Notes under the pieces: model-generated | Database searches by the model: none | What the model was told of the DNA's origin: nothing | What the model saw: only the letters and a program-made list of their open reading frames with translations | NCBI GenBank assembly: GCA_963794325.1 | Contig: CAWCDG010000003.1 | Coordinates: 64,001 to 128,000 of the forward strand | Direction: 5' to 3' | Source: an uncultured delta proteobacterium | GTDB taxonomy: Bacteria; Desulfobacterota; Binatia; Binatales; Binataceae | DNA length: 64,000 nt | Translations under genes and position numbers: made by a program | Shown here: positions 1-64,000 of the stretch, one piece after another | How positions within the stretch are numbered: position 1 is the first letter of the stretch | Layout of the letters: each line of letters starts with the position of its first letter

Positions 1-1
1 C

Positions 2-1294
2 GACGAGCGCTCGCCGCGCACCGCTTACGCACTCATTCACGACGAGCTGCTGCTCGACGGCAACTCGCGACAGAATCTCGCGACCTTCTGCACCACCTGG
101 ATGGAACCCGAAGCGCTCACCCTGATGAATGAGTGCATCGACAAGAACATGATCGACAAGGACGAGTATCCGCAGACCGCCGAGATCGAGGCGCGATGCG
201 TTCATATCCTGGCCGATCTCTGGAATTCGCCCGACGGCTTGAACACCATCGGATGTTCCACCACCGGCTCCAGCGAAGCGGCGATGCTCGGCGGTCTCGC
301 GGCGAAATGGCGCTGGAGAGCCAAACGAAAAGCCCAGGGCAAATCCACTGACAAGCCGAATCTGGTTTGCGGGCCGGTGCAAGTATGCTGGCACAAATTC
401 GGCCAGTACTTCGATGTCGAAGTCCGCGAAGTTCCAGTCGAAGGCGACCGTTTACTGATGGGACCTGAGCAGGCAGTCGCGCGATGCGACGAAAATACGA
501 TCATGGTCGTCCCGACGCTTGGCGTAACCACCTGCTGCCAGTACGAACCGGTTCAGGCTATCGCTCAAGCGCTCGATAATCTCGAGAAGACTAAGGGACT
601 CGACATTCCAATTCACGTCGATGCGGCTAGCGGCGGTTTCCTCGCGCCGTTTTGCGATCCCGACCTCGTCTGGGATTTCCGGCTACCGAGGGTCAAATCG
701 ATAAACACCTCGGGGCACAAGTTCGGCCTGGCTCCGCTCGGTGTCGGCTGGGTGGTATGGCGCGATCACGCGGACCTGCCCGAAGATTTGATTTTCCACG
801 TCAACTACCTGGGCGGCGACATGCCGACCTTCGCACTGAACTTCTCGCGGCCGGCCGGCCAGATAGTTTGCCAGTACTACAATTTCCTGCGCCTGGGTTT
901 CGAAGGCTACCGCAATATCCAGAACGCCTGTTACCACACCGCGCAACATATCGCGGCTGAGATCGGCAAAATGGGCCCGTTCCGCGTCATCCATGACGGA
1001 CGCGGCGGACTTCCCGCAGTCTGCTGGATGCTCAAAGAGGGCGCCAGCCCCGGCTTCACACTTTACGATCTTTCCGATCGGCTCCGCGCCCGCGGATGGC
1101 AGGTGCCCGCCTACTCGATGCCTCCGAACCGCACCGATCTCGTCGTCCAGCGAATCCTCGTGCGCCACGGCGTGAGCCGCGACCTCGGCGACCTGCTGCT
1201 GGAGGACATCCGCCGCTCGATCGCGCTGCTCGAAAAGCATCCCATCTCACACCCGCTAACCGAAAACGAAGCCGGCGGCTACAATCACAACTAG
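2..1294 (+). CDS. gadB: Glutamate decarboxylase (5'-partial; starts before the window)
   Basis: Frame is open from position 2 ([23 protein letters not shown]). Contains [23 protein letters not shown] and the PLP-lysine motif SINTSGHK. Confidence 0.93.
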
Positions 1295-1310
1295 TGTCGG
1301 AATTTCTGAT

Positions 1311-1423
1311 CTGTTCCCCCTTTTCACCTTGGAAAGGGGGTGAGGGGGATAGGACGTGGCTGAATAGTTAGCTCAAATCCCCTTCCCTTTTATTGGAAGG
1401 GGCCAGGGGTTGGGGCTCTGTTC
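1311..1423 (-). repeat. REP-like double-hairpin repeat, family B
   Basis: CTGTTCCCCCTTT..GGAAAGGGG..GATAGGAC..AAATCCCCTTCCC..GGAAGGGGCCAGGGGTT. Other copies at 7335-7410, 48430-48563 and 51266-53800 (the last split by an IS). Confidence 0.85.
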
Positions 1424-1484
1424 TTAGTAGGATATTTGCGGGACATAGCAACTAGGAATTCGAGTCCGACTTAGCGGGGGAGCG

Positions 1485-4400
1485 ATGCGCTGCGAGAAGT
1501 GTGGAACGGACAATCCGGCGGGCAAGCGGTTTTGTGGAGACTGCGGCGCCGCGCTTGCAAACCGATGCGCCCGATGCGGCGCGGACAATCCGGTCGAGAA
1601 GAAGTTCTGCGGAGATTGCGGCGCCGCACTGGCAGCCGCCGCTCGTCCATCGACAGCCCAAATATCGGGTGCTGCGCCGATTCGCGTAGCCTCCGACGCG
1701 CCGGGTGAAGACCTCGCCGACGGCGAGCGCAAGACTGTCACCGCGCTGTTTGCCGACATCAAGGGCTCGACCGAGATGATGGAAGATCTCGACCCCGAGC
1801 AAGCGCGCAGCGTTATCGATCCCGCTCTGAAGCTGATGATGGATGCGGTCCATCGCTTCGACGGTTACGTCGTGCAATCGACCGGTGACGGCATCTTCGC
1901 CCTGCTTGGCGCGCCCATCGCGCACGAGGATCATCCGCAGCGCGCACTTTACGCCGCGCTCCGGATGCAGGAGGAGTTGCGCCGCTATTCGGCAGGCGTG
2001 GTCGCCGACGGCGGTACACCAATCCAGTGCCGCATCGGCATCAACACTGGCGAAGTCGTAGTCCGTTCGATTCAGACCGGCGCGGGTCACGTCGAGTACA
2101 CGCCCATCGGACATACCACCAACCTCGCGTCACGGATGCAGACCGCGGCGCCGGTCGGTTCGATCGCGGTGACCGAAACGACCCGCAAGCTGTGCGAAGG
2201 CTACTTCGTGCTCAAGCCGCTCGGCCCGACGCGGGTCAAAGGCGTTACCGAGCCGGTCAACGTTTACGAAGTCACTGGTCTGGGGCCGCTGCGCACGAGA
2301 TTGCAACGCTCGGCGGGTCGCGGGCTGACGAAGTTCGTCGGACGCGATCGCGAGATGGAAGCGATGCGCAACGCAGCCGAGCTCGCGCGCGCAGGACGCG
2401 GACAGATCATTGCGGCTATGGCGGAAGCGGGCACCGGCAAGTCGCGGCTATTCTTCGAATTCAAGGCCAAGAACCAATCAGGTTGGACGGTGCTGGAGAC
2501 GTTTTCGGTCTCCCACGGGAAAGCGTCGGCGTATTTCCCGGTCATCGACCTATTGCACTCATATTTCAAGATCACCGGCGAGGACGACCAGCGCGCGCGC
2601 CGCGTGAAGGTCAACGGCACCGTCGTAACGCTCGACCGTTCGCTGGAAGACACGCTGCCGTACCTGTTCGCGCTGCTGGGAATCGCCGAGGGCGCCGATC
2701 CGCTGACAGATATGGATGCGACGATGCGCAAGCGGCGCACGCTCGATGCGATCAAACGGATTCTCCTGCGCGAATCGCTTAATCAGCCGCTGATGGTCAT
2801 CTTCGAGGACCTCCATTGGATCGACGACGAGACGCAGGCGCTGCTGAATCTGCTCGCCGACTCGATCGGCACGGCGAAAATCCTGCTGCTGGTCAACTAC
2901 CGTCCCGAATACTCACATCAGTGGAATAGCAAGACTTACTATACTCAGTTACGGCTCGATTCTCTTGGCAAGGAAAGCGCGGACGAGATGCTGTCGGCGC
3001 TGCTGGGCGATGGTACCGGACTCACACCACTCAAGCGGCTGATTGTCGAACGCACCGAGGGCAACCCGTTCTTCATGGAGGAGACCGTGCAGGTGCTGCT
3101 CGACGAGGGCGCTCTGCTGCGCGACGGCTCTACGACCAGGCTCACGCGCCCGCTCGGAGAGCTCAAGATTCCGCCGACCGTGCAGGCAATCCTGGCCGCA
3201 CGAATCGATCGACTGCCCGCCGACGAGAAGGATCTGCTGCAAACACTGGCCGTGATTGGCAAGGAGTTCCCGCTGAGTCTTGTGCGTGCCACCAGCGGAC
3301 GCGGCGGCGACGATCTGAACCGGATGCTCAACGATCTGCAGCTCGGCGAGTTCATCTACGAGCAGCCGGCCATGGGCGACGTCGAGTACACGTTCAAGCA
3401 TGCGCTGACGCAGGAAGTCGCGTACAACTCGGTGCTGACAGAACGGCGCCGAGCCCTCCACGAACGCGCCGGCGGGGCGATCGAGGCCTTTTACGCAGGC
3501 CATCTCGACGATCACTTGTCGGAGCTGGCGCATCACTTCGCTCGCAGCGCCAATGCTGACAAGGCGCTGCGCTATCTGACGTTGGCGGGCAGGCAATCGC
3601 TGGATCGGTTTGCCTATGCCGAGTCGGAAGCTCAGTTGAAGAGAGGCCTCGAGTTTCTTCGAACCCTGCCCGAGGCCGAGCGCGCCAGGCGCGAGCTGGA
3701 TCTGGTTGTCCCGCTGGTCCAGACGCTATGGCGCGGCAAGGGTGTCGATTCTCAAGAGACCCGCGAGATGGCCGCCCGCGCCGCCGCCCTTGCTGAGAAG
3801 ACCGGCAACCTCGCTGAGCTCATCCAACAGCTCAATCTGATCAGGATCCCGATCATGCGCACCGGCGACTACGCCAACTCAGAGGCAATTGCCGATCGCA
3901 TGCTCGAGCTCGCTCAACGCGAGGGCAGCGCCGCCAGCTTCGCGGCCGCTTATCATGGCAAAGTCCAGGCAGAATATTACAAGGGTGACCTGGCAGGCGC
4001 CGAAGCAGCGTTCGCTCATTGGCGTAACTACCAGCACGCGTCCGACCTCGCGGCCTCAACCATTGTCATGACATTCGCCAGCTGGTGCGCTTGTCAGATG
4101 GGCCGCATCGAGTTGGCCCGTGAACGTATCGGCGAGGCGGTAGCGTCAGCTCGCGATACCAAGGACCCCTTTACCCTGATCGTCGCCGGCCAGATGGAGT
4201 CCTCGTTCCACCGGCATCTCAAGGACCCGAAGCGCGTCGATGCCGTGGCTACAGCAGCGTTGGCGTTCGCCGGAGACCTTAGTCCGGTTGGACGAGGCCT
4301 TCTTGCTTTAAAGGGCTGGGCCCTCGCACACCTTGGCAACCCCGGCGAAGGTGTTTCACTGATTCGTCAGGGGCTGGCAGAGCTGGGAGTGAGGGGAGGC

Positions 4401-4802
4401 GGTGTGATCTTCGATTGCTATCTCTGTCTGGCTGAGGCTCAGTCCCTGGAAGGCAACCTCGATGACGCCTTGGTGACGATCGAAGAAACGCTCCAGCTAA
4501 ATCCTCAGGAAGTAGTAATGAGGCCCGAGTTGCTTCGGGTGCGTGGCGAACTCAATCAGAAGCTTGGTCATCTCGATGAGGCGGAGTCGGACCTACGCGA
4601 GGCGATCTCGCGTTTGCAGAAGATGGGCGCGAAACTGTGGGAACTTCGCGCGACCACCAGCCTCGCGAGGCTGCTGCGCGATCGCAATCGTCGCGACGAG
4701 GCTCGCATGATGCTCGCCGACATCTACAACTGGTTCACCGAAGGCTTCGACACCGCCGACCTCAAGGACGCCAAGGCTCTGCTCGCCGAATTGAGCGGCT
4801 AA
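1485..4802 (+). CDS. Double zinc-ribbon / class III adenylate-guanylate cyclase / AAA (STAND) ATPase / TPR protein
   Basis: N-terminal CxxC pairs, [11 protein letters not shown] and GDGIFALLG cyclase motifs, Walker [10 protein letters not shown]-terminal [11 protein letters not shown]. Confidence 0.92.
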
Positions 4803-4916
4803 CTCCCGAGCAGCAGGATCTCGCCACCTATCTGCTCGAAATGGGCGTTGACAACCTGTATCGGGGCGGGGGACTGTTGAGGCTCTCTCAATTTGTGCTC
4901 GGGGGGTTCAACAAAA

Positions 4917-5759
4917 ATGGTTTCGACTGGTTGCGTCTATCGGGCGGCGATAGCGTCGTCGCTTGCGGTTCTGCTGGCGTTCGGCCTTGCTGGATGCGCC
5001 ACGACGTGGAGTCCGATTCCGATCACTCCGAGGGTTGCGCTCACCCCGACCAAGGGCGACGTCACGATGCAGGCGCGGCCCGGAGCGCCGATCGGACAAA
5101 TAGTTCCCGTGGATGTCTCGATCGCAAACGGAACCGACGAGCCCTATCTGGTTCAACCCGATCAGGTTTTCGCTATCAACCAACAAGGTCAAAGGATCAT
5201 GCCGGTGCCGGCCAACGAAGCAATTCAGGAAGCAGGCAACGCGAACGCATTAAAAGCGGGACTGACCGGCGCCGCCAAGAATGCGGTGATCGGTGGGCTA
5301 GTGGGGGCGGCGACCGGTGCCGCTATCGGCGCCGCAGTAGGTTCGATAGTGCTTGCGCCGGCGCAAGGCGCTCTGGTCGGCGCTGCGATCGGCGGTAGCG
5401 TCGGAGCCGCTGGAGGCGGTGTGTACGGTGGAGCGCAAGGTCAGGCCGCGGCTCATCACGACGCCGACACTCAAATTTCATCGCTGTCCTTGCAGACTCG
5501 CGAGGCCCATCCGAATTATTCGATCAACGGCTACGTGTTTTTCCCCAAGGGCGAGTACACCTCGATTCAGATGACCGTCCTCAACGAGGAGACTCATCAG
5601 ACTGATACGCGTACCACTTCATGGGACGGCGGCGAGATCGCAACCGGCGGCATCGGCGCAATTCCGATGAGCAACTCGCCTGCGGCTGCCAGCCCAAGCG
5701 TCGTGCAACCGCCTGCCGCGCAGCAATTTCAGCAGCAGCGACAGAATCAAACCGAATAG
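4917..5759 (+). CDS. Hypothetical lipoprotein with glycine-zipper region
   Basis: LAGC lipobox followed by a GxxxG-rich hydrophobic stretch. Confidence 0.75.
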   Translation: MVSTGCVYRAAIASSLAVLLAFGLAGCATTWSPIPITPRVALTPTKGDVTMQARPGAPIGQIVPVDVSIANGTDEPYLVQPDQVFAINQQGQRIMPVPANEAIQEAGNANALKAGLTGAAKNAVIGGLVGAATGAAIGAAVGSIVLAPAQGALVGAAIGGSVGAAGGGVYGGAQGQAAAHHDADTQISSLSLQTREAHPNYSINGYVFFPKGEYTSIQMTVLNEETHQTDTRTTSWDGGEIATGGIGAIPMSNSPAAASPSVVQPPAAQQFQQQRQNQTE

Positions 5760-5777
5760 TCCGTAGCTGAAATAAGA

Positions 5778-5807
5778 AGGCCGCAGCCCCCGACGGGACT
5801 GCGGCCT
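5778..5807. terminator. Hairpin between convergent genes
   Basis: AGGCCGCAG...CTGCGGCCT inverted repeat. Confidence 0.5.
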
Positions 5808-5834
5808 CCGGTTCAACCGATCTCTAGTATCGAC

Positions 5835-6314
5835 TTACTGTTGGGGCACCAGTTCGACGCGCCGGTTCTGCGCGCGACCCTCCTCGGTCTTGTTGGTGGC
5901 GACGAAGTTCGTACTGCCGTAACCGAGCACTCTCAGCTGCAGCACGTTGATTCCGCCATTCAACAGGTAATTGGTCACCGCATTCGCGCGATACTCGGAC
6001 AGCTTCTGATTAGAATCCGCGTCGCCGATGGAGTCACAGTAGCCGTTCACGTAGATGACGACGTGCGGGTTCGCCTTCAGAATCGTGATGGCTTCATCAA
6101 GAACGGCCGCATCACCCGTGCGGATTTGGTACTTTCCGAAATCGAAATGCACTCCGCGTAGCACGATCTTCTGTTGGACCGCCGGCGGCGGCGGAGCTGC
6201 TGGCGGCGGCGGAGGCGGAGGTGCCGTCGGCGCAGGCGTCGATGACGAGCACGACGAGACGGTCAAAAGGACAACAGTCGCAAACAATCCCACCCAATTT
6301 TTCCACTTATGCAC
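5835..6314 (-). CDS. OmpA-family peptidoglycan-binding lipoprotein
   Basis: Lipobox, Pro-rich linker, VHFDFG, GYCDSIG, NQKLSEYRA, RAQNRRVE. Confidence 0.9.
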   Translation of the reverse strand: MHKWKNWVGLFATVVLLTVSSCSSSTPAPTAPPPPPPPAAPPPPAVQQKIVLRGVHFDFGKYQIRTGDAAVLDEAITILKANPHVVIYVNGYCDSIGDADSNQKLSEYRANAVTNYLLNGGINVLQLRVLGYGSTNFVATNKTEEGRAQNRRVELVPQQ

Positions 6315-6510
6315 GAAATCCCTCCCTGAGATTCAAGCAGTTCTGGAACAAAGCATCGCGAATTGTGCCATTTATGTAGAGCAAGGTCTAATCAATGGAC
6401 GAGGCTGTCTCATAAACGCGCGATTCGTACACCAACCTCCACATGCCGCGATAGGAAGGTGATGCACCTTCCCGGCAATGTCGATCGGGCTTTAGCTATG
6501 CGACTGCTTG

Positions 6511-7182
6511 CTACGAAGAAGGAGAAAGACAGGGCAGGGTGCGCGCTACCGTGTATTGATAGACTCGCCCGCCCCAGGAGAACGTGTCCAGGCCGCTTCC
6601 AGTCTCGGACTTCAGTTCCGCGACCTGGTAGGGATCGTTCGGGTCCATCACGATTGGAGCATACGCGAGATAGCAGGTCCCGACGTCGGGAATTGAGTTG
6701 CTCAGCGGCGGCTGGAAGTTCATCTTGAGAAAGTTCACCGCCGGTACCCAGCCGTCAGGGCCGGTCTCGCTGTCTACCGTCGGAGTCCAATGCGCTTCGT
6801 CCGTGGAGTTCTGCAGATGGAGTTCGCGATACTCGGGAGCGCCCGCGCTGTTCTTGCGCAACTCGACCAGCACCATATCCGGATGCGAGAGCGCCATCAT
6901 CTGGCATAGATTCGCAGCGGTCAGTTGCGGAGGCGGCTTGCTCGCCTCTTCGGTTGGCAGTTCGGCGTCCGGATCCTTGGCGTCAGCGTCGTCCTTCGTG
7001 CCGCCGGTGGCGGCCGTGTATGCCGCATGGGCCACGCTGATTACCGACGGTATTGCGCCCAGCAATGGCAGCATGCATCCTGCGCTGCCGAACGCGATCG
7101 CCGCGACTATCGCGACAAGAATCCCCGGCCCGCCGGCCTGCGGCATCGATCGCAGAAATGACTTCCGGTTGCTCCCCACCAA
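6511..7182 (-). CDS. Hypothetical lipoprotein
   Basis: Hydrophobic N-terminus with SAGC and plausible codon usage. Confidence 0.65.
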   Translation of the reverse strand: MVGSNRKSFLRSMPQAGGPGILVAIVAAIAFGSAGCMLPLLGAIPSVISVAHAAYTAATGGTKDDADAKDPDAELPTEEASKPPPQLTAANLCQMMALSHPDMVLVELRKNSAGAPEYRELHLQNSTDEAHWTPTVDSETGPDGWVPAVNFLKMNFQPPLSNSIPDVGTCYLAYAPIVMDPNDPYQVAELKSETGSGLDTFSWGGRVYQYTVARTLPCLSPSS

Positions 7183-7421
7183 TTCTCCCCCAACCAGACT
7201 CTATCTTTCGCTGCGGAGAGTTTAGCAGCTGGCAAGGAACGATACTAACTGTAGGACTATCCGCAATTCTCACTTTCGGAAGTCCCGGGTCCGGCGGGAA
7301 CAAGAGCCTTAATTGCCGTCTGCAGACCTCCCTTCTGTTCCCCCCTTTCCGCGGGAAAGGGGATGAGGGGGATAGGACAACGCGGAATCGTCAACTCAAA
7401 TCCCCTTCCCATCCTCCCCCG

Positions 7422-7482
7422 ACCCTGAGAGCGAAAGGTTGTCCTCAACATTTCGCGCTTCTCACTGGGTGCAGGGGTCACC
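7422..7482 (-). repeat. Structured repeat family C (partial)
   Basis: Reverse complement of GGTGACCCCTGCACCCAGT..CGCGAAATGTTGAGGACAACCTTTCGCTCTCAGG. Confidence 0.8.
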
Positions 7483-7520
7483 TCCCGCGACGGTGTCGAT
7501 GCCGCCCGCCGCGCAGGCGA

Positions 7521-8438
7521 TTAACGTAGAGCCCACGCTTTGATCAGATGATGCGCAATCGCGACCGGCGGCGGCACCCGGAGACCGTCCACCTGCTTTC
7601 CCTCGATCAACTCGCGCGCGACGCGCCGCTCGATCCACCGCACTTCCGCGAGTTCGTTCTCATCGACCTTGGCGTCGCGGCTTTCCGCCTTCGCGAAGCA
7701 TCCAATCATCAGCGACGACGGGAACGGCCACGGCTGCGTCGCATAGTAGGTGACCTCGCCGACTTTTACCGACGCTTCCTCCATCAGTTCGCGCCGCACT
7801 GCCTCCTCGATCGTCTCGCCGGGCTCGACAAAGCCCGCCAGCGCCGAGAACATCCCCGGCGGAAATTGCTTACCGCGTCCCACCAGGCACGCCTCACCGA
7901 ATGTCGCCAGCATGATCACCACCGGATCGACGCGCGGAAAATGCTCAGCCTTGCACTCACCGCACAACCGGCGATAACCCGCGTCCATGATTTTCGTCGC
8001 CGCACCGCATGCCGGGCAGAAGCCGTGCCGGCGATGCCAATCGATCATCGCCTTCGCCTGCGCGATGATCGCGGAATCCTGAATCGAGACGACTGATCCA
8101 GCGAAACGCGCATCGCGAAAATATCCGAGGCCCTTAAGCGGCCCGGCGTTCGCCGGATCGGCGAGCTCGGAAACGTCGAGTGCAAACAGCGCGCGCTGGC
8201 CATCGAGCCCCAAAAAAATGCAAACAGCTTCAGCACCCGCGATCGAATCGACAATTTCCGCTCGCACCAGCCCAAGCTCGATCGGAGGCGCCGACTTTTC
8301 GGACCCGAGCAGAAACGGCTCCAGCCGCCACATCGGAAGTATTAAGGAAGAAGGATCACGCCGCTTCGACTCGATCCATTTCGAATCGGTCCGCTTCTCG
8401 CTAGCGCGATCGAGAGGACTACCAGCAAAAGGAATCAT
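7521..8438 (-). CDS. nudC: NAD(H) pyrophosphatase, Nudix family
   Basis: FCPACG..CGEC zinc site, Nudix box GFVEPGETIEEAVRRELMEE, and QPWPFPSSLM. Confidence 0.93.
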   Translation of the reverse strand: MIPFAGSPLDRASEKRTDSKWIESKRRDPSSLILPMWRLEPFLLGSEKSAPPIELGLVRAEIVDSIAGAEAVCIFLGLDGQRALFALDVSELADPANAGPLKGLGYFRDARFAGSVVSIQDSAIIAQAKAMIDWHRRHGFCPACGAATKIMDAGYRRLCGECKAEHFPRVDPVVIMLATFGEACLVGRGKQFPPGMFSALAGFVEPGETIEEAVRRELMEEASVKVGEVTYYATQPWPFPSSLMIGCFAKAESRDAKVDENELAEVRWIERRVARELIEGKQVDGLRVPPPVAIAHHLIKAWALR

Positions 8439-8536
8439 CCAGCCTCCACAAAAACCAGCCCGTGAATGTGTCCCAATAGATTAGCCGGGCCTCCACGCTG
8501 GACGCCAATTGCGAGCGGCGGCTAGTATCGGCATTC

Positions 8537-10063
8537 GTGGGATCGCCGCTCAACGTATTGTTCATCACCGCCGATCAATGGCGCGGCGATTGTCTTTCAG
8601 CGCTCGACCATCCCTGCGTCCGCACGCCGAATCTCGACGCGCTCGCGGCTGACGGCGTGCTCTTCCGCCGTCACTTCGCCAATGCCGCGCCATGCGGTCC
8701 GAGTCGCGCGTCGCTGCACACCGGGATGTATCTGCAGAATCATCGCTCCGGCACCAACGGCACTCCGCTCGATGCGCGCCATACCAACTGGGCCAAGGAG
8801 AGTGCATCGCACGGCTACGATCCGGTGTTGTTCGGCTACACCGACACCAGCCAGGATCCGCGCGAGCTCGCGGCCGACGATCCATGGCTGAAGACTTACG
8901 GAGGTCCTCTGCCCGGCATCCGGCCGATCTGCCTGATCGGAGACGTCCCCAAGCCGTGGACCGATTGGCTCAAGACTCTCGGCTTCGAAGTGCCAGCGGA
9001 TATTAGCTTCGCCTACGGCAATCGCGATGCTGGTCCTGACTACGAAGACGGCGCGCCGAATCCCAAGCCACTCAAGTATCCGGCGGAGTTCGACGACACC
9101 GCGTTCCTGGTCGGCAAAACCATCGACTACATTAAGAGCGCAACCGGTCCTTTCATCGCGCACCTGTCGCTCCTGCGTCCGCATCCGCCGTTCGTCGCGC
9201 CCGAGCCTTACAACTCGATGTACGATCCTGCGAAGGTGCCCGGTTTCACGCGCCTGCCAACCGCGGGAGATGAAGCGCGCCAGCATCCATGGCTGGCGCA
9301 TCAGCTAAGTCGCCGAATCTACCGAGCCACTGACAACGAGAAGCGCCTTCGACGGCTGAAGGCCGTTTACTACGGCCTCATCAGCCGCGTCGATGCGGAG
9401 CTGGGGCGACTAATTCGTTTTCTCAAAGAGTCGGGGCGATGGGATTCGACGCTCATCATCTTTACCTCGGATCACGGCGAGCAGATGGGCGATCACTGGC
9501 TCATCGGCAAGGGCGGCTACTTCGACGGCTCGTACCACATCCCGCTAATCGTCCGCGATCCGCGTCCGCAAGCCGCCGCCGAGCGCGGCTCGGTAGTTTC
9601 GTCATTCACCGAGAACGTCGATATCATGCCCACGATGCTCGAAGCGATCGGCGCCGACATTCCAATACAATGCGACGGCGCATCACTCGCGCCGTTCATC
9701 GAAGGGGCGGGCCGTCCCGCCAAATGGCGCAGCGAAGCGCACTGGGAGTTCGATTTCCGCGATCCCGCCGACGACTCCGCCGAGCGCGCACTAGACCTCA
9801 CGATGCATCAATGCACGATGAACATCATCCGCGGCGATCGTTACAAATACGTCCATTTCACAAATCTGCCGCCGCTATTCTTCGACCTGCAGAAGGACCC
9901 AAACGAATTCAAGAACCTCGCAAGCGACGCTTCGTACGCGCCGCAAGTCCTCGAGTACACACAAAAACTCCTGTCATGGCGCATGAACCACGACGAGCAA
10001 ACCCTAACCCACATCACCCTAAGCGACACCGGCCCAATAACCCGCCGCGCCCCCCGCTATTGA
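8537..10063 (+). CDS. Phosphonate monoester hydrolase / sulfatase family
   Basis: NVLFITADQWR, CGPSRASL formylglycine motif and TSDHGEQMGDH. Confidence 0.85.
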   Translation: MGSPLNVLFITADQWRGDCLSALDHPCVRTPNLDALAADGVLFRRHFANAAPCGPSRASLHTGMYLQNHRSGTNGTPLDARHTNWAKESASHGYDPVLFGYTDTSQDPRELAADDPWLKTYGGPLPGIRPICLIGDVPKPWTDWLKTLGFEVPADISFAYGNRDAGPDYEDGAPNPKPLKYPAEFDDTAFLVGKTIDYIKSATGPFIAHLSLLRPHPPFVAPEPYNSMYDPAKVPGFTRLPTAGDEARQHPWLAHQLSRRIYRATDNEKRLRRLKAVYYGLISRVDAELGRLIRFLKESGRWDSTLIIFTSDHGEQMGDHWLIGKGGYFDGSYHIPLIVRDPRPQAAAERGSVVSSFTENVDIMPTMLEAIGADIPIQCDGASLAPFIEGAGRPAKWRSEAHWEFDFRDPADDSAERALDLTMHQCTMNIIRGDRYKYVHFTNLPPLFFDLQKDPNEFKNLASDASYAPQVLEYTQKLLSWRMNHDEQTLTHITLSDTGPITRRAPRY

Positions 10064-10071
10064 TTTTTCTG

Positions 10072-10157
10072 TCTCCTCTCCCTGTTAGGGAGAGGATGAA
10101 GGTGAGGGTCCGATTACAGCGCGCTATTTTGCGCGCGATTCAGGATTCTGCTTCTGT
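10072..10157 (+). repeat. Palindromic repeat family D
   Basis: CTCTCCC..GGGAGAGGAT..GAGGGTCC..ACAGCGCGC..CGCGCGATTCA.GATTCTG. Other copies at 24519-24602, 30448-30530 (inverted) and 47058-47136. Confidence 0.8.
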
Positions 10158-10160
10158 CCT

Positions 10161-10979
10161 CTACGGCCGTTCCCCGTTACGGATGCGCGCCTCGATCGCA
10201 TCGATTGCCCGCTCGCAATCATCGACCCCATCGATCACTTCATGCGCGCCCGCCGCGGACAGAGCCGCTCGCGCACTCTTGAGCCGGCTCGCTCGTTCTG
10301 CTGCCGCGAGCGCGCCGAAATCCTCCGCCGACAACCCGATCATGTTGCCGGTGCGCGCGACGCCGATCGTCCACACACCCGCGCGCAATCCTTCCTCGAT
10401 ATCGACCGGAGTGTCGCCGATCTTCACGATGGCCTCGAGCGGCTCGACCTTCATCCGGATGGCATTCGTGTAGATCATCCATGGATACGGGCGTCCGGCA
10501 CCGACGTCATCCGGCGTGATCGCGGATTCAGGCGCGTAGCCCTGCGCAGCGGCGGGTTGCAGGATCATCTCGAGCATCGCGCGCGTGTATCCGGTCGTGC
10601 TGCCGATCTTGATTCCACGTTTGCGAAGACGCGCGACAGTCTCCGCGACTCCATCGATCACGGTCGAGTATTTCACGAGGCATTCGATCTGCCGCGGCAC
10701 AAAGTTCGCGAACAGACTCTCGACATCCGCCTCGGTCGGCTCGTGCCCAACGGCTTTGGCCCACCGACCCGAGACGCTTTCGCTGAAAAGAATCTTTCTG
10801 ATGTGATCGATCTTCAGCACGCCCATGTCGCGACGCGCTTCCTCTTCCGAAATTGGAACACCGCGCTTCGCAAACACTTCCTGCAGAACGCGCACCGGCG
10901 CGAGGCTGCCGTGATCGACCGTCGTCCCCGCCCAATCGAGAATCACCGCCCTCACCGGCCCCGAATACGGCTGCTTCAT
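10161..10979 (-). CDS. phnX: Phosphonoacetaldehyde hydrolase
   Basis: AVILDWAGTTVDHG, STTGYTR, GRPYPWM and KIGDTPVDIEEG. Start overlaps the upstream stop (TAATG). Confidence 0.93.
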   Translation of the reverse strand: MKQPYSGPVRAVILDWAGTTVDHGSLAPVRVLQEVFAKRGVPISEEEARRDMGVLKIDHIRKILFSESVSGRWAKAVGHEPTEADVESLFANFVPRQIECLVKYSTVIDGVAETVARLRKRGIKIGSTTGYTRAMLEMILQPAAAQGYAPESAITPDDVGAGRPYPWMIYTNAIRMKVEPLEAIVKIGDTPVDIEEGLRAGVWTIGVARTGNMIGLSAEDFGALAAAERASRLKSARAALSAAGAHEVIDGVDDCERAIDAIEARIRNGERP

Positions 10980-12121
10980 TATATGTGCATCTCGTCGATC
11001 ATCTGTTCGGCCAGGCCGAACGACAACGTCATGCCGGATCCGCCGACCGCGGTGACGATGCGCACTCCGGACGCGGCATCGATCGCCACCCACGGCTTGT
11101 CGGGATGCTTAGCGTACACGCCGTACCATCGCTCCGCGATTGAGAGATCCGGCGCAATCAAAAACTCGCGCACGTTTTTCATCACGAGCTCATCGATTTC
11201 AGTTTTGTTGAAAATATCGACCGCCAGACCGTACTCATGCGAATCGCCTAGCGTCAGCGCGCCGTCCGCGGTCTGCGACACCAGCGTATGAATCGCGAAG
11301 CGATCGTAGTCGGCCAGCTCGCGCGCGACCCGCTCCTTATATTTCGGCAAGGTCTGTGTGCAGATTTCAAACGCTGGATAGAAGCGCAGGGTGAGACCGG
11401 CCGCGAGCGCAGGGCCCAGCTCCCATCCAGCTTCCTGCGGCGCTGTGCGCATCATCTGTAGTTTGCACCGATCGATCCCGCTAGCCGCAAATAATTCTGG
11501 AAAGAGAGTCTCGAAATCATCGCCGCCGCAAACCACCGCCTGCTCCGCGTCCCAGATTTCCGATCCAGCTTCGATGCGCGGTAACTGGATCGATTTCACC
11601 ACCGTGCCGAAGCGGAATTGAACCCCGAATTTTTCTGCGAGATACGCCGGCAGCTTCGCAAGTATCTGCCGCGGATCGACGGTGAGTTCAGTAGGACTCC
11701 AGATACCGCCGAGCAGTCCTTTCGGATTGACCGACTGACTCTTCTTCAAAACTTCGGCAGGCGAAAGCCATGCGCAGTTGTAGCCGAGCACGGGTGCGCG
11801 CTCCACGAACTCCTGCGCAACGTCCGCTTCATCCTGATGATAAACGACGTGCATCGATCCAGTCGGACGATACGGCAATCCCGCCGCGTCGAGGATCTCA
11901 TTCCAGATTTGACGACTCCGCATCGCCATCTGATGCACGACGCCTGCGCGTTGCCCAATCGGCCAGATCATCCCGAAGTTGCGCACCGACGCGCCCTGCG
12001 CGCGAGGCGTGCGCTCGAACACGACCACCTTGCGCCCGCGCTTCGCCGCGAAGTACGCATGCGCAAGGCCCAGGATTCCGGCCCCGACAATCGCCACGTC
12101 CGCTTTTCGATTCGTGCTCAT
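10979..12121 (-). CDS. FAD-dependent oxidoreductase, TIGR03364-like (phosphonate-associated)
   Basis: IVGAGILG Rossmann motif, GASVRNFG, GDSHEY, GMTLSFGLAE. Translationally coupled to phnX. Confidence 0.85.
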   Translation of the reverse strand: MSTNRKADVAIVGAGILGLAHAYFAAKRGRKVVVFERTPRAQGASVRNFGMIWPIGQRAGVVHQMAMRSRQIWNEILDAAGLPYRPTGSMHVVYHQDEADVAQEFVERAPVLGYNCAWLSPAEVLKKSQSVNPKGLLGGIWSPTELTVDPRQILAKLPAYLAEKFGVQFRFGTVVKSIQLPRIEAGSEIWDAEQAVVCGGDDFETLFPELFAASGIDRCKLQMMRTAPQEAGWELGPALAAGLTLRFYPAFEICTQTLPKYKERVARELADYDRFAIHTLVSQTADGALTLGDSHEYGLAVDIFNKTEIDELVMKNVREFLIAPDLSIAERWYGVYAKHPDKPWVAIDAASGVRIVTAVGGSGMTLSFGLAEQMIDEMHI

Positions 12122-12158
12122 CGCAGCCTCACAGCAATAGCATTTGACGCGAAGCTGG

Positions 12159-13820
12159 TCAGCGCCCGCTCGATACGGTCCGGGTCTTCGCTGGTCGAGC
12201 GGCCTGCCAGCATGCCTGCGCGCCGTGACAGATTCGGAGTGCGTTCACCGCATCATGCAGCGATGCTTTGGCGCTTGGCGACAGCGTCGAGAACGAGTTC
12301 CGCAGCTCGTACGGATCGCTTGCGTAGTCATGATACTCGCGAGTCCCGTCATCGTATTCGACATAAAGAGAATCGCGCGCGCGGATCGCCTCGTAGCTCG
12401 GCGGGTTGCCGCTGCGCTTGGCAGGAACGTCAGGGTCATTGTCGTCCTCCAACTCATTCAACGGCCCATGATGCTCGATCAGCGCCAGCGTGCGCCACGT
12501 TGGAACGTGCTCCCCGCGGAGCAGCGGCACCAGGCTGCGTCCATCGACTGTCGCCGGAACTCCGGCCCTGGCGATCTCGGCAAAGGTCGCGCAGAGATCG
12601 GTGTTCTCGACGACCTCATTGATAACCTGCGCCGGCGCGACTCCCGGTCCGGTGACTATCAGCGGTACATGGATGTCGGTGTCGAAGGCGGTCGTTTTGC
12701 CCGGCATCAGGCGATGCTCGCCCATGTGGATGCCGTTGTCGGAGCTGAAAACAAGGTAAGTGTTTTTCTCTTCGCCGGCCGCCGCAAGCGCGGCCTCCAG
12801 ATCGCCGATCATCTTGTCGATTGCGAGCACCGATCGGGCGCGCATGCGGAATTTTCTATTGATCGAAATCATGTCCGACTCGGAAAGCGGCGGGAACCTC
12901 GCCAGCCAACTGGCCGCATTGGCGTCGGGAGCGGCATTAAACGCCGGGTTGCGCGGCGCAACCAGTTCCGGGAACGCGCGCGCATCGCGCGGAGCGGGAA
13001 TATAAGGCGCGTGGGGCGCAAAGGTGGCAATCTCGATGAAGAACGGCGCTGTCCTGCGATTTCTGGATGAATTTGATCGCGATGTGCGCGAGCACGTCAG
13101 TCATATAGTCGCTGCGTCTCTTGCCGTGGAAAACACCTTGCCGTTCTCGTTCAGCAAGTACTTGAACCCGCCATAGCCGTAGCCGGCGACATCCCATTCA
13201 TTCCAACCTGCCGCAGGACCGTTGATGCTCGGATGGTAGCCGTTCAAATATTTTCCGAGCATCGCGGTCCGGTAGCCATCGCGCTGAAGCGCTACTGCGA
13301 ATGTGTTCGTCTCGTTACCGTGAGCGTTGAACGCGCCGTAGCCGCCATCAGGTTCGACGTTGCGAAATACGCCGGTGTTGTGCGGGAACTCGCCGGTGAA
13401 AATCGACGATCGCGACGGGCAGCATAGCGAGTCCGTGACGAAGTAATTCGTAAAGGAGGTCCCGTTTCGCTCCATCGCCAGAACGTGCGGCATAAACTGC
13501 AGCAGGTTGAGTGAGAGATCGTCGGTCAGCACAAAGATGATATTCGGACTTCCCATCGGCGATGGGTGCGCGGCCGGAACTATCCTGAGCGGCCCCGGCG
13601 GATCGCCGGCCGAGGCGCGCGCTTTTTTTACGATGATGTGATCGTGCGTTTTGCACGACAGAAAAAGAAAAATTGCGGACAGCGCAATCAGGAGGCGCAG
13701 CCATTCTCGCGGTAAAAATTTCTTTGGGTGCGCCGACAGAAGCAACAGGCCCCCTTCATATGGAGCAGCCGCCCATCTGGATTCGCCGTCGGAACGAAAA
13801 ACGAAAATCCTCGCGGGCAT
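12159..13820 (-). pseudogene. Sulfatase (GlcNAc-6-sulfatase-like), split by frameshifts near 13060-13130
   Basis: PNIIFVLTDD and CCPSR in the 13101-13820 ORF, DYMTD in a second frame, PHAP and SSDNG in a third. May be a sequencing error. Confidence 0.8.
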
Positions 13821-13964
13821 GAATTGCCGGCTGCGCTTATAATGACGCTCGGATCGCGGCGAAGGTTACAGATCATTAAGAGTCTCTACTGTCGCGTCCC
13901 AGAAATATCTTTCAAATGGTTCGGTTCGTTCTGGAACACGCGCCCAGCCATCCTCCCCCCACCG

Positions 13965-14052
13965 ACCCTGAGAGCGAAAGGTTGTCCTCAACATTTCGCG
14001 CTTCTCACTTCTCACTTTTCACTTTTCATTGGGTGCAGGGGTCACCCCTGCC
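13965..14052 (-). repeat. Structured repeat family C (partial)
   Basis: Near-identical to 7422-7482. Confidence 0.8.
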
Positions 14053-14215
14053 GCCCGCCGCGTAGGCGATTAACTTTCTTGATAGGGCTCCGCTCTTAAA
14101 GATATTTGCGGGACATCGCACTAGCGCCCAGCGCGGAGTAAACGGCGCCGTCGTCAGTGCCCGGACGATGAGCCGCCGTTGAACCTCGCTTCGAGTTGAC
14201 GGTATTAGTTGGTGG

Positions 14216-14899
14216 ATGCGTCGATTCAGCATTAACCTCTGCGCGCTGGCGGCATCGGCGGCGATGCTCGCGATAGTCGCGACCTCGCAGAACGCGCATT
14301 GCACCGACCTCACGACGCCGTCGTTCCTGGTCGCGACGCGCGACTTGCAGGACCCGGCGTTTCAGCACTCGGTAATCCTGATGGTGCCATCGACCGAGCC
14401 GCCGCTGCTCGCCGGCCTGATCATAAACAATCCGGCTAAACAGCGGGTTCGAGATTTGTTCCCGCAAGGACGCGATCTGAAGCGCCCGCAGGATACGATT
14501 TACACCGGCGGCCCGGTCGAGCCCGACCAGGTGTCGGTGATTTTCCGGGCGTCATCGGCGCAAAGCTCCGCCACGCGGGTCTTCGATGACGTTTACGTCG
14601 CGAACGGACGCGACGCGATTGCCGCGGTCTTCAAGGATCCGCGGATCACCGATTTCCGCGTTATTTCAGGAAAGGCGCAGTGGCTTCACGATCAACTGCT
14701 GGGCGAGGTCATGGCCGGCGCCTGGTACGTGATTCCCGCGAAGGCGGATCTGATTTTCAGCGACCCAAAAGACCTTTGGGCGACCCTCGTCAAGGGCGGC
14801 GATCTGCAGGAAGCCCAAGCTGGACAGGCTCTTGAGATGAATTTGCCTTATAGGCTCTTGGATGGTACATACTGGCAGCGTCAAATCTCACCCAATTGA
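14216..14899 (+). CDS. YqgE/AlgH family protein with N-terminal signal-like sequence
   Basis: FLVA..DPAFQHSVIL, GLIIN, YTGGPV, AQW..QL..E...GAW. Confidence 0.85.
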   Translation: MRRFSINLCALAASAAMLAIVATSQNAHCTDLTTPSFLVATRDLQDPAFQHSVILMVPSTEPPLLAGLIINNPAKQRVRDLFPQGRDLKRPQDTIYTGGPVEPDQVSVIFRASSAQSSATRVFDDVYVANGRDAIAAVFKDPRITDFRVISGKAQWLHDQLLGEVMAGAWYVIPAKADLIFSDPKDLWATLVKGGDLQEAQAGQALEMNLPYRLLDGTYWQRQISPN

Positions 14900-14955
14900 T
14901 TGGGAACGCGGTTGATCCTGCGCTGCGCGAGAAGCACACAAGGGGAACCAGATTC

Positions 14956-15384
14956 ATGGCACGGACCAAGGAACGCAGTTTTGGTCAGGTACTTCGCGAC
15001 CGCCGTCGGCAGTTAGACCTCACCCAGGAAGAAGTCGCGCGCCGGATTAAGACTTCGACCCCTTACATCGGGCATCTCGAATCGGCCAAGCGCCACCCGT
15101 CGGACAAAATCGTCACGCGTCTGGCCGAGGTGCTCGGACTGGATCGGCGGGAGCTATTCTTCCTCGCCAACCCGCGGGCGCATGCACTCCTCAATCCCGA
15201 GCCGCACACAGACGCGAAGTCGGCGTGGGAAAATTTTCGCCAGGATGAGCAGATGCGGCGGGTTCACAACATCACTGCCGACGAGATGGAAATGCTCGAG
15301 CGCGTCGCGCTGCTCGGCGAAGTCCGCTCGCCCCGCGACTTCATCTATATTCTGAACACAGTCCGCCACGCCGTCGGCAGATAG
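14956..15384 (+). CDS. XRE-family HTH transcriptional regulator
   Basis: FGQVLRDRRRQLDLTQEEVA..YIGHLESAKRHPS..LAEVLG plus a helical C-terminal domain. Confidence 0.9.
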   Translation: MARTKERSFGQVLRDRRRQLDLTQEEVARRIKTSTPYIGHLESAKRHPSDKIVTRLAEVLGLDRRELFFLANPRAHALLNPEPHTDAKSAWENFRQDEQMRRVHNITADEMEMLERVALLGEVRSPRDFIYILNTVRHAVGR

Positions 15385-15467
15385 CCGGCTCAGATCGTCT
15401 TACGAAACGCGTCGGCCGGCGTCACTCGCATCGCGCCCCACACCGGAATCGCCGCGCTCAGGATGCT
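15373..15467 (+). repeat. 95-bp direct repeat, copy 1
   Basis: Matches 16877-16971 with 3 mismatches. Confidence 0.92.
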
Positions 15468-15507
15468 TTTTTTCAGATTCGGCTCGTCGAGCCGAGCAGA
15501 CCGTTCT

Positions 15508-16836
15508 TCATTGAGCTTCCAAAGCTCGCGGAGTCGGCTGCGCTGACGGACTCGTCGCATGCGCTGTCTGGACGCAGCTCGGGTTGCCGAGGTTTGCCTC
15601 CAGGAATTGCTGCGAGGCCGTCCACGAGGAAAATAATAGATCATCTCCGTCGAGGTGGTCCGCGCCACTCACAAGATGCAACTGGACACTGCCGTCCGAT
15701 TTCCGCAACGCTTGTTCCATTTCTTCAGCCTGCTCGGGCAGTACGTTCGTGTCGGCATCCCCCTGAATCAAAAGCACCGGCGCTTTAATCCGGCTAGCCA
15801 CGTTAACTGGCGAGGGGCTCTTGAGGTCGGACCGGCATTCTTTTGGAGGCCAATCATACCAAGGCGATTGGGCGTTCGCGCTAACCAAATCGGTCGGCCC
15901 GTCATACGAGACGATTGCCTTGACGCGATGGCTGCGCGCACCGGTAAGCAATGCAACTTGGCCGCCGAACGATCCCCCCATCACCCCAATACGGTCGGGA
16001 TCAACACCGGGCTGCGAGGCGAGCCATTCGATCATTTGTGTTGTATCAGCTGATTGGCTGAGCCCGCAGTCGATCTGACCGCCGCCCCACCCGCGCATTA
16101 ATGGCAGCAGTACGACGTAGCCATGCTCCGCTAACAGCTGCGCTTCAAGTTCCAGCCCAGTTACCGCATCTCCCTTGTCGCGCCAGCTGGTGGGGTTCAA
16201 GGAGTCGAGAAGAAAGCTCACGACCAGCAGCGGATAGTGGAGGAAAAACCCCACGTCCAAAAGCGGATCGCGCAGCGCTTCGTGCCAGGTGGGATTCCAG
16301 CCGTGGAGTAGAACGATTGCCGGTTCATGCTGGGTGCCGCATCCACGCGGCCGATAGAGAGTCGCCGGGAGCATAAGCCCGTCAGTGCCCGGCACCTTCA
16401 CTTGCTGCGAATCAGCGCCCGCCAGCAGGTAATAAACTATGGACTCGATTTTTTTATCGGCGTCGAAAGTAACGAAGTACATCGATGAATCTTCGTTTGG
16501 CTGCGCATAGCATTCATCCAGGAACTTTGATCTGAACCCCGACAACAAATACGGCTGAACAAAATAAATGTAATAGATATCTCCGTCTTCCTTCATGGCA
16601 ACATTCGGTTTGCCGACTTTGCGTAAAAGTTCGTCGCTAGACTCGCCCACCACAAGGTCCTTGCCGATCGAAGGTGGATAAGACGCACGACACATCGTCG
16701 GCAGAGCGCCTTTGCGGTTGATGAACTCAACTTGAGAGCAGCCCGCCCCGCAGAAAATCGCTAAGCCGATCAGGAGAAGACGCATCGTGAGCGCGAAGAA
16801 CTTGTTCGCTCTGGAGAAATCGACCGTCAGCTGCAT
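15508..16836 (-). CDS. Lipoprotein with S9 peptidase / alpha-beta hydrolase domain
   Basis: GAGC lipobox, LLHGW, GGSFGG nucleophile elbow, QGDADTNV (Asp) and GADH (His). Confidence 0.85.
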   Translation of the reverse strand: MQLTVDFSRANKFFALTMRLLLIGLAIFCGAGCSQVEFINRKGALPTMCRASYPPSIGKDLVVGESSDELLRKVGKPNVAMKEDGDIYYIYFVQPYLLSGFRSKFLDECYAQPNEDSSMYFVTFDADKKIESIVYYLLAGADSQQVKVPGTDGLMLPATLYRPRGCGTQHEPAIVLLHGWNPTWHEALRDPLLDVGFFLHYPLLVVSFLLDSLNPTSWRDKGDAVTGLELEAQLLAEHGYVVLLPLMRGWGGGQIDCGLSQSADTTQMIEWLASQPGVDPDRIGVMGGSFGGQVALLTGARSHRVKAIVSYDGPTDLVSANAQSPWYDWPPKECRSDLKSPSPVNVASRIKAPVLLIQGDADTNVLPEQAEEMEQALRKSDGSVQLHLVSGADHLDGDDLLFSSWTASQQFLEANLGNPSCVQTAHATSPSAQPTPRALEAQ

Positions 16837-16876
16837 GCTCAGCGGCTATCCTGATGCGCCATCACTCTCCAAGACA

Positions 16877-16971
16877 GTCGGCAGATAGCCGGTTCAGATC
16901 GTCTTGCGAAACGCGTCGGCCGGCGTCACTCGCATCGCGCCCCATACCGGAATCGCCGCGCTCAGGATGCT
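16877..16971 (+). repeat. 95-bp direct repeat, copy 2
   Basis: Contains the 3' end of the ABC permease gene plus the XRE stop region. Confidence 0.92.
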
Positions 16972-18055
16972 GATCACGATCGCGGCTGCCAGCGCTTCCA
17001 GCGCCGCGCCGTAAGTTACCGTCAGATAGCCCGCGCTTTCGAGCACCGCGCGCAGCGTCGTCCCGCTGCCGAATTGCCACAGCGCCACGAGCGCATCCGA
17101 GTGCGCCGCCCACCGTGCCGATCAGCGCGCATTCGCCGAACAGAATTCGCGCGACGTACGGCTGATTGAATCCGAGCGCACGCAACACCGCCACGTCGCG
17201 GAGTCGCTCGCGCACCATCATCGACATCGCGTTGGCGGCAATCAGAAAAATCGTCAGCGCAATCACCGCGGAGACCGCCGAGACGATGCCGCGGATGTCC
17301 CCGACCGTGGACAGCAGGCCGGAGACCGCCTCGCTTTCGGTCATCGATGCGGTCTCGAAATCCGAGTTGTGAAAATTGCGGTCGATTTCATGAATGACCG
17401 ATGGAACATGGCTGGCGGTATCCACTCGGGTCACTAAAAAACCCGCCGGATGCTTTTCTTCGGGGATTCCGATCGCTTTTTCCGCTTCGACCAGGTAGTC
17501 GCGCCGGAACATGAAAAAATTTGGATAGTTGTCCGCCGGTATCTCGCCGACCATCGTGAATTTTATGTCGAGCCGATTGGAATCGCCGCGCAGCGTGACC
17601 ACGTCGCCGACTTTCCAGCCATGCTTGCGCATCAGCAGGCGTCCCGCAACCGCGGCGCTGCGATTTTTGTTGAACTGCTCGATCACCTGCGGCGAAAGAT
17701 TGTAGTCGGGATACATCTGCGCGACTTTGTCCGCGTCCAGCGCAAACGCCTGCACGGTTTCCGACGCATTCTGATACTTCGCGCGCAGCACCACCATCGG
17801 GTTGCATACCACGACGCCGGGAATTTTCTCGATCTCTCTGCAATCGCGCGCCGGCACGCCAATGTAACGCCCGTCGGCGTTGTAGGAATACACCCGCAGC
17901 GTCTCCGCCGTCTTTTTGAGAATCATGTCGATCGAGCTGGGAATCGCCGCGAGCACCGTGAAGATGAAGGTCGCGACCGCGAACGTGAGCATCGTCAGAA
18001 TCGCGCGCCGGGGCTGGCGGATTACGTAGCGGAAGACTAGTCGAACAGATTGCAT
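16894..18055 (-). CDS. FtsX/MacB-like ABC permease (frameshift near 17090)
   Basis: AANAMSMMVRERLRDVAVLRALGF. The C-terminus continues in the 16894-17088 frame. Confidence 0.85.
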
Positions 18056-18059
18056 CGGC

Positions 18060-19229
18060 TCAGGCCTCGCGCAACGACTCGAGAATCGGAAGATTTGCCG
18101 CGCGCCACGCCGGCATCAGCCCGCCCGCAATTCCAATCAGCAGCGCCACGATGATTCCGCCGATGAGCGCGCTCATCGAAAACGCCGACGAAAACACCAC
18201 CGTGCCGACGCTCATCAGCCGCTGATCGAGGCCGGCCGCCAGCCCCAAAAATATCGCCATCAGATCGCCGGCCACGCCGCCGGCCACCGCGAGAATTATG
18301 CTCTCGACCATAAAGCTGGTCAGCACCGATCCGCGGCTGAAGCCCAACGTGCGCAACACTCCTATCTCGCGCGTGCGGCGAGCAACCGCCGCATACATCG
18401 TATTCATGCCACCGAACGCCGCGCCCGTGCCGACGATCAGGCCGACGATCAGCACCAGCGCGCGCAGCCGATCCGCGACCTTGGCCTGCTCCGCGAAAAA
18501 ATCCTGCTCGCTGATCACATCGACAGTCAGTCGCGCATCTTCGGTGAGCGCGTTTCGAAAAGTCTCCTCGGTCCCCGGCTTCAGCACCACGTGAAACGAC
18601 GAATAGCCATTCTCGAACCGCGCATCCTGCTGCAGCACGTCGATGTCGGTCCAGAATTCCGATTCGAGCGCGCTGCCGCGATCGGAGAACACTCCGACGA
18701 TCGTCCACGTGCGCCGCCCGTACTTGAACGTCGTGCCCACGCCCAGCTCGGGAAATCGCGCCGCTTGCTTCTGTCCAATCGCCATCTCGTCGCGGCCAGG
18801 CTCCGGCCATCGACCCGCCACCAGCTTGAGTCCGCGACGCATCCGAAATGCGATCGCCGACACGCCGCGTAACGACGCCGGCCTGAACTGAACCGCAGGC
18901 CGTTTTATCGCCGCATTGAACGGCACCACCATCTCGGGAGAAAAGAGCGCAGCGCCCGAAGCGTCGGTCGCTATCTCGGGACGCGTCCGCAGGACGTCCG
19001 CCTCCTCGCGCGGGATGTAGCTCTCGCCCTCCGACACGGTGCCGCGGCTGAGAACAATCCAATGCCCCGGCTCTCCCGCCAGCTCGAGGCTCTGCCGCAG
19101 GCCGCCGACGAAGCTGAGCAAAATCACGACCACCATCACCACCAGCGCTATCCCAAGCGCGGTCATCAGCGACGTCGTCCGCCGGACCATCAGGCTCCGA
19201 AGGTTGTATGTTATCGGGATTACAGCCAT
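18060..19229 (-). CDS. FtsX/MacB-like ABC permease
   Basis: MNTMYAAVARRTREIGVLRTLGF and GGLMPAWRA. Confidence 0.9.
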   Translation of the reverse strand: MAVIPITYNLRSLMVRRTTSLMTALGIALVVMVVVILLSFVGGLRQSLELAGEPGHWIVLSRGTVSEGESYIPREEADVLRTRPEIATDASGAALFSPEMVVPFNAAIKRPAVQFRPASLRGVSAIAFRMRRGLKLVAGRWPEPGRDEMAIGQKQAARFPELGVGTTFKYGRRTWTIVGVFSDRGSALESEFWTDIDVLQQDARFENGYSSFHVVLKPGTEETFRNALTEDARLTVDVISEQDFFAEQAKVADRLRALVLIVGLIVGTGAAFGGMNTMYAAVARRTREIGVLRTLGFSRGSVLTSFMVESIILAVAGGVAGDLMAIFLGLAAGLDQRLMSVGTVVFSSAFSMSALIGGIIVALLIGIAGGLMPAWRAANLPILESLREA

Positions 19230-19401
19230 TCACGACCGAGTGAAAACGTCGAAATCCGCCGCCGGACGCGATCCATCTCGGTGCTGGCTGTCATTCGATC
19301 GGTTCGCCCCCGGCGCAACTCTACAAGTCTCAACCCGCAGTGTGCAAACGGTTGAGCCGGCCGGCGATTAACAGAAGGTTGATATCGGCAGTCTCAGATC
19401 A

Positions 19402-20439
19402 TCAAATTGTCGCCTCCGCGACGCGTGCGATTCGCGATCGACTCTCAGCGCGGTCTTTGCGGCTATTCGACGGCGTGCGGCCCACCGATTCCTCGAGCAC
19501 GCCCCAGTACGTGCGCGTCACGTGAGCGCCCTCGCGATACCCCGGCTTCGACATCAGGATCGCGTGCAGCTCGGGCAGCCGATAGAAAGGCACGCTGGGG
19601 AAAAAGTGATGCTCGATGTGGTAGTTGACGTTCTTCGGCGCGAGAAAAATCTTCTCGTACCAGGTCGGTTGAGTTGTTCGCGTCCGCGGGTAAGCGCTGC
19701 CCGGTTCGTCGATCGCGTGATGCTCGGCGATACTGCGGATGCGCATGATCATCACCAGCCACGTGAACATCGGGACTACCCAGTACAGCGCGAAACCCTC
19801 CAGCGCGCCGGCGTACGCAATGACGCCGAGCGCCGCCGCGTAGAATCCGTACCGCGCGACCAGAAACCCCCGCGGCACCGAGTCCGCCGACGCCACCGAA
19901 GCCGCCAGCTTGAGCATCGCCGGCGCGTTCAATCCGGTCGCGTCACGGAACAGCGTCTTCGCCAGGTTGGGCACGGTCTGCGGAAACACCCACACCGGAT
20001 CGCCCGCCCTACGCTTCAAGTCGGGATCCTGCGCGGTGTTGAGAAATTTATGATGTGCGAAATGATTCTTGCGATACTGCCGCGCTGTAACCAGATGCGG
20101 CCACGCGAGGATCACCTCCGACATCCAGTCGTTGAGCCGCCGGTTTCGCAGCAGCCGGTAATGCACCCCGTCATGCATCAGCACCAGCAGCGCATGCTGC
20201 CGCGATCCGATGAACGCGACCGCGAACACGTACAACATCGGATGCCAAAATCGCTGGCACAGATAGATTGTCGCTGCGATCAATGCCCACTCCGCGCCGA
20301 CGTGCATGCAGGCGAGCCACGGCTTGACGGTGGACAGCTCGGTCAGTTCTTCTTTCGTCAGTTTGACCGGAATATTCGCGCCGATATCGCCGAGGCGTCC
20401 CGATTCCGATACTGGCTCTGTTGATGTTCTGTAATTCAT
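19402..20439 (-). CDS. Membrane fatty-acid desaturase family protein
   Basis: Three His boxes HDGVH, HFAHH and HIEHH. SD GAGGGGAG precedes ATG 20439. Confidence 0.9.
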   Translation of the reverse strand: MNYRTSTEPVSESGRLGDIGANIPVKLTKEELTELSTVKPWLACMHVGAEWALIAATIYLCQRFWHPMLYVFAVAFIGSRQHALLVLMHDGVHYRLLRNRRLNDWMSEVILAWPHLVTARQYRKNHFAHHKFLNTAQDPDLKRRAGDPVWVFPQTVPNLAKTLFRDATGLNAPAMLKLAASVASADSVPRGFLVARYGFYAAALGVIAYAGALEGFALYWVVPMFTWLVMIMRIRSIAEHHAIDEPGSAYPRTRTTQPTWYEKIFLAPKNVNYHIEHHFFPSVPFYRLPELHAILMSKPGYREGAHVTRTYWGVLEESVGRTPSNSRKDRAESRSRIARVAEATI

Positions 20440-20501
20440 TCTCCCCTCACGCGTACTGATTGGACGAATCCGATTCAGTCGCTCTGCCAGAATTGCCGCC
20501 A

Positions 20502-21212
20502 TTACATCTGCGCCGCGTTTTCTTCATGCACCATCCGCGATCCGGCTGTCGGCGCCGTATCTTCGTCCACGAATGCCGGACGGCCTCCTGCCGTTTTACC
20601 TTTCAGGAAATTCCTGAAACGCAGGATGCTATGGTCGTCGTTTGTCTCGATGATCAATTGCGAAAATACCCGCGTCAGCTTCGCCAGCGATTCCCCTTCC
20701 AGAATCATCGGCTGCGCCCAAATCGCTTCTCCCTTGAGCGTTTCGAGATACGGATATTCGACCGGCTCGCCCGCATTGACGAAGCCCGTCGCACGATAAA
20801 ATGGAGTCCCGTCGAACGGCTTCACGCCCAGGTAAGCGAGGATCGCCTTGGCGTCAAGCAGTCCGGCCAAAATTGCCGCGCCAGCTCGCGCCAGCGCCCC
20901 TGCGCCAATAGCACGCGACCACAGCTCGCTGACCTCCAGCACCGATCGCGGCGGCAGATGCGACAGGTCCGGCTTCGGACAAGTCTGCGGAAACATCTCG
21001 AGATCGTGCATCACCAGCCCCGCGATCATCTTCTCGGCCGGCTCGCCGTCGTTCTCGAACAGCGCGTACAGATTGCCGTACGTCAGATGAATCGAGGCGA
21101 GCCGCGAGCGCGGTCGTTCCTTGAATCCGACTCCGTGTTTCGCACGAATCTGCTCAGTGCGCGCGGCGAAAATTCTTCGTTCGTTTTCGGTTGATAGCAA
21201 ACGCAGTTCCAT
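20502..21212 (-). CDS. Hypothetical protein, probable GNAT/acyltransferase fold (LuxI/FeeM-like)
   Basis: SD AAGGAG precedes ATG 21212. Motifs vLEVSELWS, GAGALA and FYRATGF resemble GNAT motif A/B. Confidence 0.55.
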   Translation of the reverse strand: MELRLLSTENERRIFAARTEQIRAKHGVGFKERPRSRLASIHLTYGNLYALFENDGEPAEKMIAGLVMHDLEMFPQTCPKPDLSHLPPRSVLEVSELWSRAIGAGALARAGAAILAGLLDAKAILAYLGVKPFDGTPFYRATGFVNAGEPVEYPYLETLKGEAIWAQPMILEGESLAKLTRVFSQLIIETNDDHSILRFRNFLKGKTAGGRPAFVDEDTAPTAGSRMVHEENAAQM

Positions 21213-21563
21213 TAGGTAGCTCCTTCCCCGGGGGCTAGTTTCGTCGCGATAGGTTGATATGTAGGCGCAAGTTTCCTGGAAATTGGGACCGTGCGGCGGC
21301 GGTGGCCGCGGCATGCAATAATGCCGATGCGGCCGAGAAATCGACGCGAGCGATGCGGCTGGAGGTCGAAAAATCGTCGTCAAAACCACAACATCAAGCT
21401 TAAAAATACGTCAAATTGTAGGGCCCGCGCGTAATTACGCAGGAATTATCGAGCAAAGCAAGGCACTTTTGTGCTGAATATAGATAAAACGAACGGGTTG
21501 TTGCCTATCTAGCATTAATTCAGTACTTTTGGTTATAATTTGGCACTCGGGGATGGTTGACCA

Positions 21564-22367
21564 ATGACCGTAAAGAAACGTATCTCGCGCATCGTTGGGC
21601 TTACGGCAGATATAGTTAGAACTGCTGAAACCGCTTCCAATGAGCGTGAACCCTCTGCTGCCACCACTCAGGATGAAATTGCTCGTCTCTGGGAGAGGGA
21701 CTACGGATATTCACTCCGGAGCAGCCTGAGCCGGGCGGAAGTGCGCGAGATCGTGCGCGAGGCGAAGCGCGCCGCGTGGCCTCATCTGAATGACGAGGCA
21801 GTCCGCCTCGGCTCAATGAAACAATTCGCCGAGCGCGCATCTTCCCTTGGCGCCGATTTTCGAATCGCCAGGATGCCGTGGCCGTCAGGCCTCGCTGTGT
21901 TCGGTTTCTACCTGGGCAAAGACTCCGGTTTGGAAAAGCGCCCGCTCATCTGCTTGAACGGCGCGCATCATCCGGCCGCGGTCGCAACCGCCTTCCTACA
22001 CGAAGTAGGGCATCACATTACCGCTGAAATCTTTTCCACCCGCAACGAATTGGTCCAGCTCTCGCGCCAGACCGGATACGAGTCGCATCTGAACAATCCT
22101 CGCGAGCTCGCCGCCGACGTGCTGGTGAGCCTCGGGATCAATCCGCGCAATATCGCTGACAAATTATTCGGGGCACCGCGGGACCGAAGATTCCCTGTCA
22201 GTGAAGCCGTAAAATCACGCCCAGCCGCGAAGGCCGTCCTCGACACTGCGCGCCGTTATGGCCTCGATTTCGAAAGATTGCCCCTCCAGAAGAGATACCA
22301 ATATCAGGCCGGGCTGATTCATTTCACCAGGTTGCGGGAGGCACTGCTCGAGGAGTACGGATTGTAG
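21564..22367 (+). CDS. ImmA/IrrE-like zinc metallopeptidase
   Basis: PLICLN..AFLHEVGHH..ELAAD (HExxH plus downstream E). TATAAT at 21534. Confidence 0.75.
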   Translation: MTVKKRISRIVGLTADIVRTAETASNEREPSAATTQDEIARLWERDYGYSLRSSLSRAEVREIVREAKRAAWPHLNDEAVRLGSMKQFAERASSLGADFRIARMPWPSGLAVFGFYLGKDSGLEKRPLICLNGAHHPAAVATAFLHEVGHHITAEIFSTRNELVQLSRQTGYESHLNNPRELAADVLVSLGINPRNIADKLFGAPRDRRFPVSEAVKSRPAAKAVLDTARRYGLDFERLPLQKRYQYQAGLIHFTRLREALLEEYGL

Positions 22368-22579
22368 TGCGCATTTGGGCATGCGTCCGCCCCCCATCAG
22401 CACCTTCTGACAGAGCAAAGTCCGCATCTCGCGGTGGCGTCTATTTTCTTAAACTACTGTGCAGCACCCCGTCCTGAACGGAGCCGAAGGAGGTTTTTCC
22501 TGCTCAACCAAAGCAGGCGCAAAATGAAACCCGCTGTGGGTTTCATATAACAAATTGATTCCTCCCACTTCTTCAATAG

Positions 22580-22921
22580 CTATCTTTTTGAACTTGTCAA
22601 TCCCAACGCCGTGCGCAACTTGCCCTTGAGCAGCAAAATTAGCTTGTCTTCCCAGCAAACGTAATTGTCGGGTACGTCGAGCACCACGACTTTTTCCGCG
22701 TGCACCTCGCCGAATCGCTCGCGAATATGTCGGCGATGCGCCTCCTCCATCACGCAAATCACGTCCGCTTCTTCGACCAGCTCGATGCTCACCTGATTCT
22801 TGGCCCACGGCTCCGTCCCCGCCGAGGTAACCCACATCGGCGCACACATCTCCGCCAACACCATCGCCGCCGTCGGACTGCGATCCATATTCCCGGTACA
22901 AACCATCAACACTTTTTTCAT
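22580..22921 (-). CDS. Low-molecular-weight protein tyrosine phosphatase family
   Basis: VCTGNMDRS CX5R motif, SAGT and LDVPD. Confidence 0.88.
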   Translation of the reverse strand: MKKVLMVCTGNMDRSPTAAMVLAEMCAPMWVTSAGTEPWAKNQVSIELVEEADVICVMEEAHRRHIRERFGEVHAEKVVVLDVPDNYVCWEDKLILLLKGKLRTALGLTSSKR

Positions 22922-22988
22922 GTCGATTTTATTTCTCTAAGTTCAGTGAAAGAATCTGCGAACTGAATTGAGCGCAGCAAATCCTCCA

Positions 22989-23089
22989 GTTCCCCTTCCC
23001 ACGATCGGAAGGGGCTAGGGTTAGGACGCACGCCGCAACCTCCCCGCTCCGGTTCCCCTTCCCACTATGGGAAGGGGTTAGGGGTTAGG
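22989..23089 (-). repeat. REP-like family A, two copies
   Basis: GTTCCCCTTCCC-N-GGGAAGGGGTTAGGGGTTAGG. Also at 24635-24674, 25537-25576, 29997-30118, 31038-31286 and 42121-42250. Confidence 0.9.
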
Positions 23090-23129
23090 TCGCAAGCATC
23101 AAGCACAAAATCCCGTGACGTACAAAACG

Positions 23130-24452
23130 CTACGCCAACCCCAATTCCTTCAGCGGTCCCCTATCCGACACCGCGCCGCGCGCGACTCCCGCCCTCAACT
23201 TGATCGATCCCGGCGCGCGCTCGAATGCGTCCAGCAGCCCGATCGACTTCGCATGCTCCTTCAGCACTGGAATTATTTCCTGCGCGATCAACCGCATGCT
23301 CGTCTGCCGATCCTCATTCGACACCGGCCCTTGCACGCTGAATATCACCAGCGACCCCGGCCGCAGCACCGTCAGGATCGCCTTGAGCTTCGGGATGACC
23401 GACTTGGGCGTGCCGATTACCAGCTGGATCGCCTTCTGCGCCTTCTGATATCCGGGAATCAGCTTCGCTCTGACAGCCGCGGGATCGATCTCGACGTCCT
23501 CGCCCTGTTGGCGCATCTTGTCGCCGCTTATTCCGAGCCAGCTGCCCTGCGGCTGATGCGCCAGTTTTCGAATCGCCTCTTTCGAGTTGTATCCCGGCGG
23601 CAGCGTATGCTCGACGCGTGCGAATGAGTTCTGCCCGCCTCCGAACAGAAAATTCTTGCCCAGCTCCTGCGCCCGGTCTTCGGTCTCGGCGACGAACGTC
23701 GGCAGCACGTAGCCGAAATTTTCCGATCCCGCTTCGTATCCGTGCTTGGCCGCCTCATCGGCATAGAAGTCCCACAAGTCGCAAGTCGGCCCCAGCGACG
23801 TGCCCAATCCAAAATATGGATAGGCCTTTTCCGCGCACCATCGGACCGTCTCCGGACTGAGCGTTCCCGGAATCCACATCGGCGGATGCGGTTTCTGATA
23901 GGGCAGGGCCCACGGATTCACGTGACGATAATGAAAATGCTTGCCCTCGTAGCGCCAGGGCCCCGGCCGCGTCCATGCCTGTATGATAAAATCGTGCGCC
24001 TCTTCGAAATATTCGCGGTTGTACGACGGATTCGCATTGTTGAAGAATTGCTCGCTGCCCGCGCCGCGCACCCATCCCGAGATCAACCGCCCGCGCGAAA
24101 TAAGATCGATCTCCGCCAGCTCCTCGGCCATCCGCAGCGGATGCTTAATCACTGGCAGCGGATTCCCAATCAGCAAAATCCTCGCCTTCTTGGTCAGCCG
24201 CGCCAGGATTCCCGCCTCGACGTTCATCACGCTCCCCATGCAGAAGGGATTCCCATGATGCTCATTCAGCGCGACGATATCGAACCCGAGTTCCTCGGCA
24301 TAAAGATTCTCGTCGATATAGTAATTGTAATCTTCAGCGGCCCGCTCCCGATCGAAGTAGCTATTCGACACCGCGAAATGCCCCCCATTTCGCAATATCA
24401 CTTCCTCAGGAATCCATCGCACCGGCCGCTCCGTGAAATATCCAATTTGCAT
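23130..24452 (-). CDS. LLM-class flavin-dependent monooxygenase
   Basis: AEELGFD..NEHH, HPLRMAEE..D.ISRGRL and PYQKPHPP. Confidence 0.92.
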   Translation of the reverse strand: MQIGYFTERPVRWIPEEVILRNGGHFAVSNSYFDRERAAEDYNYYIDENLYAEELGFDIVALNEHHGNPFCMGSVMNVEAGILARLTKKARILLIGNPLPVIKHPLRMAEELAEIDLISRGRLISGWVRGAGSEQFFNNANPSYNREYFEEAHDFIIQAWTRPGPWRYEGKHFHYRHVNPWALPYQKPHPPMWIPGTLSPETVRWCAEKAYPYFGLGTSLGPTCDLWDFYADEAAKHGYEAGSENFGYVLPTFVAETEDRAQELGKNFLFGGGQNSFARVEHTLPPGYNSKEAIRKLAHQPQGSWLGISGDKMRQQGEDVEIDPAAVRAKLIPGYQKAQKAIQLVIGTPKSVIPKLKAILTVLRPGSLVIFSVQGPVSNEDRQTSMRLIAQEIIPVLKEHAKSIGLLDAFERAPGSIKLRAGVARGAVSDRGPLKELGLA

Positions 24453-24675
24453 AGTGACTCCTGAATAACTATTCGCAACGCAACTGAGATCTTTAAATTA
24501 CCCGGCCCGCTCCTTCTTCCCCTCTCCCGTCGGGAGAGGATTTCAGGAGAGGGACTTTATACAGCGCGCCTTTCTGCGCGCGATTCAAGATTCTGCTTCT
24601 GCCCAAATACGTCGCTCCAAAGTCCCAATAATCCGGTCCCCCTTCCCGCTCGGGAAGGGGTTAGGGGTTAGGTTC

Positions 24676-25461
24676 CTACTCACTCAAAAACCGACTGACT
24701 ATCTTCACAAACTCCTCCGAGTTTTCAATTTCAGGCCGATGCCCGACACTTTCAATCGTCGCAACCTTCGCCCCCGGTATCGCCTTCTTGTATTCATCGA
24801 TACATCCACGAGGCACGACTCGATCGCGCGTCCCCCACACCAACAGCGTCGGCGTCCTGGTCCCGCGCAGCAAATACGGCAGCGCCGGATTATGCATGTA
24901 CGGCTCCCACCCGATTCGCGCGGTCTCCGCCCGCGCATCCTCGAACGCCTCGAACTGCTCCGGCGTCATCTCACCGCCATAGAGTTTGAGGAACTCCGGC
25001 GTGCTATGCGGATCAGCGACGGTCGCCCGCAGATGCGTCCGCATGGTGATCGGAAAAATATCCATAATCTCACCCTCTGAGGGTTTAATCCCCATCGGCG
25101 CGACCAGGATCATCTTCGAAAAAATCCGCGGATCGGCCGCAACCATCTCGGCCGCAATATACCCTCCCGCCGAATACCCAATCACATCAACCGGATCGAG
25201 CTTCAGCTCCCGCACCACCTGCGAATAAAACCCCGCAAGATCGCGATAGGTCCGCACCCACTCAATCTTCGGTGTCCTCCCAAACCCCGGCTGCAACGGA
25301 ATGAACAACGTCCGCTCATGCGCAATCGTCTCATTCCAGGTCATCCACCCCGGATACCCAAGCTCATCATGAAAAATCAGGACAGGCTTCCCCGTCCCCG
25401 CCTTGAGCATGACTAGCTTCTCGCCCGCAATATTGACGGTCTCTTCGGACGTCTTGATCAC
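24676..25461 (-). CDS. Alpha/beta-fold hydrolase
   Basis: GYSAGG elbow, WGTRDRVVP and GH. Confidence 0.88.
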   Translation of the reverse strand: MIKTSEETVNIAGEKLVMLKAGTGKPVLIFHDELGYPGWMTWNETIAHERTLFIPLQPGFGRTPKIEWVRTYRDLAGFYSQVVRELKLDPVDVIGYSAGGYIAAEMVAADPRIFSKMILVAPMGIKPSEGEIMDIFPITMRTHLRATVADPHSTPEFLKLYGGEMTPEQFEAFEDARAETARIGWEPYMHNPALPYLLRGTRTPTLLVWGTRDRVVPRGCIDEYKKAIPGAKVATIESVGHRPEIENSEEFVKIVSRFLSE

Positions 25462-26018
25462 AACATCTCTCCTAAGAAACTAACTTCACCAAGGCTTGTC
25501 GTTTTCAATGCAGATCGCGCCCGATCCTCTAAGTCCGGTTCCCCTTCCCGCTCGGGAAGGGGTTAGGGGTTAGGTTGCATGGGTCATTCGCCCGACTTGA
25601 GCCACCCTATTCAAAATCGAATACCTCACCCACCATTCCCAGCACAAACCCCAACTCGGCTGACTCTTCTCCAGCCAATAGTCACTCCTGATCAACCCCA
25701 TCGCCGATCACCCATTTCTAATCCCGAGCGAAGCGAGTCTTCGCCTCGCCCTACGAGGGGAGAGGGAATTGGAGCGCGGAATGCGCGCGTATTCGCGACA
25801 CGGAGCGAGGTCTTAACACTAAAACGACTCATTCCCGGAAGAAGGTATGAAGAAGGTATATTGATCGTAAAGCTCTTCTGACGGCGTTCCGGGTAGTTTT
25901 TTGCTCTGGACTACGCGCAATGTCATTCTGTCATTATGGATGTTCGCCACTGCAGCGAGCGTTGTCGGCTTGATCGGAACTCCATCATCTGGCATTGGCG
26001 GGCCGCGAAACCTACCAG

Positions 26019-27611
26019 CTATCGATATACGGATACTTCTTCCCGCTCCGCGGCTCCGGCCGCTGCACTCGATCTCAATCCCGCCGCAATCCACCTCCTC
26101 GATTCCGCCGGATCGATCACGTCATCAACCCCGAAATGCGACGCATTGTTAATCGCCTTCCCGCGCTGATACATCGTCGCGACCATCTCATCGAATCGCT
26201 TCTTGCGCGCCGCCGGCTCCGCAATCGCCGCCAGCTCATTGCGATACCCAAGCTTCACCGCGCCCTCGAGTCCCATCGGCCCGAACTCACCCGTCGGCCA
26301 CGCCACCGTGAACATCGGCGCATCGTAACTCCCGCCAGCCATCGCAATCCCGCCGAGTCCATATGCCTTGCGCAGCACGATCGTGAAAAACGGCACCGTC
26401 GCATTCGCCGCCGTAAGAAACATCCGCGACGAATGCCGCACCAGCGCGGTCTTCTCGATTTCGGGCCCAACCATGATTCCCGGCGTGTCGCACAAAAACA
26501 AAATCGGCACGTCGAACGCATCGCACAACTGGATAAACCGCGCGCCCTTGTCCGCGCCGTCACTGTCAATCGCGCCCGCCAGATGCTTCGGATTATTCGC
26601 GACGACGCCGAACGGATGCCCCTCGATTCTCACAAACGCCGCGATCATCGTCAGCCCGAAGTCGCGCCGAATCTCGAGCACCGACCCCGTGTCAGCCATC
26701 GTCTCGATCACGTCGCGCACGTCGTAAACCCGTAGTCGATTCTCCGGAATGATATTTCGCAGTATGCGTTGATCCGCACAGCTCCATTCCTTCACCGCGC
26801 CCTGAAAGTACGACAGATATTTCCTCGCGACCTTCACCGCCTCCGCCTCGTCCTCGACCGCGATATCCACGACCCCGTTCGGCACCTGCACTTCCATCGG
26901 CCCGATTTCCTCGGGACGAAAGATGCCGAGCCCGCCGCCTTCGATCATCGCCGGCCCGCCCATCCCGATATTCGATCGCTTGGTCGCGATCACGACGTCG
27001 CAGCATCCCAGCAACGACGCGTTGCCCGCATAGCACCGCCCCGACGTGATTCCGACCAGCGGCACCAGCCCGCTCAGCTTCGGAAAATCATGAAACGATC
27101 GCGAATTTTGAAAACCGCCGTCAGTATCTCCCGGACGCCCGCCGCCGCCTTCCGCGAACAGCACCAGCGGCAATCGCAGTTCGCGCGCAATCTGGAACAT
27201 CCGATCTTTCTTGCGATGGTTCTGATGCCCCTGCGTCCCGGCCAGCACCGTGTAGTCGTACGACATCACGACGCATCGCGACCGCTCCGCGCCGAACAGA
27301 TTTCCATTGACCGTCGCGAGCCCGGTGACCAGCCCGTCCGCCGGCGTATTCTTGATCAGGTCCTCAATCGTGCGACGCCTTCGCTGCGCCGCTACGACGA
27401 TCGGCCCGTACTCGACGAACGTCCCCGCGTCGCACAAATCCTCGATATTCTCGCGCGCCGTCCGCTGCCCCGTCTTCCTCCGACGCGCCACCGCGTCAGG
27501 CCGCGCCGCATCGAGCCCAACCTCATGCCGCCCGATCACCTCCGCAAGGTCAGCCCGCACAATCTCGATATCTTTATTTCGTGATGCCACGTTTGGTGGA
27601 TAATACTTCAA
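26019..27611 (-). CDS. Acyl-CoA carboxylase carboxyltransferase domain (probably 5'-truncated)
   Basis: YDYTVLAGTQG, AEGGGGRPGD, DTPGIMVG and RKAYG. Weak TTG start. Confidence 0.85.
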   Translation of the reverse strand: MKYYPPNVASRNKDIEIVRADLAEVIGRHEVGLDAARPDAVARRRKTGQRTARENIEDLCDAGTFVEYGPIVVAAQRRRRTIEDLIKNTPADGLVTGLATVNGNLFGAERSRCVVMSYDYTVLAGTQGHQNHRKKDRMFQIARELRLPLVLFAEGGGGRPGDTDGGFQNSRSFHDFPKLSGLVPLVGITSGRCYAGNASLLGCCDVVIATKRSNIGMGGPAMIEGGGLGIFRPEEIGPMEVQVPNGVVDIAVEDEAEAVKVARKYLSYFQGAVKEWSCADQRILRNIIPENRLRVYDVRDVIETMADTGSVLEIRRDFGLTMIAAFVRIEGHPFGVVANNPKHLAGAIDSDGADKGARFIQLCDAFDVPILFLCDTPGIMVGPEIEKTALVRHSSRMFLTAANATVPFFTIVLRKAYGLGGIAMAGGSYDAPMFTVAWPTGEFGPMGLEGAVKLGYRNELAAIAEPAARKKRFDEMVATMYQRGKAINNASHFGVDDVIDPAESRRWIAAGLRSSAAAGAAEREEVSVYR

Positions 27612-27613
27612 AA

Positions 27614-27682
27614 TCCGCGCGCGACAACGGAGCGCGGCCTTAATACTGAAAAAAACGGAGCGCGGCCTTAATACTGAAAAAA
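27614..27682 (+). repeat. 28-bp tandem repeat; a 42-bp copy recurs at 31091-31132
   Basis: AACGGAGCGCGGCCTTAATACTGAAAAA occurs twice. Confidence 0.9.
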
Positions 27683-27683
27683 T

Positions 27684-28346
27684 TCACACGCATCCCCCGA
27701 CCCAGACCACCCGCCCGATTATCTTCACGCTCGGCACCACCATCGATTCGTATTTCGGATTGTCGCTGCGCACCAAAATCTTCCCGTCTGGCCGCCGCTG
27801 GATTCGTTTCACCGTCAGCCCCCCGTCATGCCGCAGCAGGTAGATTCCGTCCTGCCGAAAGCGCGGCTCCGCGAGATCAGCCAGAATCAAATCCGAGTCC
27901 TCAACCGTCGGCGCCATCGAATCGCCAACCACCTCGATCAGAATCAAATCGCGCGGGTCCGCGCGCAGCACCCGCTTCACCCAGTCCGCGCGAAACGCCA
28001 CCGAATCCACCACCTGCTCGCTGCGCATGATCCCCTCGCGCCCAGCCGAGAATCGAATCCGGCTGCGCGGCATGAAAATAAAATCCCCATGCTCGACCGC
28101 CCGCGCGACCGCCTGCCCGCTATGCGATATCTCCTCGCCCGTCGCCAGCCATTCCACCGACACCCGCGCAGCTCGCGCCAGCGCCACCAGGTTCGCCACG
28201 CTCGGCTGTCCCCGCCCCGCTAGCCATTTGTAAATTGCGTTGTCGGATACCCCGACCGCGGTCGCCAGCGCGACTACCGATCCAAAGGACTGAATCACTT
28301 GCGTCAGCCGCGAGCGAAATGCGGCGTCAACCACTGTAGTTGACAT
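27684..28346 (-). CDS. CI/LexA-like repressor (HTH plus S24 peptidase)
   Basis: HTH ..VSVEWLATG, GDSMAP (Ser), VKRI (Lys), IIGRVVW. SD AGGAG. Confidence 0.92.
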   Translation of the reverse strand: MSTTVVDAAFRSRLTQVIQSFGSVVALATAVGVSDNAIYKWLAGRGQPSVANLVALARAARVSVEWLATGEEISHSGQAVARAVEHGDFIFMPRSRIRFSAGREGIMRSEQVVDSVAFRADWVKRVLRADPRDLILIEVVGDSMAPTVEDSDLILADLAEPRFRQDGIYLLRHDGGLTVKRIQRRPDGKILVRSDNPKYESMVVPSVKIIGRVVWVGGCV

Positions 28347-28622
28347 AAATCTCCTAATGTGAAATAAGATTCTTAAAGCGCATGTTCCCGCCTCAAGCAA
28401 ACCGCTCTCAAGTTAAACGCCGGCCTCCCCCGCCGCATGCCTACCTCGATGCGCGCCTCCCCCGCACCTCTCCGCGACTACACATCTTTAGCTCAGTTCG
28501 CCACCTTGTGCCCGCCACGCCCCGGATTTCTCTCCTTAGCCCCGTCGTTCTTTCCGATCTGCTCCGATCGTTTTCATCATCGACGCACCACCGGTTTCCC
28601 ACCCAACTCGCGCGGAGGATTT

Positions 28623-28847
28623 ATGGAACCCGCGATCTCTCCGGTTCGTCCCAGTAGTAGTTCTGGCCGCCTGGTCTCCTGTCTGTGGTGTCATGGGGAC
28701 ACCACCCAAGCCGAGATCATTCGCAACCACGGTCTGTGTCCAGGCTGCGTTCACGACAATGTCGAGCTCAGTTGGCGGGTGATTTACGATCGCGATCGCA
28801 AAATCGGCGCGGTGCCGGCCAATCTTCGGGTTGCGTACGGGTTATGA
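28623..28847 (+). CDS. Small zinc-finger protein
   Basis: SD GGAGG, CLWC and CPGC. ATGA-coupled to the next gene. Confidence 0.65.
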   Translation: MEPAISPVRPSSSSGRLVSCLWCHGDTTQAEIIRNHGLCPGCVHDNVELSWRVIYDRDRKIGAVPANLRVAYGL

Positions 28848-29341
28848 ACGTCGCGGCCAATCGGATGCCCGCGCTCGGGCGCGCGATGTCGCCGGAGCCG
28901 CGTTTCAATCCGTTCGTGGTCGCGATGCGCCACACGCTTTACGATCAGATCGGCGATTCAATCGGCGCCGACGCGGCCGACCGGCTGATCGCCGACTTCG
29001 GCGGGCGTCGATTGTATATCCCGATCGCGCCTGCGCGCGGCGATTTGATCACGCGCTCGATTGGATTGCTCGCGGCGCTCACGATGGCGCGAGCATTCGG
29101 CGGCGACCGCATCCTGATTCCGGCCACTTGCAGTCATGCGCGCCGCCGCGCGCGCATCGTGATGCTGCGCGCTGAAAACGTCAGCATCTCGCACATCGCA
29201 CGCGAGCTCCGATGCACCGAGCGCTACGTTTACAAAGTCCTCGCCCTATGCCGCGCCGCCAAACCCTCTGATTCCCCCTCAAAAACGTCCGCGCCGATCG
29301 CAGAGCGATTGAGACGTGGACATATCAACCGCCGCTCCTGA
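28844..29341 (+). CDS. Mor/C-like phage transcription activator
   Basis: FGGRRLYIP and FGGDRILIP, with C-terminal HTH SISHIARELRCTERYVYKVL. Confidence 0.75.
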   Translation: MNVAANRMPALGRAMSPEPRFNPFVVAMRHTLYDQIGDSIGADAADRLIADFGGRRLYIPIAPARGDLITRSIGLLAALTMARAFGGDRILIPATCSHARRRARIVMLRAENVSISHIARELRCTERYVYKVLALCRAAKPSDSPSKTSAPIAERLRRGHINRRS

Positions 29342-29430
29342 CCCTCTCCCAGTGGGGCGGGCCGCCGTGCCCGCCCTCCGCTGTCGCCAGCTTTTCACGC
29401 CCGAGCCAGAGGCCGCATAGACACTGAAAA

Positions 29431-29688
29431 ATGAAAAAAGCCTTCTACAAATCCAAAGCATTCTACGGATGCGTCAGCACGATCGTTTTGATCGTCGGCG
29501 ACATGGCAGCCAACGGCGCGACGCTCGGCAACATGACGGCGCTGATGACGGCGGGGTTTGCGCTCTACGGCCGTATCGTCGCGACCGCGCCGCTCGCGAT
29601 CAGCGACCAATCCGAGGCTGACGTCGAGGAGGCAAAGGCAGATGTACGCAAAAGCAAAGTTGCGGTTGACGCTGACCATGGGAATTAG
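29431..29688 (+). CDS. Putative holin-like membrane protein
   Basis: KAFYKSKAFY start, two hydrophobic segments ending LYGRIVA, and a charged tail. Confidence 0.55.
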   Translation: MKKAFYKSKAFYGCVSTIVLIVGDMAANGATLGNMTALMTAGFALYGRIVATAPLAISDQSEADVEEAKADVRKSKVAVDADHGN

Positions 29689-29983
29689 CGTGTTAGCCGC
29701 GGGATGCGCGCCGACTTTCGAGTCGCATATCGACTCGCCGCCGGCAATATCACCTCAGATCGCGACGCAATGCACGTCCACTGAAAAACTGGCGGCGCTG
29801 GATCCCAAACCGCAATTACCGGATGCGGATCAATCGCCATGTCCCGATGGAAGTGGATTGGCCGCATGTTTCACGCATGACCAGGACGCGATACGCCAGA
29901 ATCGTTTCAAGATTCTTCACGACGATCGCGACTACTGCCGCGACGCGTATGAGAGGGCGGTGAAACATGTTGCGGGGGATTGA
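29642..29983 (+). CDS. Lipoprotein (o-spanin-like position)
   Basis: MYAKAKLRLTLTMGISVLAAGC lipobox, Pro/Cys-rich, overlaps the holin-like gene. Confidence 0.6.
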   Translation: MYAKAKLRLTLTMGISVLAAGCAPTFESHIDSPPAISPQIATQCTSTEKLAALDPKPQLPDADQSPCPDGSGLAACFTHDQDAIRQNRFKILHDDRDYCRDAYERAVKHVAGD

Positions 29984-30434
29984 GGTGGAGGCGAAGAACC
30001 TAACCCCTAACCCCTTCCCTCGAGGGAAGGGGAACAATCGCGGGCACGGCGGCCCGCGCCACTGGTTCCGATCTATCCGGTTCCCCTTCCCGTGCGGGAA
30101 GGGGTTAGGGGTTAGGTTCCTCTATTCCACCGCAATCCTGATCTCGATCCTCCCCTTCGCCGCATCGTGCTCCCAGGTCCACGAAAAAATGTTCACCCTC
30201 GATTGTGCCATCGGGCGCGCGCCGCTCGCGGGCGAGCTGGCGCCGGGCACCGCGATGGCGCTGGACGTCTCGACCAGCCCGATCCCGCTGCTCTCGCCGT
30301 CGCATCGCGCGATCGCGCGATGCGACAGCGCCGGCGTCGTCACGATGGATATCGAAACCCCAATCGACACCGGCCTGAGCCAGCTATCGACGCCCTTAAG
30401 CACTGCCGCCGCCCACATAACTTATGTGCCATGA
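29967..30434 (+). CDS. Putative lipoprotein with an in-frame REP doublet in its N-region
   Basis: Reads through repeats 29997-30118 into ILISILPFAASC. Confidence 0.5.
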   Translation: MLRGIEVEAKNLTPNPFPRGKGNNRGHGGPRHWFRSIRFPFPCGKGLGVRFLYSTAILISILPFAASCSQVHEKMFTLDCAIGRAPLAGELAPGTAMALDVSTSPIPLLSPSHRAIARCDSAGVVTMDIETPIDTGLSQLSTPLSTAAAHITYVP

Positions 30435-30573
30435 AAACAAAAAGCGGAGGCAGAATCTTGAATCGCGCGCGAAAGATGCGCGCTGGACAAGGTCCCTCTC
30501 CTTAAATCCTCTCCCGACGGGAGAGGGGAAGAACAGAAACAAAACGCCCGCGCATCTAAAAGGTGACACTCAC

Positions 30574-31018
30574 ATGAGTTCAAAGATCCGAAACGTTCTA
30601 GTAGGACGCAATTTATTGCGTCGTCTGACTTTCTGCGCCCTCGCTCTCGTCTCTCTCTGCATGCGCCCAGCAAGGCGGCGGCCTCCTGCAGCCGACTCCG
30701 AAACAGATCATCAGCGGCAAAAACACAATCGTGCCCAGCGCCGCCGCGCTAAGCATGGAGGCGACCAACTTCTGCAACGCACAAGCACAGGTCGATTACG
30801 CGGGCCTGGTCCTATACTGCGAAGGTAAGACTCCCGCGCTGCCGCTATCGATTAACACCACCTATCAGACCGAGAGCAATCAGTTCTCATGCCAGGTGTA
30901 CGGCTACACCAATTCGAGCAATCAGTTAATCGTCCCGCAGACGGTGACGCTGGGTAACTGTCCGATTGGCACAGCGCCCGCACCTGTGACGGCTCCATCA
31001 GGAGCGGTGAAGAGTTAG
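30574..31018 (+). pseudogene. Lipoprotein frameshifted at a (CT)n run near 30655
   Basis: Adding one CT unit gives ..LALVSLSAC-AQQGGG.. continuous with ORF 30731-31018. Confidence 0.55.
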
Positions 31019-31316
31019 GTGAGTAATGGCATATAGCAACCTAACCCCTAACCCCTTCCCTCGAGGGAAGGGGAACAATCGCGCACGAGGTCCGCGCGCG
31101 AGAACGGAACGCGTCCTTAATACTGAAAAAAAGGGGTCACCCCCAACCATCCGGTTCCCCTTCCCGCTCGGGAAGGGGTTAGGGGTTAGGTTCCACTATT
31201 CAACCGCAATCCTAATCTTCGGGAGGGGGTTAAGCTTCCTGCGATTGTTCCCCTTCCCTCGAGGGAAGGGGTTAGGGGTTAGGTTCCTCAAGCCTGAAAC
31301 TCCAGGAGCGATCTGA

Positions 31317-31619
31317 TTGGAACTAGGCAATGCCGCCGGATGGGCCGCCGCTTTTGTCGCCTTCGTTGCTGTCAATGCCAGCACAATCCAATGGCTGCTG
31401 AAGCGGCGCGACGATCAGCGTGAACGCGACTCCAGCCGGGTGACCGATCTGGAAGACGCGCTCACTGAATTGCGGGTGAGCATGCCGCTCGAGTACGTGC
31501 GCCGCGAGGACTGGATCAGATTCAGCGGCACCTTGGACGCGAAGTTGGATGCGATGCGCGAAGAAGTACGCGAACAGATTGGCGAAGTAAAGGAAAGGCT
31601 ATATGCCGGACGCAATTGA
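31317..31619 (+). CDS. Mu-like phage membrane-anchored coiled-coil protein
   Basis: N-terminal TM segment and MPLEYVRREDW; lies upstream of the gp26-like gene. Confidence 0.7.
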   Translation: MELGNAAGWAAAFVAFVAVNASTIQWLLKRRDDQRERDSSRVTDLEDALTELRVSMPLEYVRREDWIRFSGTLDAKLDAMREEVREQIGEVKERLYAGRN

Positions 31620-31917
31620 CCTTGAACAAAAGAATCGCGAGGAAGCGCGCTGGCGGATGCTGCGCGTGGTTGACGCGGGCCGTCCGATAGCCGTCTCCGA
31701 GCAGATAGTCTGGCGGGTGCTCGCCGATATCAAGCTGTCGCTATCGCTCAACACCGTGCGCCGCGAACTCTCCTACCTGCGCGACCTGGGACTTATCGAA
31801 CTCGAAGGCGAGGACGCGGAAACCTGGTTCGCGAAGTTGACCGCCAACGGCGTCGACGTCGTCGAGTACACCTCCGCATCACCGGCCGGCATCGCCCGCC
31901 CGCGCAAATACTGGTGA
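31603..31917 (+). CDS. Mu gp26-like winged-helix protein
   Basis: RRELSYLRDLGL..AKLTANGVDVV..GIARP. Confidence 0.75.
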   Translation: MPDAIDLEQKNREEARWRMLRVVDAGRPIAVSEQIVWRVLADIKLSLSLNTVRRELSYLRDLGLIELEGEDAETWFAKLTANGVDVVEYTSASPAGIARPRKYW

Positions 31918-31927
31918 GGCGCGCGCG

Positions 31928-32545
31928 ATGAAGAAAAAGAGCGAGGCCAAGAAAAAGAAACCCGCCGCGCACCCAAAGCGCGTGCCGATAGATCCGATTC
32001 CGTTCAAGACGTGGAAGATAAAAAAGTTGCCGCCGGATTTGAAGGAACAACTCGATCGGATGCTTACCGAAGGCACGTTGCATAGCTGCCGGCAGCTCGC
32101 CAAGTGGCTGGGAGACAATGGGTTCGAGATCTCGCACGCGGCGATTCACAAGTACGGGCAGAAGTTCGAGCGGCGGCTCGAGGCGGTCCGGATAGCGACG
32201 GAACAGGCGCGAATCGTTTGCGAAGAATTCAAGGACGATGACGAGCGGATGCAGAGTGCGCTGATGAGGCTGGTGCAGACGCGGTTGTTTGAAGTGCTGT
32301 CGGCTACCAGCGAATCGGAGCCGAAGAGTGAGAATGATGAAGGGACGAGGGTCGCGCCGGTGAATGTCACGGCGCTGGCACGCAGCGTGTCGGGACTGGC
32401 AAGGGCCGAAACCGAGCATCGCAAATGGGCGGAGCGGGCGCGGGCGAATGTGGCGGAGGCGGAGAAGAAGGTGGATGAGGCGCGCAGTAAAGGATTGAGC
32501 AAGGATGCGGCGGAGCAGATTAAGGCAGTGTTGTTGGAGATTTAG
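31928..32545 (+). CDS. Mu gp27-like (DUF3486) putative terminase small subunit
   Basis: KIKKLPPDLK..GFEISHAAIHKYGQ..GLSKDAAEQIK..L. Confidence 0.85.
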   Translation: MKKKSEAKKKKPAAHPKRVPIDPIPFKTWKIKKLPPDLKEQLDRMLTEGTLHSCRQLAKWLGDNGFEISHAAIHKYGQKFERRLEAVRIATEQARIVCEEFKDDDERMQSALMRLVQTRLFEVLSATSESEPKSENDEGTRVAPVNVTALARSVSGLARAETEHRKWAERARANVAEAEKKVDEARSKGLSKDAAEQIKAVLLEI

Positions 32546-32583
32546 GGGGATGCCATCAGAGTCGCGAGCGATGGCCGCATTAA

Positions 32584-32817
32584 TAACCTCCCCTTGTCCG
32601 AGGGGAGGTCGGCGAAAGCCGCTTGAAAAGCGGTGTCGCCGGGAGGGGTGCAACGTGCGACACCCCACCAACGCCGACTCGTCTAATCTCAATGCAGAGA
32701 AACTCGTTCGCTGTTCGACAGCAGCACAACGCGCATTGTTGCGACTGTCCAGCGTTGCACCACTCCCGTCGCTCACCTTCGGCTCGCGCCGACCTCTCCT
32801 CGGACAAGGAGAGGTTA
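32584..32817 (+). repeat. About 230-bp nested inverted-repeat element (family E), copy 1
   Basis: 31-bp TIR TAACCTCCCCTTGTCCGAGGGGAGGTCGGCG with an inner IR; homologous to 34419-34648. Confidence 0.9.
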
Positions 32818-32851
32818 GGAACGGACGGAGCAGCAACCAAAAACTAACTAA

Positions 32852-34375
32852 ATGAACGAACCACTCTCAATACTACTTCCCTATCAACGGCGATGGCTCG
32901 CCGATCAATCGCAAGTCAAAGTCAGCGAGAAATCGCGGCGGATCGGGATCACCTGGACCGAGGCTGCTGACCGCGCCCTGGGCGCCGCTACCAGCGGACG
33001 CGCCGGACTCGACGGATGGTATATCGGGTACAACAAGGACATGGCGCTCGAGTTTATCGAGGCCGCCGCGCGATGGGCGCGACGCTTCAACCGGGCCGCC
33101 GAAACTATCGAGGAGCTTGTCCTCGACGACGAGCGCAGCGCTATCCTCGCGTACCGAATCCGGTTCGCATCAGGGCACAAAATCGTTGCGCTGTCGTCGC
33201 GGCCTTCAAATCTCCGCGGCAAGGACGGATGCGCGGTGATCGACGAAGCCGCGTTCCATGAAGACCTGCCCGGACTGCTGAAAGCGGCGCTCGCATTCAC
33301 GATGTGGGGCGGATTGGTGCGGATAATCAGTACTCACAACGGCGCGCATAATGCCTTCAATGAACTAGTCAGTGAGATTCGGGCGGGCCGGAGGCCATAC
33401 TCACTCCATCGTACGACATTCGACGAGGCGCTGGCCGACGGCCTATACAAAAAAATCTGCGAGCAGACCGAAACCGAGTGGAGCGAAGAGAAGCAGCGCG
33501 AATGGCGTCAGCAGATTGTCGATTACTACGGCGACAACGTCGGCGAAGAACTTTTCTGTATCCCGCGCGCGTCGTCGGGCGCGTACCTGAGCTCGGTTCT
33601 GATCGAAGCGCGAATGAAAGCCGGAATTCCTATCCTGCGATGGGAGATGCCGGCGGAATTTTCAGGGCGTCCGGAGGCGGATCGATACGCGGAGACCCAG
33701 GCGTGGTGCGAGGACAATATCGCACCGGCTCTCATCGCACTCGATCCGGCGCGCGCGAGTTTCTTCGGCGAAGACTTCGGCCGTTCCGGAGACCTGACGG
33801 TAATCTGGCCGCTCCAAATCGATAAGGACCTGACCCGGCGGACCCCATTCGTAGTCGAGCTGCGCAATATCCCGTTTCGAAATCAGGAGCAGGTGCTCTT
33901 TTATATTATCGACCGCCTGCCGCGCTTCACGACCGGAGCGATGGACGCGCGCGGCAACGGACAATATCTCGCCGAGACCGCGGCGCAGCGTTACGGCGCG
34001 CGAATCGCGCAGGTGATGCTGTCGGAGGCGTGGTACCGCGAAAATATGCCGCGCTACAAGGCGGCGTTCGAGGATGGCACGATCGAGATTCCAAAGGACG
34101 CCGATGTTTTGTCGGACCATCGCGCGATCACGCTCGAGAACGGCGTCGCAAAAATTTCAGATCGCCGCGCCGTCATCGACGGCAAGGGCCGCCACGGCGA
34201 CTCGGCGATGGCCGCGGCGCTGGCTTTCTACGCCTCGCGCGCAGAGGTGGGAGCTATCGCGTACACCGCAGTGAGGAAAGCAGAGACGAGAAACATATAC
34301 GACGGCGCCGGGAATCCGTTTGGGGCGGCGCCGGTCGATGATGAGATGGCAGGTGGGAGGGTGAGGGGATTTTGA
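32852..34375 (+). CDS. Mu gp28-like terminase large subunit
   Basis: EKSRRIGITW Walker A, IDEAAF Walker B, and GEDFGRSGD / DARGNG / HGDSA nuclease motifs. Confidence 0.92.
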   Translation: MNEPLSILLPYQRRWLADQSQVKVSEKSRRIGITWTEAADRALGAATSGRAGLDGWYIGYNKDMALEFIEAAARWARRFNRAAETIEELVLDDERSAILAYRIRFASGHKIVALSSRPSNLRGKDGCAVIDEAAFHEDLPGLLKAALAFTMWGGLVRIISTHNGAHNAFNELVSEIRAGRRPYSLHRTTFDEALADGLYKKICEQTETEWSEEKQREWRQQIVDYYGDNVGEELFCIPRASSGAYLSSVLIEARMKAGIPILRWEMPAEFSGRPEADRYAETQAWCEDNIAPALIALDPARASFFGEDFGRSGDLTVIWPLQIDKDLTRRTPFVVELRNIPFRNQEQVLFYIIDRLPRFTTGAMDARGNGQYLAETAAQRYGARIAQVMLSEAWYRENMPRYKAAFEDGTIEIPKDADVLSDHRAITLENGVAKISDRRAVIDGKGRHGDSAMAAALAFYASRAEVGAIAYTAVRKAETRNIYDGAGNPFGAAPVDDEMAGGRVRGF

Positions 34376-34418
34376 GGGACTTTATTGAATGTGAAACACA
34401 ATTGGGACTTCCGATTCC

Positions 34419-34648
34419 TAACCTCCCCTTGTCCGAGGGGAGGTCGGCGAAAGCCGCGCAGCGGTGTCGCCGGGAGAGGTGCAAAGTGCGACACCCCACC
34501 AACGCCGACTCGTCTAATCTGAATGCAGAGAAACTGGTTCGCTGCTCGACGGCAGCACAACGGGCATTGTTGCGACAGTCCCACCTTGCACCCCACCCGT
34601 CGCACTCCTTCGGCGTGCGCCGACCTCCCCTCGGACAAGGGGAGGTTA
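34419..34648 (+). repeat. Family E element, copy 2
   Basis: Same TIRs and nearly identical internal spacer as copy 1. Confidence 0.9.
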
Positions 34649-34841
34649 GGATCGGTCCGGATGAAATGCGTAGATGAATAGCTACTGGAGATGGAAGTGC
34701 GAAGAGTGCGGGTACGAGTTCTTGCTCGCGCTCATCCGATTGCCACGACCGTGCCATCGATGCGGCGGCGAATGGTTTCTAAAGATTGGCGAGGCGGCGA
34801 CAAAAGAGTATCGAACTGACTAGTCCGCTTGGAGTAATTCA

Positions 34842-36227
34842 ATGACACTCTATGATGCTTATGGACGCGAAGTAGATACCGGCATGTTGCGCCAGGAGCA
34901 GGCGGCTCCGACGATGGCGGGCGTCCGAAATATATATTCCGTGATGCATCCGTCAATCGGACTGACGCCGGAGAACTTGTCGCGAATCTTGCGGGAGGCC
35001 GAGTTCGGGGATCCCTATCTGTATCTCGAACTCGCCGAGGAGATGGAGGAGAAGGACCTTCATTACCTCGCCGTACTCGGAACTCGCAAGAATGCGGTCG
35101 CGCAACTCGACGTGATCGTGCGGGCGGCGTCGAGTGGAGCAGAAGATCAACGCGCGGCGGCGATGGTGCGCGAGATGATCTGCGACGGCCCGATACAGCT
35201 CGACAGCGTCCTGTTCGACGTGCTCGACGCGGTGGGAAAGGGATTTTCGGCGACCGAGATAATGTGGAATACCACTGGGCGCCAATGGTTTCCCGCGCAA
35301 TTGAAATGGCGCGACCCGCGCTGGTTCGCGTTTGACTGGATATCCGGTGAGGAAATCCTGGTGCGCACCTTGAAAGGCGAAATGGTCCCGGTCGCCAACG
35401 GCAAATCGCCCGCCCGCCCGACCCATTTCGGCGGCGACGGAATACACTCGTCGATGAATCCCGGAATCGGGATGCAGCCGATGACCGCGCCTCTGACCCC
35501 ATACAAGTTCATCACGCATTTCGCCAAGGCCAAAGCGGGCCTGCCGATACGCGGAGGCCTCGCGCGCGCGGCCGGGTGGGCGTACCTGTTCAAGAACTAC
35601 GTACTAAAGGACTGGGTAACGTTCACTGAGGTATTCGGACAACCACTGAGGGTGGGCAAATACCATCCCGGCGCGTCGGAACAGGATAAACAGGCATTAC
35701 TCAATGCAGTATCGCGAATAGGCACTGATGCGGCGGCGATAATGCCGGAGTCGATGGTAATAGAGTTCACCGAGGCGCATCAGGATGGTAGTTCGGAATT
35801 GTATCAGAGATTTTGCGAATACTTAGATGCGCAGGTGAGTAAGGCAGTGCTCGGGCAGACACTTACTACTGAAATGCCTAATGGAGGAGGGTCGCGAGCC
35901 GCCGCGCAAGTACATGACGCGGTCCGTCGCGACATCCTGAATGCCGACGCGCGGCGATTGGCGGCGACGCTGGCGCGAGACCTGGTGCGTCCGATCGTCG
36001 AGCTGAATATGGGGCCGCAAAAACAATATCCGAGGATCGAGTTGGGGCTGCCGGATGACAGCGACGTGAAAGTGTTTGCGGAGGTTGTCGCGATGCTGGC
36101 GGATCGAGGGTTGAGAGTGGGGCAGAAGGCAGTGCTCGACAAGTTGGGGATCGCGCAGGCGGAGAAGGGGGAAGCGGTGCTCAGGGCGATTGGGGGGGAT
36201 GGGGGAAGGGGAGATCACTTGATTTGA
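34842..36227 (+). CDS. Mu gp29-like portal protein (DUF935)
   Basis: EEMEEKD.H, GFSATEI.W, FGQPLRVGKY, SKAVLGQTLT and SRAAAQVH..VR.D. Confidence 0.92.
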   Translation: MTLYDAYGREVDTGMLRQEQAAPTMAGVRNIYSVMHPSIGLTPENLSRILREAEFGDPYLYLELAEEMEEKDLHYLAVLGTRKNAVAQLDVIVRAASSGAEDQRAAAMVREMICDGPIQLDSVLFDVLDAVGKGFSATEIMWNTTGRQWFPAQLKWRDPRWFAFDWISGEEILVRTLKGEMVPVANGKSPARPTHFGGDGIHSSMNPGIGMQPMTAPLTPYKFITHFAKAKAGLPIRGGLARAAGWAYLFKNYVLKDWVTFTEVFGQPLRVGKYHPGASEQDKQALLNAVSRIGTDAAAIMPESMVIEFTEAHQDGSSELYQRFCEYLDAQVSKAVLGQTLTTEMPNGGGSRAAAQVHDAVRRDILNADARRLAATLARDLVRPIVELNMGPQKQYPRIELGLPDDSDVKVFAEVVAMLADRGLRVGQKAVLDKLGIAQAEKGEAVLRAIGGDGGRGDHLI

Positions 36228-36320
36228 TGTGAAACCCTGCGCGGGTTTCACGCTTCCGCGGCAGGGGTGACCCCTGCACCCAGTGTTAAGAGAAGATGCG
36301 GGGCTTCGCCCCTGTTCGAA
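36228..36320 (+). repeat. Structured repeat family C
   Basis: TGTGAAACCC..GGGTTTCACGCTTCCGCGGCAGGGGTGACCCCTGCACCCAGT. Other copies at 38593-38691, 39688-39787, 41400-41503 (inverted), 46861-46956, 48281-48384 and 56185-56262. Confidence 0.9.
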
Positions 36321-36385
36321 GTTGGGTGGGGGGAGTGTCTCGCGGCTGGCGACATTTGTCGCCAGTCGCTGGCGTGCGGGTGGGG

Positions 36386-37188
36386 TCAGGGTTTTGTGCC
36401 GGTTCGTTTTCTTTGGCGGCGGGCTCTGCGGCGGTGTTTCATCTCTAAGAAGATGTCGTCGTAGATGAGTTTTCGGATTGCGAAGCCGGAAGTGGGGAAG
36501 TGGACTGCAGAGTCGGTGGGGGAGCGGCGGTAGCGATAGAGCTGGATGCCGTTCCACCAGGTGGGCGAGTGGTTGCGCGGGGTGCGTAGATCAAGAATCA
36601 GTTTGAAGTTGGCGAGAGCGCGCGCGATGAGATTGTTGGCGGAGCGGGCGGCGCGCTTGTTGGTGTCGTCGATGATGACTACTGCGTCGTCGGCCAAGTG
36701 CTGGATGGCGAGGGCGAGACCGTCGTACTGATCGCGAAAGGAGTGGCCGCCGTCGTAGAAGTAGGCGCCGATGCGGGCGGGACGCCATGGCGCGGCGTCG
36801 AGGAAGTCGCGGAAATCCATGTCGTGGAAGGTGACTTGGCCCACTGCGGTGTGCTCGTCGAGGGTGCGGCGGAGCGCGTCGGCGGCGCCGTCGAACTGCG
36901 AAAAATTGTCGCATGCAACGATGCGCGCGTGCGGGTTGGAGGTCGCGGCGCCGACCAGGCTCGCCCCTTTATAGCATCCGACTTCAACGTAAACTTCGCC
37001 CTCGTCGAGCGATGCGACGGCGGAATTGAGCAGGCGCAGCTTGTTCTCGGTGGCCATCCCGGGAATTTCGTCGAGGATGTGGGAGAGCGAGCGATCGAAG
37101 CGGGATGGGTCGAGCGGGCGAGGCGTCGCGAGTCGGCAAATTCGGGCCATTGCGCGCGGCATCGCTCGAGGAAATCGTCAAACTTCAT
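36386..37188 (-). CDS. Class I SAM-dependent methyltransferase (Methyltransf_24-like), frameshift near 37125
   Basis: YVEVGCYKGAS, YFYDGGH and IIDD. The N-terminus MKFDDF is in another frame. Confidence 0.8.
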
Positions 37189-37224
37189 ATTTTCAGGAAA
37201 GTGTTGCGAGCAGCCAGGTTAACC

Positions 37225-37725
37225 TTACCAATACATCCCGGGGCCCATCGGGCCGACGAGGCCCATGCCGTACGGATTGAACATCTCTTCCTGCTCCTCC
37301 ATATCCTGCATCTGGATGGCTTCGAGGTTCTCGCGGGAGAGCTCGCCCTCCTTGGCCTGGAACTGCTGGTTGAGTTTCAATTTTTCGTACTGCTGATAAT
37401 TTTCCTCGGTGCCGATGTACATGCATTTACAGAAATTCGGATCGGCCATGTAGTAGTGCAGGGTGCCGGTCTTGCCGACGTAGTAGTTGACGTCGAATGG
37501 AACCAGCGACGCGAGTTGCTGCTGGCGCTGGGGAGTGTCCGCGGGGAGCATCCGGAAGCCGGCCGCCGCGAGCATCGGCTCGACCTGCTCGGCCTGCTGC
37601 TCGGGGGTCGGCGGCTCCGGCGGTTTTATCGAACCGCATCCGGCGAGCGCGACGGAGAATGCGGTAAGCATTAGGATGAGGATGGTCGAGGCGGTCGGGC
37701 GTCGCGGTATCAGTTCGTTATTCAC
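37225..37725 (-). CDS. Hypothetical lipoprotein
   Basis: LAGC lipobox, LAAAGF and CKCMYIG. Confidence 0.75.
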   Translation of the reverse strand: MNNELIPRRPTASTILILMLTAFSVALAGCGSIKPPEPPTPEQQAEQVEPMLAAAGFRMLPADTPQRQQQLASLVPFDVNYYVGKTGTLHYYMADPNFCKCMYIGTEENYQQYEKLKLNQQFQAKEGELSRENLEAIQMQDMEEQEEMFNPYGMGLVGPMGPGMYW

Positions 37726-37762
37726 TTTTCGCTTTTCACTTTTTCAATCGAGCGATGCGGAG

Positions 37763-37792
37763 AAAAGAAAGGGCGGCCGTCGCGGGCCGCCC
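37763..37792 (-). terminator. Rho-independent terminator
   Basis: GGGCGGCC stem followed by TTTCTTTT on the minus strand, downstream of ORF 37806. Confidence 0.6.
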
Positions 37793-37805
37793 CATCGGGC
37801 GTAAA

Positions 37806-38468
37806 TCAGGGGACGGAGTTGACTGGATTGCCAGTGGCGTCGAACAAGGTCAGCGCGCCGGCGCCGTCAGAGTTCAGCGTGAGCGAGGCGCGGGTCTTGC
37901 CGTCGGTGCCGATCAGGGCGAGGCCGGGGCGTCCGTCGGGCGTGAGATCCATGCCGATGCGGCCGCGGTGGTCGTCGCCCAGGCGCAAGGTCGGAGTGCC
38001 GTCGGTGGCGACGATGATCGAGGCGCGCGGATTGCCGGCTTTGTCCATCAGACCGATACCGGACTGGCCGTCGGGGGCGACGCCGAGGGTGGCCTGCGGG
38101 CTCGCATTCTCGTCGAACAGAACGACGCGGGCGACGCCGTGGGTGAGGCCGACTTCGATGCGCGGCTTGCCGTCGTGGCCATAGATGCCGAGCGCCGGGG
38201 CGCCGTCGGAGCCGACGCCGAGTCCGGCGCGGAGCGCGCCGGTCCCATCGAAGACCGCGAGTTGCGCGACGCCTTTGTTGGACACGTCGAACGCGCCTCG
38301 GGTCTTGCCGCGGGCGTCGACCAGCATGAATTTCTGCGCGGTGATCATTCGGGGCGCGTTGGCCGCGTCGACGGTGCGCGTGGCGAAGAAATGGCCGGAC
38401 ACGGCGCCTCCGATGAATGCGGCAGCAAGAGTCAGGGTGACAAACCCGATTCGCTCTTTGATGGTCAT
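37806..38468 (-). CDS. Exported protein with about 22-aa beta-hairpin repeats
   Basis: Signal-like N-terminus and a repeating LGV..DG.P.L.L.D..G..R unit. Confidence 0.75.
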   Translation of the reverse strand: MTIKERIGFVTLTLAAAFIGGAVSGHFFATRTVDAANAPRMITAQKFMLVDARGKTRGAFDVSNKGVAQLAVFDGTGALRAGLGVGSDGAPALGIYGHDGKPRIEVGLTHGVARVVLFDENASPQATLGVAPDGQSGIGLMDKAGNPRASIIVATDGTPTLRLGDDHRGRIGMDLTPDGRPGLALIGTDGKTRASLTLNSDGAGALTLFDATGNPVNSVP

Positions 38469-38785
38469 GGTCGCGGTCTCCTTTCCAGTGCCGAGGTTAG
38501 GGCAATTTTCGGGGTGAAGATTAGCAGTTGGAGGCGGAAAGGAAAAATCGGGAAAGTGGCGCGGCAGAGGTGGGCGAATTCACGTGATTGAATGTGAAAT
38601 CAGCGGTGGGTTTCACGCTTCCTTCGGCAGGGGTGACCCCTGCACCCGGTGAATCGCGAAATGTCGAGGACGACCTTTCGCTCTCAGGTTCTTTTTTTCT
38701 GTGTCGTCTTGCGTATGGAAGTTTGGCCGCTCACTATCAGGCTTGAGAAAATCGCCTGCGTGATGCCTTGAAAGTGGGGCTGGAA

Positions 38786-39625
38786 ATGATTTCGAAAGTT
38801 CTCGGTGCGGTGTTGTTGGTTTTGTTCCTGGGCGTTCGAACGCTGAGCTTCGGGGCCGAGACGCGTCCATCGGTTGCGGATGTTTTGGGTCAGGTACAAG
38901 CCACCTATGACAATATGCAGAGCTACTCGTCAGTGGGTGATATAACGTCGAAGATCTCAATGCCTAGTTTGGGACCCGTCGAGGCGCATTACACTTTCTC
39001 GATCAAGCTCGCGCGGCCGAATCTCTATCGGGTCGAATGGGAGTCACGCGCGCCTAACATGGTCAGCAGCGGGGCGGCCTGGTCGGCCGGCGATGGAAAT
39101 TTCGTAACCGTGCCAGGGCAGGCGAGTCCGATGCGGCCGAAAGACATGTCGGCTGCGTTGCCAATGGCGACAGGAATTTCAGGTGGAGCTGCGGGAACCA
39201 TTCCTGAAATCTTCTTTGGCTTGGACAACAACCGCCTCAAGCCCGGCAAGGACGCCGCATTCAAACCGGACGCCGAGATTGAAAACGACCCATGCTACGC
39301 GATCGCAGAAAAAACCGGAGCGATGGGAGTGACCGTTTGGATCTCGAAGAAATCAAAGTTGCTCCGGCAGATAAGAGACGACTTCAGCGGTCCGATGAAA
39401 ATGCCGGAAATGACCGATGAGGAGACCAGGAAGGTCATTCAGTCGATGGGCCAGACGCCAACCGCTGAGGCGATCAAGAACATGAAAGAGCAGATGGTCA
39501 GTATGCGGGCAATGATGAGCTCGGGAATGTCGGGTTTCAGCATCCAGGTTCAGCGGCAAATCGTGGTGAACCCGACCTTGCATAAGGCCGATTTCACCCC
39601 GCATCCATCTCCCGCGAGCAAGTGA
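38786..39625 (+). CDS. Exported LolA/DUF2092-like protein
   Basis: Signal peptide, KLARPNLYRVEW and VWISKKSKLLRQI. Confidence 0.65.
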   Translation: MISKVLGAVLLVLFLGVRTLSFGAETRPSVADVLGQVQATYDNMQSYSSVGDITSKISMPSLGPVEAHYTFSIKLARPNLYRVEWESRAPNMVSSGAAWSAGDGNFVTVPGQASPMRPKDMSAALPMATGISGGAAGTIPEIFFGLDNNRLKPGKDAAFKPDAEIENDPCYAIAEKTGAMGVTVWISKKSKLLRQIRDDFSGPMKMPEMTDEETRKVIQSMGQTPTAEAIKNMKEQMVSMRAMMSSGMSGFSIQVQRQIVVNPTLHKADFTPHPSPASK

Positions 39626-40009
39626 CGCTGGGTGCGGAGTTATGTTGCCCGAATTGAGATGTTGGGGGTGCGCGCGACTGAATTGAATGTGAAACCCTTC
39701 GCGGGTTTCACGCTTCCGCGGCAGGGGTGACCCCTGCACCCAGTACTAATCGCGAAATGTCGAGGACGACCTTTCGCTCTCAGGTTCTAGGGAGGAGGCG
39801 GGTGGCCGAGGATTTACCTCGCCCGTTACTTTACGGGAGAGGCGCCCGGGCGCATCGCGACCGGTAGGTGAGGGTGCTGCGGTTCAAGGCAACGGAGTAG
39901 GACGCTGATCTAGTTCTTTCCCGCGCTTTATCACGACCACTTGGCAGGTTGAGTCATATCCACGCGCCTCGCCTTCCTCGTCGCCGGAATCGGAAACACC
40001 GTGCAACAC

Positions 40010-40351
40010 TCATTCGGGCTCATTTGTGTCGATCTGAATGTCCAAAAACTGAATTATAAAGGGCGTTTGATATGCGGTCGGATGACGTGTCTGATCCAAG
40101 ACGCGGTCCACCAAATCACCCGTGTTTCTGACATAGCCGTAAGTTGAAACTTGCTTCGTTTCGTAGTCCTGCCAGCGGACAATTTGACCGGTGTAGCCAT
40201 CCGCCTTTCGGACGTGGTCTTCATAACAAGTACCTTTTACGTCAATGACTTCCAGCAACGTCGAATGGTGCTCCTTTTGGGACTTGTTGTCGCAGGCGCA
40301 GAGAGGAAGACAAACCAAGAACGCGAGCGTGGCCGCGAACCTACAGTTCAT
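40010..40351 (-). CDS. Hypothetical lipoprotein
   Basis: LCAC lipobox; AT-richer than the flanks. Confidence 0.6.
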   Translation of the reverse strand: MNCRFAATLAFLVCLPLCACDNKSQKEHHSTLLEVIDVKGTCYEDHVRKADGYTGQIVRWQDYETKQVSTYGYVRNTGDLVDRVLDQTRHPTAYQTPFIIQFLDIQIDTNEPE

Positions 40352-40382
40352 ATTCTTTTGCGGACAGGGCCAAGGTGGCAGA

Positions 40383-40703
40383 CTAGAAGTCCGCCTCCGT
40401 TTCACCGACTTGCCCTATTGTCTTTCCCGTCAGGTTGGAAAGGAACGCGAACAGTGGTTTTTGTAGGGCGATGTCTTTGACCCCGAAACTCAGCATTGTC
40501 TTGGCGCGGAAGGCACTTCCCGGATCGCTGCATCTTACCAAAACGCATTCCTCGTCGGGCATGGGTTCAAGCACTTCTCGTACGACAAGACTGACGTAGA
40601 CATTTGGATCGCCCGGTGTGCGGCGGTCGCACTCTATCGCAACCGCACTCCCTAATCTCGGAGGCCAGCAGATCTTCTCATGGTCTTTCAATAACTTCTT
40701 CAT
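40383..40703 (-). CDS. Hypothetical protein
   Basis: SD-like AGGGGG and a 106-aa ORF. Confidence 0.55.
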   Translation of the reverse strand: MKKLLKDHEKICWPPRLGSAVAIECDRRTPGDPNVYVSLVVREVLEPMPDEECVLVRCSDPGSAFRAKTMLSFGVKDIALQKPLFAFLSNLTGKTIGQVGETEADF

Positions 40704-41514
40704 TCGTCCCCCTAAAACGGAAAACTTCCCTCTAGATAACTACGCGGCGTCGCCTTACGGCGCAATCTGGCTTTCGATAACCGTCCACAGTCTGCTCGTT
40801 AATCTGCCAACCGGAAACGTGGCAGTCTCTGAAAGAAATGTGTCTTTTGTGTCTAAGCCTAATAAACCCGGCCGGATTCGAGGGCCCGCCGATCTGGGAA
40901 CCCCCTCGCTATTTCCTATCCGATACGGATGCGAGCCGATGCCGTTAGATGCGCCCCTGACTACCTTAGCAATCTGGTTCCTTCTATCGTTCGGCTACTG
41001 CTGCGCACCGAATTATTCGGCGTCGTATTGCACGCTGACGCGGCGGCACTGGCTCGGAACGTGGCCATTCTGAGACACGAATAATGTTGTCCCTCACCCG
41101 ACGCGCGCGGACGCGCGTCGGCGGGGCATCGCCATCGTGGGACGAGGCGAAGATAAGAGCCGGGATTCTTCGCTGCGCTCCGAAGGACACAAAGAGGAGA
41201 GCCAACACGAAACCCTTACGGTCGACGTGCCATATATACATCTTGATCCGCAGAACCCTCACCTACCGGCGGCTGCGCCCGCCGGCCGCCTCTCCCGTAA
41301 AGTAACGGGCGAGGTATTTGGAGGCGGCGAGCGGCCGGGCAAGACTACTCAAAGAAGGAGCCGGGATTCTTCGCTTCGCTCTAGAATGACACAAGGAAAG
41401 AACCTGGGAGCGGAAGGGCGTCCTCGACATTTCGCGATTTCCTGTCACTAAGGTGCAGGGCTTAGCCCTGCCGAAGGAAGTTTGAAACCCATCGCGGGTT
41501 TCATTTTAATCTCG

Positions 41515-41868
41515 CTAGGCGTCGTCTTCGCCTGAGTCGTCGGCCGAATCGGCGCCGCTCTCGATTTGCTCGACTGCTTCGTCGAAGTCTGGGCCGCTGA
41601 ATTCGTCGCCCATTTCTTTACCCATCCGCTTCATCATCCGGGCGACGCTCTTTGGATCGTTCTCGTCGATGTCACCCATCTTCGATGGGTCCGCGAGCGA
41701 ATCCATCCGCGATTCCTCGCTGCGCGGCATCGCGAAGCGGGACATGAGGCGGCTCATTTTTTTTCCGCCGCAATGGGTGCAGACCGCTTCGACTTTTTCG
41801 CTGATGCGCGTGGTCAAGACGCTGGTAATACGGCGGCACTTCTCGCAACGATATTCGTAGATCGGCAT
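41515..41868 (-). CDS. FmdB-family zinc-ribbon protein
   Basis: MPIYEYRCEKC..CTHCG. Confidence 0.9.
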   Translation of the reverse strand: MPIYEYRCEKCRRITSVLTTRISEKVEAVCTHCGGKKMSRLMSRFAMPRSEESRMDSLADPSKMGDIDENDPKSVARMMKRMGKEMGDEFSGPDFDEAVEQIESGADSADDSGEDDA

Positions 41869-42309
41869 GTCATCCGATTGTATCCGCTGTTAGAGCTTGT
41901 GAGCGAATTGAACAGCGGGCGAAATGGAGCGCGCGCAGCGCGCGAACTCGGAGACCGGAACCGGCTTCGCGTGTGGCGCGAAGGTGTCCGGAAGCCAGAA
42001 GCCATGTCCTCCCGTCGCTAACGCTCCCGTCGTCAGGGTGACACAAGAGGCTTGATTGCGGTGGAAGGGTCGGGATACTTGGAGCCGAAGAACCCTTCGG
42101 CGTTGCTCAGGGCAGGCTCTAGCCCTAACCCCTTTTTTCGGTCCTCGCGGGAAGGGGAACCGGATACCTAACCCCTAACCCCTTCCCATAGTGGGAAGGG
42201 GAACCGGACGAGTGGGATGGGGAACCGGACGAGCGGGAAGGGGAAGCGGATTTTTGGGGAATCAGCGTCGAGATGAAGGTGGCGATCGATCTTTTGATTC
42301 GGATGTTGG

Positions 42310-42385
42310 TGGCACAGGCTTTAGCCTGTGATTTTCTGGTTCATGCAAGTCCAGGAAAGAATCACAGGCTGAAGCCTGTGCCACG
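42310..42385. repeat. GTGG-type REP doublet (family F)
   Basis: GTGGCACAGGCTTTAGCCTGTG with an inverted copy; a third copy at 57927-57963. Confidence 0.85.
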
Positions 42386-42388
42386 TCT

Positions 42389-43174
42389 ATGAGTGACCTT
42401 CGGCTGATGTGGCGCAACACGCGGATGGTCGTGTTGTGCGCTATTTCGGCTGCGCTGTATGCGGCCGTGCTGGTGCCGTTCAAGGTGGTGCCGTTGATTC
42501 CGGGCGTCACCGAACTGCGTCCGGCCAACGCGATTCCGGTAGTCTGCTCGTTCCTGTTCGGGCCGGCCGCGGCGTGGGGTTCCGCGATCGGAAATATGAT
42601 TGGCGACTTTTTCGGCGGCGTATCGCCGGGCGACATCGCGGGATTCCTGGCGAACCTGGCTTATGGATGGATCCCGTACAAAGTGTGGGAATTGATCGCG
42701 CGTGGCGAGAGTCCGGTTCTTAATTCCCCTCGGATAGTTTTCAAGTACGTTGTCGCATGCCTGGCTGCGAGCGTTTTGTGCGCCGACCTGGTCGGATGGG
42801 CCGATAACGTATTGGTCATCCGGCCGTTCGCGATGCTGGGTAACGTGATCATTTTCAACAACATGATTTCTGCGCTCGCGCTCTCGCCGTTCATCCTGGC
42901 GGCGGTCTATCCGCGGGTGAAAAAAGGCCGGATGCTTTACACGGACGTGATGCCGGAGGTGAAGCTCAAGCCGGTGCCGATACGCGCTACGGGTTTCGCG
43001 ATACTGATAACGGGCGAGGCTGGCGCGTGGATTTTTGGAAATCTGCTTTCGACCGGGTACTGGGCGCCGAAGTTCCTGCCGGCGTGGATGATCGTCGCGC
43101 CGTACGATAAACCGATCCTGATTATAGTCAGCCCGTTCCTGGTGTTGGCGTTCGCGGGACTCTTAATGATGTGA
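42389..43174 (+). CDS. ECF transporter S component, QueT family
   Basis: AALYAA..ELRPANA..FGPAAAWG.AIGN.IGD; multiple TM segments. Confidence 0.75.
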   Translation: MSDLRLMWRNTRMVVLCAISAALYAAVLVPFKVVPLIPGVTELRPANAIPVVCSFLFGPAAAWGSAIGNMIGDFFGGVSPGDIAGFLANLAYGWIPYKVWELIARGESPVLNSPRIVFKYVVACLAASVLCADLVGWADNVLVIRPFAMLGNVIIFNNMISALALSPFILAAVYPRVKKGRMLYTDVMPEVKLKPVPIRATGFAILITGEAGAWIFGNLLSTGYWAPKFLPAWMIVAPYDKPILIIVSPFLVLAFAGLLMM

Positions 43175-44907
43175 AAACCGTTTTTTCAGTGAATCGTGGC
43201 CAGCACGCAGTGTCGGTTCAGGGAGTGACCTTCACGTATCACGGCGCGGATCGGTCGGCGCTTCGGGCGGTGAGTCTCGTGCAGAATGCGGGCGAGATGA
43301 TCGGGGTGATGGGTGCGTCGGGCGCTGGCAAGTCGACTTTTGCGAAGTGCCTCAATCGGATCATCCCGGAGTTCGAGGACGGCGATTTTCACGGCGCGAT
43401 CCGTATCGCCGGCGAATCGATCGAACATCTGCGGGTATGCGACCTCGCGCCGAAGGTCGGCATGGTGTTTCAGGATTTCGAGTCGCAGTTGTTTTCGACC
43501 AACGTCGCACACGAAGTTGCGTTCGCGATGGAGCAAGTCGGAATGGACCGCGCCGAAATGGATCGCCGAATCATGCCCGCACTGGAAGCCGTCGGGCTGC
43601 GTGGCTTCGAGCATCGCGATCCGATGTCGTTGTCGGGCGGCGAAAAGCAGCGGCTGGCGATCGCGTCGGTGCTGGCGCTGCGCCCGTCGGTTATCGTGCT
43701 CGACGAGCCGACCACCGATCTCGATCCGGAGGGCAGGGCGGAAGTCTTCGAGCTGATCAGAAAATTGCGCGGGCAAGGCTTGAGCCTGATCGTGATCGAG
43801 CATGAGTCGGAGGAGCTGCGCGCCGCGGACCGTATCGTGGTGCTGCGCGAGGGCGAAGTCGCAGCGGACGGACCGCCGGCGGAAGTGTTCGCGCGGACGG
43901 AGCTGCTCACCGCGTGCGGCGTGCGTCCGCCGGGCCTGGGCCGCGCACTCGAGCTGCTTGGAATCGACGCGCAGGCGAAGAGCGTCGAGCAGGCTTACGA
44001 GGTGATCGTGCGCGCGTATCCGAGCGTGGTGGGAACGACGTATGACAGTATCGCGCGGTCTCGCGTGCCCGCAGCGCCGAAGGCGGAGGATAATGCGATC
44101 GCCGGTCCGGCGTTTATCGAGATCGAAAACCTGAGCTACAGCTACGCGGGCGGGCCGCGAGTGCTCGACTCGATCGATCTCAAAGTTGAAGCCGGCGAGT
44201 TCCTCGCGATCGTCGGGCAGAATGGTTCCGGGAAAACGACTCTCGCGAAGCATATTGTGGGACTGCTGCAGCCGGCGACGGGACGAATCACGATCGACGG
44301 CAAGGACCGTGCGCAGATGCGTCCGGCGGAGACGGCGCGCGAGGTCGCGTACGTTTTCCAGAATCCGGACCATCAGATTTTTGCCGCGACGGTTGATGAT
44401 GAAGTTGCATTCGGGCCGCGCAACTTCGGGCTGGACGACGGCGAGATTCGACGGCGATGCGACGAGGCGCTCGAAGCGGTAGGACTTCAGAACGAGCGCC
44501 AGAGCGATCCGTTTATGCTCAGCAAGGGAGAGCGGCAGCGGCTGGCAGTCGCGAGCGTGCTGGTGCTGCGGCCGCGGATGTTGATACTCGACGAGCCGAC
44601 CACCGGGCTGGACCATCGCGAACAACTTCGCATGATGGGGCTGGTGCGCGACCTCAACCGCAGTGGGATCGCGATCGTGATAATCACGCATACGCCGTGG
44701 CTGGTCGCGGAGTACGCGCGGCGGGTGGTGCTGATGCGCAAGGGCGCGAAGATTTTCGACGGCGGGGTGCGCGAGTTTTTTATGCAGGAGCAGCTGCTGC
44801 AATCGTCGTCATTCCGCGCTCCTGAAATAACCGAGCTGAGCCGCCGTTTCGGGACGCTGGCGCTGACCACCGACGAATTCGTCGGGTGGGTGAAGGGGCG
44901 ATCCTGA
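43171..44907 (+). CDS. ECF transporter dual-domain ATPase
   Basis: Two Walker A motifs (GASGAGKS, GQNGSGKT), LSGGEKQR and LDEPT. Confidence 0.92.
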   Translation: MKTVFSVNRGQHAVSVQGVTFTYHGADRSALRAVSLVQNAGEMIGVMGASGAGKSTFAKCLNRIIPEFEDGDFHGAIRIAGESIEHLRVCDLAPKVGMVFQDFESQLFSTNVAHEVAFAMEQVGMDRAEMDRRIMPALEAVGLRGFEHRDPMSLSGGEKQRLAIASVLALRPSVIVLDEPTTDLDPEGRAEVFELIRKLRGQGLSLIVIEHESEELRAADRIVVLREGEVAADGPPAEVFARTELLTACGVRPPGLGRALELLGIDAQAKSVEQAYEVIVRAYPSVVGTTYDSIARSRVPAAPKAEDNAIAGPAFIEIENLSYSYAGGPRVLDSIDLKVEAGEFLAIVGQNGSGKTTLAKHIVGLLQPATGRITIDGKDRAQMRPAETAREVAYVFQNPDHQIFAATVDDEVAFGPRNFGLDDGEIRRRCDEALEAVGLQNERQSDPFMLSKGERQRLAVASVLVLRPRMLILDEPTTGLDHREQLRMMGLVRDLNRSGIAIVIITHTPWLVAEYARRVVLMRKGAKIFDGGVREFFMQEQLLQSSSFRAPEITELSRRFGTLALTTDEFVGWVKGRS

Positions 44908-45695
44908 TGCCGATTTATCTCTACATCGATCGCGGCACCTTCGTTCATCGGCTGCATCCGACGGTCAAGGTGTTCTCGCTGTTCGTCATGTTCTGGTCGG
45001 TGTACTGGGTGGACAATCCGGTTGCGCTGATCCCGATTGGGCTGGTGATGCTGTGGATTGCGCAGCTCACCGATTCGTGGCCGAACTTCTACCGGCTGCG
45101 CTGGCTGTTTGCGATTTTGGTCTTTACGACAACGATCGCATGGATGGTTTTTTATCGGCGGGGCGCGGTGCTGGTGAATATCCCGGTATTTCACGTCAGC
45201 CGATTGTCGCTGGTGTTTGGCCTGGGGCGAGGAATCAAGCTGGCGGAATTGCTGGCGGCGTCGGTGCTGTTTCTGTCGACCACCAAGATCGAGGAGTTCA
45301 CCTACGGACTGCAGCGGATGCGGGTGCCGTATCGGGTCAGCTTCGCGATCTCGCTCTCGTTCCGGCTGGTGCCGCTGTTTATCGACTCGGCCGTGACGAT
45401 CGTCGATGCCCAGCGGTTGCGCGGTTACGATTTCAACCAGGGCGGTCCGCTCGAGCGCGTGCGGCGCTACGTGCCGGTGGTGATTCCGGTTTTCATGGGC
45501 GCGTTGCGCAAGGCGAATAACATGGCGATGGCTCTGGAAGCGCGCGGCTTCGGCTTTATCCACGAGCCGACGACGTTTATCGAATACCCGGTGACATTGG
45601 CGGATATCGCGGCGTTCGCGTTTCTGATCGGCCTCGGAACAGTATATTTCATGCTGTACTACACGGGGCTGGGCGGAATCGGGCCCGTGAAATAG
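44907..45695 (+). CDS. ecfT: ECF transporter T component
   Basis: HRLHP..K, AQRLRG and ALEARGF. Confidence 0.9.
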   Translation: MPIYLYIDRGTFVHRLHPTVKVFSLFVMFWSVYWVDNPVALIPIGLVMLWIAQLTDSWPNFYRLRWLFAILVFTTTIAWMVFYRRGAVLVNIPVFHVSRLSLVFGLGRGIKLAELLAASVLFLSTTKIEEFTYGLQRMRVPYRVSFAISLSFRLVPLFIDSAVTIVDAQRLRGYDFNQGGPLERVRRYVPVVIPVFMGALRKANNMAMALEARGFGFIHEPTTFIEYPVTLADIAAFAFLIGLGTVYFMLYYTGLGGIGPVK

Positions 45696-45781
45696 CAAAT
45701 TAGTGAAATAACTCAAGTAGCGAACAACTTCGCCGATGCTTACTATCGGCTGGCAAATCGAAGACATCGCGGGGAACGGTA

Positions 45782-46831
45782 ATGAGTGTCAAATCAGAGT
45801 TTCTGAAAAAACCGATCGAGCATGTCGATATCACGCGCGAAAGCGTGGTGCCGATTGTCGAAGCGATGGGGCAGATGGCGTACAGCGCGCGCGACTTGCA
45901 TCGCGCGGCCACGATTTACGATCGGATGCTGCGCGATCGCGACTGCGGCGTGATCCTGTGCCTGGCGGGGTCGCTGATCAGCGCGGGGCTGAAGCGGGTG
46001 TTTGCCGACATGATTCGCAATCACATGGTCGATGCGATCGTCAGCACCGGCGCGAATATCGTGGATCAGGATTTTTTCGAGGCGCTCGGCTTCAAGCATT
46101 GGATGGCCGAGGATCGCTTCAAGTACGGACTCGATGACGACAAGCTGCGCGAGCTGCATATCGATCGAATCTACGACACGCTGATCGACGAAGACGAACT
46201 GCGCGTGTGCGACGAGACGATTCATAAAATCACCGACAGCCTCGAGCCGCGGCCGTATTCGTCGCGCGAATTCGTCGGCGAGATGGGCAAGTACCTGGCC
46301 GAGACGGGCGCGAAGAGCGGCGCGAGTATCGTGCTCGAGGCGTATCGCGAAGAGGTCCCGATTTTCTGTCCGGCGTTCAGCGACTGCTCGGCGGGTTTCG
46401 GACTGGTAGCGCATCAGGCGGCGCGGCATGGGAAGCCCAAGGTCTCGATCGACAGCGCGAAGGATTTTTACGAATTGACACGGCTCAAGGTGAAGAACGA
46501 AAGCACGGGACTGTTCATGATCGGCGGCGGCGTCCCGAAAAACTTCGCGCAGGATATCGTCGTCGCGGCTGAGGTGCTCGGGCATGACGTGCCGATGCAC
46601 AAGTACGCGATTCAGATCACCGTCGCTGACGTGCGCGACGGCGCACTCTCAGGCAGCACCCTCAAAGAAGCCAGCAGCTGGGGCAAAGTCGATACGACCT
46701 ACGAGCAAATGGTGTATTGCGAGGCGACAATCGCAGTCCCGCTAATCGTCGGCTACGCATACCACAAGCGCGGCTGGGAAGGGCGCTCGTCGCGCAAGTG
46801 GAGCTCGGCGCTGGATAAGGATCAGGTGTAG
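45782..46831 (+). CDS. Deoxyhypusine synthase-like protein
   Basis: STGAN, GGGVPKNF and GALSGSTLKEASSWGK. Confidence 0.9.
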   Translation: MSVKSEFLKKPIEHVDITRESVVPIVEAMGQMAYSARDLHRAATIYDRMLRDRDCGVILCLAGSLISAGLKRVFADMIRNHMVDAIVSTGANIVDQDFFEALGFKHWMAEDRFKYGLDDDKLRELHIDRIYDTLIDEDELRVCDETIHKITDSLEPRPYSSREFVGEMGKYLAETGAKSGASIVLEAYREEVPIFCPAFSDCSAGFGLVAHQAARHGKPKVSIDSAKDFYELTRLKVKNESTGLFMIGGGVPKNFAQDIVVAAEVLGHDVPMHKYAIQITVADVRDGALSGSTLKEASSWGKVDTTYEQMVYCEATIAVPLIVGYAYHKRGWEGRSSRKWSSALDKDQV

Positions 46832-47154
46832 GTGGGGAAGGGGGAAGCCATTACATCTTATGTGAAACCCTTCGCGGGTTTCACGCTTCCGCGGCAGGGG
46901 TGACCCCTGCACCCAGTATTAAGAAAAGAAGCGGGACTTCGTCCCTGTTACGAAGTCAAATGGGTAGGAGCCGTCCTTCCACCGCTGTTTTCGTGTTGTT
47001 TCGGCCATTCCATCTTTGTGTCATTCAGAGCGCAGCGAAGAATCCCGGATCCTTCTTCCCTTCTCCCTGTAACGGAGAGGATTAAGGTGAGGGTCCTTAT
47101 ACAGCGCGCGATTTTTCGCGCGCGACTTAGATTCTGATTTCAATCACCCGGCGC

Positions 47155-48198
47155 TTAGGCGCCGCGGTCGACTGGGAGGTGGGCGTCTTTCCATTCGAGC
47201 ATGCCGCCTTTCAGGTTCCAGACGTGCTCGAAGCCCAGGCCGGTCAGGATTGCGGCGGCGGTGGCGCTGCGGACTCCTACTCTGCATATCGCGACGATGT
47301 CGAGGCCCTTCATGTTTGCCAGCTCGTCGGTTCGTTCGGGAAGTTCCTTCAGTGGGATCAGGCGTGCGCCTGCGATGTGGCCTAGCTCTCCGCGGTACTC
47401 GTCTGGTTCGCGGACGTCGATGAGTATCGGGGGATTGGAGCTTGCCAGGCGGTCGCGCAACTCCGCGGCGGTCAATTGACGCACCTGGTTTAGTTGGGAG
47501 AGGGTTGGGAACTTCAGCGCGCCGGCATCGAGGTCGGATTCGTTGGGTTGCAGTGATTCCTGGATTCCGTCGGGCAGCGGCAAGCCGAGATTGTTCATCA
47601 GGTTGATGTAGTCGTCGCGCGATTTGCCGGCCAGCCGCGGGTTCGAGCGCTTTTCATCTTGAATGGTGGACTGGGTATGTCCGCGATAGTCATGCGCCGG
47701 AAAAACCAGCGTCTCATCCGGCAGCGTGAACAGCTTGCGGGTTATCGAATCGTACTGCACGCCCGCGTCGCCGCCCGCGAAATCAGCGCGGCCGGTACCG
47801 TGGATGAACAATACGTCGCCGGTAAAGACTCGATCTTTCGCGAGCAAGCTAATTGAATCCGGAGTGTGGCCCGGAGTATGGAGGGCTCGTAGCTGCTCGT
47901 CGCCCACCTTCAGCGTTTGAGCGTCTTCGACGTGGATACTGACGTGCGGCGCCGGTGCAAGGCGATGCATCGCGACGGGCGCGTCGGCCAGCGCGCCCAA
48001 CTCCATCGCGCCGCTGCGATGATCGGCGTGAGTGTGGGTGTCGATGATCAAGTCGAGATGCAGTCCGTGATAGGCGAGGACCGCGAGGTAACGTTCGACC
48101 TTGTCGCGCAGCGGGTCGATGATGGCGGCCTTGCGGGTTGCTTCCGCGATCGCGAGGTAAGTTTTGCACTTGCCGTGATTAAGTTCGCGAAAGATCAT
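47155..48198 (-). CDS. Persulfide dioxygenase (ETHE1-like MBL)-rhodanese fusion
   Basis: THTHADH, TPGHT, GTGRADF and PAHDY; rhodanese DVREP..CRVGVRS. Confidence 0.9.
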   Translation of the reverse strand: MIFRELNHGKCKTYLAIAEATRKAAIIDPLRDKVERYLAVLAYHGLHLDLIIDTHTHADHRSGAMELGALADAPVAMHRLAPAPHVSIHVEDAQTLKVGDEQLRALHTPGHTPDSISLLAKDRVFTGDVLFIHGTGRADFAGGDAGVQYDSITRKLFTLPDETLVFPAHDYRGHTQSTIQDEKRSNPRLAGKSRDDYINLMNNLGLPLPDGIQESLQPNESDLDAGALKFPTLSQLNQVRQLTAAELRDRLASSNPPILIDVREPDEYRGELGHIAGARLIPLKELPERTDELANMKGLDIVAICRVGVRSATAAAILTGLGFEHVWNLKGGMLEWKDAHLPVDRGA

Positions 48199-48867
48199 TT
48201 CGGTCGTAGCCTCGTCGTTCAGCTTAGCAAGTGATGGCCGCGGCGAAGAAGACAGGGAAGAGGAAAACTTGATCTAATTCGAAACCCACGGTGGGTTTCA
48301 AACTTCCTCGGCAGGGGTGATCCCTGCACCCGGTGAAAAGTACTAATCGCGAAATGTCGAGGACGACATTTCGCTCTCAGGTTCTTTTCCTGTGTCATTC
48401 TAGTGTGATGTCCCGCAAGTATCTTTCAGGAACAGAGCCCTAACCCCTGGCCCCTTCCCCAAAGGGGAAGGGGATTTTAAGAAACATTCCGCGATGTCCT
48501 ATCCCCTCGCCCCCTTTCCCGCGGGAAAGGGGGAACAGAGCAGAAAATTCAAGAGAGTGTGATCTATCCCCCTCACTGTGCTTTGGCTTCGTTTGGGATG
48601 ACATAAAGATACGACACACAAACAAAAAGACATCGCAATAAGCGACTTCGTCTGATTTTCACCCACGTCATCAAAATCCGCTGAACCATTCGTTCACCGC
48701 GGCGTAACGCCTTTCATAATGAGGGCGGCCGCTACAGAAGGAAGGTTCTGGAGTACTTTGCGACGATATTGAGTCGCAACAGTGTTCGTAATGAACACTG
48801 CGACGCAAGCAGCGACGGTGCCAAGAGGTCTAATAACAGCACTCGATAGAAATCAGAGGTGAAAACA

Positions 48868-49626
48868 ATGCCGCAGAATAAGCGCTACGGATGGGTCCCG
48901 GATCTTCCCGACCATCGCGATCAACTTTACGCTGCACCGGTCGTAAATTTGGCGACGTTTCCGTCGCAGAAGGATCTTCGTCCCCAATGCCCAGCGGTTT
49001 ACGACCAGGGCGATCTTGGCAGTTGCACGGCCAACGCGATTGCCGGCGCGGTCCAGTTCGATCTGATGAAGGAGTCGAAGCCGGTGTTCACTCCGTCGCG
49101 ACTCTTCATCTACTACAACGAGCGCGTGATCGAGGGCACTGTCAACTCGGACAGCGGCGCGATGATACGCGACGGTATCAAAAGCATCGCGCACCAGGGT
49201 GACGCGCCGGAGACCGACTGGCCGTACGACATCGCGAAGTTCGCTATGAAGCCGTCGCCCAAGACGTATACCGACGCGAAGAAGCACAAGGCCGTGCTCT
49301 ACCAGCGGCTTATGCAGGACCTCGCGCAGATGAAGGGATGTCTCGCGTCCGGATTTCCGTTCGTGTTCGGATTCACCGTCTACCAGAGCTTCGAAACTCC
49401 GCAAGTCGCCAGCACGGGTGTGGTGCCGATGCCCGCGCCGAGTTAAAAGTCAGTTGGCGGCCACGCCGTGATGGCGGTTGGATACGACGACAGCCAGCAA
49501 AGGTTCATCGTCCGCAACTCGTGGGGCACAACCTGGGGAATGGCGGGCTACTTCACCATGCCCTACACCTACCTGACCCAGTCGAATCTGTCGGACGATT
49601 TCTGGAAGGTCAGTGTGGTTAACTAA
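48868..49626 (+). pseudogene. C1A papain-like cysteine protease with in-frame TAA at 49444
   Basis: QGDLGSCTANA (Cys) lies before the stop; GGHAV (His) and RNSWG (Asn) follow in the same frame. Confidence 0.88.
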
Positions 49627-49649
49627 GTTCTACGTGATCCGCTGAGTGG

Positions 49650-49961
49650 CTAAGCGCCGGCCCGAATTCTCAATGTGTAGGTTCGCGCCGGCGCTGCCTT
49701 CTGCCACTGACGTCCATAGTGTAGCTCGATGGTCGAGTTTCCGGGCGAATCAACCTTGAACTGCCACTGATGCGTGCCGCTTTTCCCCGGGGCGGCACTT
49801 GGATTTGCCAACGAGTCCGCGACGACCGAACACACCGGCTCTCCTCCGGATTTGATATTCCAACTGAATCCCGCGGTTCGAATCTCCGTCAGCGAGACTT
49901 CGAAGGTCTCTCCCACCCGCACTTCGATCTCATGTCCGTCGTCGGCGTCGGTAAGCTGCAC
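49650..49961 (-). CDS. Chagasin/I42 cysteine-protease inhibitor
   Basis: VGETFEVSL.E..TAGFSW, PG..G...WQF and Y.RQW. Confidence 0.82.
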   Translation of the reverse strand: MQLTDADDGHEIEVRVGETFEVSLTEIRTAGFSWNIKSGGEPVCSVVADSLANPSAAPGKSGTHQWQFKVDSPGNSTIELHYGRQWQKAAPARTYTLRIRAGA

Positions 49962-49972
49962 TGGTAGATTTC

Positions 49973-51220
49973 CTACTTCGCGCGGTCGCGGAGTTGGCGG
50001 GCGGCGCCGGCGAAGAAGTTGCGCGCGATGAAGGATCGCTCGACGGACGCCATCGCTTCCAGGATTTCTGCGTTCAGTTTGATTGCTTCATAGTCGGATG
50101 GATTCGCGTTCAGCGCAATCTCGGCCAAGGCCAGCGCGCGCTTGAGGTCGGTCGCATCCTTGAGGGCGCGCGCTTTTGCGAGGATCGCGTCGCGGCCGAT
50201 TAGCGCCAGGATGTCGGCTCCGCGTTCTTTGCGCGTCGCCGGGAACATTTGCGACGGCTCGCCCGACCACCATCCCGCATAGCGCCGGATAACGTCGCGC
50301 ACCACGAACGGGACGCATCCATAGATCGGTTGCAGATACGGTTTCGCCGCGAGGTCGGCCGGAATCGAAATGTCCGCCTCGACGATATCCACTGGCCACT
50401 CGCCGGCATTGAGCCGCCGCACGACTTCATCGTGGATGAGGCGCAGCGCGCGCGCCGTCTCGCTCAACACTTCGTTGCAAAGTTCCTCGCCGCGATACGC
50501 GGGTCCGTGGCCCGGCAGAAGGTATCGCGGGGCGCATTTCGCGATCGCCTCGAGGGTCTCCGCCCATTCGAGCGTGTAACGCTGCACCTTGTTGGGATTG
50601 CCGGTGTTCGGCATCGACGACACGATCAAATCGCCGACCATCGCGAGCCGCCGCGTCGGCATCCAGACCCAGGTCGCGTCGTCCGTCTCGCCCATCGCGT
50701 GATGCATCTCGACCGGTTCGCCGACCAGATCGAGAAATTGTTGATCGCGATAAACCAGGTCGGGGTAGCTGAACGACTTGGGCTCGAAGAGGGCGTCGGT
50801 CGCGAACGCGCCACCGAACTGGAGGCGATTGATATGCGACTGCCATCCGCGGGTGAGTGCGTAGCGTTTGAAGCGGCCGGCGACGTCCTCGTGCGCCCAG
50901 ATTTTCGGCCGCGCATGCCCGCGGGTGAGCGCGTCGGTGATGAAGGCCTCGGTGCCGAAGGCGTGATCGCCGTGGCCGTGAGTATAGATGAGGAACGCGA
51001 ACGGCTCCTCAGTGACCTCGCGAATCGCGCGCACCGCCATCGCGCCCATCTGGCGTGAGCTGGTATCGACGACGATCATCTCGCCGCGTCCGTAGGCGAA
51101 TGCGACGTTGGCAAAGCCGTGAAACATCGCGATTCCCGGCTCGAGCACTTCGAGCTGTCCCATCATCGGGTCGAAGCCGGGGAGGGTGTTCGATTGTTTT
51201 GGATTGGGCGTGGAACTCAT
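49973..51220 (-). CDS. Alkyl-sulfatase-like MBL hydrolase with dimerisation domain
   Basis: YTHGHGDH, GETDD, PNTGNPNKVQRY, LPGHG and YAGWW. Confidence 0.85.
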   Translation of the reverse strand: MSSTPNPKQSNTLPGFDPMMGQLEVLEPGIAMFHGFANVAFAYGRGEMIVVDTSSRQMGAMAVRAIREVTEEPFAFLIYTHGHGDHAFGTEAFITDALTRGHARPKIWAHEDVAGRFKRYALTRGWQSHINRLQFGGAFATDALFEPKSFSYPDLVYRDQQFLDLVGEPVEMHHAMGETDDATWVWMPTRRLAMVGDLIVSSMPNTGNPNKVQRYTLEWAETLEAIAKCAPRYLLPGHGPAYRGEELCNEVLSETARALRLIHDEVVRRLNAGEWPVDIVEADISIPADLAAKPYLQPIYGCVPFVVRDVIRRYAGWWSGEPSQMFPATRKERGADILALIGRDAILAKARALKDATDLKRALALAEIALNANPSDYEAIKLNAEILEAMASVERSFIARNFFAGAARQLRDRAK

Positions 51221-51379
51221 CGTCTGTCTTTATCCGGGTGGTGTCCTGGTTTCAAATCGCTTGAAGAACAGAGCCCTAACCCCTGGCCCCTTCACCAGGA
51301 TGGGGAAGGGGATTTGGAAGCCCCGATTCCGCCATGTCCTATCCCCCTTGCCCCCTTTCCAGGGGGGATTATGTTGGGC

Positions 51380-51408
51380 TTGACACTCGCACCTGAAATG
51401 CGTATATT
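51380..51408 (+). promoter_or_regulatory. Sigma70-type promoter in the left IS end (probably leaderless transcript)
   Basis: TTGACA-17 bp-TATATT, 6 bp before the transposase ATG. Confidence 0.7.
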
Positions 51409-51414
51409 AGGCGC

Positions 51415-52343
51415 ATGAACAAGAAAGTTGAAGCTGGCAAGCCGCTTTGCACTCAGCCCAATATTACACTCGCTCAATTGATGAAGCAGTTCAGCGATGA
51501 GACCGCGTGCAAAACCCTGTTGCGCGATATGCGCTGGCCGGATGGCGTCGAATGCCCGCGCTGTAAGAGCAAGAAGGTGTACGCTCTCGCATCCAAGCCG
51601 TGGCATTGGGTCTGCAAGAACAAAGATTGCGGCGGACGCAACGGCTATCGCTTCAGCGTCATCACCAAAACCATCTTCGAGAATACGAACTATCCGCTCT
51701 CGACTTGGTTTCAGGTGATCTACCTGATGACTCAGAGCAAGAAAGGAATCAGCGCACTGCAAATCCATCGACAGATTGGATCGGGCGATTACCGCACAGC
51801 GTGGTATATGGTCATGCGCATTCGTGCTGCGATGAAAGATGACGGACTGGCAAAGTTGCTCGGCACCGTTGAGGTTGACGAAACTTACATCGGCGGCAAA
51901 GAGAAGAATCGCCACTTCGGACAAGAAGCAGGGCGGACGCGGCACGACTGGAAAGATTCCCGTCATCGGCGCGATCTCGCGTAAGGGTAACGTCGTCTGC
52001 AAGATGATCGAAAACACCGATACGGAAACGCTCACTCGATTCGTGCGCGATACCGTCAGTGATAAGGTGAAGCTGGTCGCGACCGATGAGCACGCGGGCT
52101 ATCGCTACCTGAAATGGGCGATGCCGCATGAAGTCGATCAAGCACAGCGAGAATGAATACGTGCGCGGCGAGGTCCATACCAACAGCGTCGAATCGTTCT
52201 GGTCGCTGCTCAAGCGCGGAGTGCTCGGCACGTACCATAACGTGAGCAAAAAGTATTTGCCGCTCTATCTCGCGGAGTTTCAGTATCGCTTCAACAATCG
52301 CGACAACAAGAATATTTTCTTCGACGTGATAGCAGGATGCTGA
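51415..52343 (+). CDS. IS1595 transposase (frameshifted)
   Basis: RWPDG..CPRC zinc ribbon, VEVDETYIGG, TDE..GY, HTNSVESFW and YLAEFQYRFN spread across frames. Confidence 0.9.
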
Positions 52344-52455
52344 GGTCAGCCCACTGGCGGAAGCCTCAGCCAGACAAGGCCAGTCACCTGATTGTGGACA
52401 GGGGCGGACAATTCCGATTGCCCTTTGGTAGGGTATTACGTAAAAAACATCAGCC

Positions 52456-52713
52456 ATGAAAAAACCCACCGAATCAGTAGTCAGACTCATCCCTTCGGGG
52501 AAAAAGTTGAATGACGTTATTGAAAACTTGGAACTAGTGGCGTCGCTTTCCATGGCTACTCTTGGTGCGATGATCCATGACCGGCCTGAGTTCAAGGACA
52601 CCGTATTGGAGTATCTCACTCAGCTTTCGAGACTCCCCAGACTCACCAAGCATCAACAACAAATAGTGCGGGACTCGATCATGCTTGTTAGAAGATTTCC
52701 GACGAATGTCTGA
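52456..52713 (+). CDS. Hypothetical IS passenger protein
   Basis: 85-aa ORF inside the TIRs. Confidence 0.5.
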   Translation: MKKPTESVVRLIPSGKKLNDVIENLELVASLSMATLGAMIHDRPEFKDTVLEYLTQLSRLPRLTKHQQQIVRDSIMLVRRFPTNV

Positions 52714-52894
52714 AGGCAAAATGAACTTCGACATCCAAGCAATTCGTTCATTAGGTGATTTCATAAAATGCCAAAAGCAAAACCTATTTCACTCCATCCG
52801 TTAACTTTCCATGAAGCACTCAAGCACCTGGTTCGCGTTGATCCTGATAGCGTCGGCATTACTTCCAAACGCAGAAAGCGGAAAATAAAGAAAT

Positions 52895-53612
52895 TCAGGT
52901 CGAAGGCTCAGTAATCCAATTGCAGTGTTTTAGTCTAATAAACTGAGTATTTACTTCCATGATTTGTCCGATAGCTTGAATCTTCGTTCCTCGGTCCAGT
53001 AGTTCAATTCGTTCGGTCCACGTTAAATCGCAGTCCAATGCGATCTGGATGAGTTCGTCAACGAAGAATCGTATGGTCCAGAACTCAGGATATTGATTAA
53101 TTTCGTAAACAGAACCGCTAACGCGGTACCATTTTCCTATGTAGCGCTGAACTGACTTCTGAGCCTGCATTGAGACTTGATTTCTGAATGGCTCGACTAG
53201 TTGACGTGGTGTGAGGTCAATGAAAATGCGTTCCTCGGATTCTGGCAACTGTTGAGCATTCGCAATTACAGCAGGTAATTCCGGCACTGGATTAACAACT
53301 TGTAGCGGTCGCGTCTCTTGAACTCTGGTAGCCGACGTGGCGCGCGTTTTATGACGACGATTGTCGATCCACAAATAACCGCCAGCAAGAAATACCGTGA
53401 CGGAACTCCCCAATGGAGAAAACAAAAACCCGACAATCGTTTCGAGGCCGGATGCGAAGAAATGACTAATGCTCGCGGAATGCTTCGCGATGGCCTTCGC
53501 AGTTTCTGCGTCGCCTATTATCTCGAACACGACGCGCACCACCCAAAAGACGGTTCCCAATAATCCGAGGGTAAGGAAACCCTCAGCGGTTGTTTTACGA
53601 GAGATCGGCATA
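52895..53612 (-). CDS. IS passenger: membrane protein with C-terminal OB-fold-like domain
   Basis: Two TM segments, YIGKWYRVSGSVYEI..GTKIQAIGQI; AT-rich. Confidence 0.6.
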
Positions 53613-53918
53613 TTTCTCCCCTCTTCAGGCATGGATTTGCCCACGCATTGAAGCGGAGATCAAACTGCGGTATCTGCCGCTCAGGACTGGACATCGCCTT
53701 GCCCATTTTGTAAGCAAGGGGATGCGGGTGTCAAGTTAGACATAATCCCCTTTCCAGCGGGGAAAGGGGGAACAGAGCAGAAATTCGCGGGAGTGTGATC
53801 ACGGCCTGTCGCCCTCACCCCCTTTCCGGCGGGAAAGGGGGAACAGAAGGGGAGAGGGCGGGCACGGCGGCCCGCCCACTGACACCAACGGATCTATCGT
53901 TTAGACTTGCCAGTTGAA

Positions 53919-56117
<2,199 letters not shown>

Positions 56118-56498
56118 CGCGCGGTGTCAACGGAAAAGAAAGTCAGACGCCTGCGCGGCGGGCGGCATCGACACCGTCGCGGGGGGGTGACCCCTGCACC
56201 CAGTGTTAAGAAAAGAAAATCGCAAAATCGCGAGGACGCGCTTTTGCTCTCGGGTTCAAGGGGAAGGAGACCGCGAGGCGAGGCAGGTGGACGACAGCGC
56301 GCAATGTCAGCCCCGAATACAAAGTCGGGCTATGCGGTTCCGCGATGCCCGACGACGAACACGTGCCTTCTGACCCCCCTTTGAGGTTGCCCGCCCTTGG
56401 TGTAAAGAATTCGTCAGCGCGTGATCACCTACCGCGCGGGTAGCGTGGGATCGAAACAGGCGGACGGCCGCCTCAACCCGGTTGAGAGGGAGAACACG

Positions 56499-56810
56499 AT
56501 GCGGACGCGAAAAGTCTCGAAAATTGGTGAACGTGGGCTGCGAATCATTTCCGCAGCGGCTATGGCGGTATCGCTTGGGATGCTGACGCTCGGCGGATGT
56601 TCGTCGCAGAGTGCTGATCAGCCAACCGAAAAGCCGATCGCCGCAAATTTCGCGCTCGAAAAATGCGAGCAGATCCAACCGAACCTTTACAAGTGCCCGG
56701 CCATCGATCAGCCGCTCTGCACGCCTCAATTCAATCGCACCGACATCAATTGCGTGCGCATCGGACCCAAGGGCGGCGTGTTCGTCCAGCGCGGCGGCAT
56801 AACGCCGTAA
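56499..56810 (+). CDS. Small Cys-rich lipoprotein
   Basis: LGGC lipobox and four further Cys. Confidence 0.65.
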   Translation: MRTRKVSKIGERGLRIISAAAMAVSLGMLTLGGCSSQSADQPTEKPIAANFALEKCEQIQPNLYKCPAIDQPLCTPQFNRTDINCVRIGPKGGVFVQRGGITP

Positions 56811-56917
56811 GCGGATTCCTGCATTTTGCACTCCCGCCTGAGCTTCGACGCTTGGGCGGGAGTTCCAGTTCCCCGGCGTTTGCGCGTCGTGCGCTCATCT
56901 GACAATTTTTAGACAAG

Positions 56918-57106
56918 ATGCAGTGTCCCATCTGCAAAAAGCCGGCTGATCTGTCGCAACGAAATCGCTTCCGTCCGTTTTGTTCCGAGCGATGCCAGAT
57001 GATCGATCTCGGCACCTGGGTGTCCGGCGATTACGAGGCGAATGAATCGAAGCCCGCCGATCACGAGCATCCCGACGATCTGAAAAAACGCAGGCTCCTC
57101 AATTGA
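56918..57106 (+). CDS. yacG: DNA gyrase inhibitor YacG
   Basis: CPIC..RPFCSERC..DLG.W. Confidence 0.9.
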   Translation: MQCPICKKPADLSQRNRFRPFCSERCQMIDLGTWVSGDYEANESKPADHEHPDDLKKRRLLN

Positions 57107-57924
57107 GCGAGGCGACGCCGCGGATCCATCCGACGTCGGTGGTTGGTCCCGGCGTAGAGTTGGCGGCCGGCGTCGAAGTCGGCCCGCTATGTCTGATCGA
57201 CGGGAAAATCCGCATCGGTGCGCGCACCCGGCTGATAGGCCACGTCACGATTCTCGGAATCACGGAACTCGGCGCCGACAACGTGCTGCATCCGGGCGCG
57301 GTGATCGGCGACGAGCCGCAAGATCTGACGTACACGGGCGTCGCGCGATCGGTGAAAATCGGCGATCGCAACGTCTTCCGCGAATACACCACCGTTCATC
57401 GCGGATGCGAGCATGGCGACGTCACCCTGATGGGCGACGACAACTTCATGATGCAGAATGCACACGTCGCGCACGATTGTCGCATCGGCAACTCGACGAT
57501 TATCGCGGGCGGCGCGTTGCTCGCAGGATGGGTCGAGCTGGGCGACCGCGCGCTGGTCTCGGGCAACTGCGTCGTGCATCAGTACACGCGCATCGGACGG
57601 CTCGCGATGATGCGCGGGCTGTCGCGCACCAGCCGCGACGTCCCGCCATTCTGCATCATGGACGGCACCCACACGCTGCGCGGAATAAATGTGGTAGGCC
57701 TCAAACGCGCCGGCATCCCGTCGAAATCGATTCACGCCCTGCGGCATGCGTTCACGGACCTGTTCGGCGCCCGTCAAAATCTAAAACTGGCAATCGAGCG
57801 CCTGGAGAAATCCGGCGACGCGACTGCTGAAGTGTCAGAGATGATAAATTTCATCAAAGCCTCGAAACGTGGCGTCGCCTTCGGCCCGCACGACCGGCAA
57901 TCTTCCGACGATTCCGAATCCTGA
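57103..57924 (+). CDS. lpxA: UDP-N-acetylglucosamine O-acyltransferase
   Basis: IHPTSVV, hexapeptide repeats, PQDL, HVAHDC and G.N.VGLKR. Confidence 0.92.
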   Translation: MSEATPRIHPTSVVGPGVELAAGVEVGPLCLIDGKIRIGARTRLIGHVTILGITELGADNVLHPGAVIGDEPQDLTYTGVARSVKIGDRNVFREYTTVHRGCEHGDVTLMGDDNFMMQNAHVAHDCRIGNSTIIAGGALLAGWVELGDRALVSGNCVVHQYTRIGRLAMMRGLSRTSRDVPPFCIMDGTHTLRGINVVGLKRAGIPSKSIHALRHAFTDLFGARQNLKLAIERLEKSGDATAEVSEMINFIKASKRGVAFGPHDRQSSDDSES

Positions 57925-58030
57925 ATCATGAACCAGAAAATCACAGGCTAAAGCCTGTGCCACTAAAATCATACAATCGCGTTCTTCACCGATTGCCCTG
58001 ACGGCCAACCCCTGAAACAATTACAACGCG

Positions 58031-58477
58031 ATGCGCATTCGTCCTCGATTCTTCATTGGCGTAGGTTTGATCGCTGTCGCGATCGGCTACCTTATATTCA
58101 GCTCGATTCGCACCACGTCCGAATACTACCTTACCGTTCCCGAAGTGGCCGCGCGGCAAAGCGAGCTGGGCGGACAGGCGATTCGCGTCGCCGGCCGCGT
58201 CAAGCCGGGCAACATCGGATGGGACCCGAACACGCTCACCCTCAGATTCGCAATCGGACCGCTTCCCGAGGTTGGTGCGGACGGCGAGCCGGTCAAACCG
58301 GTTTCTTCTGTTGTAGCTTCCGATCCCGTCTCGTTTCGCGTCGTAGCTGCCGGTGAGCCCAAGCCCGACATGTTCGCGCCCGGCCGCGACGTTATCGTCG
58401 AGGGAAAGATCGGGCCGGACGGCACGATTGCGGCGACCCAGGTCATGACGAGTTGCCCTTCCAAGTACAAGCCCTAA
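58031..58477 (+). CDS. ccmE: Cytochrome c maturation heme chaperone (CxxxY type)
   Basis: PDMF..GRDVIVEG and CPSKY. Confidence 0.9.
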   Translation: MRIRPRFFIGVGLIAVAIGYLIFSSIRTTSEYYLTVPEVAARQSELGGQAIRVAGRVKPGNIGWDPNTLTLRFAIGPLPEVGADGEPVKPVSSVVASDPVSFRVVAAGEPKPDMFAPGRDVIVEGKIGPDGTIAATQVMTSCPSKYKP

Positions 58478-58505
58478 GCAAGCACAATAGCAGCGGGTTT
58501 TTCTG

Positions 58506-60530
58506 ATGCCCCAACTTGGCAACCTCGCGCTTGCGATCGCACTGATTCTCGCCGTTTATTCGATCGTCGCGAATATTTACGGCGCGCGCCGAAATGCGTC
58601 CGATTTCATCGTCAGCGCGCGCCATGCGTTGTGGGCGATGTGCGCGATGGTCACGATTGCGGTCGTGGTGTTGTGGATCTCGCTGCTGCGCAGCGATTTC
58701 TCGCTCGAATACGTCGCCGCATACTCGAGCACCACGCTGCCGACCGTTTACAAATTCACCTCGCTATGGGGCGGGCAGCAGGGATCGCTTTTGTTCTGGA
58801 CGTGGCTGCTGTCTATTTTCACGTCGATCGCCGCGTTCCAGAATCGCCGCCGCAATCCCGAGATCGCGCCGTACGCGCTCGCCGTGCTGGCCGGCGTCGC
58901 AATCTTTTTTCTGTTGATGCTGAATTTCGTCACTCGTCCATTCGACTTGCTTGCGGCGGTCCCCGCCGAAGGGTCCGACCTGAATCCGCTGCTGCAAAAT
59001 TATTGGATGGCGATACATCCGCCGAGTCTCTACACCGGCTACGTCAGCGCGACGGTGCCGTTCGCGTTCGGCGCCGCCGCTCTGATCACAGGCAAGCTCG
59101 ACGACGGATGGATTCGATCGACGCGGCGCTGGGCGATTTTCTCGTGGTTCTTTCTCACGCTCGGCAATATGTTCGGCGCGCGATGGGCCTACGAAGTTCT
59201 CGGCTGGGGCGGATACTGGGCTTGGGATCCGGTGGAGAACGCGGCCTTCATGCCGTGGCTGGTGATGACGGCGTACCTGCATTCGGTGATGATCCAGGAA
59301 CGCAAGGACATGCTGAAAGTCTGGAACCTGTCGCTGATCGGGCTCGCATTCGGACTGACGCTGTTCGGCACCTTCATCACGCGCAGCGGCGTCATCTCGT
59401 CGGTGCATTCGTTCACGCAGTCCGGCCTCGGACCATACTTTTTGAGCTTCCTGATAACGGTGACGCTTGGCTACACGGCCCTTCTGATCTTCCGATCGAA
59501 GCAACTGCGCAGTCCCGCCGAATTCGAATCGTATCTGTCGCGCGAGGCGGCGTTCCTGTTCAACAACCTGATGCTGGTGGGGATCGCGTTCGCGGTTTTC
59601 TGGGGCACGATCTTTCCAGTGCTGTCGGAAGCGGTGCGCGGCGTGAAGATTACCGTCGGCCCGCCGTTCTTCAATCGCGTCAACGGGCCGCTCGCGCTCG
59701 GCCTCGTGTTCCTGATGGGAATCGGGCCGCTGATCGCGTGGCGGCGGACGACGGCTGACAATCTGGTCCGCAGTTTCGCCGCGCCGGTCATCATCGGCGT
59801 CGCAACCGGAATCGTCGCCGCCGCTGCGGGCATCCGCCAATGGTACGTGCTGACCGCGTTCTCGTTAGCGGCGTTCGTACTCGGCACCGTGCTGGTCGAA
59901 TTTCGCCGCGGGATGAACGCGCGGCGCCACATGGTTTCCGAACCGCGCGCAAAGGCTCTGGTCAATCTCGTCGCCAAGAACAACCGCCGCTACGGCGGCT
60001 ATATCATCCACATCGGCACGATCGTCGCGTTCGTCGGAATCGTCGGGTCTTCGTTCTTCCGTACCGAAGTGAAAAAGAGCGTGCACGTAGGCGACAGCTT
60101 CACGATCGGTTCGTACACGCTGCGCTTCCAGGGTCTGGATGAAAGCGATACGCCTCATCTCGAGGCGGCGACCGCGCGGGTCCAGGTGCTTAGCTCCGAC
60201 GGCCGCGAGATCACCGTGATGTCGCCGGCGAAGCTGTTCTTCAAACGCGCGCAGCAGCCGGCAACGAAGGTCGCAATCCGCTCGACTCCCGCGAGCGACC
60301 TCTACGTCGTGCTCGCCGGAATCGACGACAGCGGCAATACCGCAACCTTCGAAGTGTTCCTGACGCCGCTGGTCTTCTGGCTATGGGGGGGCGGCCTCAT
60401 GATGGTCTTTGGGACTGTGATCGTGATGTGGCCGAACGTGCGCGAACGTGCCGCGATCGCCACCGCGCTCAGCCGCTCGACTACCGAAGAGCGCGAACTT
60501 GCCGACATCGGCGCTCCCGGAGGCGACTGA
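58506..60530 (+). CDS. ccmF: Heme lyase
   Basis: WGGYWAWDPVEN, IHPP and SVHSF. Confidence 0.95.
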   Translation: MPQLGNLALAIALILAVYSIVANIYGARRNASDFIVSARHALWAMCAMVTIAVVVLWISLLRSDFSLEYVAAYSSTTLPTVYKFTSLWGGQQGSLLFWTWLLSIFTSIAAFQNRRRNPEIAPYALAVLAGVAIFFLLMLNFVTRPFDLLAAVPAEGSDLNPLLQNYWMAIHPPSLYTGYVSATVPFAFGAAALITGKLDDGWIRSTRRWAIFSWFFLTLGNMFGARWAYEVLGWGGYWAWDPVENAAFMPWLVMTAYLHSVMIQERKDMLKVWNLSLIGLAFGLTLFGTFITRSGVISSVHSFTQSGLGPYFLSFLITVTLGYTALLIFRSKQLRSPAEFESYLSREAAFLFNNLMLVGIAFAVFWGTIFPVLSEAVRGVKITVGPPFFNRVNGPLALGLVFLMGIGPLIAWRRTTADNLVRSFAAPVIIGVATGIVAAAAGIRQWYVLTAFSLAAFVLGTVLVEFRRGMNARRHMVSEPRAKALVNLVAKNNRRYGGYIIHIGTIVAFVGIVGSSFFRTEVKKSVHVGDSFTIGSYTLRFQGLDESDTPHLEAATARVQVLSSDGREITVMSPAKLFFKRAQQPATKVAIRSTPASDLYVVLAGIDDSGNTATFEVFLTPLVFWLWGGGLMMVFGTVIVMWPNVRERAAIATALSRSTTEERELADIGAPGGD

Positions 60531-60535
60531 ATCCG

Positions 60536-61028
60536 GTGCGCGCGAAACTCACGCTCGCATCGTCGTTCGTGTTCCTCGTCGTGGCGATATTGGTTTTTCG
60601 CTCGCCTCAACTAAAGGCCGATTCACCTCCGACGAATTCGCAGGTTTCCGAAGGTCTGACCTGCCAATGTGGATGCGGTCTGACGGTCGCCAACTGCAAC
60701 ATGCCGACCTGCGGCTTTTCAGTGCCGATGCGCCGCGAAATCGATCGCATGATTGGCGAAGGCAAGACTCGCGCGCAGATAATCGCCTTCTATCGTCATC
60801 AGTACGGCGAGAAAGTTCTGTCGGCACCGACCACCGAAGGGCTTCAACATCCTCGCGTGGACGATGCCCTTCATCGCGATCGCAGTCGGCGGCGGCGCTG
60901 ATGGTGCTGGCCGTTGGCCGATGGCATTCGTCGGCGCCTTCGAACTCGAAGGAGAGCGAAAAGCGCCGACGTCATTCGATCCGGAACTCAGACGCAAACT
61001 CGAAAAGGAACTCGAGGAGCGCAGGTAA
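60536..61028 (+). CDS. ccmH: CcmH/CycL (frameshifted)
   Basis: LTCQCGC and YGEKVLSAP; C-terminus in other frames. Confidence 0.8.
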
Positions 61029-61031
61029 CCG

Positions 61032-61589
61032 GTGTTCATCCTGGCCGCCGCGCTGATCGTCGCCGGAGTCGCGCTGTTCGTCGCGGCCCCGCTCGGCATC
61101 GGTCTGGTCGGCGCGCGCGCCAAGTCGGCGGGCGAGGAGCAAGTCGAGCGCCACGAGCACGAGCGCGCGCTGGCGGTGCAAGGTCTTCGCGAACTCGAAT
61201 TCGATCGCGAGATGGGCAAGCTGTCGGACGCCGACTACGAATCGATGCACAAGGCGCTCGAGGATCGAGCGCTCACCGCGATGACCGCGGTCGAGACAAT
61301 TCGCGACGCCGCCGACAAGGCCGCCAACGCGAAGAAACCAGCCGTCACTCCGCTGACCACTGCGATCCGCCGACCCGCACCAGCGCCGCGCCGCATCGAT
61401 CCAATACCGACTCTCGTCGTGCACAACGAACCGCCGCGCCCGCCGCAAGCATCGCTGTCAACGACCGGCTCGCGCAAGATCAGCTTCTGTCCGGAATGCG
61501 GAACGCGCGCCGCGGTCGATTCGAAGTTCTGCGCGCAATGCGGTATCGCGATCAAGCCGATGGGCGCCGCGATCGCCCGGTCCGAGTAA
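61032..61589 (+). CDS. CcmI-like membrane protein with C-terminal zinc ribbon
   Basis: LRELEFDREMGKLSDADY and FCPECG..FCAQCG. Confidence 0.75.
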   Translation: MFILAAALIVAGVALFVAAPLGIGLVGARAKSAGEEQVERHEHERALAVQGLRELEFDREMGKLSDADYESMHKALEDRALTAMTAVETIRDAADKAANAKKPAVTPLTTAIRRPAPAPRRIDPIPTLVVHNEPPRPPQASLSTTGSRKISFCPECGTRAAVDSKFCAQCGIAIKPMGAAIARSE

Positions 61590-62292
61590 TGGCGGCGCCG
61601 GTCGTCGAGATTCACAATCTCGCCAAGACTTACGGTCTGGCGCCGGTGCTGCGCGAAGTGCAATTCAGGCTGATGCCGGCCGCGGGTGCTTTCGTGGTTG
61701 GCGGCAACGGCGCGGGCAAATCCACGCTGCTGCGAATCCTCGCGGGACTCGAAGCGCCGAGCAGCGGCAATGCGATCTGGTCTTCGGGCAGGACACGCGC
61801 AAGCTCGCGGCGCGTTATCGGCGTCGGATCGGAATGATGGCGCATCAGAGTTTTCTCTACCCAAATCTGACCGCGTGCGAGAATCTGGAATTCTACGCCG
61901 AGCTGTATTCGATCGCGGATCCGCGTGCGTCTGCCGAGTCGTGGCTTGAGCGGGTTGGCCTGGCCGGCGTTGCCAACGCCCGCATGCGTACATTCTCGCG
62001 TGGGATGGAGCAGCGGCTGTCGCTGGCGCGCGCGATGATCGCCGAGCCGCTGTTGTTGCTGCTCGACGAGCCGTTTGCGTCGCTCGACCATGACGGCTCC
62101 GAGATCGTGGCGTCGCTGATTCGCGGGGCGATTGAACGGGGAGCCGCGGTTATCGCAACCGCGCATGCGGTCCCCGAAATCGAAGGCGTCGAGTTTGCGG
62201 TTTACGAAATCTCGCGCGGCCGGTTTGCATCGCACGTCCATAAAGAGGAGGTCCGGCGCGGCGGGCGAATCCGCTCGCTGCTCGGCAGATAG
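61589..62292 (+). CDS. ccmA: Heme exporter ATPase (frameshift near 61780)
   Basis: GGNGAGKSTL, FSRGMEQR and LLDEP. Confidence 0.85.
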
Positions 62293-62294
62293 AG

Positions 62295-62974
62295 GTGTCT
62301 GGATTTTCCGCGGTACTGCGCAAGGACCTGCGCCTCGAGCTTCGCAGCGGCGAAAGCACGCTGGCGCTGCTCGCGCTGTCGATGCTGGTGCTCGTGGTGC
62401 TGGTGTTTGCGCTCGATGCGGCGCGGGTGCGCAGCGTTGACGTCGCGGCGGGCGCGCTGTGGGTCGCGATGGTATTCGCGGGGATGCTGGGCGCGAATCG
62501 CGCGCTGCTCGCCGAGCGTGACAACAGCGCGATGCGCGGCCTCCTGCTGAGCCCGCTCGATCCCGGCACGCTCTACGCCGCCAAACTCGCGGCCGCGCTG
62601 ATCTTCATGGCAGTAGCGGAAGTTGGCGCGGTCATCCTGATGGTGCTGTTTTTCAATCTCGAGTTCGACGCGTCGATCTGCACGGATCGCGCCAATCCTG
62701 GCGCTCGGCGCGATTGGATTCTCGGCGCTGGCGACGTTGCTCTCCGCTATCACAGGACGCACTCGTGGCGGCGATATGTTATTGCCGATTCTCGCGGTGC
62801 CGATTTTCGTGCCGGCGCTGATTGCCGGCGTCAAGGCGAGCGCAGCGGCGCTGGCGGGCGCGCCGCTCGACTCGATGACTGAGTGGCTTGAAGATCATGG
62901 TTGCGTTCGACGTGCTGTTCGTCACCGCCGGTTACCTGTTGTTCGAGCACGTGGTTTCTTTCAGTGAAACCTGA
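62295..62974 (+). CDS. ccmB: Heme exporter permease (frameshifted)
   Basis: KDLRLELRS..GALWV..LLPILAVP across frames. Confidence 0.85.
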
Positions 62975-63004
62975 CTCCATGGAAGCGAGGTCGATCCGCA
63001 CAAC

Positions 63005-63730
63005 ATGAACTCCGCGATTCGAAACGGGCTTGGATACACGACGCTGGCGCTGATGATCGTCGCGCTGTTCATGGTCTTCGACTACGTACCGCCGGAAGCC
63101 GAGCAGGGAATCGCGCAGTTGATATTTTATTTTCACGTGCCGCTCGCGTGGGTCGCATTCGCGTCGTTCGGGATTGTCGCGATCGCGGGAATATTTTATC
63201 TGTGGCTCGGCGATCAGCTGTGGGACGACCTCGGCTACGCCGCTGCTGAAACCGGGATGGTGTTCTGCACGCTGATGATTGTCGCGGGATCGATTTGGGC
63301 CAAGCCGATTTGGGGAACGTGGTGGACGTGGGACTCGCGGCTGACGACCACCTTCATCCTGTGGCTCATGTACGGCGGCTACCTGATGCTGCGCGCGAGT
63401 GCTGACGACACGCCGCAGGTGGCGCGCTTCGGCGCCGTGATCGGAATCGTCGCGGCACTGGACGTGCCGATCGTGATCGCTTCGGTGCGGCTGTGGCGCA
63501 CGATACATCCGGCGGTGCTGGTGACGAAGCAGGGTGGGCATGGCCTCGAGGATCCGCGGATGGTCACGACGCTGCTGGTATGCCTGGCCGCATTCACAGT
63601 GTTTTGGGCATGGCTGTTGATGCTTCGTTTCATGCAGTTGCGGACGCGCAGCAGAATGGGCGCGCTGGCGGTCAGAATCGCGTTCGCAACAGCGGCCGCA
63701 TCCGATAAGCAAGTGATGGAACCGGGCTGA
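63005..63730 (+). CDS. ccmC: Heme exporter / heme delivery protein
   Basis: FYFHVP, WAKPIWGTWWTWD and RTIHP. Confidence 0.93.
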   Translation: MNSAIRNGLGYTTLALMIVALFMVFDYVPPEAEQGIAQLIFYFHVPLAWVAFASFGIVAIAGIFYLWLGDQLWDDLGYAAAETGMVFCTLMIVAGSIWAKPIWGTWWTWDSRLTTTFILWLMYGGYLMLRASADDTPQVARFGAVIGIVAALDVPIVIASVRLWRTIHPAVLVTKQGGHGLEDPRMVTTLLVCLAAFTVFWAWLLMLRFMQLRTRSRMGALAVRIAFATAAASDKQVMEPG

Positions 63731-63924
63731 TGGAACACTTTGGATACCTGTTCGCCGCCTACAGCATCATCTTCGCGGTGATTTTTCTGTACGTGATGTT
63801 CATCTGGCGCCGCCAGGCCGCGCTCGACGCGGAACTTCGCACGTTGGAGGCGCGGATGGCTGCGCTCACACAGGAGTCGGACGCGTCAACATCAACGTCG
63901 TCGCAATCACAGCCTGACGCGTGA
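63730..63924 (+). CDS. ccmD: Heme exporter protein D
   Basis: YLFAAY single TM segment plus coiled coil, following ccmC. Confidence 0.8.
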   Translation: MEHFGYLFAAYSIIFAVIFLYVMFIWRRQAALDAELRTLEARMAALTQESDASTSTSSQSQPDA

Positions 63925-64000
63925 TTTTGCTAATCAAGCGCGGCAAGTTAGCATAGTCAGTTAGTTAGCCAGATTTTCCGAACTGAGTATCCCGGATGGA

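Follow-up and report, generated by a model that had tools for sequence, protein, structure and literature searches.

Probable left arm of an ancient, vertically inherited Mu-type phage element in Binataceae genomes

Genes and repeats of the locus

The window analysed here is a stretch of 64,000 nt from assembly GCA_963794325.1 (contig CAWCDG010000003.1, positions 64,001-128,000 of the forward strand), and all coordinates are positions within it. Between 27.6 and 36.2 kb the window encodes a repressor with HTH and S24 domains, a Zn-ribbon ORF, a Mor protein, holin-like and lipoprotein ORFs, a gp27 protein, a large terminase subunit (TerL) and a Mu-type portal. The original prediction had listed a repressor, a Zn-finger ORF, Mor, a holin-like gene, lipoproteins, gp27, gp28 and gp29, and Pfam and PHROG matches together with the ORF sequences place all of them where they had been expected. 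It had also named a gp26; an ORF is present at that position, but the name itself is backed by a PHROG match and by position only. The features of the locus and its flanks are as follows.

26019-27611, minus strand: host carboxyl transferase gene, left flank
27614-27686: repeat unit between the host carboxyl transferase gene and the repressor stop, with two direct 26-nt copies (27629-27654 and 27657-27682)
27684-28346, minus strand: cI/LexA-type repressor, 220 aa, HTH and S24 self-cleaving peptidase domain (HTH_3 1.3e-8, Peptidase_S24 8.4e-21, phrog_4 2.5e-44)
28347-28622: control region from which the repressor and the Zn-ribbon ORF diverge; contains islands of conserved non-coding sequence
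28623-28847, plus strand: Zn-ribbon ORF, 74 aa, CxxC...CxxC by sequence, translationally coupled to Mor
28844-29341, plus strand: Mor/C-family late-gene activator, 165 aa (PF08765 3.8e-10, phrog_836 1.1e-18)
29343-29427: endolysin scar, where the GH108 endolysin gene of the relatives is gone
29431-29688, plus strand: holin-like small membrane ORF, 85 aa, hydrophobic by sequence, kept in Binatus loci
29642-29983, plus strand: lipoprotein 1, 113 aa, lipobox LAAGC by sequence
29977-30138: two palindromic repeat units of the host, CCCCTTCCC-N4-GGGAAGGGG and TTAGGGGTTAGG
30139-30434, plus strand: lipoprotein 2, signal-peptide-like stretch and Cys by sequence
30574-31018, plus strand: lipoprotein 3, apparently frameshifted by comparison with relatives; mature part 30731-31018
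31027-31289: host palindromic repeat cluster
31317-31619, plus strand: membrane and coiled-coil ORF at the 'gp25' position, 100 aa, TTG start (phrog_462 8.5e-13)
31603-31917, plus strand: ORF at the 'gp26' position, 104 aa (phrog_436 1.9e-27)
31928-32545, plus strand: Mu gp27-family protein (PF11985 4.7e-36; phrog_426 'terminase small subunit' 9e-38)
32579-32824: copy 1 of a MITE-like element, 246 bp long and ending in inverted repeats of about 38 nt
32852-34375, plus strand: large terminase subunit TerL, 507 aa (phrog_2 4.8e-32)
34414-34655: copy 2 of the MITE-like element, with about 90% identity to the first
34674-34823, plus strand: conserved Zn-ribbon mini-ORF, 49 aa, in the gap between TerL and portal
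34842-36227, plus strand: Mu-type portal, 461 aa (PF06074 3.5e-102 over the full model; phrog_113 7e-130)
36386-37162, minus strand: Methyltransf_24 protein (Pfam), conserved right neighbour
37225-37725, minus strand: lipoprotein, conserved right neighbour
37806-38468, minus strand: membrane protein, conserved right neighbour

A relative is encoded by 238 of 267 candidates among species-representative genomes. We kept the best 80 of these 238 as loci, with one locus per species representative and identities of 64-91%; the portal is present in all 80. All relatives are metagenome-assembled genomes, and all but one of the kept loci are labelled Binatus, Binataceae or "delta/proteobacterium".

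The repressor keeps GDSM and VKR, and with the latter the downstream Lys; TerL keeps KSRRIGIT, VIDEAAF, STHNG, GEDFGRSGD and HGDSA, all of them invariant. We take these to be the catalytic motifs, and their preservation in both proteins agrees with what had been predicted. In an alignment of 19 Binatus sequences the divergent control region contains conserved islands beside the repressor start, in a middle CTACACATCTTTAGCTCAGTTCGCGACC-like block, and at the RBS and start of the Zn-ribbon ORF; it is variable outside these blocks, and a scan with promoter and terminator consensus sequences gave no excess over shuffles. The stop codon of the 74-aa Zn-ribbon ORF overlaps the start of Mor in ATGA. 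This ORF has no match in Pfam or PHROG, and tblastn finds it in 40 loci as well as in the window.

The lysis region differs from that of the relatives. The endolysin gene, which in relatives comes next after Mor, matches sequence in 53 loci but nothing in the window, where 85 bp stand for 515 bp of locus L015 (3549-4063). The scar holds the left arm (29349-29374) of a 26-nt inverted repeat that pairs with 30040-30065. No Pfam or PHROG family matches the holin-like ORF, and lipoprotein 1 is, from its position, possibly spanin-like. The frame of lipoprotein 2 is open from 29967 across the repeats with no canonical start codon nearby; its homologue in L001 has a GTG start. Lipoprotein 3 is intact in L001, L003, L008 and L015, and appears to be frameshifted in the window in a (TC)n run near 30650, with the signal peptide in one frame and the lipobox and mature part in the next, although this could be an assembly error.

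The packaging genes are widely shared among the 80 loci: the phrog_462 ORF occurs in 64, the ORF at the 'gp26' position in 66, gp27 in 64 and TerL in 77. Judging from its family matches, gp27 is likely the small terminase subunit. Near-full HSPs free of stops cover TerL in 73 of 78 sequences and the portal in 79 of 81. Neither the TerL sequence nor its profile matched PDB chains, and an AlphaFold2 model of TerL built from a 9-sequence alignment (mean pLDDT 48) is too poor for a fold search.

Repeats and MITE-like elements punctuate the locus. At its left edge the host gene adjoins after 72 bp of repeats, and a third copy of the 26-nt repeat found there lies at 31106-31131. Units of the CCCCTTCCC-N4-GGGAAGGGG and TTAGGGGTTAGG kinds are also present at host intergenic sites (23048, 24631, 25534 and 42166) and in 22 loci, and for each of the three repeat families the number of matches expected from shuffles is 0. 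MITE-like copy 1 fills the 306-bp gap between gp27 and TerL, a gap in which L008, L012 and L017 also have full-length copies (77-81% identity); copy 2 is lineage-specific. It had been claimed that host repeats occupy the gaps between normally coupled genes. The repeats are real when compared with shuffles, but they are not the sole filler: the 466-bp gap between TerL and portal holds copy 2 together with the 49-aa Zn-ribbon mini-ORF, which had been overlooked and which is found in 51 of the 78 sequences having both TerL and portal. The conservation of this ORF rules out host repeats alone as the content of the gaps. No tRNA and no Rfam family was found in the window.

Relationship to Mu-like phages and the head and tail genes

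A Mu-derived origin had been proposed for the region, and comparison with known phages bears this out. TerL is 57% identical over 88% of its length to gp28 of the Mu-like phage BcepMu, and the portal shares 41-45% identity with its counterparts in several phages, among them Rhodobacter phage RC1 and Rhodovulum phage RS1. The Mor, Mu Gp27 and Portal_Mu families are common to Mu-like phages and the window. RC1 has the gene order seen here (a cI-like repressor, a late activator, an endolysin, small ORFs, TerS, TerL, a small ORF and the portal), but it carries about 10.6 kb, including transposase genes, between repressor and activator, whereas the window has about 0.5 kb there with neither transposase A/B nor an early region. 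The 74-aa Zn-ribbon ORF is the only gene in this interval; MuA and MuB, both of which RC1 has at this position, are not there, and the predicted loss of the early transposition region is thereby confirmed. Pfam searches for integrase, transposase and replication families gave no match to the left of the repressor, nor in the interval that separates it from Mor, and in the relatives integrase and transposase families were unmatched among 145 + 63 neighbouring ORFs. Unlike Mu-like phages, the element has a fixed chromosomal position and is interrupted by host genes and host repeats.

Homologues of transposase, protease, capsid and tail proteins are absent from the whole 64-kb window, in which none of 21 queries taken from the head, tail and lysin genes of relatives found a match. 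As had been predicted, no gp30, protease, capsid or tail gene follows the portal within this stretch. The original prediction further described a packaging module whose head and tail genes may sit elsewhere. The module does not stand alone, however, but forms the left arm of a full head-and-tail element. This element is contiguous in 12 loci, where protease, capsid, sheath and tube genes lie directly 3' of the portal, and its right arm is displaced by inserted host genes in 16. In the 16 loci, which include five Binatus species, 0.9-8.4 kb of host-type genes separate portal and protease, among them genes for an NHL-repeat protein, an ABC ATPase, a Kelch protein, an FHA protein and an amidohydrolase. 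The right arm of relatives also carries baseplate genes, and Pfam Mu-like_Pro, Mu gpT, Gp36 and Gp37 were matched. A gp30-type minor head protein, which follows the portal in Mu-like phages, is missing between portal and protease in the contiguous relatives. Clusters hold about 430 portal members (at least 85% identity) and about 460 capsid members (at least 90%), hand sums that are too crude to give capsid presence per genome.

The three right-hand neighbours of the window (36386-38468), which in relatives separate the portal from the head genes, are conserved in 50-51 loci (the Methyltransf_24 gene, r_MT, in 51 and r_166 in 50). Past 38468 synteny between the window and all loci stops. Because of this break after the three conserved neighbours, the head and tail genes that belong to the window's element are out of view.

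Inheritance and selection in the Binataceae

Gene order is the same across loci. Mor was found in 53 and the repressor in 49 of the 80, and the order repressor-then-Mor is kept in the roughly 49 loci that have both. Present in 80 species-representative genomes, the element is not strain-specific. Its chromosomal context fits the TerL+portal gene tree: six types of left neighbour over 33 rows require five changes, which is the minimum, whereas shuffled types require at least 13 and on average 16.6. In the sister Binatus clade the left neighbours are AlgH, HTH and LMWPc genes, which in the window are located at 14.2-22.9 kb.

Within Binatus, dN/dS is 0.15 for the repressor, 0.34 for Mor, 0.16 for the phrog_462 ORF, 0.09 for the ORF at the 'gp26' position and 0.24 for gp27. 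The values for TerL (0.106) and portal (0.104) indicate selection as strong as on the adjacent host carboxyl transferase gene (0.079); the head and tail genes of relatives have values of 0.07-0.27. On the terminal branch of the window there are 91 synonymous and 30 non-synonymous private changes, with 0 at family-invariant columns, and this mid-range ratio ranks 16th of 31 taxa. The long residence under purifying selection that had been predicted is thus upheld both within Binatus and on the window's own branch. The pairwise dS values of portal+TerL correlate only weakly with those of the host gene (Spearman 0.22, with 118 of 2000 Mantel permutations as high), and dS is larger for the module (0.62) than for the host gene (0.46).

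We consider it probable that the region, with its control genes, the remnants of a lysis cassette and its packaging genes, represents the left arm of an ancient element, derived from a Mu-type myovirus and devoid of a transposase, which is chromosomally fixed and has been vertically inherited in the Binataceae under purifying selection. In that sense the element is a domesticated, or at least long-maintained, prophage.

The state of the window locus could also be read as that of an inert remnant, in which the head and tail genes were separated from the rest by a rearrangement, the lysis genes are being lost, and the repressor, Mor, TerL and portal are still intact for want of time. The deleted endolysin, the apparent frameshift in lipoprotein 3, the want of a nearby start codon in lipoprotein 2, the second MITE copy, the end of synteny with no head genes within 28 kb, and an end branch that is the longest among near neighbours (0.12 as compared with 0.02-0.07) would all be expected of such a remnant. 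However, that branch is also long in synonymous changes, its substitutions spare the invariant columns, the catalytic motifs are all kept, and the apparent frameshift, situated in a (TC)n run, may stem from misassembly, so that we regard inertness as rather unlikely.

Another reading takes the relatives as an ordinary lineage of temperate phages that are still autonomous, have Mu-type heads and contractile tails, do not transpose and have co-diverged with their hosts; the window would then hold a rearranged or misassembled copy. The contiguous clade of 12 loci indeed looks complete, with its own repressor, activator, endolysin, head and tail; its left neighbours differ between loci, its end branches are long (0.14-0.31), and the right end of the element lies outside the view. 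It is possible that an integrase or replication module is located at this right end, past the tail genes. An autonomous phage is nevertheless unlikely given that no such module was found on the repressor side, that host-type genes separate portal and protease in 16 loci, that the left neighbour is clade-specific and follows the gene tree, and that each of the 80 species representatives has one locus.

Phage satellites (PICI and similar) likewise combine a repressor and packaging genes with an incomplete structural set at the locus, but they differ from the element, which gave no Pfam match to integrase or replication genes, keeps the same context across species and is therefore not mobile, and in relatives has its full head and tail genes in line. 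That the packaging arm is kept for another use, either satellite-style capture of the capsids of an infecting relative or packaging interference as a defence, would suit the conserved regulatory and packaging genes, the lost lysis genes and the head genes unlinked within 64 kb, but is very improbable, as head and tail genes are still linked and under selection in relatives, the portal, needless for pure packaging redirection, is conserved too, and PADLOC families matched neither the packaging genes nor the three right neighbours, giving only two weak matches to the HTH region of the repressor.

Comparison with phage-derived particle systems and possible function

A tailocin keeps tail genes only; here TerL and portal are intact and strongly selected, and relatives keep the capsid. 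PBSX-type prophages of Bacillus are chromosomally fixed, conserved defective myoviruses with their own repressor, are thought to be damage-inducible, package host DNA and lyse the producer. The element resembles them in being chromosomally fixed and conserved and in having its own repressor with an S24 domain, and it differs in its unrelated genes, its different phylum and, in the window, the missing endolysin. The gene transfer agent RcGTA is siphovirus-like and related to HK97, so the element, descending from a Mu-type myovirus, has an independent origin. In Rhodobacter capsulatus RcGTA has a multilocus 'genome' (PMC5026251). The two systems share phage-derived head, tail and packaging genes, vertical inheritance, purifying selection and the drift of genes to separate loci, as well as the lack of replication and integration genes in view, the right end of the element being outside the window. 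A gene transfer agent is expected to be inherited vertically and to have its structural and packaging genes under purifying selection; both were found, with the dS correlation of 0.22 as the weak point.

The element may now make gene-transfer-like particles. DNA damage would cause self-cleavage of the S24 repressor, the divergent promoter would then express the Zn-ribbon protein and Mor, and Mor would turn on the late genes. Next, gp27 and TerL would dock on portal-containing procapsids, whose head genes would, in this genome, be located at a distance of over 28 kb or at a different locus. As no transposition or replication module that could amplify the element is in view, headful packaging would take up mainly DNA of the chromosome, and the resulting particles would be similar to a gene transfer agent or PBSX.

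Several observations count against this explanation. The presumed late operon is interrupted by two MITE copies, the 64 kb contain no head or tail gene, the endolysin gene is deleted, lipoprotein 3 appears frameshifted and lipoprotein 2 has no start codon nearby. An integrase or replication module may lie past the tail genes, and the relatives are all metagenome-assembled genomes. The weak dS correlation and the higher dS of the module also speak against it, and selection among orthologues would be expected as well if the element were still infectious. Described gene transfer agents are run by host regulators; the element differs in having its own SOS-type repressor and Mor, and control by a phage-type repressor is a further point against. 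The deleted endolysin gene puts particle release in this genome in doubt, and together with the apparent frameshift in lipoprotein 3 it argues against release from the window locus as it stands.

We tentatively suggest, as a possibility that falls short of being probable, that the Binataceae carry a gene transfer agent or PBSX-like particle system which has a separate origin in a Mu-type myovirus that lost its transposition module, which is still run by its own SOS repressor and Mor, and which in Binatus is being broken into several loci by the insertion of host genes, much as in RcGTA. To our knowledge, only a handful of independent domestications of phages into gene-transfer or killer particles are known, and none has been reported from the uncultured soil phylum to which Binatus belongs. 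We found no paper on Binatota together with gene transfer agents, and among the papers found on Binatia, Binatota, Binatus and prophages no title or beginning of an abstract concerns such an element.

The element offers metavirome studies of peat and soil something to look for. Its relatives form a series, from contiguous loci through loci split by 1-8 kb to unlinked ones, consistent with a prophage being broken up step by step into a multilocus system under host control. This series makes the route from phage to cell organelle-like device testable by comparative genomics.

Gene order and Mu ancestry of the element

The gene map of the window is based on the ORF listing, on Pfam, PHROGs and NCBIfam matches, and on direct reading of the sequence. 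The genes of the Mu-derived element, which extends from a repressor to a portal, are listed below together with their immediate neighbors.

Genes of the element and its flanks (window coordinates, strand, description)
26019-27611, minus, host carboxyl-transferase gene, followed by 72 bp of repeats and then a divergent pair
27684-28346, minus, cI/LexA-type repressor (HTH_3 and Peptidase_S24)
28623-28847, plus, Zn-ribbon ORF of 74 amino acids, its stop overlapping the Mor start
28844-29341, plus, Mor-family activator
29431-29688, plus, holin-like ORF
29642-29983, plus, lipoprotein 1
30139-30434, plus, lipoprotein 2, damaged or doubtful
30574-31018, plus, lipoprotein 3, damaged or doubtful
31317-31619, plus, membrane ORF (gp25-like, phrog_462)
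31603-31917, plus, gp26-like ORF (phrog_436)
31928-32545, plus, Mu gp27
32852-34375, plus, large terminase (TerL)
34674-34823, plus, Zn-ribbon mini-ORF of 49 amino acids (MNSYWRWKCEECGYEF...CHRCGGEWF) between TerL and portal
34842-36227, plus, Mu-type portal
36386-38468, minus, Methyltransf_24 protein, lipoprotein and membrane protein, 3' of portal

The derivation from a Mu-like phage that had been proposed for this module is borne out by both packaging proteins and by gene order. Over 88% of its length, TerL shares 57% identity with gp28 of Burkholderia phage BcepMu, and the portal shows 41-45% identity to its best phage matches, which include Rhodobacter phage RC1 and Rhodovulum phage RS1. 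The RC1 record begins with a cI-like repressor, small ORFs, a transposase and a DNA transposition protein, some fourteen early genes and a late activator; these are followed by an endolysin, small ORFs, small terminase, large terminase, a small ORF and the portal, and then by a minor head protein, protease, major head protein and tail genes. The order from activator through portal is the same in the window, including a small ORF between large terminase and portal. In contrast, the whole stretch of ~10.6 kb that separates repressor and activator in RC1 is absent from the window, in agreement with the lack of transposition genes between repressor and Mor noted originally, and all RC1 genes after the portal are without counterpart there.

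The remainder of the window consists of ordinary metabolism genes and a split IS1595 transposase; no tRNA or Rfam family was found within it. The transposase (51415-52343) is represented by two ORFs of 189 and 71 amino acids; GC is low there (0.48-0.52), and this is probably an insertion sequence in decay. A protein of 1105 amino acids encoded at 1485-4802 has partial similarity, under the curated cut-off, to TOMM system kinase/cyclase fusion proteins. Long ORFs overlap on opposite strands at 37755-38591 (plus) and 37806-38468 (minus), both with tblastn matches in relatives; GC3 is 0.67 for the former versus 0.86 for the latter, which favors the minus-strand ORF.

Relatives of the element and the location of head and tail genes

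The module is not strain-specific: a single portal scan of species-representative genomes confirmed 238 relatives among 267 candidates. We kept the best 80 of the 238 (loci L001-L080, 64-91% identity) and examined the 10 kb that flank the portal to either side. All relatives are metagenome-assembled genomes, and the titles of these 80 refer to Candidatus Binatus, Binataceae or delta-/proteobacterial assemblies with one exception, Acidiferrales. Searches with the window proteins (tblastn) recovered a common order of repressor, Zn-ribbon, Mor, ..., gp25-like, gp26-like, gp27, TerL and portal. Matches were obtained for TerL in 77 of the 80 loci, gp26-like in 66, gp27 in 64, Mor in 53, the repressor in 49, the methyltransferase and a second right-hand neighbor of the portal (r_MT and r_166) in 51 and 50, and the host carboxyl transferase adjoining the repressor in 15; since many loci end at contig edges, some of the lower counts reflect truncation and not absence of the gene. 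HSPs that contain no stop and span 85% or more of the reference were found for TerL in 73 of 78 sequences (L002 is split, L011 meets a contig edge, L073 is partial, and the HSPs of L036 and L070 have one stop each) and for the portal in 79 of 81 (L028 and L067 have one stop each).

As originally noted, head and tail genes are absent after the portal in the window, where none of 21 head, tail or lysin queries matched in 64 kb. Some relatives do have them. Among seven loci examined with Pfam, L047, L060 and L066 carry a full structural set directly after the portal: a Mu-like protease, a 232-aa ORF, gpT capsid, Gp36, Gp37, sheath and tube, and later GpU. On the 5' side of the portal, L047 and L060 encode the repressor, a DnaA_C-type HTH protein and Mor, L047 and L066 a GH108 endolysin, and L060 and L066 gp27. 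When the structural proteins of these three loci were used as queries against all 80, 12 loci proved contiguous (portal-protease gap of 30-403 bp), 16 were split (gap of 0.9-8.4 kb), among them five of genus Binatus (L006, L010, L018, L025, L079), and 52 were without a head gene inside the examined flank. Split gaps contain a methyltransferase, a lipoprotein and a membrane protein, with clade-dependent additions of a YHS protein, an 866-aa NHL-repeat protein, an ABC ATPase, and Kelch, FHA or amidohydrolase genes; the gap of L068 holds the membrane protein alone. For many of the Binatus loci in which no head gene was found, the NHL-repeat gene is located farther out, at 15.5-20 kb in the locus, and therefore their head genes may lie just past the examined flank. 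The distribution of classes fits a gene cluster being separated by insertions between portal and protease. The mini-ORF at 34674-34823 is kept in 51 of the 78 sequences with both TerL and portal, essentially the whole split clade, and was not detected by its CxxC pattern in the contiguous clade.

Genes of the window past 38468 have no counterpart 3' of the portal in any locus. Taken with the lack of head, tail and lysin matches, we therefore conclude that a rearrangement removed whatever followed in the window. Just past this synteny break, the region at 39.6-41.1 kb has few genes, a GC dip to 0.52 and no tRNA or Rfam match. In the most distant locus, L080 (7-11503), the same element is rearranged in another way: genes for the baseplate (GPD, Baseplate_J, Tail_P2_I) are situated 5' of the portal and on its strand, the portal is followed by host genes, and no TerL was found in the locus. 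The Methyltransf_24 protein, lipoprotein and membrane protein adjoin the portal in ~50 loci; in L046, L050, L053 and L059 the methyltransferase and lipoprotein are inverted, still 3' of the portal and 5' of the protease where a protease is seen. These three may be accessory (moron-like) genes of the element and not host genes.

Inheritance and selection

In a tree of TerL and portal (71 rows), 11 contiguous forms fall in one clade of 12 rows, the twelfth being L068, and the three-gene-block forms make up a separate clade of 50 rows; the window is placed in a Binatus subclade of 19 rows. The left neighbor of the repressor is uniform inside clades and different between them. Six left-neighbor types on 33 labeled rows require five changes on the tree, the fewest possible, whereas label shuffles never needed fewer than 13 and averaged 16.6. 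Left of the repressor, the sister Binatus clade carries genes for AlgH, an HTH protein and an LMW-phosphatase-like protein, and these genes are present in the window at 14216-15384 and 22580-22921; the neighborhood is therefore common to both, apart from insertions or deletions of a local kind. A point against vertical inheritance is that the carboxyl transferase and portal plus TerL are only weakly correlated in pairwise dS (Spearman 0.22, with 118 of 2000 Mantel permutations as high; 87 pairs, 14 taxa) in a near-star subclade that affords little power.

Purifying selection, as originally predicted, is evident from dN/dS (Nei-Gojobori, median over pairs in genus Binatus): 0.104 for the portal (dS 0.63) and 0.106 for TerL (dS 0.62), far from a value near 1 and close to the 0.079 of the host carboxyl transferase (dS 0.46). 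Values for the other genes are 0.09 (gp26-like), 0.16 (gp25-like), 0.24 (gp27), 0.26 (endolysin), 0.31 (Zn-ribbon and holin-like ORFs), 0.34 (Mor) and 0.37 (lipoprotein 1); the 0.15 of the repressor comes from only 9 sequences, its reference including an untranslated leader and many HSPs being lost. Head and tail genes across the family have dN/dS of 0.065-0.27, with dS near saturation. Within the control region between repressor and Zn-ribbon ORF, three islands are conserved and the rest is variable (19 Binatus sequences). On the terminal branch of the window, seven genes have accumulated 91 synonymous and 30 non-synonymous changes, none at columns invariant in the rest of the family, and the ratio takes 16th place among 31 taxa; the figures are a parsimony tally of codons differing from four agreeing nearest relatives and not a codon-model test. 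These results fit an element whose transposition functions were lost before the sampled Binataceae radiated and which has since been carried vertically and kept functional.

Proposed mechanism, damage and insertions

A full-text literature search, with subscription journals outside its coverage, found no paper on Binatota and gene transfer agents (GTAs), and by titles and abstract openings none of fifteen papers that mention two of Binatia, Binatota, Binatus and prophage concerns such an element. Related work of a general kind includes a multilocus study of the Rhodobacter capsulatus GTA (PMC5026251) and a review on the recruitment of mobile elements (PMC8987985).

As the most likely mechanism we propose the lysogenic switch typical of defective prophages, of which we infer every step beyond the presence of the genes and the selection on them. 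Damage would lead to self-cleavage of the S24 repressor and then to expression of the Zn-ribbon protein and Mor, followed by Mor-dependent transcription of late genes; a procapsid would assemble on the portal, and gp27 and TerL would carry out headful packaging. The packaged DNA would be mostly chromosomal because the part of the element covered here, which stops short of its far right end, shows no function that would replicate or transpose it. GTAs and PBSX-type particles package mostly chromosomal DNA, and the element would resemble them in cargo.

The absence of an endolysin from the locus, and of head and tail genes from the 64 kb, cuts against a working system in the window genome, whereas the window branch, with no sign of relaxed selection, cuts the other way. 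A GH108 endolysin follows Mor in 53 loci, 50 of them with one unbroken HSP and the others (L001, L002, L042) with a broken gene, and is present in the nearest relatives (L015, L004, L003, L008); the window has 85 bp (29343-29427) in place of the 515 bp that hold it in L015. A 26-nt inverted repeat (96% complementary; 29349-29374 and 30040-30065) flanks the holin-like and lipoprotein-1 genes. Its left arm falls inside this deletion scar, and a repeat-mediated event may therefore be connected with the deletion. In lipoprotein 3 the signal peptide is read in one frame and the lipobox with the mature part in the following one, the shift falling within a (TC)n run; read through, it has an ALALVSLSAC-type signal as in relatives, and the frameshift could be either a genuine mutation or an error of assembly. 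Lipoprotein 2 is without a canonical start near its signal peptide, and its frame extends back through repeat units to 29967.

A MITE-like element of 246 bp with inverted ends of ~38 nt is present in two copies, ~90% identical, between gp27 and TerL (32579-32824) and between TerL and the mini-ORF (34414-34655). Full-length copies of 77-81% identity occupy the gp27-TerL gap of L008 (~7943), L012 (~3023) and L017 (~7880), and therefore this insertion is old or has happened repeatedly. The second copy seems confined to the window lineage. Another family member is found at ~20359 in L007. Palindromic units of the form CCCCTTCCC-N4-GGGAAGGGG are located between the lysis-block genes and also in host intergenic sites at 23048, 24631, 25534 and 42166; the three repeat patterns had 0 matches in shuffled sequence. 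Insertions at the gp27-TerL junction recur in many species and go beyond the MITE alone: the gap is ~1.1 kb in L004, L027 and L031-L034, 2.0 kb in L001 and 2.2 kb in L029, the last with a DUF559 endonuclease-like ORF.
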